A stretch of DNA of 46,267 bases. Origin: Patescibacteria group bacterium (GTDB taxonomy: Bacteria; Patescibacteriota; Minisyncoccia; CAIUEV01; JAHKAQ01). The position numbers were made by a program, and so were the translations under genes. Location: contig JAYEHH010000013.1 in the NCBI GenBank assembly GCA_034716235.1, positions 1 to 46,267 on the forward strand. Reading direction: 5' to 3'. Shown here piece after piece: positions 1-46,267 of the stretch (the first letter of the stretch is position 1; each line of letters begins with the position of its first letter). Below the pieces are notes generated by a model that saw only the letters and a list, made by a program, of their open reading frames with translations, was not told the origin of the DNA and made no database searches.

Positions 1-1
1 C

Positions 2-121
2 ATAGCAATTGTGTTTAAAAAGAATGATATTTTTTACGTTTTCAGATTGGCTTTCGTGGGAGGAAAAGATAAAATAGTTTCCGAGATGGAAAGCATGGTT
101 GCCACGTTTGAATTGCGATAA
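2..121 (+). CDS. 3' end of an unidentified CDS cut by the window edge
   Basis: Frame 2 is open from the window edge (...FVGGKDKIVSEMESMVATFELR) to TAA at 119-121. No recognisable motif. Confidence 0.3.
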   Translation: MAIVFKKNDIFYVFRLAFVGGKDKIVSEMESMVATFELR

Positions 122-390
122 TGGCTTTCTTCCCCAAAAGGCTGTTTTATAACCACAATATTTTTAGGTTAATTATGAAAAGCAATAAAAATTAAGTCAA
201 AAACGGTCAAGATTGCCATAAATAAGCGTTTGATACATCTGTGATACATCTGTAGTATATTGTGGATAACTTAATTTTAACTCTATGCAACTAAAAATAT
301 ATCAAGGAAGAAAATGAAAAAGGTGAATTTGGAAATTGGACAGATTTGGTTTGATAATTTTAGAGACTTTGCTAAAAAAATTACAAACAA

Positions 391-535
391 TTCTTAAAAA
401 ACAATCTAAAGAAAACGCTAAAGGAAAGAAATGGAGGTAGATCATATAACGCCTTGGTATGAGAGAGGAGATACAACAGAAAAAAACTGTTAGATGTTAT
501 GTAAAGAATGCAATAGAAGGAAATCTGGGAAATAA
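391..535 (+). pseudogene. Decayed HNH endonuclease remnant
   Basis: Frame 1 reads ...LKKTLKERNGG. Frame 2 from ATG 431 reads MEVDHITPWYERGDTTEKNC*MLCKECNRRKSGK, the HNH signature (DH...N...CN..K). It is broken by a frame change and by an in-frame TAG at 491-493. Confidence 0.45.
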
Positions 536-565
536 AATTAAAAAGTTATTAAATTTAGCCTGTGT

Positions 566-600
566 AAAAATACCTGTCAATTTGCTTGACAGGTATTTTT
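566..600. promoter_or_regulatory. Perfect 15-bp inverted repeat; candidate operator or bidirectional terminator upstream of the TA pair
   Basis: AAAAATACCTGTCAA-tttgc-TTGACAGGTATTTTT. The right arm contains a TTGACA hexamer 86 nt upstream of the HTH gene start. Confidence 0.5.
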
Positions 601-685
601 ACATTTGTCACGATAGAAGTGTAATCAATTATTTTACTTAAAAATATAACTAATAATACAATTGTAAATTATATAAAAAATAATT

Positions 686-1459
686 ATGACTACATTTTTA
701 AAAAAACTTCGTCAGGAGCAAGATGTAAGCCAAGAATTTTTGGCAGAAAAAATTGGTGTATCTCGCCCAACCTACGCACAAATTGAAAGCGGTGCGCGTG
801 ATATGTCCGTAAAAGAAGCGCAAAAATTAGCGCAATTTTTTGGGTTGTCTTTAGAAAATTTTCTTGCTGGTAAAAAAATACCAGAATTAAAAGTAAAATT
901 GGAAAAGTCCAAAAAGCCAAAAATACAAAAATTTAAAACGCGTGTTTCTGTACCGCAAGAAAAAGTAGAAAAATTCAAAGAAGTGCTTTTATATATTTTG
1001 GAACGCATCGGAGCGCGATCGAATATCGGCGAGGCGGTAGTATGTAAATTGATGTATTTTATTGATTTTGATTTTTATGAAAAATTTGAAGAACAGTTAA
1101 TTGGTGCGAAATACATAAAAAATCATTTTGGACCAACTCCTGTTGCTTTTCCCGAAATTGTTGCACAAATGGAACAAGACGGCGATTTGACTTGCGTTAC
1201 CAAAAAATATTTCCAACATGAACAAAAAAAATATTTACCACGAAGGTCTGCTAATCTTTCAAATTTTTCAGCTCAAGAAAAAGAATTAATTGATTGGGAA
1301 ATTGAACGATTTAAGGATTTTAATGCAACAAAAATGCGTGATTATTCACATAAAGATGTTCCGTGGATTGGTGCAGATAATTTACAGCCGATCAACTATG
1401 AAGCGGTTTTTTCTCGCACCGATGAATTTTCCGTAAGACAATATGATGATGGACTATAA
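686..1459 (+). CDS. HTH-XRE / Panacea (DUF4065, SocA-like) fusion protein, putative antitoxin
   Basis: The N-terminus LRQEQDVSQEFLAEKIGVSRPTYAQIESGARDMSVKEAQKLAQFF is a Cro/C1-type HTH. The C-terminal VCKLMYFIDFDFYEKFEEQLIGAKYIKNHFGPTPVAFPEIV matches the DUF4065/Panacea pattern. Confidence 0.8.
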   Translation: MTTFLKKLRQEQDVSQEFLAEKIGVSRPTYAQIESGARDMSVKEAQKLAQFFGLSLENFLAGKKIPELKVKLEKSKKPKIQKFKTRVSVPQEKVEKFKEVLLYILERIGARSNIGEAVVCKLMYFIDFDFYEKFEEQLIGAKYIKNHFGPTPVAFPEIVAQMEQDGDLTCVTKKYFQHEQKKYLPRRSANLSNFSAQEKELIDWEIERFKDFNATKMRDYSHKDVPWIGADNLQPINYEAVFSRTDEFSVRQYDDGL

Positions 1460-1817
1460 TGAAACAGAAGAATTCAAACGCGATTTCAAAAAATTGCTAA
1501 AGAAATTTCCATCATTGGTAGATGACCTAAAAGTAAATAAGCAATATAGGATTGAACTCTTTCATTGTAAAGAAATAGATAGTAGAAGTATTTTTGAAAT
1601 TCAAGGAGCTGCCAACACTGCGGAGCTTAAATTTTTTAAAGTTAAAAAGTTTCAATGTAAGAATTTAAAAGGTCGTGGAGCAAAAAGTGGTATTCGTCTT
1701 ATTTATGCCTATTTTCCTGTTGAGCAGAAAATCGTGTTTATAGAAATTTATTTTAAAGCAGATCAATCTAATGAAAATAAACGGAGAATTATTGATTTTA
1801 TAAATACAATAAATTAA
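1443..1817 (+). CDS. RelE/HigB (Gp49-like) superfamily toxin candidate
   Basis: Overlaps the upstream stop by 11-17 nt (ATGATGATG). The C-terminal motif RGAKSGIRLIYAYFPVEQKIVFIEIYFKADQSNEN resembles the GGxRvIY...i.ll.iY.K core of HigB/Gp49 toxins. Confidence 0.65.
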   Translation: MMMDYNETEEFKRDFKKLLKKFPSLVDDLKVNKQYRIELFHCKEIDSRSIFEIQGAANTAELKFFKVKKFQCKNLKGRGAKSGIRLIYAYFPVEQKIVFIEIYFKADQSNENKRRIIDFINTIN

Positions 1818-1925
1818 ATGCCCCGCAAAAAAATCGGGCCCCGCAACCTAGCGGAGCCATCATACAAGATAAAACTTTCTAGCAATATTATATTAATATT
1901 AAAAAATTTATTCCTCTCAAATAAA

Positions 1926-1972
1926 AATCCCCTGAAAACGATATTAATCGTAATTCAGGGGATTGTTTTGTT
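1926..1972. terminator. Bidirectional rho-independent terminator between convergent genes
   Basis: AATCCCCTGAA...TTCAGGGGATT stem, flanked by an A-run on the left and TTTTGTTT on the right. Confidence 0.6.
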
Positions 1973-1984
1973 TAAAGAACTATT

Positions 1985-4612
1985 TTAACTCCACATTATT
2001 ACCTCCTCCAAGACCTTCATCAGGTCTTTTATTTTGTAAGGTTTGGAGAGAACTCCCGCAAACCCATTTGGTACTTGTTCCGAATAGCCAGAAGAAATAA
2101 TGGCTTTAACATTCGGATCTAGCTTTTTAAGCTCTTCCAAAGTTTCCACTCCACCCATTCCTCCGGGGATGGTGAGGTCCAAAATGACCATATCAAACGG
2201 TGTTTCAGAGCCGAAAGCTTCTTGATATTTCTCAACTGCTTCAGCTCCATGCTCGGATAAAATAAATTGATGTCCGAGATTTCCAAGGATATCTTTCATC
2301 AAATCCAAAACCATTTGGTTATCATCCATTACCAAAATCTTTAGACTCTTAGTGGTCTTGGACGATTCTTCAACAGACTCCTTTTTCAGGACAGCATTCC
2401 TATCAGCTGAAAGGTAAATATGGAAAGTTGTTCCTTTACCTTGTTTTGAATTGGCATAAATACACCCTCCGTGCTTTTGAATCACGGAATGGGATACGGC
2501 TAATCCGAGTCCAGACCCACCTTGTTCCTTCTTACTATCTTTTGTAGAAAAGTATGGGTCAAAAATCTTCTGCAGGTATTTTTTTGGGATTCCAATTCCA
2601 CTATCCTTAAAAATGATATGGACAAAATTGCCTGGTACAAAATGGTAAGAATTGCTAGATGTCATTTCAACATTTTCTGCCCGAATTTGTATAACCCCAC
2701 CTTCAGGCATTGCCTGCTTCGCATTAATGATCAGATTCTGAAATACCTGGTCAATCTGGTCAACATCTATTTCCATCATCCAAAGATCTTCTGGCAAAGT
2801 TAATTCGCACTTAACCGAAGAACTTTGACCTAAGGCAAGGTTGACTGATTCCTCAACAACTTCTGCAATAGAAGCTATTTTCTTTGAAGGAATTCCGCCT
2901 TTTGCAAAAGTTAACAGTTGTTGCGTCAGACTTGTTGCTTTTTCTGATGCTGTTATTACTTTTTGCAATAACTCATCTTGTTTCTTTGGGTTATTCTTGT
3001 TTAACAAGGCAATGGAAGTATTCCCCATAATTCCAACCAATAAATTGTTAAAATCATGTGCAATTCCGCCAGCGAGAACTCCTAAGGATTCCAGCTTTTG
3101 TAATCGCAAAAGACTTTCCTCCGCCTGCTTGCGCTCGGTGATGTCCAGATGAACGCCTACAGCTCTTAAGGGCTTGCCTTTTCCATTAATCTCAAAACTC
3201 TTACCTTTCCCCGAAATCCATTTCCAGGTCCCATTTTTGCATTTGAGACGAAATTCTGCTTCGTAAGGCTCGGCATTTTCCACATGTTTTGTAATCTTGG
3301 GGACAATTGTTCTCCGATCTTCAGGATGCATTAAACCTGTCCATGTCTCTTTTCGCATGGGCAGTTCTTTGTCCTCATATCCAAGCATTGTATAGTAGCG
3401 TGGACTGAAATAAATATCATCAGTTTTCAGATTCCAATCCCAGAAGCCATGTTCCCCGGCGTCCATTGCCAGTTCTAAGCGGTTTTTATGTTCTTTTATC
3501 TGCTTGTTTGCCGCCCTCAATTGCCGTTCTGTTCCCCGGAGTTGTCGATTATTTGCATCAAGTTGCCGGTTTGTTGCTTTTAGTGCCTCCTCTGCTTGCT
3601 TGCGCTTGGTGATATTACGAGTAATGCCGAGAATCCCGGTTAGTGCTCTGTCTTTATTTCGTAGAAAAGATGTTGTCACTTCAGTCCAAACAGTGCTTCC
3701 GTCTTTGCGAATTTGCTCAAGTTCCAATGTTTTTGAACGATCATAGGTAATACCCAATTTACCATCTCTTGCTATTTCGTCCATAATGACCGTAATAGCT
3801 TTCTTATATGATTTGGGCGTACAGATGTTTTCCAAAGGAATCTGTATAGCCTCGTCGGGATTATATCCACGCAACTTCATAATAGATGGGCTGAAATATG
3901 TAAATTCCCAATTCATATTCATTGTCCAGATAACATCCGCGGAATTTTCAGCAAGAAGTCGATATTTTTTCTCGTTTTCCAGAAGCTTTTCTTCTGCCTG
4001 CTTGCGTTCAATGACTCCGGTAATGATTCGCCCCACGGCTTGGAGAAGTTCAATATTCATGTCTGACCACTTCCGATGACTAACACAGTCATCAAAACCC
4101 AGAAATCCGTAATACTGTCCAGCCACGAAGAGTGGGACATCAAGAATGGAAAGAATCTGCTGAGAGCGCAACATCGTTTTAACATTTTCATCTGGGATAA
4201 CTTCAATATCCGCGAAGCTGATGACCTGATTACTCTTTAACATTTCCACCCACCACGGAATATCTGCGGTGTTCACACCTTGTAGTTCATCTTTCTGCCG
4301 TGATACCCCTTCGGCAACCCATTCAAAAACGTTGTCAAAGGTGTCTGTTCCATGATGGTGCTTGAAGATATAGATCCGGCTCACATCCAGTGTTTTCCCC
4401 ATCGCCGTCAGGCAATTGTTCTGGAAGACAGACAGATCATCGGCCTCTATTGCGAGTACTGAGATGCGGGAAAGCAACTGTTCATAAGATAGCCTTTCCT
4501 GTAGAGCCTCCTCCGTCTGCTCGCACTTTAAAAGAAAAACTGACCATAACATCTTCCAAACTACTTTGATTTTACCTAAGCATTCCTTGCATTTCTTAAT
4601 TATTTCTCTCAT
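1985..4612 (-). CDS. Cytoplasmic hybrid sensor histidine kinase (GAF, three PAS, HisKA, HATPase_c, receiver)
   Basis: H-box GGIAHDFNNLL, N/G boxes (NLIINAKQAM, DSGIGI, GGSGLGLAVS), C-terminal receiver (ILVMDDN...DMVILDLTIPGG...SKPY), and repeated PAS modules joined by ITxRKQAEE linkers. The start is moved to ATG 4612, which follows GAGGAG. No TM segment. Confidence 0.9.
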   Translation of the reverse strand: MREIIKKCKECLGKIKVVWKMLWSVFLLKCEQTEEALQERLSYEQLLSRISVLAIEADDLSVFQNNCLTAMGKTLDVSRIYIFKHHHGTDTFDNVFEWVAEGVSRQKDELQGVNTADIPWWVEMLKSNQVISFADIEVIPDENVKTMLRSQQILSILDVPLFVAGQYYGFLGFDDCVSHRKWSDMNIELLQAVGRIITGVIERKQAEEKLLENEKKYRLLAENSADVIWTMNMNWEFTYFSPSIMKLRGYNPDEAIQIPLENICTPKSYKKAITVIMDEIARDGKLGITYDRSKTLELEQIRKDGSTVWTEVTTSFLRNKDRALTGILGITRNITKRKQAEEALKATNRQLDANNRQLRGTERQLRAANKQIKEHKNRLELAMDAGEHGFWDWNLKTDDIYFSPRYYTMLGYEDKELPMRKETWTGLMHPEDRRTIVPKITKHVENAEPYEAEFRLKCKNGTWKWISGKGKSFEINGKGKPLRAVGVHLDITERKQAEESLLRLQKLESLGVLAGGIAHDFNNLLVGIMGNTSIALLNKNNPKKQDELLQKVITASEKATSLTQQLLTFAKGGIPSKKIASIAEVVEESVNLALGQSSSVKCELTLPEDLWMMEIDVDQIDQVFQNLIINAKQAMPEGGVIQIRAENVEMTSSNSYHFVPGNFVHIIFKDSGIGIPKKYLQKIFDPYFSTKDSKKEQGGSGLGLAVSHSVIQKHGGCIYANSKQGKGTTFHIYLSADRNAVLKKESVEESSKTTKSLKILVMDDNQMVLDLMKDILGNLGHQFILSEHGAEAVEKYQEAFGSETPFDMVILDLTIPGGMGGVETLEELKKLDPNVKAIISSGYSEQVPNGFAGVLSKPYKIKDLMKVLEEVIMWS

Positions 4613-4626
4613 TTTTTTCTCCTCTT

Positions 4627-4902
4627 CTAAAACAATTTCAAAACTAATTTCGCCTTCCATCCGGAAAACGCACGATAACCAAAGAAGACAACCATGTCTC
4701 CCCCTTTAATTTCTTTTGAGATTGGCCGTTTAGGCTCCCAAAGAAAATCAGTACCAATTATCCATCGACTGGCTGGCCGAGGGAAAACCACATCAATAAA
4801 TCCTCGTTGACGCTTATTTTTTGATTCTCTCTTTTTGAACCTGCCCAAGATAAAACCTAGGCAACATAACCTCAAAAACAATCTAATCAGATTAATCCTC
4901 AA
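4627..4902 (-). CDS. Hypothetical small protein
   Basis: Strong SD AGGAGGTGA lies 5 nt before an in-frame TTG at 4902. The ORF ends 15 nt upstream of the kinase start. No recognisable domain. Confidence 0.4.
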   Translation of the reverse strand: MRINLIRLFLRLCCLGFILGRFKKRESKNKRQRGFIDVVFPRPASRWIIGTDFLWEPKRPISKEIKGGDMVVFFGYRAFSGWKAKLVLKLF

Positions 4903-5023
4903 TTCTTTCACCTCCTTTCTATTTAATTGTTAAAGTACTTAATCAAGCTAATAATATACATTGATTTTTCTTTTTTGTAAATAATGCTAGCATACCTTAT
5001 AGGTTAATTATAAATTTAAAACT

Positions 5024-6037
5024 ATGAAAAAAGTTATGTATTGGATGCGTAAATTAGGAATATTGCGAACATCTTCGTATAAGGTGAGTGGTAATGCTGA
5101 AAAATTAAATAAAATGAATGCAACTGATGGTGGCATGTTACAAAGTCAAAAAGAAATTGACGCACAATACAAAAAAGAAGATAAGAATAAACAAAATAAG
5201 AAAGATGCAAAAATTCCATCATCCGGTAACAATGGTAAAAATAGTTCCAATCAAAAAGGAGCTGGTAGTAAAGTTATATTTTGGATTTTTGTTGTAGTCG
5301 CTATTGTATTGTATGGAATATCTTTGTTGTTAGGATGTTCAATGTGGTTTTTGATAGTGATTATTTTTTGGGGTTTGTTTTTAAAAAATACATGGAGTCA
5401 TATTGCAGTTGGTTCGTTAATGTTGGGAAAAACTATTACTGTTGGGATTGTCCTTGCCATTATTACATTCTTTTTTATGGGGGCAACAATGCCTGATGAG
5501 GAGAATATTGATAAAGTAGAAAAAAGTAATGAAAAAGTAATGGATGAAACTGATGATTCTGACATTGAGCAAGAGATTGAAGATTTAGATTTGAGTCATA
5601 TACCGGAGGAGCATAGAAAAGAATATATTGAACATAAACGAGCAGAAGCAGAGACAGCAAAAGCTATGAAAGATAAAAATAGAATTGTAGAATTTTTCAA
5701 AAAGTTAGAAGAAGAGACAGGTATGGAATTTGGAGAAGTTATGGATGATACAAATTCACTTTGGACAGGACCGAACGTTGGTCTTGCGTTAACAGATGCA
5801 AAGATAATGTTTGCGAAGAAATTTTCTCAAAGTGATTGGTCAAAAATTGATAAATATTTTACAAATCTGAATTCAAGCCATGGCTCGGTAGTGTTTGCAT
5901 TCACAAATAAGACCGTGAATGAACAGGAGGGATATATTGTAGATAGTGAGAGATATCCTGGGCTCATGTGCGTTGTGACAAGTACAGAAAGAACAGCAAG
6001 CATTAGTTGTGGCTGGGGTCCGGGTGGAGGAGAATAA
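5024..6037 (+). CDS. Hypothetical membrane protein
   Basis: Lys/Asn-rich N-terminus, three or four hydrophobic helices (VIFWIFVVVAIVLYGISLLLG..., ITVGIVLAIITFFFMG), an acidic linker, and a C-terminal globular part with no known motif. Confidence 0.6.
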   Translation: MKKVMYWMRKLGILRTSSYKVSGNAEKLNKMNATDGGMLQSQKEIDAQYKKEDKNKQNKKDAKIPSSGNNGKNSSNQKGAGSKVIFWIFVVVAIVLYGISLLLGCSMWFLIVIIFWGLFLKNTWSHIAVGSLMLGKTITVGIVLAIITFFFMGATMPDEENIDKVEKSNEKVMDETDDSDIEQEIEDLDLSHIPEEHRKEYIEHKRAEAETAKAMKDKNRIVEFFKKLEEETGMEFGEVMDDTNSLWTGPNVGLALTDAKIMFAKKFSQSDWSKIDKYFTNLNSSHGSVVFAFTNKTVNEQEGYIVDSERYPGLMCVVTSTERTASISCGWGPGGGE

Positions 6038-6357
6038 AAACTTAAAAAATCTCAATCATTTATATTAAAGATTAAACGAGGCGAAGGCTACAGTGCGAAA
6101 GCTAATGCTTGGTACTGGGTATTTTTGTCCTTTCTGCACCGTAGGTATGCAGAAACGCGGAGCTGAATTAAGTCTTGGGCTAGATATTACAAAAGTTTAT
6201 GTAAATGAATAAATTTGATGAGATACATTGACAGCACTTTAATCTCTCAGGAATATAGCTCAGATTATAAGGATAATCCAACTTGCTAATGAGCTCAGTT
6301 TAGTTTATAAAGAAAGAAGTTAGTGTCTTGCGATATTATCCACTTTAAAATTAAAAT

Positions 6358-7224
6358 ATGGTAGAAAATATAAACTTTAACCAATTTATGGAAACTCTTA
6401 CACCCTGGTTATTAAATCATGGTGTAAGGATATTGCTTATCATTATCGGTGTTTTCTTAATCAATAAATTTGGTAAAACGATTGTAGACAAAATTGTAAG
6501 AAGTATGGTCAAGGGTGATAAATATTCAAGCCCTCAGGCTGAGAAAAAAAGAGAGGACACAATTATTAAAATATTTTACGGTACTTTTCGAGTAATGGTT
6601 ATCATTATTTCTTTAATGATGATTATGTCGGAAATAGGAATAGATATCGGACCGATTATTGCTGCTGTAGGAGTCAGTGGTCTGGCCGTTGGTTTTGGAG
6701 GACAATATTTAATTAGAGATATTATTGCTGGACTTTTTATTTTGCTAGAAAATCAATATAGAGTAGGAGATGTTATAAAGATTAATGATATTGTAGGAAC
6801 GGTAGAAAATATTACTCTTAGGATGACCATTTTGAGAGATTTAGATGGAACTGTGCATAATATTCCCAATGGTGTTATTAAAGTAGCATCTAATATGTCT
6901 AAAGATTTCTCTGGCATTAATTTAGATATGGAAGTGGCCTATAACTCTAATATTGAACAAGTGCTGGAAACAGTTAATCAGGTAGGCAAGGAGCTGGCAA
7001 AAGATACCGACTGGAAAGACAAGGTAACCCAAGCTCCTTATTTTGCTAGAATTAATGATTTTGGGGACTCAGCCATTAAAATTAAAATTTTAGGACAGAC
7101 TAAACCTTTGCAACAATGGGATGTAACTGGGGAATTGCGCAAAAGATTAAAAGCTGCTTTTGACGAAAAGGGGATTGAAATACCTTTTCCTCAACAGGTT
7201 ATTCACTGGAACAAAGATGAATAA
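6358..7224 (+). CDS. MscS-family mechanosensitive channel
   Basis: GVSGLAVGFGGQYLIRDIIAGLFILLENQYRVGDVIKI...GTVENITLRMTILRDLDGTVHNIPNG is the MscS pore-helix/beta-domain signature. Confidence 0.85.
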   Translation: MVENINFNQFMETLTPWLLNHGVRILLIIIGVFLINKFGKTIVDKIVRSMVKGDKYSSPQAEKKREDTIIKIFYGTFRVMVIIISLMMIMSEIGIDIGPIIAAVGVSGLAVGFGGQYLIRDIIAGLFILLENQYRVGDVIKINDIVGTVENITLRMTILRDLDGTVHNIPNGVIKVASNMSKDFSGINLDMEVAYNSNIEQVLETVNQVGKELAKDTDWKDKVTQAPYFARINDFGDSAIKIKILGQTKPLQQWDVTGELRKRLKAAFDEKGIEIPFPQQVIHWNKDE

Positions 7225-7285
7225 CTTCTCTTTTTTATCTCTTTCAATATTAATTTTCTAATAGCTTAAAGCATTCAAAAGATAA

Positions 7286-7320
7286 TAAAAACAGACTGAA
7301 ATTCAGCCTGTTTTTATTTT
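7286..7320. terminator. Bidirectional terminator between the MscS-family gene and csp
   Basis: AAAACAGACTGAA-a-TTCAGCCTGTTTTTATTTT. Confidence 0.6.
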
Positions 7321-7331
7321 GTAAAAAAGAA

Positions 7332-7529
7332 TTAAGCTTTTTTAACCTGGATTGCGGCATCACCTTTTGGAGTATTTTCAACTTCAAAAGTAACTGAGTC
7401 ACCTTCTCTTAGTTGATCGAATTCAACACCTTCCAAGCTGTTAGCATGGAAGAAAAGGTCTCCAGCGCCATCTTCTTGAGAGATGAAGCCAAAGTTTTTG
7501 TCAGTTAGTTTTTTAATGGTTCCTTGCAT
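7332..7529 (-). CDS. csp: Cold-shock protein (CspA family)
   Basis: MQGTIKKLTDKNFGFISQEDGAGDLFFH contains the RNP1/RNP2 motifs. 65 aa. Confidence 0.95.
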   Translation of the reverse strand: MQGTIKKLTDKNFGFISQEDGAGDLFFHANSLEGVEFDQLREGDSVTFEVENTPKGDAAIQVKKA

Positions 7530-7787
7530 TGTAATGTAAAGACAAAGCTAATAAGTAAATACTAAGAAGTAGAAATTCGACTTTATCTCTACAATTCTAA
7601 TATTCATCACTCTAACCAAGAGTGGATAGTAATTAAACTAACAATTAAATAATAACATAGATATTTTTAAAAATCAAGAGCATAGTACATATTTATCAAT
7701 TATTTTTCAAGACAGTGTGCTTCTTTGTTATTTTTCATGCATTGTTCCTATTTTAAAATACTACATCTAAAGAATTTTTTTTAAATA

Positions 7788-7824
7788 AAAAAGCTGTTTT
7801 TCTCTTTGAGAAAAACAGCTTTTG
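7788..7824 (-). terminator. Rho-independent terminator of the S8 protease gene
   Basis: AAAAGCTGTTTTTCTC-tttga-GAGAAAAACAGCTTTT, about 20 nt after the stop, followed by a T-run on the minus strand. Confidence 0.6.
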
Positions 7825-7842
7825 GTGAGACGCTTATTTATT

Positions 7843-10215
7843 CTATGGGTTTATAAGGCCTAACGCCTTTCTGAGAATAACCAAAGCATCTCCAACTGTA
7901 ATCTGCCCGTCAGGATTTGGCTGACTGCTAGCATCTAACGGAGCCACATCTCCATGGCAGATATCTGTTTGAGTAGGTATCTCTAGCTCTAGGGCAAAGC
8001 GCAAGGCTACCAGAGCGTCTCCTACATTTACTATGCCATCTCTATTACCAAGTGGTGCTACATCCCCATCTCCACATTGGGCTAATGTAGTACAGATTTC
8101 AGGACAATTATCTAGATAACCATTTTGGTTAAAAGCTGTCACTCTATAACAACAAGAATCACCCTCCTGAAGATTCCTGTCTCTATAACTAGTTACATTT
8201 TTATTAAGACTGGCAATCTCTTCCCACTTTCCTCCGTTTTTCATTCTCTCTACTCTGAATTCGTCCTCGTTTGGAGAATTATCTTCCCAACTTAGATTGA
8301 TTTTATTGTTGGAAATTATTTCTGCTACTAATTCTGTGGGTAGCGGAGGGAAAAGGCAGTTATAAAGATTAACTCTGCCTTCTGTGGCGATTATTCCCCT
8401 TAAAGATGAAATTTTATCAACATTATTTTCTATAATATTGATAATTTCCACATTAGTTAGAGAAGGTTTTTGCTTTTTGATGGAGGCCACTATTCCTGCT
8501 ACGTAAGGTGCGGCTATAGATGTTCCATCCTTGAACATATACTCATTTCCTTTATAAAAATCACTGCTGGCAGTAATTTTCAGGTCTTCCAGGTAGTATC
8601 CATCGCGAGTTTCTGTTCCATCCGTGACTAGATAAAAACGAATATAAATATTCTTTTCCCCATCGTATTCTTCTAAATCTATAACTACTGGGAGCCAGTA
8701 CTTTCCAGTATTTCCTGAGATACTATACATAAAACCTACTCCCGGTATAGAAATAAGGCTATCCTTCCAATCCTTCTGATTTTTGGAAGTTTGGACATAA
8801 AGGAAGTCATAACCTCTTTCTATCTCTCCGCCGATGAAAAACTCGAGCTTTGTTGTCTCACAGTTTGTAAGATTTATAACAGGAGTTCTTGCCCACGACT
8901 CTGTATCATTAAAATAGTTTCTTCCTAAGCTATCAGTGAGTGAATAATCTCCACTGATACTTGCTTTATCCGTTGTTGCCCACATATTATGACGGCCCCC
9001 CGTCTTCCAGCCAGCAATATTCCCATCATCGAAATTCTCTAACCAAATTTCTTTTCTAGATGGCCGTGCTCCATAAATATCTACTCCTGGAGCGCTAACA
9101 TCTACTAAATTAAAACTATAGTTAGAAAAAGCAGCTAAAGTGTCTTTTTGGTCTGTAGCTGCTACCGATATAATATTCGGAAGGTCGTAATTAGCCGGGT
9201 AATGAGGGTCAATACTATTATCTCTTCCGTTATTTCCGGCGGCACATACAACCACTGCCGAAGAAGCTTCGATAGCGTCTTTGAATGATTGGCTATATTT
9301 AGAACCTCCTAAACTGAGGTTGATTACAGCTACATTTTTCCGGCTAGCGTATTCGATAGCCGCAACCAGATCTGAAGTGGCACTTAACCCCAAAGAATTG
9401 GCAGTTTTTAAAGACATAATCTTAGTCTTTAAGCAAACTCCTGCCATACCAATAGCATTATTTCTTACTGCCGATAAGATACTACCAATATGAGTTTCAT
9501 GTCCACTACCGTCAATAGGGTTCTTTTTATTATAAAAAAAGTCCCAACCGATGATATCATCTACATAACCGTTTCTATCATTGTCAATGTTATCATCCGG
9601 TATTTCATCTGGATTTATCCAGATATTATTAGATAAATCAGGATGATTGGGGGCAATTCCTGTTCCAATCACTGCGACTACAATATCTTCCTTGTTGCTA
9701 CCATTTTTAGTTAGGATGCTCCATGCTTCTAGAGCATCAAGATCTGCATCCACTACTCCTCTAGTATTATTTACGAGTTGCCCCGTATTGTGTAAGCCCC
9801 ATTGCTTATTAAAGTGGGGGTCATTTGGTAACGCTAGAGTCATATTATGTTCATCGCCATAAATTTCATCGTTGCGATAATAATAATTGGGCTCCGCGTA
9901 CTCAATCCTAGAGTCCTTCTTATAATTTTTCAGGGCTTTCTCAACTTTCACATTTTCTGGTAGCTTAACCAACCAAACACCGGTCCTAAATTTTTTTAGA
10001 GTTCTAGCTCCACTTCTTTGGAGACTCCGCGAAGCATTTTCTCTAAAATCAGAGTTATACTTCACCAAAATTTCTCCAGGGATATAATTAGTAGCACTAG
10101 TGTCAATGCTAGTATTTTTTGGAGCTACAAATGCTCCAAAGCTATTGTTATTAAAAATCGTTTCCATTGCTCCTACCAATACAATTATCATAACTATCAT
10201 GACTAGCTTTTTCAT
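7843..10215 (-). CDS. Secreted subtilisin-like (S8) serine protease with FN3-like domain and C-terminal dockerin repeats
   Basis: Catalytic motifs VAVIGTGI (Asp), GHETHIGS (His) and GTSIAAPYVAG (Ser). Signal peptide present. The tail has two EF-hand-like repeats, GDVAPLGNRDGIVNVGDALVALRFAL and GDVAPL...PDGQITVGDALVILRKAL. The start is moved to ATG 10215, 6 nt after AAGGAGG. Confidence 0.9.
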   Translation of the reverse strand: MKKLVMIVMIIVLVGAMETIFNNNSFGAFVAPKNTSIDTSATNYIPGEILVKYNSDFRENASRSLQRSGARTLKKFRTGVWLVKLPENVKVEKALKNYKKDSRIEYAEPNYYYRNDEIYGDEHNMTLALPNDPHFNKQWGLHNTGQLVNNTRGVVDADLDALEAWSILTKNGSNKEDIVVAVIGTGIAPNHPDLSNNIWINPDEIPDDNIDNDRNGYVDDIIGWDFFYNKKNPIDGSGHETHIGSILSAVRNNAIGMAGVCLKTKIMSLKTANSLGLSATSDLVAAIEYASRKNVAVINLSLGGSKYSQSFKDAIEASSAVVVCAAGNNGRDNSIDPHYPANYDLPNIISVAATDQKDTLAAFSNYSFNLVDVSAPGVDIYGARPSRKEIWLENFDDGNIAGWKTGGRHNMWATTDKASISGDYSLTDSLGRNYFNDTESWARTPVINLTNCETTKLEFFIGGEIERGYDFLYVQTSKNQKDWKDSLISIPGVGFMYSISGNTGKYWLPVVIDLEEYDGEKNIYIRFYLVTDGTETRDGYYLEDLKITASSDFYKGNEYMFKDGTSIAAPYVAGIVASIKKQKPSLTNVEIINIIENNVDKISSLRGIIATEGRVNLYNCLFPPLPTELVAEIISNNKINLSWEDNSPNEDEFRVERMKNGGKWEEIASLNKNVTSYRDRNLQEGDSCCYRVTAFNQNGYLDNCPEICTTLAQCGDGDVAPLGNRDGIVNVGDALVALRFALELEIPTQTDICHGDVAPLDASSQPNPDGQITVGDALVILRKALGLINP

Positions 10216-10303
10216 ACTCAACCTCCTTTAAATTTAGGGTTCATTAAATTGTTAAGGAACAGCTCGAAATAGCGTTCCAGTTTTTTGACTTAGTGGTCAT
10301 GGT

Positions 10304-10332
10304 TTTATATACTATTTTCTTGAATTTGTCAA
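10304..10332 (-). promoter_or_regulatory. Sigma70-like promoter for the S8 protease gene
   Basis: Minus strand reads TTGACA-N17-TATAAA. Confidence 0.5.
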
Positions 10333-10480
10333 TGTTTTTGCAGTAAATTTAAGACAAAGAAAATTAAAGATTTTACTACCTAAAACTCTTGTTATTAAAT
10401 TTGCCAAGCTTTATTTTACAATAAAACAATAAATAGTGTATAGTATAAATGAAGAGTTTTCTTCGCGAAGTTAAAATCAA

Positions 10481-11914
10481 ATGATAAACACCAAGAGAAA
10501 AATTATAAGTTGGTTGATTGTTTTTGTGTTTGTATTCTTTGGAGGATTATTTCAAGTAAATGAAACACAAGCTCGTTGGAATTATGAGAATGTTGGGTTT
10601 TTTGCCGTTGCGTCATCTCAAGCTGGTCTGTCTCCAGTTTATCGATTCTACAATAAAAGAGGCACTGATCATTTTTACACTATTTCAGCCACTGAAAAAG
10701 ACCACATTATTGCTAACAGTCGCCATGATTGGAAATACGAAGGAATCGCTTTTTACGCTTCTAGTACTCCGCGATCATCTTACCATGCCGTTTATCGATT
10801 CTATAATAAAAGAGGCACTGATCATTTTTACACAACTTCTAGCCACGAGAAAGATCATATCATTGCTAACAGCCATCATGATTGGAAGTACGAAGGAATT
10901 GCTTTTTATGTTCCTCAAACAAGCGCTGGTAATGTTTCCACTCATCGATTCTACAACAAGAAAGGCACTGATCATTTTTATACAGTTTCTGAACATGAAA
11001 AAAATGTACTAACAGGAACTACTACCATCGGTAGCCTGGGTCCAGATATGACCGTTGGTATTTTAGGCTACAGTAAATCTTATTCCAAGAGCCATTCTTT
11101 TAGAATTAAGGCGAATAAAGCTTATAAAATTAAAGATAGAAATGGAAATGTAATTGTTGCTGTTGAGGGTGGAGTTACTGCTAGGGTAAAATATGCAGGC
11201 AGTGGTGATGTGCGAGTTTATGGAGATGGTTTTGACCATACTGCCAGCAAGATATTTTATTTTGAGGCAGCGGATGGTAATGACAATGATATGATTTTTA
11301 ATGTTGAACCAAAAACTTTTGATGATTACCGTGGGAAAATCAAAGTGCGTTATTCCGATGAAGATGATGAAGTTTGGGTAATAAATACCTTACCATTGGA
11401 ACAATATGCTTGGGGAATGGGAGAAATTACCGGGACAGGTTCTATGAACTACAATCGAGTTATGGCAACAGTTTTTCGTACTTATGGGTATTGGAAAATA
11501 AAATATAGCACTAAACATGCCAGCAAAGGATTTAAAGTAGATACTACCGCTGGAGATCAGATTTATTATGGTTATGACTGGGAAAAAGATCATTCTAGGA
11601 TTAGGAGAGGGGTGGAAGAAACTCGAGGTAAAATGGTTTATTATGACGGAGATGTAGCCATTACCCCTTATTCTTCCTCTACTGATGGCAGAACTCGTTC
11701 CTGGAAAGAAAGATGGGGTAGTAGCAATTATCCTTACTGCAAATCCGTTAGCGATCCTTATGGTAAAGTGGCCGGAGCTGGTTCTATTGCTGGTAATCAC
11801 ATGGTGGGATTATCTGCTCAGGGAGCGGTTAATCTTGGGAATAATTATGGATGGAGCTACACAAAAATATTGAATTATTATTATACCGGCATTGATATTA
11901 CTCAAGTTTATTAA
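10481..11914 (+). CDS. Secreted SpoIID/LytB-domain protein with three N-terminal RFYN..GTDHFYT repeats
   Basis: Signal peptide. Three repeats of YRFYNKRGTDHFYT.S..EKDHIIANS.HDWKYEGIAFY. The C-terminal LPLEQYAWGMGEI...VFRTYGYWK...GDQIYYGYDWE...ITPYSSSTDGRTRS matches the SpoIID amidase-enhancer domain. Confidence 0.85.
   Translation: MINTKRKIISWLIVFVFVFFGGLFQVNETQARWNYENVGFFAVASSQAGLSPVYRFYNKRGTDHFYTISATEKDHIIANSRHDWKYEGIAFYASSTPRSSYHAVYRFYNKRGTDHFYTTSSHEKDHIIANSHHDWKYEGIAFYVPQTSAGNVSTHRFYNKKGTDHFYTVSEHEKNVLTGTTTIGSLGPDMTVGILGYSKSYSKSHSFRIKANKAYKIKDRNGNVIVAVEGGVTARVKYAGSGDVRVYGDGFDHTASKIFYFEAADGNDNDMIFNVEPKTFDDYRGKIKVRYSDEDDEVWVINTLPLEQYAWGMGEITGTGSMNYNRVMATVFRTYGYWKIKYSTKHASKGFKVDTTAGDQIYYGYDWEKDHSRIRRGVEETRGKMVYYDGDVAITPYSSSTDGRTRSWKERWGSSNYPYCKSVSDPYGKVAGAGSIAGNHMVGLSAQGAVNLGNNYGWSYTKILNYYYTGIDITQVY
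10628..11010 (+). repeat. Three tandem coding repeats of about 145-155 bp
   Basis: The core TATCGATTCTAYAAYAARARAGGCACTGATCATTTTTAYAC recurs at about 10640, 10795 and 10939. It produces the shadow ORFs 10560..11012 and 10775..10996. Confidence 0.8.
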
Positions 11915-11943
11915 GAATAATTAATGCAATTAATTTTGAATTT

Positions 11944-13296
11944 ATGGACAAAACAGATATTTTAGTCGTTGGAGGTGGTCCAGCTGGAGCAACGGCAGCC
12001 ATAACCGCTAAAAAAAGTTATCCTTCAAAAAAAGTAGTTTTAGTTAAAAAAGAGGAAAAGAGTGTTATCCCATGTGGTATTCCTTATATTTTTGACCGAT
12101 TAAAATCGGTAGAGGAAAATTCTACAGCTAACGAATCTTTATCAAAAAATGGAGTGAACCTGTTGATTGATGAAGTGATTAAGATTAAACCGAAAGAAAA
12201 GGAAGTAGTTTTTAAAAATGATAAGGTCCATGGTTATGATAAATTAATTTTAGCTCTTGGATCAAAGCCTCATTTAGTGCCTATCCCAGGGATAGAGAAA
12301 AAAGGTGTTTGGTTAGTTCAAAAAGATTATTCGTATTTAGAAAAGTTTCGGGAAGCAGTTTTAAAAAGTAAAAAAGTAGTGATTATTGGTGGTGGCTTTA
12401 TTGGTGTTGAATTCGCTGAAGAATTAAGTCGAATTAATGGTCTAGAGATAAGTATTGTTGAGATGTTAGATCATTGTTTGACGACAAATTTTGATCCAGA
12501 GTTTTCCAGAGTAGCAGAAGAAAAAATAAAAGCTAAAGGAGTCAAGATTTATACAGGCAGGGCAGTCCAAGAAATAGTGGGAGACGAACAAGCAACAGGA
12601 GTGGTATTGGATGATGGAGAAAAATTATCAGCTGACTTAGTGATTCTTTCTATTGGAGCTCGACCTAATGTTGATCTAGCCAAAGAAACAGGAATTCAAA
12701 TAGAAAAAGAAGGAGCAATGTGGGTTGATGAATATTTAAAAACTAATTTGCCAGATATTTTTGCGGTAGGCGACTGTGCTCAAACTAAGGATTTTATTAC
12801 CGGCAAAAATATTCCAATAATGCTTGCTTCTGTAGCTGCTAGCGAGGCAAGAATTGTTGCTAATAATTTATATCAGTTACAACTTATTAGAGAAAATAAA
12901 GGGACGGTGGGTGTTTTTGCTACCTATATTGACGATTTAGTGTTAGGCGCTGTTGGCTTGACTGAGAAAAGAGCCAAGGAGGAAGCCTTTGATTGTTTAA
13001 TTGGAGAGGCAGAAGCTCCAAATCAACATCCAGCAACTTTAGCTGGAACTGAGAAAATTAAAGTTAAATTAATTTTTGCTAAATCATCCGAAGGCTTACT
13101 CTTGGGAGGAGAAATTATGGGATCAAAAAGTGCCGGTGAGATGTTAAACATATTAGCCATGGCTGTTCAACAGCAAGCTTCAATTTTTGATTTTAATACT
13201 TGGCAAATAGCTACTCATCCTCTTTTAACCTCGGCTCCAACCGTCTATCCAATTATTACGGCGGCTCAAAATGCTTTAGCCAAATTAAGGTCCTAG
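11944..13296 (+). CDS. FAD-dependent pyridine nucleotide-disulfide oxidoreductase (NADH oxidase / CoA-disulfide reductase family)
   Basis: ILVVGGGPAGATAA (FAD), single redox Cys in SVIPCGIPY, VVIIGGGFIGVEFAEE (NAD(P)H), FAVGDCA. Confidence 0.8.
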   Translation: MDKTDILVVGGGPAGATAAITAKKSYPSKKVVLVKKEEKSVIPCGIPYIFDRLKSVEENSTANESLSKNGVNLLIDEVIKIKPKEKEVVFKNDKVHGYDKLILALGSKPHLVPIPGIEKKGVWLVQKDYSYLEKFREAVLKSKKVVIIGGGFIGVEFAEELSRINGLEISIVEMLDHCLTTNFDPEFSRVAEEKIKAKGVKIYTGRAVQEIVGDEQATGVVLDDGEKLSADLVILSIGARPNVDLAKETGIQIEKEGAMWVDEYLKTNLPDIFAVGDCAQTKDFITGKNIPIMLASVAASEARIVANNLYQLQLIRENKGTVGVFATYIDDLVLGAVGLTEKRAKEEAFDCLIGEAEAPNQHPATLAGTEKIKVKLIFAKSSEGLLLGGEIMGSKSAGEMLNILAMAVQQQASIFDFNTWQIATHPLLTSAPTVYPIITAAQNALAKLRS

Positions 13297-13325
13297 CAAA
13301 TAAAGGTTTGATTAAATATTTATTT

Positions 13326-13370
13326 AAAAAGTGGATTTGTTTGGTAAAACAAATCCACTTTTTGTTTTTT
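13326..13370. terminator. Bidirectional rho-independent terminator
   Basis: AAAAAGTGGATTTGTTT-ggta-AAACAAATCCACTTTTTGTTTTTT. Confidence 0.7.
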
Positions 13371-13452
13371 ATAGAATCATATCTATAAATTCCTAAAAAT
13401 TGTCAATTAGAGCACTAAAATAAGCAAGCAATTATTCAGTAGAAATAATATT

Positions 13453-14025
13453 CTACCAATTTTCACCTAAGATTTCAAAATAAGCTTGAGGATGGTCGCA
13501 GGCGGGACATTTTTTAGGAGCTTCTTTCCCCTCGTGGATATAGCCACAGTTTCTGCATCTCCATCTAATTATCTTTTCTTTTTTGAATGTTGATTTTTTT
13601 TCTAAATTTTTCAACAGTCCCAAAAATCTTTTTTCGTGTTGTTTCTCTGCAATGGCGATATTTTTAAACACCTTGGCTATTTCCTTAAAACCTTCCTTGA
13701 TAGCGACTTTGGCAAAGTCTGGATACATACTGGTATGTTCATGATTTTCTCCCTCGGCCGCCGATTTTAAATTGTCTTTTGTTTTTCCGATTTTTCCTGC
13801 AGGGAAAGAATCGGTAATTTCTACGTGACCACCAGTTAAAAATTTAAACAAACGTTCAGCATGCTCTTTCTCATTGTCAGCAGTTTCAGTAAATACACCT
13901 GAAATTTGTTCATAACCTTCTTTCTTTGCAATGGAGGCGAAGTAAGTGTAACGATTTCTAGCTTGAGATTCTCCAGCAAAAGCTTTAAGGAGATTTTTTT
14001 CGGTTTGAGTATTTTTTATTTCCAT
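13453..14025 (-). CDS. rbr: Rubrerythrin
   Basis: Ferritin-like diiron domain (EKNLLKAFAGESQARNRY...EKEHAE...EGENHEHT...EKQHEKRF) plus a C-terminal rubredoxin-like CRNCGY...CPACDHP. Confidence 0.9.
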   Translation of the reverse strand: MEIKNTQTEKNLLKAFAGESQARNRYTYFASIAKKEGYEQISGVFTETADNEKEHAERLFKFLTGGHVEITDSFPAGKIGKTKDNLKSAAEGENHEHTSMYPDFAKVAIKEGFKEIAKVFKNIAIAEKQHEKRFLGLLKNLEKKSTFKKEKIIRWRCRNCGYIHEGKEAPKKCPACDHPQAYFEILGENW

Positions 14026-14066
14026 AATTATTATAGTTAATTTTTAAAACTAGATTTTACCATTAA

Positions 14067-14999
14067 TTAGTGGCAACCACTGTCATGTCTGAGATAAGGA
14101 CTACTGATCTTTGTCTCGTAATTAAGAATCGTGGCTACATTTTTATTCTCAAGACTGGAAAGATCGGAGTTTTTAAAGGAAGGATTTATTTGATACCATG
14201 ACTGTTGATCAAAATAACATTGAAGGTCTTTGTGCACGAAACCTCTTCCATGACGAGCGTAAATTTCATTGCGAGCTACTTTTAACTGCCAAGGAGTTAA
14301 GCCTCTCAACTCAGCCTCTGAAATAATTCTAATATGTGAATCATCAATTATATATTCCCAACCTTCAATCTGATCCCACCAATCCCAATTTTCAACGGGG
14401 GTTGTATTAGTTGGAGGAGTAGAGGAAGTGTCCGTGCTTGTTTTTTGAGGCTTATTTTGGCTGAAAGTCATATTCTCAGAATCATAAGAGATGGTAATTC
14501 TAATTAATCTCTTATTGCCATTATTTTCTGTTTTAATTTCAGCCCGAAAATCTTTTTCTTCAATATTTATCCAACTTCCACTGTTGTCGCTTGCTAGCCC
14601 TTGACTACCAAGGTTCCAATTATTAACGGAAGCTAAACTATTATAATAATCATAAATAACATCAACACCGTCTAAAGTTTCCATTAACATCATTATTTTA
14701 GAAGATTCATCAGAAAGATTATTGCCAGATTCAAAAGATAAATTATGAGGATATCCAAAGAGGTTTTCTAAACTTTTTGTTTTTAAGGTAGCCTCAGCAT
14801 TCTCCGAAGAAACATTAGCAGTATTACCAGAAGTGTTAGGAGAGGTGGAAGCAGTATCGGTTGGAGCTGAAATTATCGGAGCTTTTTCTTTAGAGAAAAA
14901 ATGTCCTACAAAATAAGCACCGACTCCTACAATAATGATTGTTAAAATTACCAAGGTAATAATTAAAGCATTGTTTTGTTTAGATGTGTTGTCTGACAT
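14067..14999 (-). CDS. Membrane-anchored YARHG-domain protein
   Basis: N-terminal TM helix, S/T/N-rich linker, and the C-terminal LKVARNEIYARHGRGF motif. Confidence 0.75.
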   Translation of the reverse strand: MSDNTSKQNNALIITLVILTIIIVGVGAYFVGHFFSKEKAPIISAPTDTASTSPNTSGNTANVSSENAEATLKTKSLENLFGYPHNLSFESGNNLSDESSKIMMLMETLDGVDVIYDYYNSLASVNNWNLGSQGLASDNSGSWINIEEKDFRAEIKTENNGNKRLIRITISYDSENMTFSQNKPQKTSTDTSSTPPTNTTPVENWDWWDQIEGWEYIIDDSHIRIISEAELRGLTPWQLKVARNEIYARHGRGFVHKDLQCYFDQQSWYQINPSFKNSDLSSLENKNVATILNYETKISSPYLRHDSGCH

Positions 15000-15269
15000 A
15001 GTTTTAATTTAATTTATTTAGATTCGTCACCTTGCAAGTAAGAAAATATAAATTCTTCTTTTTATTATTATATCTATAGCAGGCAAGTAAGGCAAATTTA
15101 TAAAATATTTTGCAATGTTTTTAAGGAGGAGGAGGTGGTACTAGTTACAGTTTGAATATTAAATGAATTTTAAAATAGACTCAGAAATAGTCATTTTAAT
15201 TTGCGATTTAGAAGATTGTAAAGTAAAATCTAAACAGAAAGTTACTTATTAAATTTAAAATAAACAATA

Positions 15270-15797
15270 ATGAGCAATCTGACTAAAAAAATACCGGGGG
15301 TATCTTTTATCTTTTTATTCTTGCTGCTCACTTTAAATGGATGTGGTTTTCAGGCTTTTCAAGCTAAACAACAGCCAATGGAAAAATTAAGTTCTTTAGA
15401 AAATAAAATTCAGGAGTCAGCTAATGCGATTAGAACAGGAGTCCCAAACACTACTCTTTTTGAGGATGCAGTGAATCAGAAGGACTATGAAGGTATGGAA
15501 GGATTACTAGCTGATGAAGTCAATTATATTGTAGAAGCTAGCGATTGTTGTGGAAATATAACTAGAGATAAAGCCATTGCTCAACTTAGAGAATATTTAA
15601 GGACCCCAGCTACTTTTAATTTTTCGCAAGAACAACAAATAGTTAAAAAATTAAAAGTGAATATTGCTGATCGATTTGAGAATTATACTGTCGGTATTGC
15701 CAGTGGAAAAGCAGTTCTAGCCTATAAAGTTAATCCAGAAAGGAAAGTGGATGATATTTATGTGGTTGGGACTTACGAGCTTTTTGATATTGAATAA
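15270..15797 (+). CDS. Hypothetical lipoprotein
   Basis: Signal peptide with lipobox LLLTLNGC. No other motif. Confidence 0.6.
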   Translation: MSNLTKKIPGVSFIFLFLLLTLNGCGFQAFQAKQQPMEKLSSLENKIQESANAIRTGVPNTTLFEDAVNQKDYEGMEGLLADEVNYIVEASDCCGNITRDKAIAQLREYLRTPATFNFSQEQQIVKKLKVNIADRFENYTVGIASGKAVLAYKVNPERKVDDIYVVGTYELFDIE

Positions 15798-15941
15798 TTT
15801 TTATTCTAGCAAGGGATAATTAAGGTTTATTATGGTTCCTGCCTGCTCATAGATAGGGCAAGCAAGAATATTGGGGAAGAAATAATTCATAATATTTAAA
15901 ATAATAGCTGTAATTTGGTTTAATTTCTTAAATAAAAAAAA

Positions 15942-17123
15942 ATGGTGTCTAATTCTCAGAAAATTAAAGAAGCAGATCTTGTGGTGGGCATTCCCTCTTT
16001 CAATGAGGCTGATAACATTAGTTTTGTGGCAGAAACTCTTGATAAGGGTTTATTAAAATATTATCAAGGATACAAAGCGGTAATAATAAATGTTGATAAT
16101 GATTCTCCTGATGGTACTAAAGATGTTTTTCTTAACGCTAAAACGAAAACTCCTAAAATATATCTCTCAACTCCTAAGGGGGTGGCTGGAAAAGGAAATA
16201 ATTTTCTTAATCTTTTTGAACAAATTAAGAAATTAAAGCCCCAAGCAGTTATGGTTGTTGACGCTGATCTCAAAAGCATAACTCCAGAGTGGGTAAAAAA
16301 GATGTTAGAGCCAATTTTGAAGAAAGGTTACGAATATGTTACTCCTTGGTATACTCGCAACGAATACGATGGCACAATAACTAATAATATTGCCTATCCT
16401 TTGATATATGGGCTATATGGGATTAGTCTTCGTCAACCAATTGGGGGAGATTTTGCTTTTCATCCAAAACTTATTGATTATTGGCTGGCAAGTAAGTGGC
16501 ATAAAGCTACAAAATATTACGGTGTTGATATTTTTATGACCTTAGAAGCCGTCATCAATAAAAGTAAAATTTGTCAGGTTTGTTTAGGACAAAAAATTCA
16601 TAAACCCAGCGCTCCCAAACTAGGTCCTATGTTCTCTCAAGTGGTAGGGACAATACTCAAAAAAATTTGCTCCTCTAAAGATCAATGGATGCAAGTTGAA
16701 TCGGTCCAGAAGATTCCTATTTTAGAAAATGGAAAGCAAGGAAAACCTCAACCCTTGAGTGTTGACTATAAAAGTATGAAGGTGACTGCCATGTTTGAGT
16801 ATAAAATACATCGAGATATTCTAAAAAGAGCTCTTACCCCTGAGGTTTATCAAAAACTGGATAAAATGTTCAAAAGTGGTAAATTAGCTATCGGTAAAAC
16901 GCTTTGGACTAAAATAATTTATGATGCGGTCTTTAGTTACTGTAATACTAATGTAGGGGCAGGCATTGTGGAGGCCTTAAAACCGTTATATTTTGGTAAA
17001 ACAGCTTTTTTCATTAAAAATACTCTTGATTTAGACCATAAAGAGTCAGAAATGGAAGTGTTAGAGCAAGCGGAAAGATTTTGGGATTTGCGAGGGTATC
17101 TGCTGAGAAAGTACCGAGAGTAA
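15942..17123 (+). CDS. GT-A fold (family 2-like) glycosyltransferase
   Basis: VGIPSFNEADNI...INVDNDSPDGT...VVDADL has the layout of a GT2 nucleotide-sugar binding domain with a DxD motif. Acceptor unknown. Confidence 0.6.
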   Translation: MVSNSQKIKEADLVVGIPSFNEADNISFVAETLDKGLLKYYQGYKAVIINVDNDSPDGTKDVFLNAKTKTPKIYLSTPKGVAGKGNNFLNLFEQIKKLKPQAVMVVDADLKSITPEWVKKMLEPILKKGYEYVTPWYTRNEYDGTITNNIAYPLIYGLYGISLRQPIGGDFAFHPKLIDYWLASKWHKATKYYGVDIFMTLEAVINKSKICQVCLGQKIHKPSAPKLGPMFSQVVGTILKKICSSKDQWMQVESVQKIPILENGKQGKPQPLSVDYKSMKVTAMFEYKIHRDILKRALTPEVYQKLDKMFKSGKLAIGKTLWTKIIYDAVFSYCNTNVGAGIVEALKPLYFGKTAFFIKNTLDLDHKESEMEVLEQAERFWDLRGYLLRKYRE

Positions 17124-17126
17124 AAA

Positions 17127-17183
17127 GTTCATAAAGTTCATAAAGTTCATAAAGTAGAAAGCTTATAAAATTCGTAAAGTTTC
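17127..17183 (+). repeat. Tandem 9-mer array (consensus KTTCRTAAA), locus 1 of 4
   Basis: AGTTCATAA AGTTCATAA AGTTCATAA AGTAGAAAG CTTATAAAA TTCGTAAAG fills the 63-nt spacer between two + strand genes. Confidence 0.9.
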
Positions 17184-17186
17184 CCT

Positions 17187-18485
17187 ATGTCTCCTAAAGA
17201 ATATTATTTCATCAGCGATTTGCACATTGGTGATAAAACTATCGGACGCTATGCTCCTACCAAGGAGTTAATTGCTTTTCTTAAAGAGCTGAAAGCAAGA
17301 AAGAATAAAATTGAACTGATTATCGTAGGTGATGCTTTTGGATTTTGGGAAATAAATATAAATGAAAGCTTAATCAAGCTAAAGTCTATCATTAAAGAGC
17401 ATCAAATACTTTTTGATTATTTTAAAAAAACTGGCAAAAAAATTAAGATAACTATTATCCCTGGTAATCACGATTATGATTTAGCTTGCCAGGGTGGCTT
17501 TGGTAAATTATTGCAACAATATGGAATTCATTTAGAGCCAAGAAGGTTTATCAAAAGGAATATTGCTAATAAAAAAATATGGATTGAGCATGGTAGTCAG
17601 TATGATGATGTCAATCGGATTGCTAATTTTGGCGATCCTAACGCTACTCCGATTGGTTATTATATTACTAATAAAATTGTTGGTGGTGCCTACAAACATG
17701 CTTTACTAGGGAAACAAAAATGGTTGAAAGATTTAGGATCAGTTTATCCTAGTGAGCGCATTCTAGGCTGGATGTTTTCTAATTACTTTTATCGAGAAAT
17801 GAGTCCAATTTTACGCTATATTTTATTACCGTTCTTTTTATTTTTTAGCTTTAGCTTTTTAATTTTGATGGGTTTGACTCTTGAGAAAACAAAAGTATTG
17901 CCAACCAATTTTTTCGCTAAGAGATTTGGAGATTATTTTCCAATTTTAGGGGATCTAATTGATGCAATTGTTATTATTGATATTATTGTACTATTATTGT
18001 CTGTGGCCTTTATAGCAATTTTTGCTATTCCTTTCTTTTTTATTTCCAGGGATGTTAAAAAGGCCTTTAGGAGATATGAAATTGTTGGTCCTAGCGATTT
18101 GAATACGCGCAAGGAAAAGGCTTATTTAGCAGCCGGTAAAAAAATATTTAGAGAAGATCCGTCAACGGTAATTTTTGTTCATGGCCATACTCATTCAGCC
18201 TCAGTTAAAAAAATAGATCAAAGGGTAATTCTTAATACTGGAGCTTGGACTAAGCGATTAAAAAAAATTACTTCTCGTTTTTTACTTTTACCCGCCGTTT
18301 ATTATCCCTCGTTCCAATTAAGCTACTTCAAGATTTATCAACAAGACAAAAAAATAGTCATTGATTATCAACAAATTGCTAAAAAAATTAATTCAGAACT
18401 TACCTTCTTACAGCGATTTGCGATTTTTGGGAAAAAGAAAAAGGATAAAGTTAGTATCCCTCAACGGACATTGATTAATTTATAG
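17187..18485 (+). CDS. Calcineurin-like metallophosphoesterase with internal transmembrane segments
   Basis: ISDLHIGD, IVGDAFGFWE, IPGNHDYD, EHGSQYD and VHGHTH motifs. Two or three hydrophobic helices at residues about 205-285. Confidence 0.75.
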   Translation: MSPKEYYFISDLHIGDKTIGRYAPTKELIAFLKELKARKNKIELIIVGDAFGFWEININESLIKLKSIIKEHQILFDYFKKTGKKIKITIIPGNHDYDLACQGGFGKLLQQYGIHLEPRRFIKRNIANKKIWIEHGSQYDDVNRIANFGDPNATPIGYYITNKIVGGAYKHALLGKQKWLKDLGSVYPSERILGWMFSNYFYREMSPILRYILLPFFLFFSFSFLILMGLTLEKTKVLPTNFFAKRFGDYFPILGDLIDAIVIIDIIVLLLSVAFIAIFAIPFFFISRDVKKAFRRYEIVGPSDLNTRKEKAYLAAGKKIFREDPSTVIFVHGHTHSASVKKIDQRVILNTGAWTKRLKKITSRFLLLPAVYYPSFQLSYFKIYQQDKKIVIDYQQIAKKINSELTFLQRFAIFGKKKKDKVSIPQRTLINL

Positions 18486-18568
18486 CAAAATATCTTTTTA
18501 TTATAAAATAAAACCCCAATTTAATAATCTAGGTTCAGATTAATAAATTGGGGTTTTTGTGATTGAGT

Positions 18569-19201
18569 TCAGTTTGTGTGGCAACCTTTACAGGTTACCG
18601 GTGCCACTTTCCCCTCCTTTCTAACTTTTCTATGGCACCCCTTACAACTTTTGTGTAACGCCTCCTTATGATAACTGAGGCGATCTTTCTTGGATAATCC
18701 TGCGGGTCTTTTACCCACCTTGTTATGACACTTGGAACATTTATCTATTCCTTGTGTCTGAATCATCTCTTGAGTGAGGGGGGCACCTTTTGTATCGTGG
18801 TGGCACTCTCCACACGCATAATCAGCATGCTTTAGGTGATTAAATACCACAATTCTCTTGCGATGTTTTTTGTAAATTTCACTTTCCATGTGAATTATGG
18901 TAGGAGAAATAGTCTCAATATTTTTGTCTGCCTTTTCCTTCACTTCATCCCTTGCCACCTCTGTTCTTTCTATTGTTTCTTTCTTCCCTTCTTTCTCTTC
19001 TCTCACCTTTACCTTTTCCGTTTTTATAGCGTCCATGGCTGTTTCGGTTGTCTTATTCTCTACAACCGGGAACACCATCTTTGTTTCCGATGGTGATTCA
19101 ATAGTTACTTGTTGGCTCTGGCAACTTCCGCCGTGAGAGCCATAAAATAACGAAAAAATAGCCCCAGCGATTAATACTAAAACAAACAATATTTTTTTCA
19201 T
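18569..19201 (-). CDS. Exported tetrahaem class III (c3/c7-type) cytochrome c
   Basis: Signal peptide, K/E-rich linker, then VVFNHLKHADYACGECHH, CSKCHN, CKGCHR and CKGCHTN, which gives four CxxCH motifs. Confidence 0.8.
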   Translation of the reverse strand: MKKILFVLVLIAGAIFSLFYGSHGGSCQSQQVTIESPSETKMVFPVVENKTTETAMDAIKTEKVKVREEKEGKKETIERTEVARDEVKEKADKNIETISPTIIHMESEIYKKHRKRIVVFNHLKHADYACGECHHDTKGAPLTQEMIQTQGIDKCSKCHNKVGKRPAGLSKKDRLSYHKEALHKSCKGCHRKVRKEGKVAPVTCKGCHTN

Positions 19202-19446
19202 GGCAATCTCCTTTCCTTAAAAAGTTTCGTCTCATTTTTATTAGTAAAGTACTACCAACTAAATAGAAATAGCATAAAATTAATAAATTGTCAATACTGA
19301 CAAGGGATAATAGTGTTAAATCCTTTGATTTAAGTTAATCTTTTGAATTTTATTGATTGATTTCGGGGTATCGCTATATTGTTACAAGTAAAAAAACTGC
19401 TCCTCTAATCCCTTTATGCTATAATTTTGCTATGCTAACTTTTTAA

Positions 19447-20412
19447 ATGATAAAACAAATTAAGATTAAAAAGGTCATTCAAATTATTGCTATAAGTTTG
19501 ATAATAGTAGGAGGATGTCTCCATTATGCTATTAAACTTTATTACAATCCTGTTATTGCCCCTATAGACCAGAGAATGAATTTTGTAACGGTCAATTATG
19601 ACAACCATTATTTTAAAGCTCATACTCTAGCTAAAACTGTGGGGGATTTTCTTGAAGAGCAAGGGCTCTCTTTAGAGGAAGGGGATTGTGTTTTTCCTAA
19701 TGTTAAAAACCAGTTAGTCCCAGGAACATTGATTACCATCCGCAGACAAATTCCGATGACCATTAAGGTTGATGATCGGGAAATAGCAATCAGGACTTTT
19801 GCAGAAACAATAAATGAAGTATTGGTAGAGGCCGATGTAACCCTTAATCATTTAGATAAAATTAAGCCAGGTAAATTAACTAGAACTACTCGTAATTCGG
19901 AGATAGTAATTACCAGAATTAATGAGGAGGAAATTACTGAAGAGGAAAGAATTGATTTTAAAGTTATTGAAAAGGACGACTCTAAATTAAAATGGAGAAG
20001 AACAAAAATAGGGCAGGTAGGAGAGGCAGGGGTGAGAGAAAATACGTATTTAATTACTTATGCTAACGGGAAACAAGTTAGCAAAGTTAAACTCTCTTCT
20101 GAAATAATAAAAAAGCCGGTTACTAAAATTATTTTGCACGGTACTAAAATAGAAATTGGTGAGTCTTATAAGGGCAGGGCCAGCTGGTATTCTCATACTG
20201 GAACAATGGCTTGCGCTTCCTTAAAGCATCCTTTTGGGACTTGGCTTAGAGTTACAAATATGGCTAATGGTAAAAACGTGATTGTTCAAGTGAATGATCG
20301 AGGTCCTTTTTCTGAAGATAAGATTATTGATCTTGACAAAACAGCCTTTGCAAAGATTGGTAATCTTGCCCAAGGGGTGATGCGGGTAAAAGTAGAAGAA
20401 ATTCTAGAGTAA
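19447..20412 (+). CDS. DUF348/G5-domain protein with C-terminal RlpA-like double-psi beta-barrel (cell-wall lytic transglycosylase-like)
   Basis: N-terminal TM helix, G5-like IGQVGEAGVRENTYLITYANGK, and the C-terminal GRASWYSHTGTMACASLKHPFGTWLRVTNMANGKNVIVQVNDRGPF. Confidence 0.8.
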   Translation: MIKQIKIKKVIQIIAISLIIVGGCLHYAIKLYYNPVIAPIDQRMNFVTVNYDNHYFKAHTLAKTVGDFLEEQGLSLEEGDCVFPNVKNQLVPGTLITIRRQIPMTIKVDDREIAIRTFAETINEVLVEADVTLNHLDKIKPGKLTRTTRNSEIVITRINEEEITEEERIDFKVIEKDDSKLKWRRTKIGQVGEAGVRENTYLITYANGKQVSKVKLSSEIIKKPVTKIILHGTKIEIGESYKGRASWYSHTGTMACASLKHPFGTWLRVTNMANGKNVIVQVNDRGPFSEDKIIDLDKTAFAKIGNLAQGVMRVKVEEILE

Positions 20413-20420
20413 ATGCTCAA

Positions 20421-20452
20421 AAGTAGAAAATTCATAAAGTTCATAAAGTTAT
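20421..20452 (+). repeat. Tandem 9-mer array, locus 2 of 4
   Basis: AGTAGAAAA TTCATAAAG TTCATAAAG TTATAG, starting 9 nt after the stop of the G5/RlpA gene. Confidence 0.85.
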
Positions 20453-20567
20453 AGATAATTTACAATTTTTAATTCACAAGTATAGAATATCTCTTCCAAT
20501 AGAAGATTCTTTAATCGGAAATTGGAAATTATGTATGAACCTTACAAATTTTTTACTGCCAATTTGT

Positions 20568-22631
20568 TTACTTTATAATTGCTAGCCCCCCAAACACTTC
20601 AGAGTGTAGTTTTTTAGCTTGAGGGTCAGAGAGTTCTTTATAGGAGACTCTAACGGTGTATCTGATTTTGTTTTTTAGTGGGAAAATATCATGGATCTTT
20701 AAGCTCCAGAGATTATCTTTGCTGATTTTTTGGCGAATCTCCTGCAGTTTTTTATTGATAAGTTCTTCGGGGGTTTGTTTTTTACCGATAGGAAATTCTA
20801 GATTAACATCTAGGGTTACTATTTTCTTGGTGAGTTCCGTGGTTGGTTCCGGTTGATAATGCTTGAGTAGAGCAGTCATGTCAGAAAGATTAATTTCTGC
20901 AAAATAAGTGCTACCTGCTAATTTTTCTATAGATTTTAATTTGTATAAAATACCGACTATTTTCTCTCCCACGATTAAATCCCAACAGGAATAAGGATTG
21001 GCTATTGTTGGGACCGTTTTTGATTTTAACCACCGTACATCATTAATCCCAGAGGTTCTTAATAGCTTTTCCGTTGCTTGTTGTAATTGAGAGAGCCCTT
21101 TTTCTTTGGCCGATTTATGAGTTAATAGCCCTAACGATTCTTGCTCATGATAATGATTGTTAATCTGCCCAAAGATTTTACCAATTTCAAAAATATTGAT
21201 TTGGTCTATTCCCTTTTTAACATATTCCTCTAGCTGATGTATGAGTCCTGGAGCCATAGATTGCCGTAAATCAGGGTATTCTTCATTTACTGAATTTTGA
21301 GTGGCAATGACTTTCCAATTTTGGTAATTAACATCTGCATTAGCCTCTTTTTTAATCAAAGGAGAAGAAAGAATTTCATCAAAACCTAACGCAATCAACA
21401 TATCTTTTAGACTGTCTGTCAATTTAATTACTTGAGGAGTGATGTTTTTGACAACCGTTAACTTAGGAGGTTGATCGACCGGAATTTTATCATAACCGAC
21501 TATTCTAACTACTTCTTCAATCACATCTTCTTCCATATTTATGTCCATTCTATCGGAAGGAGGGGATACTTGTAAATTATTACCATTCTTTTTTACTTTA
21601 AACCTTAAGTCTTCCAAAATCTGACCAGTTTTTTCTGGAGAAATTTCAATGCCAGCATAGCTACTAGGATCTTGGAGATTGAGATTGATTACAGGCATCT
21701 TTCGTTTTTGAGGATAAAAATCAAAAACCTTTCCAACTAATTCTCCTCCGCAGTGTTTTATAATTAAAGAAGTCAATAATTCAAAGGCAATTGAGGAAGA
21801 AGTAGTATCTAAATCTTTTTCCAGTCGGTTGCTAGCTTCAGTTACAACCTTAAGTCCGTTAGAATTTTTTCTAATTAAAGCTCTATCATAAATTGCCATT
21901 TCGGCAACTATGGAAGTTGTTTTCTGGTCGGTGGCAGCTACTTTCCCTCCTACTATTCCTGCCAAAGCTAAGATGTTAGTTTGATCCTGAATAATTAACT
22001 CTTCTTTTTGCTCCAATTTTATTTTTGAATTATCTAGAGTGGTTATTTCTTTGAAATTTTTATTTAAGGACCAGATAAGTTCCCCCTGAATTTTACTTTT
22101 ATCTAAAAGATGAGAAGGGTAGCCGGTAAGTAACATAACATAGTTAGATAAATCAACTGGAAAATTAATACTGTTTATTTCGTAAAAGCTTAAGAATTCT
22201 TTTAACCAGCTGGGAGATTGCTTGTTTTTTAAATTTGTAATTTCTACGGCTAAAATTCTGCGGATAGGTTCCTTATCGCGAATTTCAATAGTTAATCCTT
22301 TCCCTGCTATTTTTTCCTGCGAAGATTTGTCCTTAATTTCAGCAGATCCAGTCGGTTGTTTGATTTTTGGCACCAAATCGTGCAAATCACGGCATTCTAG
22401 CCCCCAATAAGCAGCTACTTCTCTAGCAATTCCTAAAATTGAGAGACAGTCAGCTCTATTTTGTCTTACCTCTAACCCAATTAAGTAATCGGTCTTTCCT
22501 TGATACTGAACCTTTTCCAGACTATCCATCATAAAACCGGTTAAGGTTAAAGTTTCTCCTACTATTTGAGGGCTAGCTTTAAGTTGAGGGACAAGTTCTT
22601 TAAGTTGGCTATAAAGTATTTTCATTTTCAA
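20568..22631 (-). CDS. pheT: Phenylalanine--tRNA ligase beta subunit (short form without the N-terminal tRNA-binding OB domain)
   Basis: B3_4/B5/FDX-ACB layout. Overlaps pheS. 687 aa. Confidence 0.95.
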   Translation of the reverse strand: MKMKILYSQLKELVPQLKASPQIVGETLTLTGFMMDSLEKVQYQGKTDYLIGLEVRQNRADCLSILGIAREVAAYWGLECRDLHDLVPKIKQPTGSAEIKDKSSQEKIAGKGLTIEIRDKEPIRRILAVEITNLKNKQSPSWLKEFLSFYEINSINFPVDLSNYVMLLTGYPSHLLDKSKIQGELIWSLNKNFKEITTLDNSKIKLEQKEELIIQDQTNILALAGIVGGKVAATDQKTTSIVAEMAIYDRALIRKNSNGLKVVTEASNRLEKDLDTTSSSIAFELLTSLIIKHCGGELVGKVFDFYPQKRKMPVINLNLQDPSSYAGIEISPEKTGQILEDLRFKVKKNGNNLQVSPPSDRMDINMEEDVIEEVVRIVGYDKIPVDQPPKLTVVKNITPQVIKLTDSLKDMLIALGFDEILSSPLIKKEANADVNYQNWKVIATQNSVNEEYPDLRQSMAPGLIHQLEEYVKKGIDQINIFEIGKIFGQINNHYHEQESLGLLTHKSAKEKGLSQLQQATEKLLRTSGINDVRWLKSKTVPTIANPYSCWDLIVGEKIVGILYKLKSIEKLAGSTYFAEINLSDMTALLKHYQPEPTTELTKKIVTLDVNLEFPIGKKQTPEELINKKLQEIRQKISKDNLWSLKIHDIFPLKNKIRYTVRVSYKELSDPQAKKLHSEVFGGLAIIK

Positions 22632-23631
22632 ATGGTTTATATCCTAAATTCCCTCCTAGAAGGGTTCGAATGTCATTAATTTTATATTTAGCCATTACCC
22701 AGCGGTCTAATCCTAGTCCAAAGGCAAATCCTCTCCATTTTTTATGATCAATCCCAGCTTTTTCTAATACGTCCGGATGAATAATACCAGCCCCACCCAT
22801 TTCTATCCAACCAACTCCCTTGCAAAGACGACAACCCTTACCATGGCAGTTAAAACATTGCATATCTACTCCGGCTCCAGGCTCTACTTCAGGATAATAT
22901 TTATTGCGGTAGCGTAAGACAACATCAGGACCGTACATCCGCTTAAAAAGTGCTGTAAAAGTTCCAAAAAGATCTTTTAGGCTAACTTCTGGTAGAACAA
23001 CGGTTCCTTGATAATGATGAAAAACAAAATGATTGCTTTTATTTACTTTTTCATTGCGGTAAACCTTACCCGGACTAACTACTTTAATGGGAGGCTCATA
23101 TTTATCTAGTACTCGAGCTTCAATGGAAGAAGTGTGAGTGCGTAAAAGATAATTAGGTTCTTTAATATAAAGAGTGTCTTGAAGAGCTCGAGCAGGATGA
23201 TCAGGGGGAACATTTAATCTTTGAAAACAAAATTCGTCTGTTTCTAATTCTAAATCTTCCATGATGCTGTATCCCATTTCGGTAAAGAATTTGTTTAATT
23301 CTCTAATCGTTTGGGTAATGGGGTGGAGGTGGCCAATTTTAGGTGGTTGCAAATCTAAAGTTTCGGCTTGATTTTTTAATTCATCTGCCGAGTGAGAAGC
23401 TAATAGAGTTTTCTTTTTTGTAGCTAATAAATCTTTAACCTCTTTAGCTGTTTTTTGAATAGCAATGGCCTGAGTTTTCCGTTGTTCTGGTGGGAATTTA
23501 CCAATTTCTTTGAGCATTTGGTTAACGGAGCCTTTGCTTCCCAAATAGCTACTTTCCAAAGAGCTTAATTGGGTCAAGGATTCGATTGTTTCTAACTCAG
23601 CTTTTAATTTTTTAACAAGGTCAATTTTCAT
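22609..23631 (-). CDS. pheS: Phenylalanine--tRNA ligase alpha subunit
   Basis: HPITQTIREL..., class II motifs (LLRTHTS, FRNE-like YRNEKV, GAGIIHPDVL, GFAFGLGLDR). Confidence 0.95.
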   Translation of the reverse strand: MKIDLVKKLKAELETIESLTQLSSLESSYLGSKGSVNQMLKEIGKFPPEQRKTQAIAIQKTAKEVKDLLATKKKTLLASHSADELKNQAETLDLQPPKIGHLHPITQTIRELNKFFTEMGYSIMEDLELETDEFCFQRLNVPPDHPARALQDTLYIKEPNYLLRTHTSSIEARVLDKYEPPIKVVSPGKVYRNEKVNKSNHFVFHHYQGTVVLPEVSLKDLFGTFTALFKRMYGPDVVLRYRNKYYPEVEPGAGVDMQCFNCHGKGCRLCKGVGWIEMGGAGIIHPDVLEKAGIDHKKWRGFAFGLGLDRWVMAKYKINDIRTLLGGNLGYKPFENENTL

Positions 23632-23678
23632 AAGTAGTTTTTAGTTCTTTTAACATACCGTAAAATTACAGGGGATGC

Positions 23679-23726
23679 AATTGGTAATTGGTAATTGACA
23701 ATGGAGAATGGAGAATTGAAAATTGG
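23679..23726. repeat. ATTGACAAT/GGTAATTG-type microsatellite upstream of pheS
   Basis: AATTGGTAATTGGTAATTGACAATGGAGAATGGAGAATTGAAAATTGG. Confidence 0.8.
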
Positions 23727-23764
23727 GGAATATCCTTTTCTAATTCACAATTTTATTTGTCATT
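23727..23764 (-). repeat. 38-nt conserved module, copy A (upstream of pheST)
   Basis: GGAATATCCTTTTCTAATTCACAATTTTATTTGTCATT matches 43438-43475 at 37 of 38 positions. Confidence 0.9.
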
Positions 23765-23784
23765 CCCGCCTTCGCGGGAATGAC
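23759..23784. repeat. GC-rich perfect hairpin (REP-like)
   Basis: GTCATTCCCGC-cttc-GCGGGAATGAC. The GTCATTCC head recurs at 31782 and 46007. Confidence 0.85.
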
Positions 23785-23827
23785 ATATTATAATTTCCAA
23801 TTTTCAAACGACAAAATTTAACAGTAA

Positions 23828-23863
23828 TAAAAACCCCTAAAAACAAGTTTGTTTTTAGGGGTT
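23828..23863 (-). terminator. Rho-independent terminator of the 23883..24377 gene
   Basis: Minus strand AACCCCTAAAAACAA-ac-TTGTTTTTAGGGGTT followed by TTTTTATT. Confidence 0.75.
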
Positions 23864-23882
23864 ACTGGGGCCAAGGAAATTT

Positions 23883-24377
23883 TTATTCCTCGGTCCCTGC
23901 TATGATTTTCACTACTTTGTAGTGAAAATCATATTTTTTAAGGAATCTTTTGAATTCTGGGAGAGAACAACTCCCGTTCTCATCCCCAAAGGGCGGAAGG
24001 TCCGCTATTTGCAATGCGAATATGGTCAATCGCATTGCAGCTCTCTGTATCCCTAGAGGATGAAGATAGATTCTTTCTTCATCCTCAATCCCCTCGGCCC
24101 ATCGGATGCGTTTCTCTGCAAAACGCTCAACGGTCTGGAGGATACCTAATTTTGCCAAGATTGGGGCGGTCTTAGCAAAATTCTTGTTGACTTGGGTGAT
24201 CTCTTCCCAAGCTTCCATTGCCAGCTCTCTCTCAACTTTGTCTGGGAGATTGCTGGCACTTGCACTGGTGGCATGTGCTATCCACACCGCCAGTATCAAA
24301 ATGGCCACGAATACTATTATGATCATTAGAAACTCGTATCTCTCACCCAAAGCTCTTCCTCTTCTTAATCTTCTCAT
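23883..24377 (-). CDS. Hypothetical membrane-anchored protein
   Basis: The start is moved to ATG 24377 (MRRLRRG...), which follows GAGGAGG. One TM helix. GC content is visibly higher than in the flanks. No known motif. Confidence 0.55.
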   Translation of the reverse strand: MRRLRRGRALGERYEFLMIIIVFVAILILAVWIAHATSASASNLPDKVERELAMEAWEEITQVNKNFAKTAPILAKLGILQTVERFAEKRIRWAEGIEDEERIYLHPLGIQRAAMRLTIFALQIADLPPFGDENGSCSLPEFKRFLKKYDFHYKVVKIIAGTEE

Positions 24378-24491
24378 CTTTTCCTCCTCTTCAATGAAAT
24401 TGTTAAAAAACTTCTTTCTTATTACCGATTTTACACCATAGCATAAAAACACATAAAAGTCAAGAGCAGACAAAAATTGTTATTATATTTA

Positions 24492-24517
24492 AAGAGCAAT
24501 CCTTTAGGATTGCTCTC
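24492..24517 (-). terminator. Hairpin terminator after the 24552..24821 gene
   Basis: AGAGCAATCC-ttt-AGGATTGCTCT, about 35 nt after the stop. Confidence 0.5.
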
Positions 24518-24551
24518 TAGTGACTAAATTGGCAGTTTACTGCGTTTACTG

Positions 24552-24821
24552 TTATAACTCTTCTTCTCCTAAAACCTCCTCTATCCCTATCGCACATATC
24601 CGAATTCCTCCTCTCTTCCGTAGATCTGAAAGATTAAAGATTGTGACTAACGGTGGTGCACTATCATCAATAGTTGCACCAGATTCTATTATGATATTTC
24701 CATTATTCGGGAAAACAATCTTTCCAAACTTTTGGATCTTGTCTTTCGCAAACCAAAACTTCACAAGTTTATTTTGATACTGAAAAAGTTTTGTTCTGCT
24801 ATTTAAAAGTTTACTTGTCAT
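24552..24821 (-). CDS. Hypothetical protein
   Basis: ATG preceded by AAGGGGGG. 89 aa. No recognisable domain. Confidence 0.5.
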   Translation of the reverse strand: MTSKLLNSRTKLFQYQNKLVKFWFAKDKIQKFGKIVFPNNGNIIIESGATIDDSAPPLVTIFNLSDLRKRGGIRICAIGIEEVLGEEEL

Positions 24822-25061
24822 AGTTTCCCCCCTTTTCCTTTTATCAATTTGATTGCCAATCCAGTCAAAAAATTTAAAAGAACATTATATTAAAAATAAC
24901 TATAGGCTTTAAATAGATTTATCGCAATAGAAGCTGTTGTAAAAGGATAGAATAGATTATAATTAAGTAAAAGCAACTAACAGAAAAAATAACATTTTTA
25001 AGATTTCAATATTAAGATAAAACTTAAAATTCCTAAAGCAATACTTACGGTAATCGGCCTC

Positions 25062-25583
25062 TTGCTCGTTATGATTATTCTTTTCAAAGAGGACTCTCTT
25101 ATTTTAGAGGACGGTCAATCTTCAATAAACTTGGAACAATTTCTGGAGGAACCGGTTTCTTGCTCAAACCAAATATCTTGTACTGCTAAGGTTGAAAGGG
25201 TTGTTGACGGAGACACAATTGTTTTAGAATCTGGCGAGCGAGTGAGATACATTGGGATTGATACTCCTGAAATGACTGGACCTAAAAGAAAAACGGCTGA
25301 GTGTTTTGGAGAGGAAGCTACTAAGAAAAACAGAGAATTGATTGAAGGCAAGAAGGTAAGGCTGGAAAAAGATATTTCCGAGGTAGATAAATACCAAAGG
25401 CTTTTAAGATACGTTTATTTAGAGGATATCTTTGTTAATGACTACTTGATTCGCAATGGTTATGCTAGTGCGGTTAGTTTCCCTCCTGATATAAAATATC
25501 AAGAACAGTTTAGAGTGGCGGAACAAGAAGCTAAAAAAGAAGCCAGAGGGTTTTGGGGAAAAGGAATTTGTGATATAAAGTAA
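25062..25583 (+). CDS. Thermonuclease (staphylococcal nuclease, SNase) homologue
   Basis: VVDGDTIVLESGERVRYIGIDTPE...QRLLRYVYL...NDYLIRNGYA. The in-frame upstream codons encode KLKIPKAILTVIGLLLVMIILF, a signal anchor. The true start is therefore probably a non-ATG codon between 25002 and 25062. Confidence 0.85.
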   Translation: MLVMIILFKEDSLILEDGQSSINLEQFLEEPVSCSNQISCTAKVERVVDGDTIVLESGERVRYIGIDTPEMTGPKRKTAECFGEEATKKNRELIEGKKVRLEKDISEVDKYQRLLRYVYLEDIFVNDYLIRNGYASAVSFPPDIKYQEQFRVAEQEAKKEARGFWGKGICDIK

Positions 25584-25699
25584 GAGAAAGTTTGAGCAAT
25601 TAAACTAAACAAAGTATAATAAAGTTATACTTTAGAAGACATTGATGTTGGATACGATAGTTGAATATAGCTAAACTATTTTTAGAAAGGGGTGAGAAT

Positions 25700-26158
25700 A
25701 TGGAATATAATTACAATTACGAATATACGGGCAATGTTAGCCCAGAGGTAGGTGTAGTAGCTGGTATTTTTGGTGTGGGAATGGCTTTATTTGGTCTGGT
25801 GGTTGGTCTGGCTTTCTATGTTTATTTTTCAATTTGTTTAATGAAAATTGCCCAAAAGACTAATACTGAAAATGCTTGGTTTGCTTGGATACCACTATTG
25901 AATATTATTTTAATGCTCCAGATAGCCAAGAAGCCACTTTGGTGGTTTCTCCTCTTATTGTTGCCTCTAATTAATGTTGTTGTGTCTATCATTGTTTGGA
26001 TGAAAATTGCAGAGGCGGTAAAAAAACCAGAATGGCTAGGTATCTTAATGATTGTCCCGGTAGCCAATGCAATACTACCAGGGTACTTGGCCTTTTCATC
26101 AAGTGAAAATAATAAGCCAAGCGCAAAAGCAAGTGCACCTACTGGTGATTCGGTTTAG
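25700..26158 (+). CDS. Small integral membrane protein (DUF5684-like)
   Basis: ATG 25700 follows AAGGGGTGA. AWIPLLNIILMLQIAKKPLWWFLLLLLPLINVV resembles the DUF5684 pattern. Confidence 0.6.
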   Translation: MEYNYNYEYTGNVSPEVGVVAGIFGVGMALFGLVVGLAFYVYFSICLMKIAQKTNTENAWFAWIPLLNIILMLQIAKKPLWWFLLLLLPLINVVVSIIVWMKIAEAVKKPEWLGILMIVPVANAILPGYLAFSSSENNKPSAKASAPTGDSV

Positions 26159-26194
26159 GGAGGACCGATAAAATATTTAATATTAATAAAAAAC

Positions 26195-26554
26195 ATGAGT
26201 CTGAAAACATTTTTACAGAAAATAGGGGTGATGCAGAAAGAAACAGATATTGAAACAGATCTTCCTAATTCGTCAGATGAAGATAGTCATTCTCCAGAAG
26301 CATCACAACAAAACGCAGTTAGTCATGAAGAAACAAAGAGCGATGGCAACAATGAAGAAGGGGGAGATAATTCTTCAGAGGCAACTTCCAATTCAGCGTC
26401 AGTTGAAACTTCTGAGTCTATTAAAGCTCCCGAATCCACTAAACCTCCAGAATCAGTAGATTCTTCTAAGTCTACTGAACCTCTAGTTGTCCCAGAATCT
26501 CATGGAGATGATGCTGCGGATACTGACTCTGGGACCGATACTGATTTTGACTGA
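26195..26554 (+). CDS. Acidic Ser/Glu/Asp-rich low-complexity protein
   Basis: ORF only. SVETSESIKAPESTKPPESVDSSKSTEP repeats. Confidence 0.45.
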   Translation: MSLKTFLQKIGVMQKETDIETDLPNSSDEDSHSPEASQQNAVSHEETKSDGNNEEGGDNSSEATSNSASVETSESIKAPESTKPPESVDSSKSTEPLVVPESHGDDAADTDSGTDTDFD

Positions 26555-26645
26555 ACTCAATAATTGCGTTAAACAAGAAGAGCAGAAGTGACACTTCAAG
26601 AAAGTGATATTTTTGCTCTTTTTAAATATTTTCTAGAGAATTAAG

Positions 26646-27740
26646 ATGCCATTTAAATTAATTTCGCAATCAAAAATTAGCAAGGCTAGATTGGGAGAAT
26701 TAAAAACTAAACATGGAGTCATTAAAACTCCTTTCTTTATGCCGATTGCAACCCGAGGGGTGGTAAAAGGAATTACCTCAACAGAGATAGAAAAAATAAA
26801 GGCTCAGATAATTCTAGCCAACACTTACCATTTAATGGTTAAGCCAGGCAAGGGATTTTTGAAAAAGATTGGAGGCTTACATAAATTTATGAACTGGGAT
26901 AAACCAATTCTTACCGATAGTGGTGGCTATCAAGTTTTTAGTCTGGCTAAACATTGTAAGGTTTCCGATGAAGGAACGGAATTTAGAGATCCTAAAAGTG
27001 GGACTAAATATGCTTTGAGCCCAGAGGAGTCTATTCAAGTTCAGCAAGCTGTTGGTTCTGATATTATGATTGCCCTAGATGAATGTACTCCCAAAACTGT
27101 TAGTCGCGAAATGGCTAAGACAGCAGTTAATAGAACAGTGAAATGGGCTGAGCGTTGTTTTAAAGAACACCAAAAAAATAAACAGGGGCAATTGCTTTTT
27201 GCGGTAGGGCAGGGAGATAAATTTTTAGATTTACGGCGGGAATGTATTCGCAAACTTAAAAAAATTGATTTTGACGGTTACTGCTATGGAGGGATGGCTC
27301 CACTAAAAACAGTTTACAAAATGTTAGAGAAAATCATGCCTGAATATCCAGAGGACAAGCCTCGTTATTTAATGGGAGTAGGTTATCCTAATGATATTGT
27401 GGAATCAGTAAAGAGAGGAGTGGATATGTTTGATTGTGTAATTCCTACCAGAGAAGGAAGACACGGTAGGGCTTTTATTAGAAAAAAGGGAGTGAAATTA
27501 ACAGATTCTAAATTTTATGAAACGGTAAATTTTCCACAAGTAAAACTTAAATTTGATAAAGAACCATTATCTACCGGTTGCAATTGCTTGACTTGTAAAA
27601 AATATACTCGGGCTTATATTAACTATCTTTTTAAAATTGGAGACTATTTAGGGCCACGGTTGGTAAGTTTACACAATTTAGCTTTTTATCTAGACTTAAT
27701 GAAAGAGATTAGAGAAGAAATTAAAAAGGGGAAACTATAA
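26646..27740 (+). CDS. tgt: Queuine tRNA-ribosyltransferase
   Basis: TPFFMPIATRG, LANTYHL, TDSGGYQVFS, ALDEC, and the zinc site CNCLTCKKYTRAYINYL...H. Confidence 0.95.
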   Translation: MPFKLISQSKISKARLGELKTKHGVIKTPFFMPIATRGVVKGITSTEIEKIKAQIILANTYHLMVKPGKGFLKKIGGLHKFMNWDKPILTDSGGYQVFSLAKHCKVSDEGTEFRDPKSGTKYALSPEESIQVQQAVGSDIMIALDECTPKTVSREMAKTAVNRTVKWAERCFKEHQKNKQGQLLFAVGQGDKFLDLRRECIRKLKKIDFDGYCYGGMAPLKTVYKMLEKIMPEYPEDKPRYLMGVGYPNDIVESVKRGVDMFDCVIPTREGRHGRAFIRKKGVKLTDSKFYETVNFPQVKLKFDKEPLSTGCNCLTCKKYTRAYINYLFKIGDYLGPRLVSLHNLAFYLDLMKEIREEIKKGKL

Positions 27741-27760
27741 GATAGCCAATAGTTGTCTAG

Positions 27761-27837
27761 GGGCCAATAGCTCAGTTGGCTAGAGCGCGGCATTCGCATT
27801 GCCGAGGTCAGGGGTTCAACTCCCCTTTGGTCCACCA
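27761..27837 (+). tRNA. tRNA-Ala (anticodon CGC) with encoded CCA
   Basis: Hand-folded cloverleaf. Acceptor stem GGGCCAA/TTGGTCC includes the G3:U70 alanine identity pair. D arm GCTC/GAGC, anticodon stem CGGCA/TGCCG with loop TTCGCAT, T arm AGGGG-TTCAACT-CCCCT, then ACCA. Confidence 0.95.
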
Positions 27838-27862
27838 AAATTCAAGGCCTTAATACATCATC

Positions 27863-27890
27863 TTGACAAAACCCCTAGGGGGTATATGCT
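27863..27890 (+). promoter_or_regulatory. Promoter with embedded CsoR-family-type operator
   Basis: TTGACA (27863-68), 16-nt spacer, TATGCT (27885-90). The spacer is occupied by the G/C-tract inverted repeat ACCCC-TA-GGGGGT (27871-83). Confidence 0.55.
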
Positions 27891-27934
27891 TTAATTTCAA
27901 ATTCAGTAGTTCATTTCTAAATTATTTTAGTCCC

Positions 27935-28183
27935 ATGAGAAAAAATACAGTCAGTCAGCGACTGAATATTGTCAAAGGGCAAGTCAACGGACTGATAGAT
28001 CTCATAGAAGCTGAAAAAGATTGTCGTAAGATAACTGAACAATTTTATGCAACCAACACTGCTCTAAAAAAAGCGATGGAGCTTTATTTCAATGAAAATA
28101 TGACAACTTGCTTAGAATCTATCAATCCTAAAAAGAAAACTACTATTGAGTTTTTATTACAAGAGATAATTAAAAATAAGTAA
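27935..28183 (+). CDS. CsoR/RcnR/FrmR/CstR-family (DUF156) transcriptional repressor
   Basis: RLNIVKGQVNGLIDLIEAEKDCRKITEQFYATNTALKKAMELYFNENMTTC. The start is moved to ATG 27935. It has two Cys, and Asn occupies the position of the CsoR copper-ligand His. Confidence 0.85.
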   Translation: MRKNTVSQRLNIVKGQVNGLIDLIEAEKDCRKITEQFYATNTALKKAMELYFNENMTTCLESINPKKKTTIEFLLQEIIKNK

Positions 28184-28189
28184 AAAAAC

Positions 28190-28519
28190 ATGGCGAAAAC
28201 AATCGAACTAACAGACAAAAACTTTGAGGAGGAAGTGCTCAAATCTGACACTCCTATCTTAGTTGATTTCTGGGCTCCTTGGTGTCAGCCTTGCATAATG
28301 ATGGCTCCTGCTCTAGAAGCTTTAGCAGAGGAAATGGAAGGTAAACTCAAAATAGGGAAAATTGATACGGAAGTACCAGGGCATCAAGAACTGGCCGCTC
28401 AATATCAAATTCAAAGCATCCCTAATATGAAATTATTCAAGGATGGCGAAATGGTTAAGGAATTTATTGGTCTGCGTGATAAAGATACTTTTAAAGCTGA
28501 GCTAGAAGAGGAACTTTAA
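28190..28519 (+). CDS. trxA: Thioredoxin (active site WCQPC)
   Basis: ILVDFWAPWCQPCIMMAP...IQSIPNMKLFKDGE. Confidence 0.9.
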   Translation: MAKTIELTDKNFEEEVLKSDTPILVDFWAPWCQPCIMMAPALEALAEEMEGKLKIGKIDTEVPGHQELAAQYQIQSIPNMKLFKDGEMVKEFIGLRDKDTFKAELEEEL

Positions 28520-28647
28520 GATTTTCTAAAATTACGGTGGATTAGATGTTTCAATGAATGAGCGCTAAAGGAAAATTTTGTTTCTACTATCAATTGTTAT
28601 TGAAAAGATGTTGGTAATAGAAAAATTAAGAGGTAATTTGTAAAATT

Positions 28648-29586
28648 ATGACGGAGCAGAAAAACAATCATTCTTTAATCATTATTGGAGCTGGGGCGGC
28701 GGCTCTGACTGCTTCAATTTATGCTTCACGCTACAAGATGGAGCATATCATTATTGGTAGTGCGCCAGGTGGTCAGGTCTTTGAGGCTCATAGAGTATGT
28801 AATTTTCCAACAGAACAAGATATTAGCGGCGCAAAATTAGTGGCTAAAATGCAAAAGCATACTGAATCTTTGGGAAATAGAATTTTAGTTGACGAGATAA
28901 TTGATATTAAAAAGGAGAATAATGAATTTAAAATTACCACTCAAGCTAAAAAGATTTATTTTGCTAAAGCTGTTTTACTGGCCACTGGTACGGAGCATCG
29001 TCAGTTAAATTTACCCGATGAGGACAAATTTATTGGTAGAGGAGTCTCATATTGTGCTACTTGCGATGCTTTATTTTATAAAGATAAGGTAGTAGCCGTA
29101 GTTGGCGGTAGCGATAGTGCTAATACGGCTTCTCTTTATTTAGCAGAAATAGCCAAGAAAGTTTATCAAATTTATCGTAAGGATAAATTGCGTGGCGAAA
29201 CTACTTGGATTAATCAAATAGAAAAAAATGAAAAAATCGAAGTTATTTATGAAACAGAAGTTGTGGGCTTAATGGGTGAAAATCAATTAGAAAAGATTAA
29301 ACTTAGTAAAAGCTATAAAGATCAATCCGAGATTGAAACCGACGGTTTATTCGTTGAGATTGGGGCTGTCCCTCAAACAGCGTTAATAAAACAATTAACT
29401 TTAGGGACTGATGAAGCAGGATATGTAAAAGTGAACGCTGATCAAACAACCAGTCAAGAAGGGGTTTGGGCTGCTGGTGACATTACGAATGGCTCTAATA
29501 ATTTCCGTCAGATTATTACCGCTTGTAGTGAAGGAGCAATCGCAACGGAGAATATCTTTCAATTTCTACAAAAAGATAAAATATAA
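28648..29586 (+). CDS. trxB: Low-molecular-weight thioredoxin reductase family flavoprotein
   Basis: IIIGAGAAALTASIYA, redox CATC, VAVVGGSDSANTA, AAGDIT. Confidence 0.85.
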   Translation: MTEQKNNHSLIIIGAGAAALTASIYASRYKMEHIIIGSAPGGQVFEAHRVCNFPTEQDISGAKLVAKMQKHTESLGNRILVDEIIDIKKENNEFKITTQAKKIYFAKAVLLATGTEHRQLNLPDEDKFIGRGVSYCATCDALFYKDKVVAVVGGSDSANTASLYLAEIAKKVYQIYRKDKLRGETTWINQIEKNEKIEVIYETEVVGLMGENQLEKIKLSKSYKDQSEIETDGLFVEIGAVPQTALIKQLTLGTDEAGYVKVNADQTTSQEGVWAAGDITNGSNNFRQIITACSEGAIATENIFQFLQKDKI

Positions 29587-29630
29587 ACTACATTTTGGCT
29601 ATTTGATTTAAATAGTTTATAGTTAGAGTT

Positions 29631-29858
29631 ATGAAAAAAGTTATAAAGAAAACAATAACAGGTTTTCTATTCAATAGAATAGAAAAAATGGGAGACGAAG
29701 ATTATAACCATGTTGGCTTTGAAGATAAAAATAAATCTTTTGGTGATTTATTATTAGCTTCGGTGCCAAAGATCGGTACTCAAAGAAAGGCTAGGATCAC
29801 TATAGAAATTCTAGAAGATGCTAAAGATATCCCTAATCAAAATAATGAAAACAACTAA
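29631..29858 (+). CDS. Hypothetical small protein
   Basis: ORF only. Overlaps the next gene by 14 nt. Confidence 0.35.
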   Translation: MKKVIKKTITGFLFNRIEKMGDEDYNHVGFEDKNKSFGDLLLASVPKIGTQRKARITIEILEDAKDIPNQNNENN

Positions 29859-30150
29859 CAAGCCTGATTTAGCCATTGTTGAAAAATTATTAAAAAAGGT
29901 GAAGCATCCGGCTATCGATAGCACTTTATTTGAGTTAGGCATTCTGAAAGAAGTAACTGTTGAAGAGGATAAAATAAAGATTGAATTAGCTTTCCCCGCC
30001 GCCAACATACCCATTAAGGATGTTTTGATTCAGCAAGTTAAGGAATCTTTGGTGAATTTAAAGGCAGAAGTTGAAGTGAAAACGACGGTAATGGACAAAG
30101 AAACTTTACAGAAATTTTTTAGCTTGGAACAACAAAACTGGAAAAATTAA
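29845..30150 (+). CDS. DUF59 (MIP18/SufT-like) family protein lacking the usual Cys
   Basis: VKHPAIDSTLFELGILKEVTVEEDKIKIELAFPAANIP. The start is moved to ATG 29845. Confidence 0.7.
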   Translation: MKTTNKPDLAIVEKLLKKVKHPAIDSTLFELGILKEVTVEEDKIKIELAFPAANIPIKDVLIQQVKESLVNLKAEVEVKTTVMDKETLQKFFSLEQQNWKN

Positions 30151-30177
30151 AATATTATTTTTTTAAATTATAAATTT

Positions 30178-30366
30178 ATGGATAAATATAAAATTAATAA
30201 GGAGAAATGTATTGGTTGTGGAGCCTGTGTAGCAGCTTGTCCTTTTGGAGCTATTGAGATGGAAAATGATGGTAAGGCAATTGTAGATCTAGATAAATGT
30301 CAAGGTTGTGGTAAGTGCCAAAAAGTCTGTCCAGCTGATGCAATAGATAAAATATCAGCTGAATAA
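30178..30366 (+). CDS. 2x[4Fe-4S] ferredoxin
   Basis: CIGCGACVAACP and CQGCGKCQKVCP. Confidence 0.9.
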   Translation: MDKYKINKEKCIGCGACVAACPFGAIEMENDGKAIVDLDKCQGCGKCQKVCPADAIDKISAE

Positions 30367-30386
30367 TTTTCTTAAAAGGAAGCTAA

Positions 30387-30427
30387 ATAAAAAATAAACT
30401 GGATATGTTATCCAGTTTATTTTTTAT
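30387..30427. terminator. Bidirectional rho-independent terminator
   Basis: ATAAAAAATAAACTGGATA-tgt-TATCCAGTTTATTTTTTAT. Confidence 0.7.
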
Positions 30428-30498
30428 TCAACCAAGCCAATAATATTTATTTAACCTTATTCAATAAGTACTATTAATACAGATATTATAAAATAAAA

Positions 30499-30762
30499 CT
30501 AAGAAATATTCTCGGCTTGTTTTTTCTCCTCTTTTACAACAGTATCCATGGCTTTCTTGTCTTTTGCTTGCATTGCTTGGAATTTATTTTTCAGATTTTT
30601 AGTTGCAAAATTAAGCATCTCAGGACTTTCTTTTACTAAATCTAGCACCAATTTAATTTCTTTTTCGCCAACAGCTTCAGCAAATAGAGCCCACATTTGC
30701 TTGTCCGTTTTTTCCAGAGAAGAACTTTCAATTATTTGTTTTAATTCTTTTTTAGATTCCAT
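30499..30762 (-). CDS. Hypothetical helical protein
   Basis: ORF only, 87 aa, 19 nt downstream of the preceding gene. Confidence 0.5.
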   Translation of the reverse strand: MESKKELKQIIESSSLEKTDKQMWALFAEAVGEKEIKLVLDLVKESPEMLNFATKNLKNKFQAMQAKDKKAMDTVVKEEKKQAENIS

Positions 30763-30781
30763 TGTTATTTATTTATTTATT

Positions 30782-31627
30782 TTACCAAGCGACTCTATCG
30801 GCTATTGCTCTTGCTTGTTGGGCTGCCATAGCTGCCCGATTAGCAGCGATATTCCCTCCTTGTGAATTAGCTTTTCTGGCAGAATCCATTGCTCTATCTG
30901 CTGATTTTTCTGCTCTATCTGCCATTCTTTCTACATTTCTAACGGCTCTCCTTTTATTGTTTTCAAATCTTCTAACATTTTGTTCTGAACCCGCACTTTC
31001 TATTTTTTGAGTTTCATTGTTTACTTTCCGAGCTTCTCTTCCTGCATCTCGAGCGTATCGTTCTGCATCTCGAGCGTATCGTTCTGCTCGCTCTCGGTAT
31101 CTTTGTTGACGGTCAGTCTCTTTTAATCCAAACAATTCTTGAAGTTTTCCAAATTCATCAATGCCTCCTTCTGTTGCTCGACGATATTTTCTAAGGTTTC
31201 TAGTGGCGTCATTCATTGTTTGAGCCACTTTTCCTAATTCCTCAAAGAAATTACCCGCTTTTGCCTCACCGGGGGTAGTAAGTGAACCAGCCATTATGGC
31301 TGCTCCTACTGAAATAGCTAACATAGCTTTTTTAAATCTTTTCTTTTTAGCTTCTTTCTCCAAAGATTCTTTTGGTTGTTCTACGGTTGCTTCTTCTTCT
31401 GCTTCTTTATTGTCTAGTGTTGCCAATTGTTCAACTTCATTTTCTACTAACGGTTCTAAATCCTCTAGGTTTTCTTTAAATCTATTTAGTTCTTCATTTG
31501 TCAGTTCTTTTGGTTGTTCTTCGGGCTGATTTTCTTGCTGATTGTTTGATTGAGATTCTGTTTTCTCCTCATTTTTAATTTTAGCCTCTACGCCTTCTTT
31601 TTTAATTTGCTCAAATGGATTACTCAT
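30782..31627 (-). CDS. Hypothetical membrane-anchored coiled-coil protein with ERYARDA repeats
   Basis: Acidic N-terminus, one TM helix (AMLAISVGAAIMAGSL), and a basic R/A/E-rich C-terminus. A perfect 21-bp tandem duplication at 31043-31084 encodes the ERYARDA repeat. Confidence 0.6.
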   Translation of the reverse strand: MSNPFEQIKKEGVEAKIKNEEKTESQSNNQQENQPEEQPKELTNEELNRFKENLEDLEPLVENEVEQLATLDNKEAEEEATVEQPKESLEKEAKKKRFKKAMLAISVGAAIMAGSLTTPGEAKAGNFFEELGKVAQTMNDATRNLRKYRRATEGGIDEFGKLQELFGLKETDRQQRYRERAERYARDAERYARDAGREARKVNNETQKIESAGSEQNVRRFENNKRRAVRNVERMADRAEKSADRAMDSARKANSQGGNIAANRAAMAAQQARAIADRVAW

Positions 31628-31876
31628 AATTTTTTATTTAACTTTTCTATATTCAGTCGAAACTTTATTAGATAGATATGCTTATTTTTATTATACTTTA
31701 ATTTAATTATTTTGTCACTTGAAAATGTTTCTGGGATATGTTTAATTTTTCATCTAAATGGTGACTCATTCTTAATTTCATAGTCATTCCTGCCTGTCTA
31801 AACTCATTAGCCAATGTACCCATTACAATTTTGTAACACGGCGAGGTAAATAGGAATCTCGCTTGAAGAGCGATCC

Positions 31877-31901
31877 GCCAGCCTCGCCGAGTCTAGGCGG
31901 G
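31877..31901 (+). repeat. GC-rich dispersed element, partial copy
   Basis: CCAGCCTCGCCGAGTCTAGGCGGGC is identical to 46045-46069 and to the reverse complement of part of 43277-43315. Confidence 0.9.
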
Positions 31902-31934
31902 CGGGCAAATTACTAACTTAAAATATATTTTAAG

Positions 31935-32813
31935 TTAGCTTTCAAAAATATTCATTTCCAACACCGCTTTTAACTTTTCAAAAATATTTTTAATTTCTTC
32001 TTTAGCCTTAAGGTCGGTTTCTAAAAGGGGAGTGAGGTTGCTGATAGTTTTAAAGATTCGTTTATCGTAAGTTATTTTCCCTAAAAATTTATTACCAGCC
32101 CACTTTTTAAGTTCATCACTTAATTTGGTATTTATATCCCATTTATTGATTACCACCCCATAAGGTATTTTAAAATGATCAACCACTTCTAGAACTCTTT
32201 TTAAATCGGTAAATCCAGAAGGGGTTGGTTCCGAGATTAAAACGGTAAAATTAGCATCTTTTAAGGCCGCGGTTACCGGGCAACCAGTTCCTGGAGCAGA
32301 ATCAATAATCATCATTGCTGGATTAAATTTTTCAGCTTCTGCCTTTATTTCATCCACGATTTTTCCTGAGCCTGTTTCTCCGGGAGAAAGTTGGCCAGAG
32401 ACTAGAGGAAATCCTGCTAAATCTTTTTTAATTTTAATTTCTCCATTCTGAATAGGCTTTAATTTGATTGCACCTTGGGGGCAAATAGCCTCACAAGCTC
32501 CGCAACCCTCACATAAAAATTTATTAAGAATAGGCTTTGTCTGTTTCATTTTGATGGCTTCAAAGCGACAATTTTTGGCACACAAACCACAACCATCGCA
32601 TTTAGCTAAGTCAAATTCAGGTCTTTCTGCTGTTACAACCGGTAAAACCTCATCCCACTTCTTTATTCCTCCTAACCAAATGGCTAAATTGGGTGTGTCC
32701 GCATCACAATCTGTGGCTACAATTTTATATTCTTTCGCAAAAAGTGTTGCTAATGTTGAAGTCAACATTGATTTTCCTACACCGCCCTTACCTGATGCAA
32801 TTACTAAATTCAT
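31935..32813 (-). CDS. MinD/ParA-family P-loop ATPase with two inserted 4Fe-4S ferredoxin motifs
   Basis: Deviant Walker A SGKGGVGKS, plus CDGCGLCAKNCRFEAI and CEGCGACEAICPQGAI. Confidence 0.85.
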   Translation of the reverse strand: MNLVIASGKGGVGKSMLTSTLATLFAKEYKIVATDCDADTPNLAIWLGGIKKWDEVLPVVTAERPEFDLAKCDGCGLCAKNCRFEAIKMKQTKPILNKFLCEGCGACEAICPQGAIKLKPIQNGEIKIKKDLAGFPLVSGQLSPGETGSGKIVDEIKAEAEKFNPAMMIIDSAPGTGCPVTAALKDANFTVLISEPTPSGFTDLKRVLEVVDHFKIPYGVVINKWDINTKLSDELKKWAGNKFLGKITYDKRIFKTISNLTPLLETDLKAKEEIKNIFEKLKAVLEMNIFES

Positions 32814-32920
32814 ATTATAACTGATTTAATTAAAACTCTTGCTTGTTAATTATTTGAATTATTTTTAAGTTTATTAAATTATCAAGCCACTAAACAATTT
32901 CATTATGTTTCTAAATAGGA

Positions 32921-33823
32921 TTATAATTTTAATTCGGGATCTTTGACATTTAATAATTTCCCTTTTGAATAGGCTGTCACCAATTTTTTAGAATAGGGGA
33001 TTTCTTTTTCAATTTTTACCTTAAATTTATGGGCTGTTTTTTGGATTCCCTTTTTATCTCCTAAATTTGCTTGATTTAAAATTATTTTAACCGGCAATTT
33101 TATTTTTTGGCAGAGGTCTAAAATTAAATTCAGGTCGTAGTTACCCATGGGAGTCGGTTCGGTTACCGCATAAGCGGTTCTGCATCCCAATAGAGCGGAG
33201 ATTACTGAACAATGTGTTCCGGCGGCTGTGTCAAAAAGAATCAAATCGGCTCCCACTTTCTTGGCTAATTTTAGGGCTATTCTTTTTGTTTGTTTTACAA
33301 TGGGGCTGGTTTCTTCCAGTCTTGGTTTTGCTTCGCCCGTAACCAGCCATAATTGAGAATTTATTTTATTAGAAAAAATTTTGCCGGTTGTTTCTTTTTG
33401 AGTAAGGATTGCTTTTTGGGGACAAACAATTTGGCAAGCTCCGCAAGCTGAACATAAATCTTTAATAAAAACGGGATATTCTCCGGGAGCTTGAAAGATA
33501 GCATTATTCCTGCAGGTTCTGACACAAAGGCCACTGCGGACGAGCGGTGTTTTTTTAGAAATATGTTCTTCTTTATTTAAGGAAACGCACTTGTCGCATT
33601 TCTTTTTATCTAATTTTGGAAATTCGGCAAAAGTTTTTTCCAGCGGTTTAGTTAATTTTTCCCCTAATAATAAATAATCATTGGGACATTCCACGTCACA
33701 GTCGCAAAGAATTACCTTCTTGCCTTGCCTAACAAGAGAATTGGCCAAAAGAATACTGATTGTTGATTTTCCCGTTCCTCCTTTACCTCCTGTAATGGCT
33801 ATTTTATCTATTTTTTTAATCAT
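32921..33823 (-). CDS. MinD/ParA-family P-loop ATPase with one canonical and one expanded Cys-cluster insert
   Basis: GGKGGTGKST, C-x2-C-x19-C-x3-C (CDKCVSLNKEEHISKKTPLVRSGLCVRTC), and CSACGACQIVCP. Confidence 0.85.
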   Translation of the reverse strand: MIKKIDKIAITGGKGGTGKSTISILLANSLVRQGKKVILCDCDVECPNDYLLLGEKLTKPLEKTFAEFPKLDKKKCDKCVSLNKEEHISKKTPLVRSGLCVRTCRNNAIFQAPGEYPVFIKDLCSACGACQIVCPQKAILTQKETTGKIFSNKINSQLWLVTGEAKPRLEETSPIVKQTKRIALKLAKKVGADLILFDTAAGTHCSVISALLGCRTAYAVTEPTPMGNYDLNLILDLCQKIKLPVKIILNQANLGDKKGIQKTAHKFKVKIEKEIPYSKKLVTAYSKGKLLNVKDPELKL

Positions 33824-35057
33824 TTTTCTTTAAACTTTGAATTAATTCCGCTAGTGTTTTTTCAGGGTTGATGATTGTTACTTCAATGCCGAAATTTTCC
33901 AATCCTTGCCGAGCATTTTCTCCTATTTGGCGGGTTATTATTTTATTGGCTCTCACAGCTTTGGCAAATCTGATCCCATGCGGAGCTCCATTTTTGGAAC
34001 CGTCTTCAAAATACGGATTCTGAAGGTATTTCTTGGTTAAAATTTTACCGTCTTTGATATCTATTAGAAGATAGCGATCTTCTCCCATTTGTTTTCCAAT
34101 TTCATTACCTGTTAGGGGGACAATAATCCGTTTTCCTTTTTTGGGAGGTCCTATTTTCTCAAAACCATCAAGAGTCCCTATTTTATCTCCAAATTTAGTT
34201 AGAATAACGCTTCTGGCCATTTTGTAAGATTCAATTGAAATGACTATATTCTTTAACTCAGGAATATTTTTTAGTAGCCTTTCTTCTAATGTTTGGGTTA
34301 CTTCTTGAACAGCCTCTACTTTTAATTTCGGAGGAAGTTTGATTTTAATTTCGGCAAAATTCAAAGAGCCAACCTGCCTACTTTTTATATCGGCGATTTC
34401 TATTTTATGAGAGAGGCAAATTTTTCTAATTTTTTCTTCCAGATCTTTATTGGATACATCAAGCAGGGATTCTGTTATTTCTTTGCCTACTTTAAAAGCC
34501 TCAAAGAGGATGTAAATTCCTACCAGTAAAGCTATGATGGCATCAGCTAAAGTAAAGAATCTTATGAGACTAATTCCAATCAATACTCCGACTGAAGAAA
34601 GGGCGTCGGCCCTTGAATGCTCGGCGTCGGCAATCAAAGCCAAACTTTTTTCTTTGGCTCCATATTTGAATTTAAGTCTGGCTAAAAACTCGGCGATTAT
34701 AATGGAAGCGATAACTACTCCGATTGCTCCTGCATTTAATTCTACCGCTTCTTCTTTAAAGAACCGCATAATCGCTTCGTAAAGAATCCAAAGGCCGGAA
34801 ATTGCCAACAGTACGGCTACAAAAAGGCCCGCTAAACTTTCCGCTTTCCAATGGCCATAAGGATGTTTAGTGTCTTTTGGCTTTTTAGCTGTTTTTATAC
34901 CTAAAAAGGTAATAAAAGACGAAATGACATCCAGACTGGAATGAATTCCGTCAGCTACCAAAGCCATACTGCCAGTAGAGAATCCAAAAAGTAATTTGGC
35001 GAGTCCTAATCCAAAATTTCCCAAAACACTAATTGTGGAAACAATTTGGGCGTTCAT
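33816..35057 (-). CDS. Cation diffusion facilitator transporter fused to a C-terminal NifX/NifB-like (FeMo-cofactor-biosynthesis-fold) domain
   Basis: TM2 ADGIHSSLD and TM5 ADAEHSRAD (HxxxD/HxxxD), HPYGH loop and cytoplasmic CTD. About 120 further residues (RYLLIDIKDGKI...GAPHGIRFAKAVRANKIITRQIGENARQGLENFGIEV) resemble the neighbouring NifX-like protein. Confidence 0.85.
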   Translation of the reverse strand: MNAQIVSTISVLGNFGLGLAKLLFGFSTGSMALVADGIHSSLDVISSFITFLGIKTAKKPKDTKHPYGHWKAESLAGLFVAVLLAISGLWILYEAIMRFFKEEAVELNAGAIGVVIASIIIAEFLARLKFKYGAKEKSLALIADAEHSRADALSSVGVLIGISLIRFFTLADAIIALLVGIYILFEAFKVGKEITESLLDVSNKDLEEKIRKICLSHKIEIADIKSRQVGSLNFAEIKIKLPPKLKVEAVQEVTQTLEERLLKNIPELKNIVISIESYKMARSVILTKFGDKIGTLDGFEKIGPPKKGKRIIVPLTGNEIGKQMGEDRYLLIDIKDGKILTKKYLQNPYFEDGSKNGAPHGIRFAKAVRANKIITRQIGENARQGLENFGIEVTIINPEKTLAELIQSLKKND

Positions 35058-35097
35058 TCTAATAATTTATTAATAATTTGTAAAAACTATTTTTTCT

Positions 35098-35532
35098 TTA
35101 TTCTTCCACTGCTGGATTATGTGGTTCGTGATGTGGTCCATGAGAACCATGCTGGTGCCGTGGAGGTAATTTTGGATTATCTTCCGATGATTGAGGCGAT
35201 TTAGACTCTTCTAGTTCATTATTTTTGTAACTGGTGTAAGCTTCTTTAACTGAAATATCAGCTACTCCAGCAAAAATTTTAACTTTGGTAGGGTTGAGAA
35301 CTCTGTAAGCGTTGGGCCCCATATTGCCAGTAATAATAACTCGGACCTTTTCATCTGCTACCATTTGAGCAGCAGAAATTCCAGCGCCTCGAGCAGCTTC
35401 TCCAGCTTCATTGGGGATGGATTTTGTTAATTCTCCTTTTTCATCAACAATTAAAAAATATTGGCATCTCCCAAAGCGAGGATCAACCGGCGAATCCATA
35501 GTAAGACCAGTAGATGTAATACAAATTTTCAT
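35098..35532 (-). CDS. NifX/NifB-family (dinitrogenase FeMo-cofactor biosynthesis fold) protein with His-rich tail
   Basis: MKICITSTG...VDPRFGRCQYFLIVD...GAGISAAQMVADEKVRVIITGNMGPNAYRVL. Tail PPRHQHGSHGPHHEPHN. Confidence 0.85.
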   Translation of the reverse strand: MKICITSTGLTMDSPVDPRFGRCQYFLIVDEKGELTKSIPNEAGEAARGAGISAAQMVADEKVRVIITGNMGPNAYRVLNPTKVKIFAGVADISVKEAYTSYKNNELEESKSPQSSEDNPKLPPRHQHGSHGPHHEPHNPAVEE

Positions 35533-35538
35533 AAATAT

Positions 35539-35748
35539 TTAATTATTTCTAGACATTTTTGCTCCGCACTTAGGACAAGTTTGCTCGTAGCAAGGAACTG
35601 CTCTTTGATGAGGCACTTCTGCTCCACATTTAGGGCAAACACAATTGCCTTCTGGACCTAATCCAGAACCACCAGGTTGACGTCCACGTCCTCCTTCATT
35701 AGAAGGCTCGGGGTTGTTGTTCGGGGTTGTTGAATTTGCTTCTTCCAT
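35539..35748 (-). CDS. Small Gly/Arg-rich zinc-ribbon protein
   Basis: GGRGRQPGGSGLGPEGNCVCPKCGAEVPHQRAVPCYEQTCPKCGAKM, with two CPxCG knuckles. Confidence 0.6.
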   Translation of the reverse strand: MEEANSTTPNNNPEPSNEGGRGRQPGGSGLGPEGNCVCPKCGAEVPHQRAVPCYEQTCPKCGAKMSRNN

Positions 35749-35780
35749 TTTTATTACTTAAGAATTAATATTGAAAATCT

Positions 35781-36059
35781 TTAATTTCTAATAATTTTTA
35801 TGGCCTTGCCTGTTGTCAAAGCTTCGGCGATTTTTTGATTAGCAGACACTAAAATGCGTTGGAAAGTACTTTGAGAAACTCTCATTTTTTTGGCACATTG
35901 AACCTGATCTAATCTTGCTACATATTTTAACCGAATAGCTTCTAGCTTATCAGAACCCAACTCAATTTCTTGTAATGCCCTCAATGGTATCCCTTGAGGC
36001 TTAAAATAGGTTGCCGTGGGGTTGAAATTTATTCTTCTGAATTTATGTGGTCTTCCCAT
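35781..36059 (-). CDS. DUF134 (UPF0251) predicted DNA-binding protein
   Basis: MGRPHKFRRINFNPTATYFKPQGIPL...LEAIRL...QVQCAKKMRVSQSTFQRIL...GKAIKI matches the family pattern along its whole length. Confidence 0.85.
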   Translation of the reverse strand: MGRPHKFRRINFNPTATYFKPQGIPLRALQEIELGSDKLEAIRLKYVARLDQVQCAKKMRVSQSTFQRILVSANQKIAEALTTGKAIKIIRN

Positions 36060-36076
36060 AATTTAGATTAGTTGAT

Positions 36077-37435
36077 TTAGCCAAACATTAAAAGGCTTGG
36101 TTTGAAAATTAATAAAATTCCGATAATTATCATGAGTAATCCGCCGATAAGGCGAGATGCCCGAGTGTATTTTGTGGCTATGCCTGTCATTTGCAAAGTT
36201 ATCATTGCAGTGAAAAAGATAAATAAATCATCCAAGATAAAGATGAAGGTATAAAGACAAAGATAAAGGCAATATTGCCATCTTGCTAGATGACTTAAAG
36301 CTAATGTTTGAGTATAGATTACTGGTAAACCTGCTGAGCAAACCATTTCTACTAGATTAACTGTGACCGCTAAAATTATGATACCTCCTAAGGCTAGCCA
36401 AAATTGTTTTTTCTGAGTAACTTTTTTTAATTTACTAAAAAATTGTTGCTTCTTTTCACTACCAGTTACCTTACATTGGCCTTCCTTGTTGTAAAAAAAT
36501 TCTTTAAGATTATAAGCTCCGCCACCTAAAGCTATCAAGCCAATAATAATTCTAGCCCATAAAATCAAGCCAATAAATAGAATAAGATTTAACCAGGCTG
36601 TCATAAATAGAAAATAGACTATTCCAGAAATAGCGATAAAGGTACTACCAAAAATCCACATTCTTTTTTTATCTTTCATACCTAGAAGCAAGCTAATCAG
36701 AAATAAAAGAGCCCACATAGCACAAGGGTTAAAACCATCCAAGGCTCCAAAAATAATGGTAATGGTTAATAAGGAAAAATTTTTAATTTCTATTTCTCCC
36801 AATAAAGGTAAGTTTACTGTTTTGGGGATTTCTTCTAAATTAAGATTTTCTTTTTGAGGCTTTTGCTCCGTAGCTACTGATTCGGTAGGGGTCGGTTTAA
36901 CTGAAGCTGATTCAGATTTAGAGTCTATTGCCAAATTTTCCTTGACGGCATTTTCTATTACTACCCCAGTAGTTTCTTCGCTTCTCCAACCGATAAAATA
37001 TTGATCTCCGACTACTGTGAAGGGGATACCGTCAATATCAGCTTCAAGTGCTTGACCGACTTCTCTAAATAATTGAGCATTTTCCTTTTTAGATATTTCG
37101 AAATGACGGATAGTCAAACTAGGATATTTTTTAGCTAACTTTTCCAGAAAAGGTTTCTCTTCCGCACAATGATGACAACCATTAGACCAAAAAAACAAAA
37201 GAACCGTTTCCGATTTAGTTTCATTGGTGGTAACCCCACTAGCGGTTTCTTTTTCTGCTGAAACTGGTGCTACGTTTATTAAAAATAGCATTAAAAATAT
37301 CGGTAAGAATACCGGCATTAATCTGGATATTGTTTGCTTAAGTATATTTAGAAAAGACTTGCAATTGTTTGTTTTTATCTCCATAAACATCTTTGAAAAT
37401 AAATTGGCATTAGAATTACAACACCTCTCCTTCAA
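36077..37435 (-). CDS. Exported thioredoxin-fold domain (CHHC) fused to a DsbD/CcdA-like polytopic membrane domain
   Basis: Signal sequence ...FLMLFLINVAPVSA, LLFFWSNGCHHCAEEKPFLEKL, a linker, then six or more TM helices with Cys in GALDGFNPCAMW and LVEMVCSAGLPV. The start is uncertain: TTG 37435, ATG 37390/37384 or ATG 37318. Confidence 0.7.
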   Translation of the reverse strand: MKERCCNSNANLFSKMFMEIKTNNCKSFLNILKQTISRLMPVFLPIFLMLFLINVAPVSAEKETASGVTTNETKSETVLLFFWSNGCHHCAEEKPFLEKLAKKYPSLTIRHFEISKKENAQLFREVGQALEADIDGIPFTVVGDQYFIGWRSEETTGVVIENAVKENLAIDSKSESASVKPTPTESVATEQKPQKENLNLEEIPKTVNLPLLGEIEIKNFSLLTITIIFGALDGFNPCAMWALLFLISLLLGMKDKKRMWIFGSTFIAISGIVYFLFMTAWLNLILFIGLILWARIIIGLIALGGGAYNLKEFFYNKEGQCKVTGSEKKQQFFSKLKKVTQKKQFWLALGGIIILAVTVNLVEMVCSAGLPVIYTQTLALSHLARWQYCLYLCLYTFIFILDDLFIFFTAMITLQMTGIATKYTRASRLIGGLLMIIIGILLIFKPSLLMFG

Positions 37436-37452
37436 AAAGTAAAGGAGAGGTG
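37421..37452 (-). promoter_or_regulatory. Perfect 12-bp hairpin between the DUF5320 gene and the downstream gene (candidate attenuator or processing site)
   Basis: ACACCTCTCCTT-caaaaagt-AAGGAGAGGTGT, starting 9 nt after the DUF5320 stop. No clear U-tract follows. Confidence 0.5.
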
Positions 37453-37460
37453 TGCTGACC

Positions 37461-37724
37461 TTAATTTTTCCGAGACTGTAATTCTTTAATCCTTTCTTCC
37501 ATAGCTGATAATTCCGATCTTAACTGATTTGTTTCTTCTCTGAGAGTGCCTTGGTTTGGTTGTCCTGCAAAATTCTGATTTCTAAAATTTCTTCCCATTC
37601 TTCTAGATCCTCTTCCCATTCCAAATCCAGATTGAGAATTACCAGTAGTATTTCCACTGCAAGGTCCTAGTCTGCGTCCTACGGGTCCGGTGCCGTAGGG
37701 TCCTGTTCCGTTCATGTTAGGCAT
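37461..37724 (-). CDS. DUF5320-family small protein
   Basis: MPNMNGTGPYGTGPVGRRLGPCSGN...GFGMGRGSRR, then a C-terminal coiled coil LRSELSAMEERIKELQSRK. SD AAGGGGG present. Confidence 0.75.
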   Translation of the reverse strand: MPNMNGTGPYGTGPVGRRLGPCSGNTTGNSQSGFGMGRGSRRMGRNFRNQNFAGQPNQGTLREETNQLRSELSAMEERIKELQSRKN

Positions 37725-37864
37725 TTTAATCGCCCCCTTTCTTTAGTCTCGCCACAATGGCTCATCTTCGTTTCGCAGAGCGAAACTATGGTAGAGCAAT
37801 GGCAGACTTATGTTAAATATCTAATTTAATAGGTAAATTTGTGTAATTCGACCTTTATGTTATG

Positions 37865-37893
37865 AGTATATACCCATAAAGAATTATTGTCAA
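37865..37893 (-). promoter_or_regulatory. Sigma70-like promoter of the 37724-31935 operon
   Basis: Minus strand TTGACA (37893-37888), 17-nt spacer, TATACT (37870-37865). This leaves a leader of about 135 nt. Confidence 0.55.
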
Positions 37894-37900
37894 GAGGGAG

Positions 37901-37940
37901 ACAAACAAAGAAAACGCTTTTTAGCGTTTTCTTTGTTTGT
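37901..37940. terminator. Perfect 18-bp hairpin terminator after hup
   Basis: ACAAACAAAGAAAACGCT-tttt-AGCGTTTTCTTTGTTTGT. Confidence 0.7.
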
Positions 37941-37960
37941 GATTAAAGTACTACTTAGTT

Positions 37961-38242
37961 TTATTTAACTGCCTGTTTCAACACTGATCCAGCTTTAAAT
38001 TTAGGCACTTTAGTAGGTGGAATATTAAGTTTTTCGCCAGTTTGAGGATTAACACCCACTCTTCCTTTTCTTTCATTTACCCAAAAAGCTCCGAAGCCGG
38101 TGAAGCCGACCTTTTTTCCTGCATTCATACCTTCAGTGATAACTTCCAAAAGAGCATCAACGGTTTCCTCAGTATCTTTTTTACTTTGATTGGTTTTGGC
38201 GGTGATAGCACTAACTATATCACCTCTGTTTAATGCTTCCAT
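37961..38242 (-). CDS. hup: DNA-binding protein HU
   Basis: ALNRGDIVSAITAKT...FGAFWVNERKGRVGVNPQTGEKLNIPPTKVPKFKAG. The start is moved to ATG 38242, which follows AAGGGGGTGA. Confidence 0.9.
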   Translation of the reverse strand: MEALNRGDIVSAITAKTNQSKKDTEETVDALLEVITEGMNAGKKVGFTGFGAFWVNERKGRVGVNPQTGEKLNIPPTKVPKFKAGSVLKQAVK

Positions 38243-38426
38243 CTCGTCACCCCCTTTCTTATATCGCCATAGTTCAAAAACAATGGCGGGTTTATCCAAC
38301 TTAAAACTGAAATGGAAGTTCAGTTTTAAGACAACTAATTAATGGTATAAAAATAAAGTATTACTTAAATATTTTGATTAATAAGGGCTATAAATAATAC
38401 CTTAATTCACTGATAGATTTTTAACT

Positions 38427-39221
38427 TTACTTGTTTTCTACAATTTCTAAAACTCGTTCAATCTTTTTAGCTTTTCTATCTTTTCCTGTTTCAATAAATA
38501 CTCCTTGGATTATACACTTTTTCCAATCATTATACCAGTCAGAGCCAACAGAATCTTGTTTAAGAAAGCCTTCAATTACTTCTTCTTTGTTTTTTCCTAA
38601 AACAGAATCTTTAACTCCGCACATACCAACATCAGTAATGTAAGCTGTTTTCTTGGAAAGAAGTTGCTCGTCGGAAGTTTGAACATGAGTATGAGTACCA
38701 ACTATTGCTGAAATTTTTCCATCTAGATAGAACCCTAGAGCTCTGGCTTCACTGGTAGCCTCGGAATGGAAGTCTATGAAAATCGTATCGCATTTTTCTC
38801 GAGCTATTTCAGCTAAGATTTCATCAGCCTTTTTAAAAGGGCAGTCGTAATCACTATGAAAAAAAACTCTACCGATTAAATTAATAATAGCAATTTTTTG
38901 AGTGCGAATGTTAATAATTTCATAGCCTCGTCCAATCACTCCTGACGGATAATTGGCTGGTCTTATTAATGGGATAGATTTATCTTGCAATAATTTTATT
39001 CCTTCTTTTTTCCAAACATGATTACCGGAAGTAAAAAAATCTATTCCTATTTTCATTAATTCTTGGAGACTACTTTCTGTAACTCCTTTTCCATGAGCAA
39101 TATTTTCAGCGTTGGCGATGGTGATGTCTGGATGATAACGCTTGATGAGACGGGGGAGTATTTTAGCGACACTTTCTCTTCCAGGTCTGCCAACAATATC
39201 TCCCAAAAATAATATTTTCAT
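38427..39221 (-). CDS. ymdB: YmdB-family (TIGR00282) metallophosphoesterase
   Basis: MKILFLGDIVGRPGR...ANAENIAHGKG...DFHSEATSE...GTHTHVQT. Lies downstream of rny, as in Firmicutes. Confidence 0.85.
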   Translation of the reverse strand: MKILFLGDIVGRPGRESVAKILPRLIKRYHPDITIANAENIAHGKGVTESSLQELMKIGIDFFTSGNHVWKKEGIKLLQDKSIPLIRPANYPSGVIGRGYEIINIRTQKIAIINLIGRVFFHSDYDCPFKKADEILAEIAREKCDTIFIDFHSEATSEARALGFYLDGKISAIVGTHTHVQTSDEQLLSKKTAYITDVGMCGVKDSVLGKNKEEVIEGFLKQDSVGSDWYNDWKKCIIQGVFIETGKDRKAKKIERVLEIVENK

Positions 39222-39291
39222 AAAATGTTAATCAAGATTTATTACTAAGTGAATTGTAATACAGGATTTTAAATTTGTTCGAGCCTCCTTT

Positions 39292-40812
39292 CTACCGTGC
39301 GTAATCAATAGCTCTGGTTTCTCTAATAATATTAACCTTAATTTCTCCTGGATAATTTAATTCTTCTTCAATTTTATCAGCAATTTTGCGAGCTAATTTT
39401 ATTGAACCCAAGTCATCAATATTTTGAGGGTCAACAAAAACACGAATTTCTCTGCCGGCTTGAATGGCATAAGATTTATCCACTTCTCCAAAAGCATTGG
39501 CAATATCTTCTAATTCTCCTAAACGTTTTAGATAATTTTCTAGAGTATCTTTTCTGGCTCCCGGTCGGGAAGCAGAAATAGCATCAGCGGCAGCAATAAT
39601 AGCTGCCTCAGGATTTTCACAGGGGAGATCGTCATGGTGATGCCGCATGGCCTCTATAACATTGTCTGGAATGTTAAATTTCTCTAAAATAGTAACCCCG
39701 ATTTCAATATGAGTTCCTTGGACTTCATGATCGACCGCTTTTCCAATATCGTGGAGCAAACCTGCTTTTTTGCATAAACCGACATCTAAACCTAGCTCGT
39801 TAGCTAACATACCAGCTAGGTGAGCCACTTCAATAGAATGAATGAGGACATTTTGGCCGTAACTTGTTCGATAGCGTAATCTCCCTAATATTTTAATGAG
39901 ATTGGTATTTAAGCCGGCTACTCCTACATCATAAACGGCAGTTTCTCCAGCTTTTTGAACCTTTTTAGCTAATTCTGTTTTAACCAATTTAATGGTTTCT
40001 TCAATTTTAGCAGGATGAATTCTGCCATCTTCTATTAATCTTTCCAAGGTTAAACGAGCAATTTCTCTGCGCACTGGGTCAAAAGCGGAAACTACAATAG
40101 CTTCTGGAGTATCATCAACTATAATCTCAGCTCCAGTTAAGCGTTCGATAGCATTAATATTTCTACCTTCTCTGCCGATAATTCTGCCCTTTAGCTCGTC
40201 GTCGGGGAGAGCTACGGTAGTAGTGGTGGTATCAGCTACATGACTAGAGGCATAACGTTGCATAGCCAGTGTCATTATGTTTCTAGCCTTTTCTTCTAAA
40301 GCTTCTTTGCTATATTCTTCAAGTTTTTTAAGTTTGTGGACTAAAACTTCTTTGTTTTCCTCCTCAATTAAGTTGAGCATTAATTGTTTAGCCTCTTTTC
40401 GGTCAAGTTTAGCGACATTTTCCAATTTCTCAATTTCTTGTTTTCTTAAAGAGGACAATTCATTTTTAATATCTTTTACCTGATTGATTTTATCCTGGAC
40501 ATTCTTTCTTTGAGAGCCTATATCTCTTTCCTTTCTTTCAATCTGACTTTCCATACGACCAAGACGCTCCTCAGTTTTATCTAATTGGCTACGACGAGTT
40601 TCTTCTTCATTTTTAATAGCACTTAAAGCTTTTACGGCTTTTTCTTTGGCTGCTAAAATTACATCTTTGGCTTTAAGTTCAGCATTAGAAAGTATTTTTT
40701 CTGCCTTACTTTCAGATGCCTCATTTTTTTTACGAGAGACAGTTTTTCTTAAGACGTATCCTAAAGAGGTGCCTGCTAAGGCGGTAATAATTACCGTTAA
40801 AATTATAGACAT
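39292..40812 (-). CDS. rny: Ribonuclease Y
   Basis: N-terminal TM helix, coiled coil, KH domain (GRIIGREGRNI) and HD domain (HSIEVAHLAG...LLHDIGKA). Confidence 0.95.
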   Translation of the reverse strand: MSIILTVIITALAGTSLGYVLRKTVSRKKNEASESKAEKILSNAELKAKDVILAAKEKAVKALSAIKNEEETRRSQLDKTEERLGRMESQIERKERDIGSQRKNVQDKINQVKDIKNELSSLRKQEIEKLENVAKLDRKEAKQLMLNLIEEENKEVLVHKLKKLEEYSKEALEEKARNIMTLAMQRYASSHVADTTTTTVALPDDELKGRIIGREGRNINAIERLTGAEIIVDDTPEAIVVSAFDPVRREIARLTLERLIEDGRIHPAKIEETIKLVKTELAKKVQKAGETAVYDVGVAGLNTNLIKILGRLRYRTSYGQNVLIHSIEVAHLAGMLANELGLDVGLCKKAGLLHDIGKAVDHEVQGTHIEIGVTILEKFNIPDNVIEAMRHHHDDLPCENPEAAIIAAADAISASRPGARKDTLENYLKRLGELEDIANAFGEVDKSYAIQAGREIRVFVDPQNIDDLGSIKLARKIADKIEEELNYPGEIKVNIIRETRAIDYAR

Positions 40813-40963
40813 TGTTGATGGGGTTATTTATTAACTGAGAGTTCATACCGTTGGAATAGTTTCTTAAAATTACCAAAATTATAAGATTTTTAGCAACAAA
40901 TTGAGTTTAGATTGTTTAAAGGGGTTTGTCAAAATAAGATACTAAATATCTTTATTTTAGCTA

Positions 40964-41878
40964 CTAATCAGCAATGTGTTTATTGGTAAGTTTCTCTGCT
41001 TCTCTTTCACTCTTAATCCATTTAATTCTAGAGTCTTTTTTAAACCAAGTCATTTGCTTTTTGGCTAGCTGACCATTAGCGATAAGTAATCGCTCAATCA
41101 TTGTGTCATAAGAAATTTCTTTTTTCAAAAAATAGGAGATATAACGATATTCCAGTCCAAAATCAATCAGTTGTTTCCAGCTTAAACCATTCTTATGCAA
41201 TTCTTGCACTTCTGCTACCAATCCTTGCTTTAACCTTTTCTGCAATCTTTTTTTAATACGTTCTCGAATTTTTTCAATCGGATGAGTGATGCCAAGAATT
41301 AATGTGGCGTAATGAGGTTGAGCAATTTTTTGAGATTGAGTTTGCAATTTAGTTAATGTTTGGTTTGTTTGTTTACAAATTTCAATAGCCCGAATTACTC
41401 GACGAGAGTTGGCAGTGTCTATTTGTTTAAGAGCTTCAGGGTTAAGCTCTTTTAAGATTTGCAATCGGTCTTTGTCGCTCATTAATTCTAATTTTTTACG
41501 GAGTCTGTAATCTGGCTTAGCTGAAGAGAGGATAAGTCCGTCCGTGATTGCTTTTATATAAAGACCAGTCCCACCAACTAGAAAAGGAAGCTTTTTTCTT
41601 TTCAAAATTTGATCAATAGCCCGATAAGCTTTTTTCTGGTATTCAGCTAAAGAAAAGTTTTCTTGAGGATTAGCTACATCAATTAAGTGATACGGAATTT
41701 TTCCCCATGGTAAGTTATATTCATTCAAATCTTTACCGGTTCCTATATCTAACCCACGGTAAACCTGTCTGGAATCAGCAGAAACAATTTCTCCATTAAA
41801 TTTTTTAGCTAATTTTACTGCCAACTTGGTTTTTCCGCAGGAGGTAGGACCAAGAATGACGATTAGAGGTGGGGGCAT
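40964..41878 (-). CDS. miaA: tRNA dimethylallyltransferase
   Basis: MPPPLIVILGPTSCGKT...VSADSRQVYRGLDIGT.K...PYHLID. The start is placed at ATG 41878. The 12-codon extension to 41914 is a translation of the 9-mer repeat array. Confidence 0.9.
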   Translation of the reverse strand: MPPPLIVILGPTSCGKTKLAVKLAKKFNGEIVSADSRQVYRGLDIGTGKDLNEYNLPWGKIPYHLIDVANPQENFSLAEYQKKAYRAIDQILKRKKLPFLVGGTGLYIKAITDGLILSSAKPDYRLRKKLELMSDKDRLQILKELNPEALKQIDTANSRRVIRAIEICKQTNQTLTKLQTQSQKIAQPHYATLILGITHPIEKIRERIKKRLQKRLKQGLVAEVQELHKNGLSWKQLIDFGLEYRYISYFLKKEISYDTMIERLLIANGQLAKKQMTWFKKDSRIKWIKSEREAEKLTNKHIAD

Positions 41879-41880
41879 AG

Positions 41881-41921
41881 AGTTCGTAAAGTTTATAAAG
41901 TTCATAAGGTTCATAAAGTTC
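41881..41921 (+). repeat. Tandem 9-mer array, locus 3 of 4 (miaB/miaA junction)
   Basis: AGTTCGTAA AGTTTATAA AGTTCATAA GGTTCATAA AGTTCC. Confidence 0.85.
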
Positions 41922-43239
41922 CTTCTAGTCCAAAAATACCAGCTTCGGTTACTTTTACCTTACAAAAACTTCCTATTTTGACGGACTGGTTGGCATTCAA
42001 GTTAATTCGAATATTTTTGTAAGTTTCCGTTTTGCCTAAATAGGTATGTTTCTTAGCTAAAGATGGCTTTTGTCTTTCTATCAAAACTTCAACTTCTTTT
42101 CCAAGGTAACTTTGATTATTTTTAAGAGCCGTTTTCTCAAGAATCTCAGTAAGAATTAATTTGCGTTCCTTTTTCTCTGCTTCGGAGACATCATCTACCA
42201 AATTATCAGCCACGGTTTCTGGACGGGAAGAAAAAGCAGAAATATAGGCCATATCAAATCCTACCGTTTTCATAATTTGAGCTGTTTTTCCAAAATCTTC
42301 TTTAGTTTCTCCGGGGAAACCTACAATAATATCTGTTGAAAGAGCCGCTTGAGGAATTTTAGTTCTGATTTTAGTTATTAACTGTAAATAATGTTCAATA
42401 GTATATTTTCTTTTCATAAGTTTAAGGATTCTATTGCTTCCAGACTGAAAAGGCAAATGGATGTAATTGGTTATTTTATTGGAACGAGCGATTAACTCTA
42501 TTAAATCATCCGACATATCTTTAGGATGGGAAGTGAGAAATCTAATCCAAAAATCTCCAGAGATATTACTGATTTTTTCCAACAAAGCTGGAAAGCTAAC
42601 TATTTTCTCATTCTTTGATGGTTCTGGCTGATAACTGTTAACATTCTGACCAAGTAAAATTATTTCTTTATAGCCATTAGTGACTAATTGCTTAACCTCT
42701 TGCATAATATCTTTGGATGGTCGAGAAAATTCTCTCCCTCGGGCATAAGGGACTACGCAATAAGAGCAAAAATTATTGCAACCAGTCATTATGGGGACAT
42801 AAGCAGAAAGGGGAGAGGAGTACAGAGGAGAAATTTTAAAAAAATCTGCAGGGTTGGCCGGAGATGAAGCTTTTTCTTGTTCTTGTTTTACAATTTTAAT
42901 TTTAGACTCAGCCAGTTCTTTCAAAAATTGAGGTAATTTTAATATCTCAATAAAATAACTGGTAGCAGAAACTAATTTTTTTTGAAAATCTTTTCGGTGA
43001 GCGCTACATCCAGTGATAATAATTATACAATTGGGTCTTTTCTTTCTTAACTTAGGGACAATACCAATAACTCTATCTTCGGCTGATTGTCTTATCCCAC
43101 AGGTGTTCACAATAACTAAATCGGCCTTAAATCTATCGGTAACTTTTTTAAATTTTAAATTTTCAGCAATTCTAGTGATTCTTTCAGAATCGTTAAAATT
43201 CATTTGGCAACCAAAGGTGAGAATATGATACGTAAGCAC
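41911..43239 (-). CDS. miaB: Radical-SAM methylthiotransferase (MiaB-type)
   Basis: N-terminal TFGCQMN, radical-SAM CNNFCSYC, C-terminal TRAM domain. GTG start. Adjacent to miaA. Confidence 0.85.
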   Translation of the reverse strand: MLTYHILTFGCQMNFNDSERITRIAENLKFKKVTDRFKADLVIVNTCGIRQSAEDRVIGIVPKLRKKRPNCIIIITGCSAHRKDFQKKLVSATSYFIEILKLPQFLKELAESKIKIVKQEQEKASSPANPADFFKISPLYSSPLSAYVPIMTGCNNFCSYCVVPYARGREFSRPSKDIMQEVKQLVTNGYKEIILLGQNVNSYQPEPSKNEKIVSFPALLEKISNISGDFWIRFLTSHPKDMSDDLIELIARSNKITNYIHLPFQSGSNRILKLMKRKYTIEHYLQLITKIRTKIPQAALSTDIIVGFPGETKEDFGKTAQIMKTVGFDMAYISAFSSRPETVADNLVDDVSEAEKKERKLILTEILEKTALKNNQSYLGKEVEVLIERQKPSLAKKHTYLGKTETYKNIRINLNANQSVKIGSFCKVKVTEAGIFGLEGTL

Positions 43240-43254
43240 TGGAGTTAAAAGTTT

Positions 43255-43437
43255 AGGTAATTGATAATTGACAATGCCAGCCAGAGGCCCGCCTAGACTC
43301 GGCGAGGCTGGCTGGCTTGTCTCGCCGAAGGGCGGATTACCCTTTGGGTGAGATAATTGATAATGGACAATGGATGATGGACAATTGACAATGGATGATT
43401 GAGAATTGAGAATGGACGATTGACAATTGATAATTAA
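43255..43437. repeat. ATTGACAAT/ATGGA-type microsatellite upstream of miaB, interrupted by a GC-rich insert
   Basis: GGTAATTGATAATTGACAATG | insert | ATAATTGATAATGGACAATGGATGATGGACAATTGACAATGGATGATTGAGAATTGAGAATGGACGATTGACAATTGATAATTAA. Confidence 0.8.
43274..43362. mobile_element. GC-rich hairpin-forming insert of about 89 bp (MITE/REP-like)
   Basis: It contains the 39-nt self-complementary CCAGCCAGAGGCCCGCCTAGACTCGGCGAGGCTGGCTGG, which is the reverse complement of 46041-46079. It is flanked by ATAATTGAcAATG and ATAATTGAtAATG. Confidence 0.4.
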
Positions 43438-43475
43438 GGAATATCTTTTTCTAATTCACAATTTTATTTGTCATT
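43438..43475 (-). repeat. 38-nt conserved module, copy B (upstream of miaBA)
   Basis: GGAATATCTTTTTCTAATTCACAATTTTATTTGTCATT. Confidence 0.9.
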
Positions 43476-43526
43476 TTCGTGCAAATTTAGATTGTGGTTC
43501 AAATTTATTGCAATTGTGATTATTTT

Positions 43527-43579
43527 CCGTAGAGACGCAAGATTTTGCGTCTCTACAAAACCTAATCCCGTCTCTACGG
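43527..43579. repeat. GC-rich hairpin with a third competing arm
   Basis: GTAGAGACGCAA-gatt-TTGCGTCTCTAC is a perfect 12-bp stem. CCGTCTCTACGG at 43568-79 can pair with 43527-36 instead. Confidence 0.8.
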
Positions 43580-43594
43580 TTAAGATGAACAGGT

Positions 43595-45352
43595 CTATTG
43601 TCTCTCTTTTATTTCCCGCCTTATCCTTTTAATAAAATCTTCTAATTTCACCGCTCCTTCATCTCCTTTAGCCCTACTTCTTACAGCGACTTCTTTAGTG
43701 TTAGCTTCTTTTTCTCCAACAATCAACAAGTAAGGTATTTTTTGTTGACGAGCCTGGCTAATTTTTTTACCCAGTGATTCATCGGAATTATCTATTTCAA
43801 CGCGAAGCCTGTCTTTTTGTAGAGTTTCCATTACAGATTTTCCGTAATTATTGAATTTTTCTGAGATTGGGATTACCACTGCTTGAACAGGGGACAACCA
43901 AACAGGGAAAGAACCAGCGGTTTGTTCTATTAAAAAGGCCAGAGTTCTTTCAATACAACCGATAGAAGATCGGTGGATTACAATAGGTCTCTGCTTTTCC
44001 CCTTGCTCATCTACAAAAGTTAAATCAAATTTTTCCGGAAGATCGAAATCAATTTGAATAGTAAAAGCGGTTTCTTCTTTTCCATAAACATTTTTTGTTT
44101 GGACATCTAATTTCGGTCCGTAGAAAGCAGCTTCTCCATCTGCTTGAACATAATCTAGCTTAAGTTTTTTTAAAATCACTTCCATCAATTTTTGAGTTTT
44201 CTCCCATTCCTTAGGTTTATCAACATATTTCTTTTTATCTTTAGGGTCCCATTTAGAAAAACGATACCAGTAATCGGTAATTTTTAATGTCCGCATAACA
44301 TGTTGCACCAACTCAAGCACTTTCTTGAACTCTTCCTCTACTTGGTCTGGTCGGCAAATTAAATGAGCATCGGCCAAAGTAAAACTCATCATTCTAATAA
44401 GTCCGCTTAATTCTCCGGACTGCTCTTTCCGATAAAGTTTAGCTAGCTCGGCATATCTAATGGGTAAATCTCGATAACTTCTTGGTTTTGATTTATAGAG
44501 AATAAAATGATGAGGGCAAGCCATTGGGCGCAAGACATAATCTTGCCCATCAATATTAATGGGAGGATACATATCTTCTTGATAATGGTCCCAATGCCCG
44601 GATTTTTTATAGAGGTCTACTTTGGCTAGATCTGGCGTAGAAACTCTTTGATAACCTCTTTTTTCTTCCTCCTCAATAATAAATTTTTCTAATTCCTGTC
44701 GAATGGCAGTCCCTTTTGGGGTTAATAGAGGTAATCCTTTACCAACTAAAGGGGAGGATACAAATAAATCTAGTTCTTTCCCCAGCTTTCGGTGGTCTCT
44801 TTCCTTAGCCAGCCTAGTCATTGCTAAATATTTTTTTAGTTCAAGTTTGGATTTAAAAGCTACTCCATAAATTCGCTGAAGCATCTTCTTTTTCTTGTCT
44901 CCTTTCCAGTAAGCGCCAGATATTTCAACAAGTTTTATTCCATCAGGAGCAATTTCTCGAGCTGACGATAAACAATCACCTATGGAAATACTGGTAAGAT
45001 TTTCTGATTGACAAAGCTTGATTTTTTCTTGCCCTTCCTGCTTCATTTCTTCTAAAAGTTCCAGTTGATAGGGTTGCTTATTCTTCGCAAAAATTTCTTT
45101 AGCTTCGGATAGTGCTAGTTCCTGTTGCTCAAAGTGATAATCTTTATTGATGAGTTTTCGCATTTCTTTCTCAATAGCAGGCAAGTTCTCAGGAGTTAAA
45201 CTTTCAGGTAATTCAAAATCGTAGAAAAACCCTACTGAGGATACTTGCCCCGTTGCTATTTTTGCTTGGGGGAATAATTTCAAAACAGCTACTGCCAATA
45301 TTTGGGTAGCAGAGGCGTTAAGAACTTCTGGGTTGTTTGTTTTTTTAGTCAT
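43595..45352 (-). CDS. thrS: Threonine--tRNA ligase (no N-terminal TGS domain)
   Basis: Editing (SAD) domain, class II core (RDHRKLGKELDLF, MACPHH, LRPM, YRKEQSGELSGLIRMMSFTLADAH, GPKLD) and anticodon-binding domain. Confidence 0.95.
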   Translation of the reverse strand: MTKKTNNPEVLNASATQILAVAVLKLFPQAKIATGQVSSVGFFYDFELPESLTPENLPAIEKEMRKLINKDYHFEQQELALSEAKEIFAKNKQPYQLELLEEMKQEGQEKIKLCQSENLTSISIGDCLSSAREIAPDGIKLVEISGAYWKGDKKKKMLQRIYGVAFKSKLELKKYLAMTRLAKERDHRKLGKELDLFVSSPLVGKGLPLLTPKGTAIRQELEKFIIEEEEKRGYQRVSTPDLAKVDLYKKSGHWDHYQEDMYPPINIDGQDYVLRPMACPHHFILYKSKPRSYRDLPIRYAELAKLYRKEQSGELSGLIRMMSFTLADAHLICRPDQVEEEFKKVLELVQHVMRTLKITDYWYRFSKWDPKDKKKYVDKPKEWEKTQKLMEVILKKLKLDYVQADGEAAFYGPKLDVQTKNVYGKEETAFTIQIDFDLPEKFDLTFVDEQGEKQRPIVIHRSSIGCIERTLAFLIEQTAGSFPVWLSPVQAVVIPISEKFNNYGKSVMETLQKDRLRVEIDNSDESLGKKISQARQQKIPYLLIVGEKEANTKEVAVRSRAKGDEGAVKLEDFIKRIRREIKERQ

Positions 45353-45530
45353 AGTGGTTAAATTAATGTTTAATAAAAAAGTCCAAGAAACATTGTTTTG
45401 TTGAGACCTAAATTAAAGGCGGTTCCACTCAACTTCCCAATATTTATTGGACTCTTTTGTGAAGATTTTGCGCATCTTCTAGCGCAAGCTCCGTGGCTGG
45501 TGAGACCACATCGTTGCTTCTGTTTACTTA
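45353..45530 (-). promoter_or_regulatory. Candidate T-box leader (Thr)
   Basis: Minus strand GUUGAG-UGGAACC-GCC-uuuaauuua-GGU-CUCAAC reproduces the T-box antiterminator layout: helix A1, a 7-nt UGGNACC bulge, then helix A2. GAGUGGAACCGCC matches the consensus GGGUGGUACCGCG at 10 of 13 positions. An ACC-A triplet is exposed in the loop of GUGG-ucucACCAg-CCAC upstream. Confidence 0.45.
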
Positions 45531-45537
45531 TAACTTT

Positions 45538-45565
45538 ATAATAGCTAAAATTAAAAAAAGTGCAA
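45538..45565 (-). promoter_or_regulatory. Sigma70-like promoter of thrS
   Basis: Minus strand TTGCAC-N16-TATTAT. Confidence 0.5.
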
Positions 45566-45602
45566 ATGGGGTTTTTAATTTTAGTAAGTCTGAGTTTAAA
45601 TT

Positions 45603-45878
45603 ATGATTCTCGTTTTACAAATTGATAAAACAGCTAAAGCCAGCATAAGTCTAGAGGAAAGAGGCAAGCTTATTGATCAACTTCGTTGGCAGGATAAACA
45701 AAATCTTTCTGAGAAGCTTTTACCAAAAATCAATATTTTGCTTAAAAGAAATAACATAACCGTTCAAGAGCTAGAAGATGTTAATTTAGCGGTTGATATG
45801 GAAGAAAGTTATTCGGCTTACAGAATCGCATCAGCTACTATGAAAACATTGCGGTATTGCATGGGCAAAGAGTTATAA
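45603..45878 (+). CDS. Hypothetical 91-aa protein, weakly resembling the N-terminal half of TsaB
   Basis: MILVLQIDKT...LSEKLLPKINILLKRNNITVQELEDVNLAV...YRIASATMKTL loosely parallels the TsaB pattern MILAIDTS...LLP.I..LL......l..I.V..GPGSFTGLRIG. The GPGSFTG motif is absent. Confidence 0.4.
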   Translation: MILVLQIDKTAKASISLEERGKLIDQLRWQDKQNLSEKLLPKINILLKRNNITVQELEDVNLAVDMEESYSAYRIASATMKTLRYCMGKEL

Positions 45879-45917
45879 AGTTTGTAAAGTTTGTAAAGTT
45901 GAAAGTTTGTAATGTTT
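45871..45917 (+). repeat. Tandem 9-mer array, locus 4 of 4 (GTTTGTAAA variant)
   Basis: AGTTATAAA GTTTGTAAA GTTTGTAAA GTTGAAA GTTTGTAAT GTTTCTG. Overlaps the stop codon of the 91-aa ORF. Confidence 0.85.
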
Positions 45918-45970
45918 CTGTCTTTGCGAGGAATGAAATGACGAAGCAATCCCCGTAAGACAAGTTCTGG

Positions 45971-46000
45971 GATTGTCACCCAGAGGGTGACAATCTTTTT
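45971..46000 (+). terminator. Perfect 11-bp GC-rich hairpin plus T5 (terminator-like)
   Basis: GATTGTCACCC-aga-GGGTGACAATC-TTTTT. Confidence 0.55.
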
Positions 46001-46004
46001 CCCA

Positions 46005-46147
46005 CTGTCATTCCCGTCCCGTCATCCGACGGGATAAACTCCAGCCAGCCTCGCCGAGTCTAGGCGGGCCTCTGGCTGGCGATTCCTTTTTTCCTTACCA
46101 AGTTAGCTTCTTCTAAATTTGCTCGGGATCTCCGCTTTCGCGGAGAT
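46005..46147. repeat. Cluster of GC-rich hairpin elements
   Basis: TGTCATTCCCG head; TCCCGTC-atcc-GACGGGA (46017-34); the 39-nt CCAGCCAGCCTCGCCGAGTCTAGGCGGGCCTCTGGCTGG (46041-79); ATCTCCGC-tttc-GCGGAGAT (46128-47). Confidence 0.85.
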
Positions 46148-46267
46148 GACATGCAGGGCGGGGGTGACATGTGTTACGAAGCTGACGAAACCTGTGTGGC
46201 AGGTGGTAAGTAATTAATTACGTAATAAATCTTTCCTAAATTTGCCTGGGAATAACCGTAAAAAAGA

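Follow-up and report, generated by a model that had tools for sequence, protein, structure and literature searches.

A conserved Patescibacteria gene neighborhood combines a CDF::NifX-fold fusion, MinD-type ferredoxin ATPases, and a palindromic promoter-operator

Introduction

Operons that join a metal-responsive repressor to an efflux pump are exemplified by the ArsR/SmtB-type CzrA and the CDF transporter CzrB. A system of a different kind is the Desulfovibrio ORP complex, which includes the Fe-S ATPases Orp3 and Orp4, the orange protein Orp8, and MrpORP (PMC6345978, PMC8359166). Orp3 and Orp4 co-purify with Orp8 (PMC6345978), and redox potential switches the orp operons through the Fe-S sensor OrpR (PMC8359166). 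Morphological defects and polar localization have been described for ORP proteins, and a role in cell division was proposed (PMC8359166, PMC4672049, PMC6345978). The NifX-fold domain also occurs in the iron-sulfur storage clade of IssA, and MTH1175 has been called an IssA-type protein (PMC5524996).

Here we describe an eight-gene operon (g1 to g8) in a 46,267-nt stretch of DNA from a Patescibacteria group bacterium, hereafter the window. A preliminary description had called the core of this gene set functionally unassigned, but this core has a published counterpart in the ORP complex (PMC6345978, PMC8359166). No publication accounts for all eight genes.

Results

Operon layout and borders

All eight genes lie on the minus strand, and a check of the ORFs in the window verified the coordinates given for them in the preliminary description as well as most of the gaps between them (17, 32, 6, and 40 nt, an 8-nt overlap, and 107 nt). 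The exception is the 25-nt gap between g1 and g2, which is an artefact, as the putative TTG start at 37435 sits in the loop of a strong hairpin in this interval (37421..37454, minus strand; about -24 kcal/mol for a 61-nt segment, z -4.8). The database gene call for g2 starts at M18 (P0121, 435 aa), and the g1-g2 gap is thus at least 76 nt. Hairpins of unrelated sequence occupy the same position in two other loci (L007 and L012, z about -6).

Of the eight domain labels originally assigned, seven stood up to HMM or profile tests, and only "DsbD-like" (g2) failed, in Pfam, hhalign, and Foldseek. The arrangement is far beyond chance and is seen again in dozens of species-level loci. The operon likely ends in a structured GC-rich region 3' of the g8 stop (31835..31945, minus strand; -39 kcal/mol, z -4.0) that contains no T-run, and the next gene past g8 has its own promoter-like site at 31718..31690. 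The 5' neighbor is hup, and its terminator hairpin (37901-37940) directly precedes the operon promoter. Thioredoxin, thioredoxin-reductase-like, and DUF59 genes adjoin the operon.

A palindromic promoter-operator

The operon is preceded by the predicted sigma-70-type promoter TTGACA-N17-TATACT (37865..37893, minus strand), which matches 11 of 12 consensus positions and is followed by a leader of about 135 nt, both as proposed previously. The promoter is kept base for base in L007 and L008, despite different upstream genes. Over its -10 box lies a 20-bp palindrome, TTATGGGTATATACTCATAA (37860..37879, minus strand), a candidate operator present in a single copy in the window, where 0.01 matches would be expected by chance. 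A promoter-operator consensus was built from 42 core-motif matches at 41 different loci, counting the window along with the genome loci. In 916 kb, the composite promoter-operator was found 38 times, with one copy per locus that always lies upstream of the first recognized cluster gene, at a distance of 16-333 nt (mostly 49-216 nt). This conservation of promoter and operator, one per locus and ahead of the first gene, supports a single operon with a single promoter.

Scanning metagenomes for the exact palindrome identified 80 loci, 68 of which have a cluster-family gene within 450 nt downstream; the first such gene encodes DUF5320 in 65 loci and DUF134 in three. The association with these two families agrees with the earlier suggestion of a dedicated regulator. 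A conserved leader box, AAAGGTCGA (37848..37856, minus strand), follows the operator. Of the 42 motif matches, 31 have a match to A[AG]AGG[TC][CT][GA] on the 3' side of the operator, at 0-66 nt in 29 cases. This palindromic switch is recurrent across Patescibacteria and is newly recognized here.

Proteins of the proposed regulatory cassette

The first gene, g1 (37461..37724, minus strand), encodes a DUF5320 protein (Pfam 2.8e-12) that is rich in Gly and Arg at its N-terminal end and has a coiled coil at the C-terminus; in 44 family members, the N-terminal region contains on average 25% Gly, 11% Arg, and 18% aromatic residues. The DUF134 helix-turn-helix protein g3 (35781..36059, minus strand; Pfam 4.3e-17), which also has a sigma-70 region-4-like match, is a candidate for the operator-binding regulator. 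The neighboring g4 (35539..35748, minus strand) encodes a Gly/Arg-rich ribbon with six Cys and a His (CxCPxC...PHQRGxPCY..CPxCG, the consensus of 40 sequences), and g4-type genes were found in 32 of 54 loci. Two loci (L058 and L072) encode DUF134 fused to a g4-type six-cysteine zinc ribbon, a fusion that is new in this analysis. The N-terminal regions of DUF5320 and g4 share one Gly/Arg/aromatic composition with the tails of g5 relatives. The recurrence of cationic, glycine-rich, IssA-like segments in three cluster proteins is a new observation. The cargo that follows the operator-DUF5320-DUF134 unit varies, and includes the thioredoxin-membrane protein, CDF, ABC, ZIP, and YibE/F proteins, and small thioredoxins.

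NifX-fold proteins and the CDF fusion

The free NifX-fold protein g5 (Di-Nase, IPR003731; 35098..35532, minus strand) matches Pfam Nitro_FeMo-Co (8.5e-20). Its nearest solved relative is MTH1175 (1.7e-18), a member of the IssA clade in the literature (PMC5524996), and g5 is placed beside that clade. The orange protein of D. gigas was also matched (2wfb, 7.6e-15). Among long-tailed relatives of g5, 38 of 44 have a cationic glycine-rich tail, which is absent from g5 itself; the latter ends in a Pro/His-rich tail with a pI of about 6. The His-rich tail noted earlier therefore exists, but it is lineage-specific and does not bear the weight placed on it.

In g6 (33816..35057, minus strand), a CDF transporter (residues 1 to about 282; TIGR01297 2.6e-69, Pfam Cation_efflux 1.6e-50, plus ZT_dimer) is joined to a cytoplasmic NifX-fold domain (33819-34211, minus strand; residues about 283-413). 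This domain alone scores 22.3 bits, below the Pfam threshold of 26.3, but comparing its profile with that of the free NifX-fold family (95.2%, E 2.5e-8) confirmed the fusion. The fused domain has no invariant Cys, and one His is mostly conserved. Matches to the MrpORP model were found in g5, at the C-terminus of g6, and at the N-terminus of g7. We found the full CDF::NifX fusion in 58 species-level Patescibacteria loci, with an invariant linker joining both parts. That the fusion is conserved, and almost always within this gene neighborhood, is a new finding of this analysis.

Site A of the transporter is H39/D43/H147/D151, aligned to D45/D49/H153/D157 of YiiP. The best scores for g6 among named CDFs are to MamB, MntE, MamM, and FieF, and all NCBIfam equivalog models scored below their cut-offs. 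CDFs that transport zinc have this HDHD pattern at site A, and iron is therefore only a candidate substrate of g6.

MinD-type ATPases

The last two genes encode paralogous MinD-type P-loop ATPases, group A (g7; 32921..33823, minus strand) and group B (g8; 31935..32813, minus strand). Pfam identified both as CbiA/ParA P-loop proteins with Fer4 motifs, as the preliminary description had it, with the qualification that the first motif of the ferredoxin domain inserted in g7 is split by a 20-residue insert; g8 has two complete CxxCxxCxxxC motifs. The closest solved structures for the P-loop part are MinD/FleN. The start of g7 overlaps the stop of g6 by 8 nt, and g8-type genes are present in 24 of 37 loci.

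An exported thioredoxin-membrane protein

The exported protein g2 (36077..37384, minus strand) combines a thioredoxin fold with about six predicted transmembrane helices. Although its thioredoxin matches fall below Pfam thresholds, the AlphaFold2 model of the domain (pLDDT about 90) retrieved thioredoxins in Foldseek, and this half of the "thioredoxin::DsbD-like" label stands. The other half does not. No Pfam family was found for the membrane domain, hhalign detected no relation to E. coli DsbD, and its model (pLDDT 85) had no PDB fold match in Foldseek. The DsbD-like label is thus unsupported, and this domain falls outside all described families. Within it, the cysteine motifs NPC and CSAGLP are invariant and GCKVTG is at least 90% conserved. 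The family has 2,046 representative clusters. The CHHC motif, to which significance had been attached, is peculiar to the window's lineage, and the family motif is CPHC. This is the motif of DsbA, and electrons may accordingly flow through g2 in either direction. The proposed tie of the cluster to this protein is recurrent: of 28 loci with sufficient flanking sequence, 14 have a g2-type gene. Such genes also occur in quite different neighborhoods.

Neighborhood in relatives

Co-localization of the families was borne out by the locus survey, in which NifX, CDF::NifX, and ATPase A follow one another in near-fixed order: 48 of 57 loci have a NifX gene upstream of the fusion gene, and in 41 of 50 loci the fusion gene is directly followed by ATPase A, with overlapping stop and start codons. 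Clusters of relatives have acquired metal genes (ABC-3/ZnuA-type, ZIP, and CobW/HypB/UreG-type), which, together with the fused CDF, uphold the link to metals. Redox cargo and inserts comprise the thioredoxin-membrane protein, thioredoxins, an AhpD-like CMD protein, and a Trx::ferredoxin-thioredoxin-reductase. The unrelated genes UDG, GDH, LigD_N, and HD are also placed inside the cluster in relatives.

Discussion

Proposed function and alternatives

We propose that the operon encodes a Patescibacteria iron or iron-sulfur (possibly zinc) storage-efflux system with its own repressor cassette, a version of anaerobe Fe-S/metal handling; to us, this has about an even chance of being correct. The layout suggests a regulatory cassette (promoter/palindrome, DUF5320, and DUF134) followed by a working module. 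Whereas the anatomy, homologies, conservation, and operator are observed, we infer what binds the operator, how the proteins dock, which metal is handled, and which way it is transported, as follows. A DUF134 dimer would bind the palindrome and repress transcription, with the six-cysteine ribbon g4 as its putative metal- or Fe-S-sensing partner. As a protein of the ORP/IssA kind, g5 may hold metal-sulfur species non-covalently, and g7 and g8, with two [4Fe-4S] sites each, could act on it as an ATP-driven heterodimer, as Orp3/Orp4 with Orp8. The transporter g6 would be a divalent-cation exporter whose fused domain serves at the membrane as a dock for the ATPase/NifX complex or as a sensor of its load, such that Fe-S storage or assembly is coupled to the export of excess Fe2+ or Zn2+. 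Thiol-disulfide chemistry at the outer face of the membrane would be supplied by g2.

The cassette also precedes importers (ZIP and ABC-3) and unrelated cargo, so co-regulation is no proof of physical cooperation. This variety of cargo, the unrelated genes inside relatives' clusters, and the occurrence of the thioredoxin-membrane protein elsewhere would fit a mosaic operon of a streamlined genome, in which a zinc/iron efflux pump, an envelope thiol oxidoreductase, and Fe-S maturation share one metal- or redox-responsive promoter and do not cooperate. We consider this unlikely, though worth keeping in view, as the covalent CDF::NifX fusion with its invariant linker in 58 species-level loci and the nearly fixed, translationally overlapping gene order speak against it.

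An oxidative or thiol stress regulon, in which an Fe-S cluster in the ribbon would sense redox and elicit Fe-S repair, the export of thiol reductant, and efflux of the iron that damaged clusters release, has a precedent in the OrpR-switched orp operons (PMC8359166) and agrees with the redox cargo and inserts and with the redox genes adjoining the operon. However, the regulator family differs from OrpR, the promoter is of sigma-70 type, and the ribbon may bind zinc instead; we find this regulon rather improbable, and it overlaps the storage-efflux reading instead of excluding it. The MinD/FleN-like P-loop part and the ORP phenotypes (PMC8359166, PMC4672049, PMC6345978) could instead point to an ORP-type device that places the septum or another structure redox-dependently, with the CDF as a mere membrane anchor. 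That seems highly doubtful, because the recurrent neighbors are metal transporters and thiol-redox and Fe-S proteins rather than division genes, and the conserved CDF transport-site residues argue for a working transporter.

Comparison with known systems

The exported CxxC thioredoxin domain of g2 and its polytopic membrane domain with intrahelical Cys are reminiscent of DsbD/CcdA with ResA/TlpA and of DsbA-DsbB/VKOR. Relatives of g2 in other genomes have a cytoplasmic thioredoxin gene directly upstream, a further feature in common with these pathways. Yet g2 resembles DsbD in neither sequence nor fold, and CcdA, DsbB, and VKOR are absent from its fold-search matches.

With CzrA/CzrB-type operons, the locus shares a small DNA-binding protein encoded with a CDF and a palindromic operator over the promoter, but the regulator here is DUF134, which is accompanied by DUF5320 and in some genomes is fused to a six-cysteine ribbon. 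As in YiiP/FieF, MamB/MamM, and ZnT8, g6 has a six-helix transmembrane domain and a ZT_dimer domain, and site A and B residues are conserved. Its site A reads H-D-H-D, like that of ZnT-type zinc carriers and unlike the D-D-H-D of YiiP. Where YiiP has the histidines of the cytoplasmic site C, g6 has K238 and Q251, and the extra NifX-fold domain on its invariant linker sets g6 apart from all of these transporters.

The globular IPR003731 domain of g5 is shared with IssA (formerly SipA, PF2025) of Pyrococcus furiosus and the uncharacterized "IssX" clade. Most g5 relatives also have the kind of cationic glycine-rich tail, in many cases containing one Cys, that has been described for IssA (PMC5524996). 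IssA has not been described with ATPases, a CDF, or a DUF134-type regulator.

The ORP complex shares with this locus a single-domain NifX-fold protein (the g5 counterpart), a second NifX-fold domain fused elsewhere, a small cysteine-rich protein, and an anaerobic lifestyle. It also shares two paralogous MinD/ParA-type ATPases with two [4Fe-4S] motifs each (PMC6345978), where g7/g8 are putative counterparts of Orp3/Orp4 by described architecture; the small proteins g3 and g4 are putative counterparts of Orp7 and Orp5. The second NifX-fold domain resides on an Mrp/NBP35 ATPase in ORP but on a CDF transporter here. The ORP genes form two divergent operons of sigma-54 type, with OrpR and IHF, whereas a single sigma-70 operon here has a palindromic operator and DUF134. 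DUF5320 and the thioredoxin-membrane protein are additions of the Patescibacteria locus.

Organization of the operon and its borders

The eight minus-strand ORFs of the operon (31935-37893) lie exactly where the preliminary description had placed them. They encode, in order, a DUF5320 protein (g1), an exported thioredoxin domain joined to a membrane domain (g2, Trx-membrane protein), a DUF134 protein (g3), a six-Cys ribbon protein (g4), a free NifX-fold protein (g5), a CDF transporter fused to a second NifX-fold domain (g6, CDF::NifX), and two MinD-type Fe-S ATPases, A and B (g7 and g8). Pfam and NCBIfam searches bore out the assignments of DUF5320, DUF134, Nitro_FeMo-Co, CDF with its dimerisation domain, and two CbiA/ParA-type P-loop/4Fe-4S proteins. 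The promoter, TTGACA-N17-TATACT, is present at 37893..37865, matches 11 of 12 consensus positions, and is directly preceded by the perfect 18-bp terminator hairpin of the HU gene.

Apart from the 25-nt gap after DUF5320, the reported spacing is right (gaps of 17, 32, 6, 40, and 107 nt; an overlap of 8 nt). The supposed TTG start of g2 sits in the loop of a strong hairpin (61-nt segment: -24 kcal/mol, z -4.8), and the database gene call (P0121, 435 aa) begins 17 codons later; the gap is thus at least 76 nt and contains a stable stem-loop. This very stable hairpin lies directly 3' of the DUF5320 gene (37421-37454; about 4595-4630 in the closely related locus L007). The two closest relatives have a hairpin in the same place, with the structure kept and the sequence unrelated; attenuation and RNA stabilisation are possible roles. 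A riboswitch or other known RNA in the leader was rejected, as the leader matched no Rfam family and its sequence is not conserved in loci L007 and L008.

After the g8 stop follows a structured, GC-rich stretch of 110 nt on the minus strand (31835-31945; -39 kcal/mol, z -4.0) without a T-run, in a genome with a GC content of about 35 %. Further downstream on the same strand are genes for a charged 281-aa protein and an 87-aa protein (30499-31627), neither of which has a Pfam family, with a separate promoter-like site nearby (31718..31690). We left both out of the operon because they are present downstream only in its closest relatives (L007, L011, and L012).

A convergent block just downstream of the operon (27863-30366, plus strand) carries metal-sensor, thioredoxin, redox, and Fe-S genes: a CsoR/RcnR-type metal-sensitive repressor, a thioredoxin, a thioredoxin-reductase-like Pyr_redox_2 protein, a DUF59/FeS_assembly_P protein, and a 62-aa ferredoxin. 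The Pyr_redox_2, DUF59/FeS_assembly_P, and ferredoxin genes are syntenic in L007, a locus that stops before the rest. Elsewhere, the window encodes a SocA/Panacea antitoxin-like HTH protein (686-1459), a large hybrid histidine kinase that combines GAF/PAS and receiver domains (1985-4660), and, on the minus strand, an ORF (18569-19201) with a match to class III multihaem cytochrome c (PF02085, 1.7e-13), which to our knowledge is unusual in Patescibacteria.

The gene cluster recurs across Patescibacteria

Homologues of the CDF fusion and of g2 occur in Parcubacteria, Nealsonbacteria, and other Patescibacteria. A species-level scan with one genome per species yielded 67 loci, 58 of which have a full-length CDF fusion; HMMs derived from the window and from four relatives were used to search the ORFs called there. 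Where the flanks are long enough, the CDF fusion has as same-strand neighbours the NifX-fold protein in 48 of 57 loci, ATPase A in 41 of 50, DUF134 in 25 of 33, DUF5320 in 36 of 51, ATPase B in 24 of 37, the ribbon protein in 32 of 54, and the Trx-membrane protein in 14 of 28.

The commonest order is DUF5320, ribbon, NifX, CDF::NifX, ATPase A, variable inserts, ATPase B, and DUF134. The order in the window, in which the Trx-membrane protein and DUF134 have moved forward, is common only to L007, L011, and L012. Inserts include metal and transport genes (ABC_tran with ABC-3, ZIP, and a CobW/HypB/UreG-type GTPase with an Fe-S domain), redox genes (AhpD-like CMD, a fusion of thioredoxin and ferredoxin-thioredoxin reductase, and ferredoxin), a metallo-beta-lactamase fold protein, GDH, and a UDG-superfamily gene. 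The latter lies inside the cluster in 14 genome loci (e.g., L031, 8980-9573), and its N-terminal CxxC suggests that it belongs to the Fe-S-containing family 4.

A portable cassette of operator, DUF5320, and DUF134

Alignment of the upstream regions revealed that the promoter is kept almost base for base in the relatives, despite differing upstream genes. The promoter-operator consensus across the genome loci is TTGACA-N8-10-TTATGGGTATATACTCATAA, and a 20-bp palindrome with the half-site TTATGrGTATA, the operator, covers the -10 box. On the two strands of 916 kb we counted 38 copies of this composite motif, one per locus. Every copy shares its strand with the cluster and precedes the first recognised gene of the cluster by 16-333 nt (49-216 nt in most cases). 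In the window, the operator motif occurs a single time, against 0.01 occurrences expected by chance. A conserved box, AAAGGTCGA (37848-37856 in the window; also in loci L011-L077), lies downstream of the operator in 31 of 42 motif matches, and in 29 of these the spacing is 0-66 nt. Its distance to the promoter is variable, and several loci have a hairpin between operator and box.

Scanning metagenome contigs for the exact operator returned at least 120 stretches, 80 of which were developed into loci. Among the matches listed, 68 of the 80 loci have a cluster-family gene within 450 nt downstream of the operator; DUF5320 comes first in 65 of these 68 and DUF134 in the other three, and the commonest order is operator, DUF5320, DUF134, and cargo. 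Straight after the cassette in these listed matches are the Trx-membrane protein (at least 11 loci) and CDF transporters (at least six to seven), besides ABC-type transporter genes, YibE/F, ZIP, small thioredoxins, and CMD. Cargo here means only the first genes after the cassette, as longer chains reach housekeeping genes (e.g., FtsZ). This order and cargo mark operator, DUF5320, and DUF134 as a portable regulatory cassette that precedes metal-transport and thiol-redox genes. Judged by sequence, the operon in the window is such a cassette joined to a CDF module that resembles the orange protein (ORP) complex of Desulfovibrio.

The g3 protein is a helix-turn-helix protein of DUF134 (UPF0251; PF02001, 62.9 bits against a cut-off of 27) and also gives a sigma-70 region-4-like match (4e-6). 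In two loci, DUF134 and the six-Cys ribbon form a single protein of 159-166 aa (L058, 2177-2677; L072, 7165-7644), which indicates that g3 and g4 are functionally linked. The ribbon of g4 has six conserved Cys and one His, exceeding the needs of a plain zinc ribbon. Outside the clade with the fusion, an unfused CDF accompanies DUF5320 and DUF134 in L070, from an archaeal MAG, and in L076; L070 has a different perfect palindrome, TTGAATATATATTCAA, 5' of DUF5320 (upstream of 7244). We found no DNA target for DUF134 or DUF5320 in the literature, where queries by DUF134 and COG number matched unrelated work.

A CDF transporter fused to a NifX-fold domain

The transporter part of g6 is a CDF protein (PF01545, 1.6e-50; PF16916, 6e-8; TIGR01297, 2.6e-69). 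Its site A residues H39, D43, H147, and D151, in TM2 and TM5, align with D45, D49, H153, and D157 of YiiP; in the family, D43, H147, and D151 never vary, and 31 of 35 sequences have His at the position of H39. H-D-H-D is the site pattern of zinc-carrying CDFs. The best overall scores of g6 are against the MamB, MntE, MamM, and FieF models, all below cut-offs, and K238 and Q251 stand where YiiP has its cytoplasmic site-C histidines. The C-terminal domain falls just under the Pfam threshold alone, and a profile of this region from 11 family members matches the free NifX-fold profile with 95.2 % probability (E 2.5e-8). Between the cytoplasmic CDF domain and the NifX-fold domain lies an invariant linker of about 35 residues with the motif G..G.L.GFE.IGP.K..R (residues about 283-320; window region 33816-34211), to which nothing in the free NifX-fold protein corresponds. 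Our literature search found nothing on a CDF::NifX-fold fusion.

The NifX-fold protein and IssA-like tails

The g5 protein is Nitro_FeMo-Co by Pfam (8.5e-20), the NifX-fold family called "Di-Nase" in the ORP literature. Its best solved relative is MTH1175 (PDB: 1eo1, E 1.7e-18), an IssA-type protein that served as the template for modelling the IssA domain (PMC5524996), and g5 carries the IPR003731 domain of the IssA clade, a putative membership by domain match rather than phylogeny. IssA of Pyrococcus furiosus stores iron and sulfur as anionic thioferrate, which it holds by a disordered cationic tail in which glycine, arginine, and aromatic residues are abundant (PMC5524996). The tail of g5 in the window is neither of high pI nor Gly-rich: it has a pI of 6.0 and is Pro/His-rich, with two Gly and six His in 37 residues (tail as first delimited). 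Among the g5 relatives beside a CDF fusion, 38 of 44 long-tailed proteins have tails with a pI above 9.5 and at least 15 % glycine, often with a single Cys. In both DUF5320 (25 % Gly, 11 % Arg, 18 % aromatic) and the ribbon protein (35 % Gly, 12 % Arg), the N-terminal region has the chemical character of IssA-like tails.

The Trx-membrane protein represents a large undescribed family

The thioredoxin domain of g2 is sub-threshold by sequence, and its model (pLDDT about 90) matches thioredoxins. The family motif is CPHC, and CHHC in the window is a single-residue peculiarity. The membrane domain had been described as DsbD-like, and every test run spoke against this homology: neither g2 (at E up to 10) nor any of 40 diverse members of the membrane family matches Pfam, the E. 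coli DsbD membrane domain aligns with the family at a probability of only 0.2-0.3 % (hhalign), and Foldseek searches with two models were negative, the membrane domain alone (pLDDT 85, pTM 0.78) having no PDB match better than E 1.0. It belongs to a large family of at least 2046 representative clusters without described relatives. The Cys of the helix motifs NPC and CSAGLP are invariant, and a Cys in a basic loop is kept in at least 90 % of members. A 279-aa membrane protein of L055 considered as CcdA-like is a thioredoxin-less member of this family (97.4 %) without a Pfam match; a 423-aa protein of L003 considered as a g2 homologue has no similarity.

In two other genomes sampled (L005 and L006), a cytoplasmic thioredoxin gene lies directly upstream of the Trx-membrane protein, and an ArsR-type regulator and an ArsP permease are further neighbours. 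This context would fit a transfer of reducing equivalents from cytoplasmic thioredoxin to the exported domain, yet the CPHC motif of the family is that of DsbA, so that electrons might flow either way.

Proposed function and alternatives

We propose, at about even confidence, that the operon serves the storage and efflux of iron or iron-sulfur species (or zinc) under its own regulatory cassette. The proposal builds on the single conserved promoter-operator, the DUF5320/DUF134 cassette, the fixed trio of NifX, CDF::NifX, and ATPase A, the second ATPase, and the recurrent metal-transport and thiol-redox partners. A DUF134 dimer would bind the palindrome and repress, with the ribbon as a putative metal- or Fe-S-sensing partner. 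By analogy with Orp3-Orp4-Orp8, an ATPase heterodimer may act on a metal-sulfur species bound to the NifX-fold protein, and the NifX-fold domain that the CDF carries at its cytoplasmic end would dock the ATPase/NifX complex or sense its load, which could couple iron-sulfur storage or assembly to the efflux of surplus Fe2+ or Zn2+. Cationic glycine-rich segments might hold an anionic polymer of iron sulfide like that of IssA, and the exported Trx-membrane protein would supply thiol-disulfide chemistry outside the membrane.

A more specific version, which we consider unlikely, is an undescribed Patescibacteria regulon in which operator, DUF5320, DUF134, and a ribbon sensor switch on a thioferrate storage and efflux machine whose ATPases dock on the CDF. 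An ORP-type Fe-S ATPase pair would dock on the NifX-fold domain of the transporter, and iron would move between an IssA-like thioferrate store, bound by cationic Gly-rich segments of three cluster proteins, and the cell exterior. DUF134, DUF5320, and the MinD-ferredoxin ATPases would, if this is true, each receive a first function, as would by extension the ORP complex.

It is unlikely that the operon is a mosaic whose parts do not cooperate; the Trx-membrane protein is a recurrent, not obligatory, partner of the cluster, and NifX, CDF::NifX, and ATPase A form a fixed trio with translational overlap. A redox-stress regulon, with which the thiol-redox cargo of the cassette would agree, overlaps the storage and efflux reading and seems quite improbable. 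That the MinD-type ATPases belong to a division or positioning device is very unlikely: proteins of the ORP and IssA type are covalently tied to a metal transporter and the cluster is retained across many species-level lineages with minimal genomes, which argues for metal or Fe-S handling rather than cell division.

The preliminary description holds for the most part in what it observed, and its interpretation in part. The unity of the operon and its link to metals are supported by the conserved single promoter-operator and the recurrent metal-transport partners, and its dedicated regulator by the cassette; the DsbD assignment in that interpretation fell, and the ORP and IssA literature had been overlooked. 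The operator is a first concrete, testable target for DUF134 and DUF5320, both widespread and without assigned function, and an entry point to gene regulation in bacteria for which axenic growth is not yet possible. Since 2011 the role of the ORP complex has been an open question, and so far a single archaeon is known to store iron and sulfur in the IssA manner; the covalent tie to a metal transporter makes the question testable with soluble domains.

Comparison with the ORP complex

In Desulfovibrio, Orp3 and Orp4 are MinD/ParA-like proteins with two [4Fe-4S] motifs apiece, the orange protein Orp8, a single NifX-fold domain, co-purifies with them, and Orp9/MrpORP, an Mrp/NBP35 ATPase with a second NifX-fold domain, passes Fe-S clusters to the complex (PMC6345978, PMC8359166, PMC4672049). 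The ORP genes are induced in anaerobic, reducing conditions, and the function of the complex is described as unclear, possibly linked to cell division (PMC6345978, PMC8359166, PMC4672049). We found nothing in the literature on ORP- or IssA-like clusters in Patescibacteria.

ATPases A and B (g7 and g8) form two paralogue groups, about 33 % identical and each kept across the relatives. Both have a deviant Walker A motif, two CxxCxxCxxxC motifs (eight ferredoxin Cys), and two further invariant Cys. A PDB profile search found no solved structure in the family, MinD/FleN being the nearest. A NifH-like bridging cluster at the invariant Cys after Walker B, for which spacing was the only basis, was rejected; the P-loop is nearest to MinD/FleN.

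The regulation differs between the two systems, as the ORP genes have sigma-54 promoters and OrpR, whereas the window operon has a sigma-70-type promoter with a palindrome and no enhancer-binding-protein gene among the cluster ORFs. At the level of protein sequence and architecture, the core of the operon corresponds to the ORP complex of Desulfovibrio vulgaris. The single-domain Orp8 is matched by g5 (PDB: 2wfb, D. gigas ORP, E 7.6e-15), and the Orp3/Orp4 pair (DVU2103/DVU2104) is matched by g7 and g8 at the level of architecture. The MrpORP model (NF041136) gives piecewise matches, far below cut-off, to the NifX-fold parts of g5 and g6. The Mrp/NBP35::NifX-fold fusion of the ORP complex is absent from the operon, where the second NifX-fold domain is carried instead by the CDF transporter.
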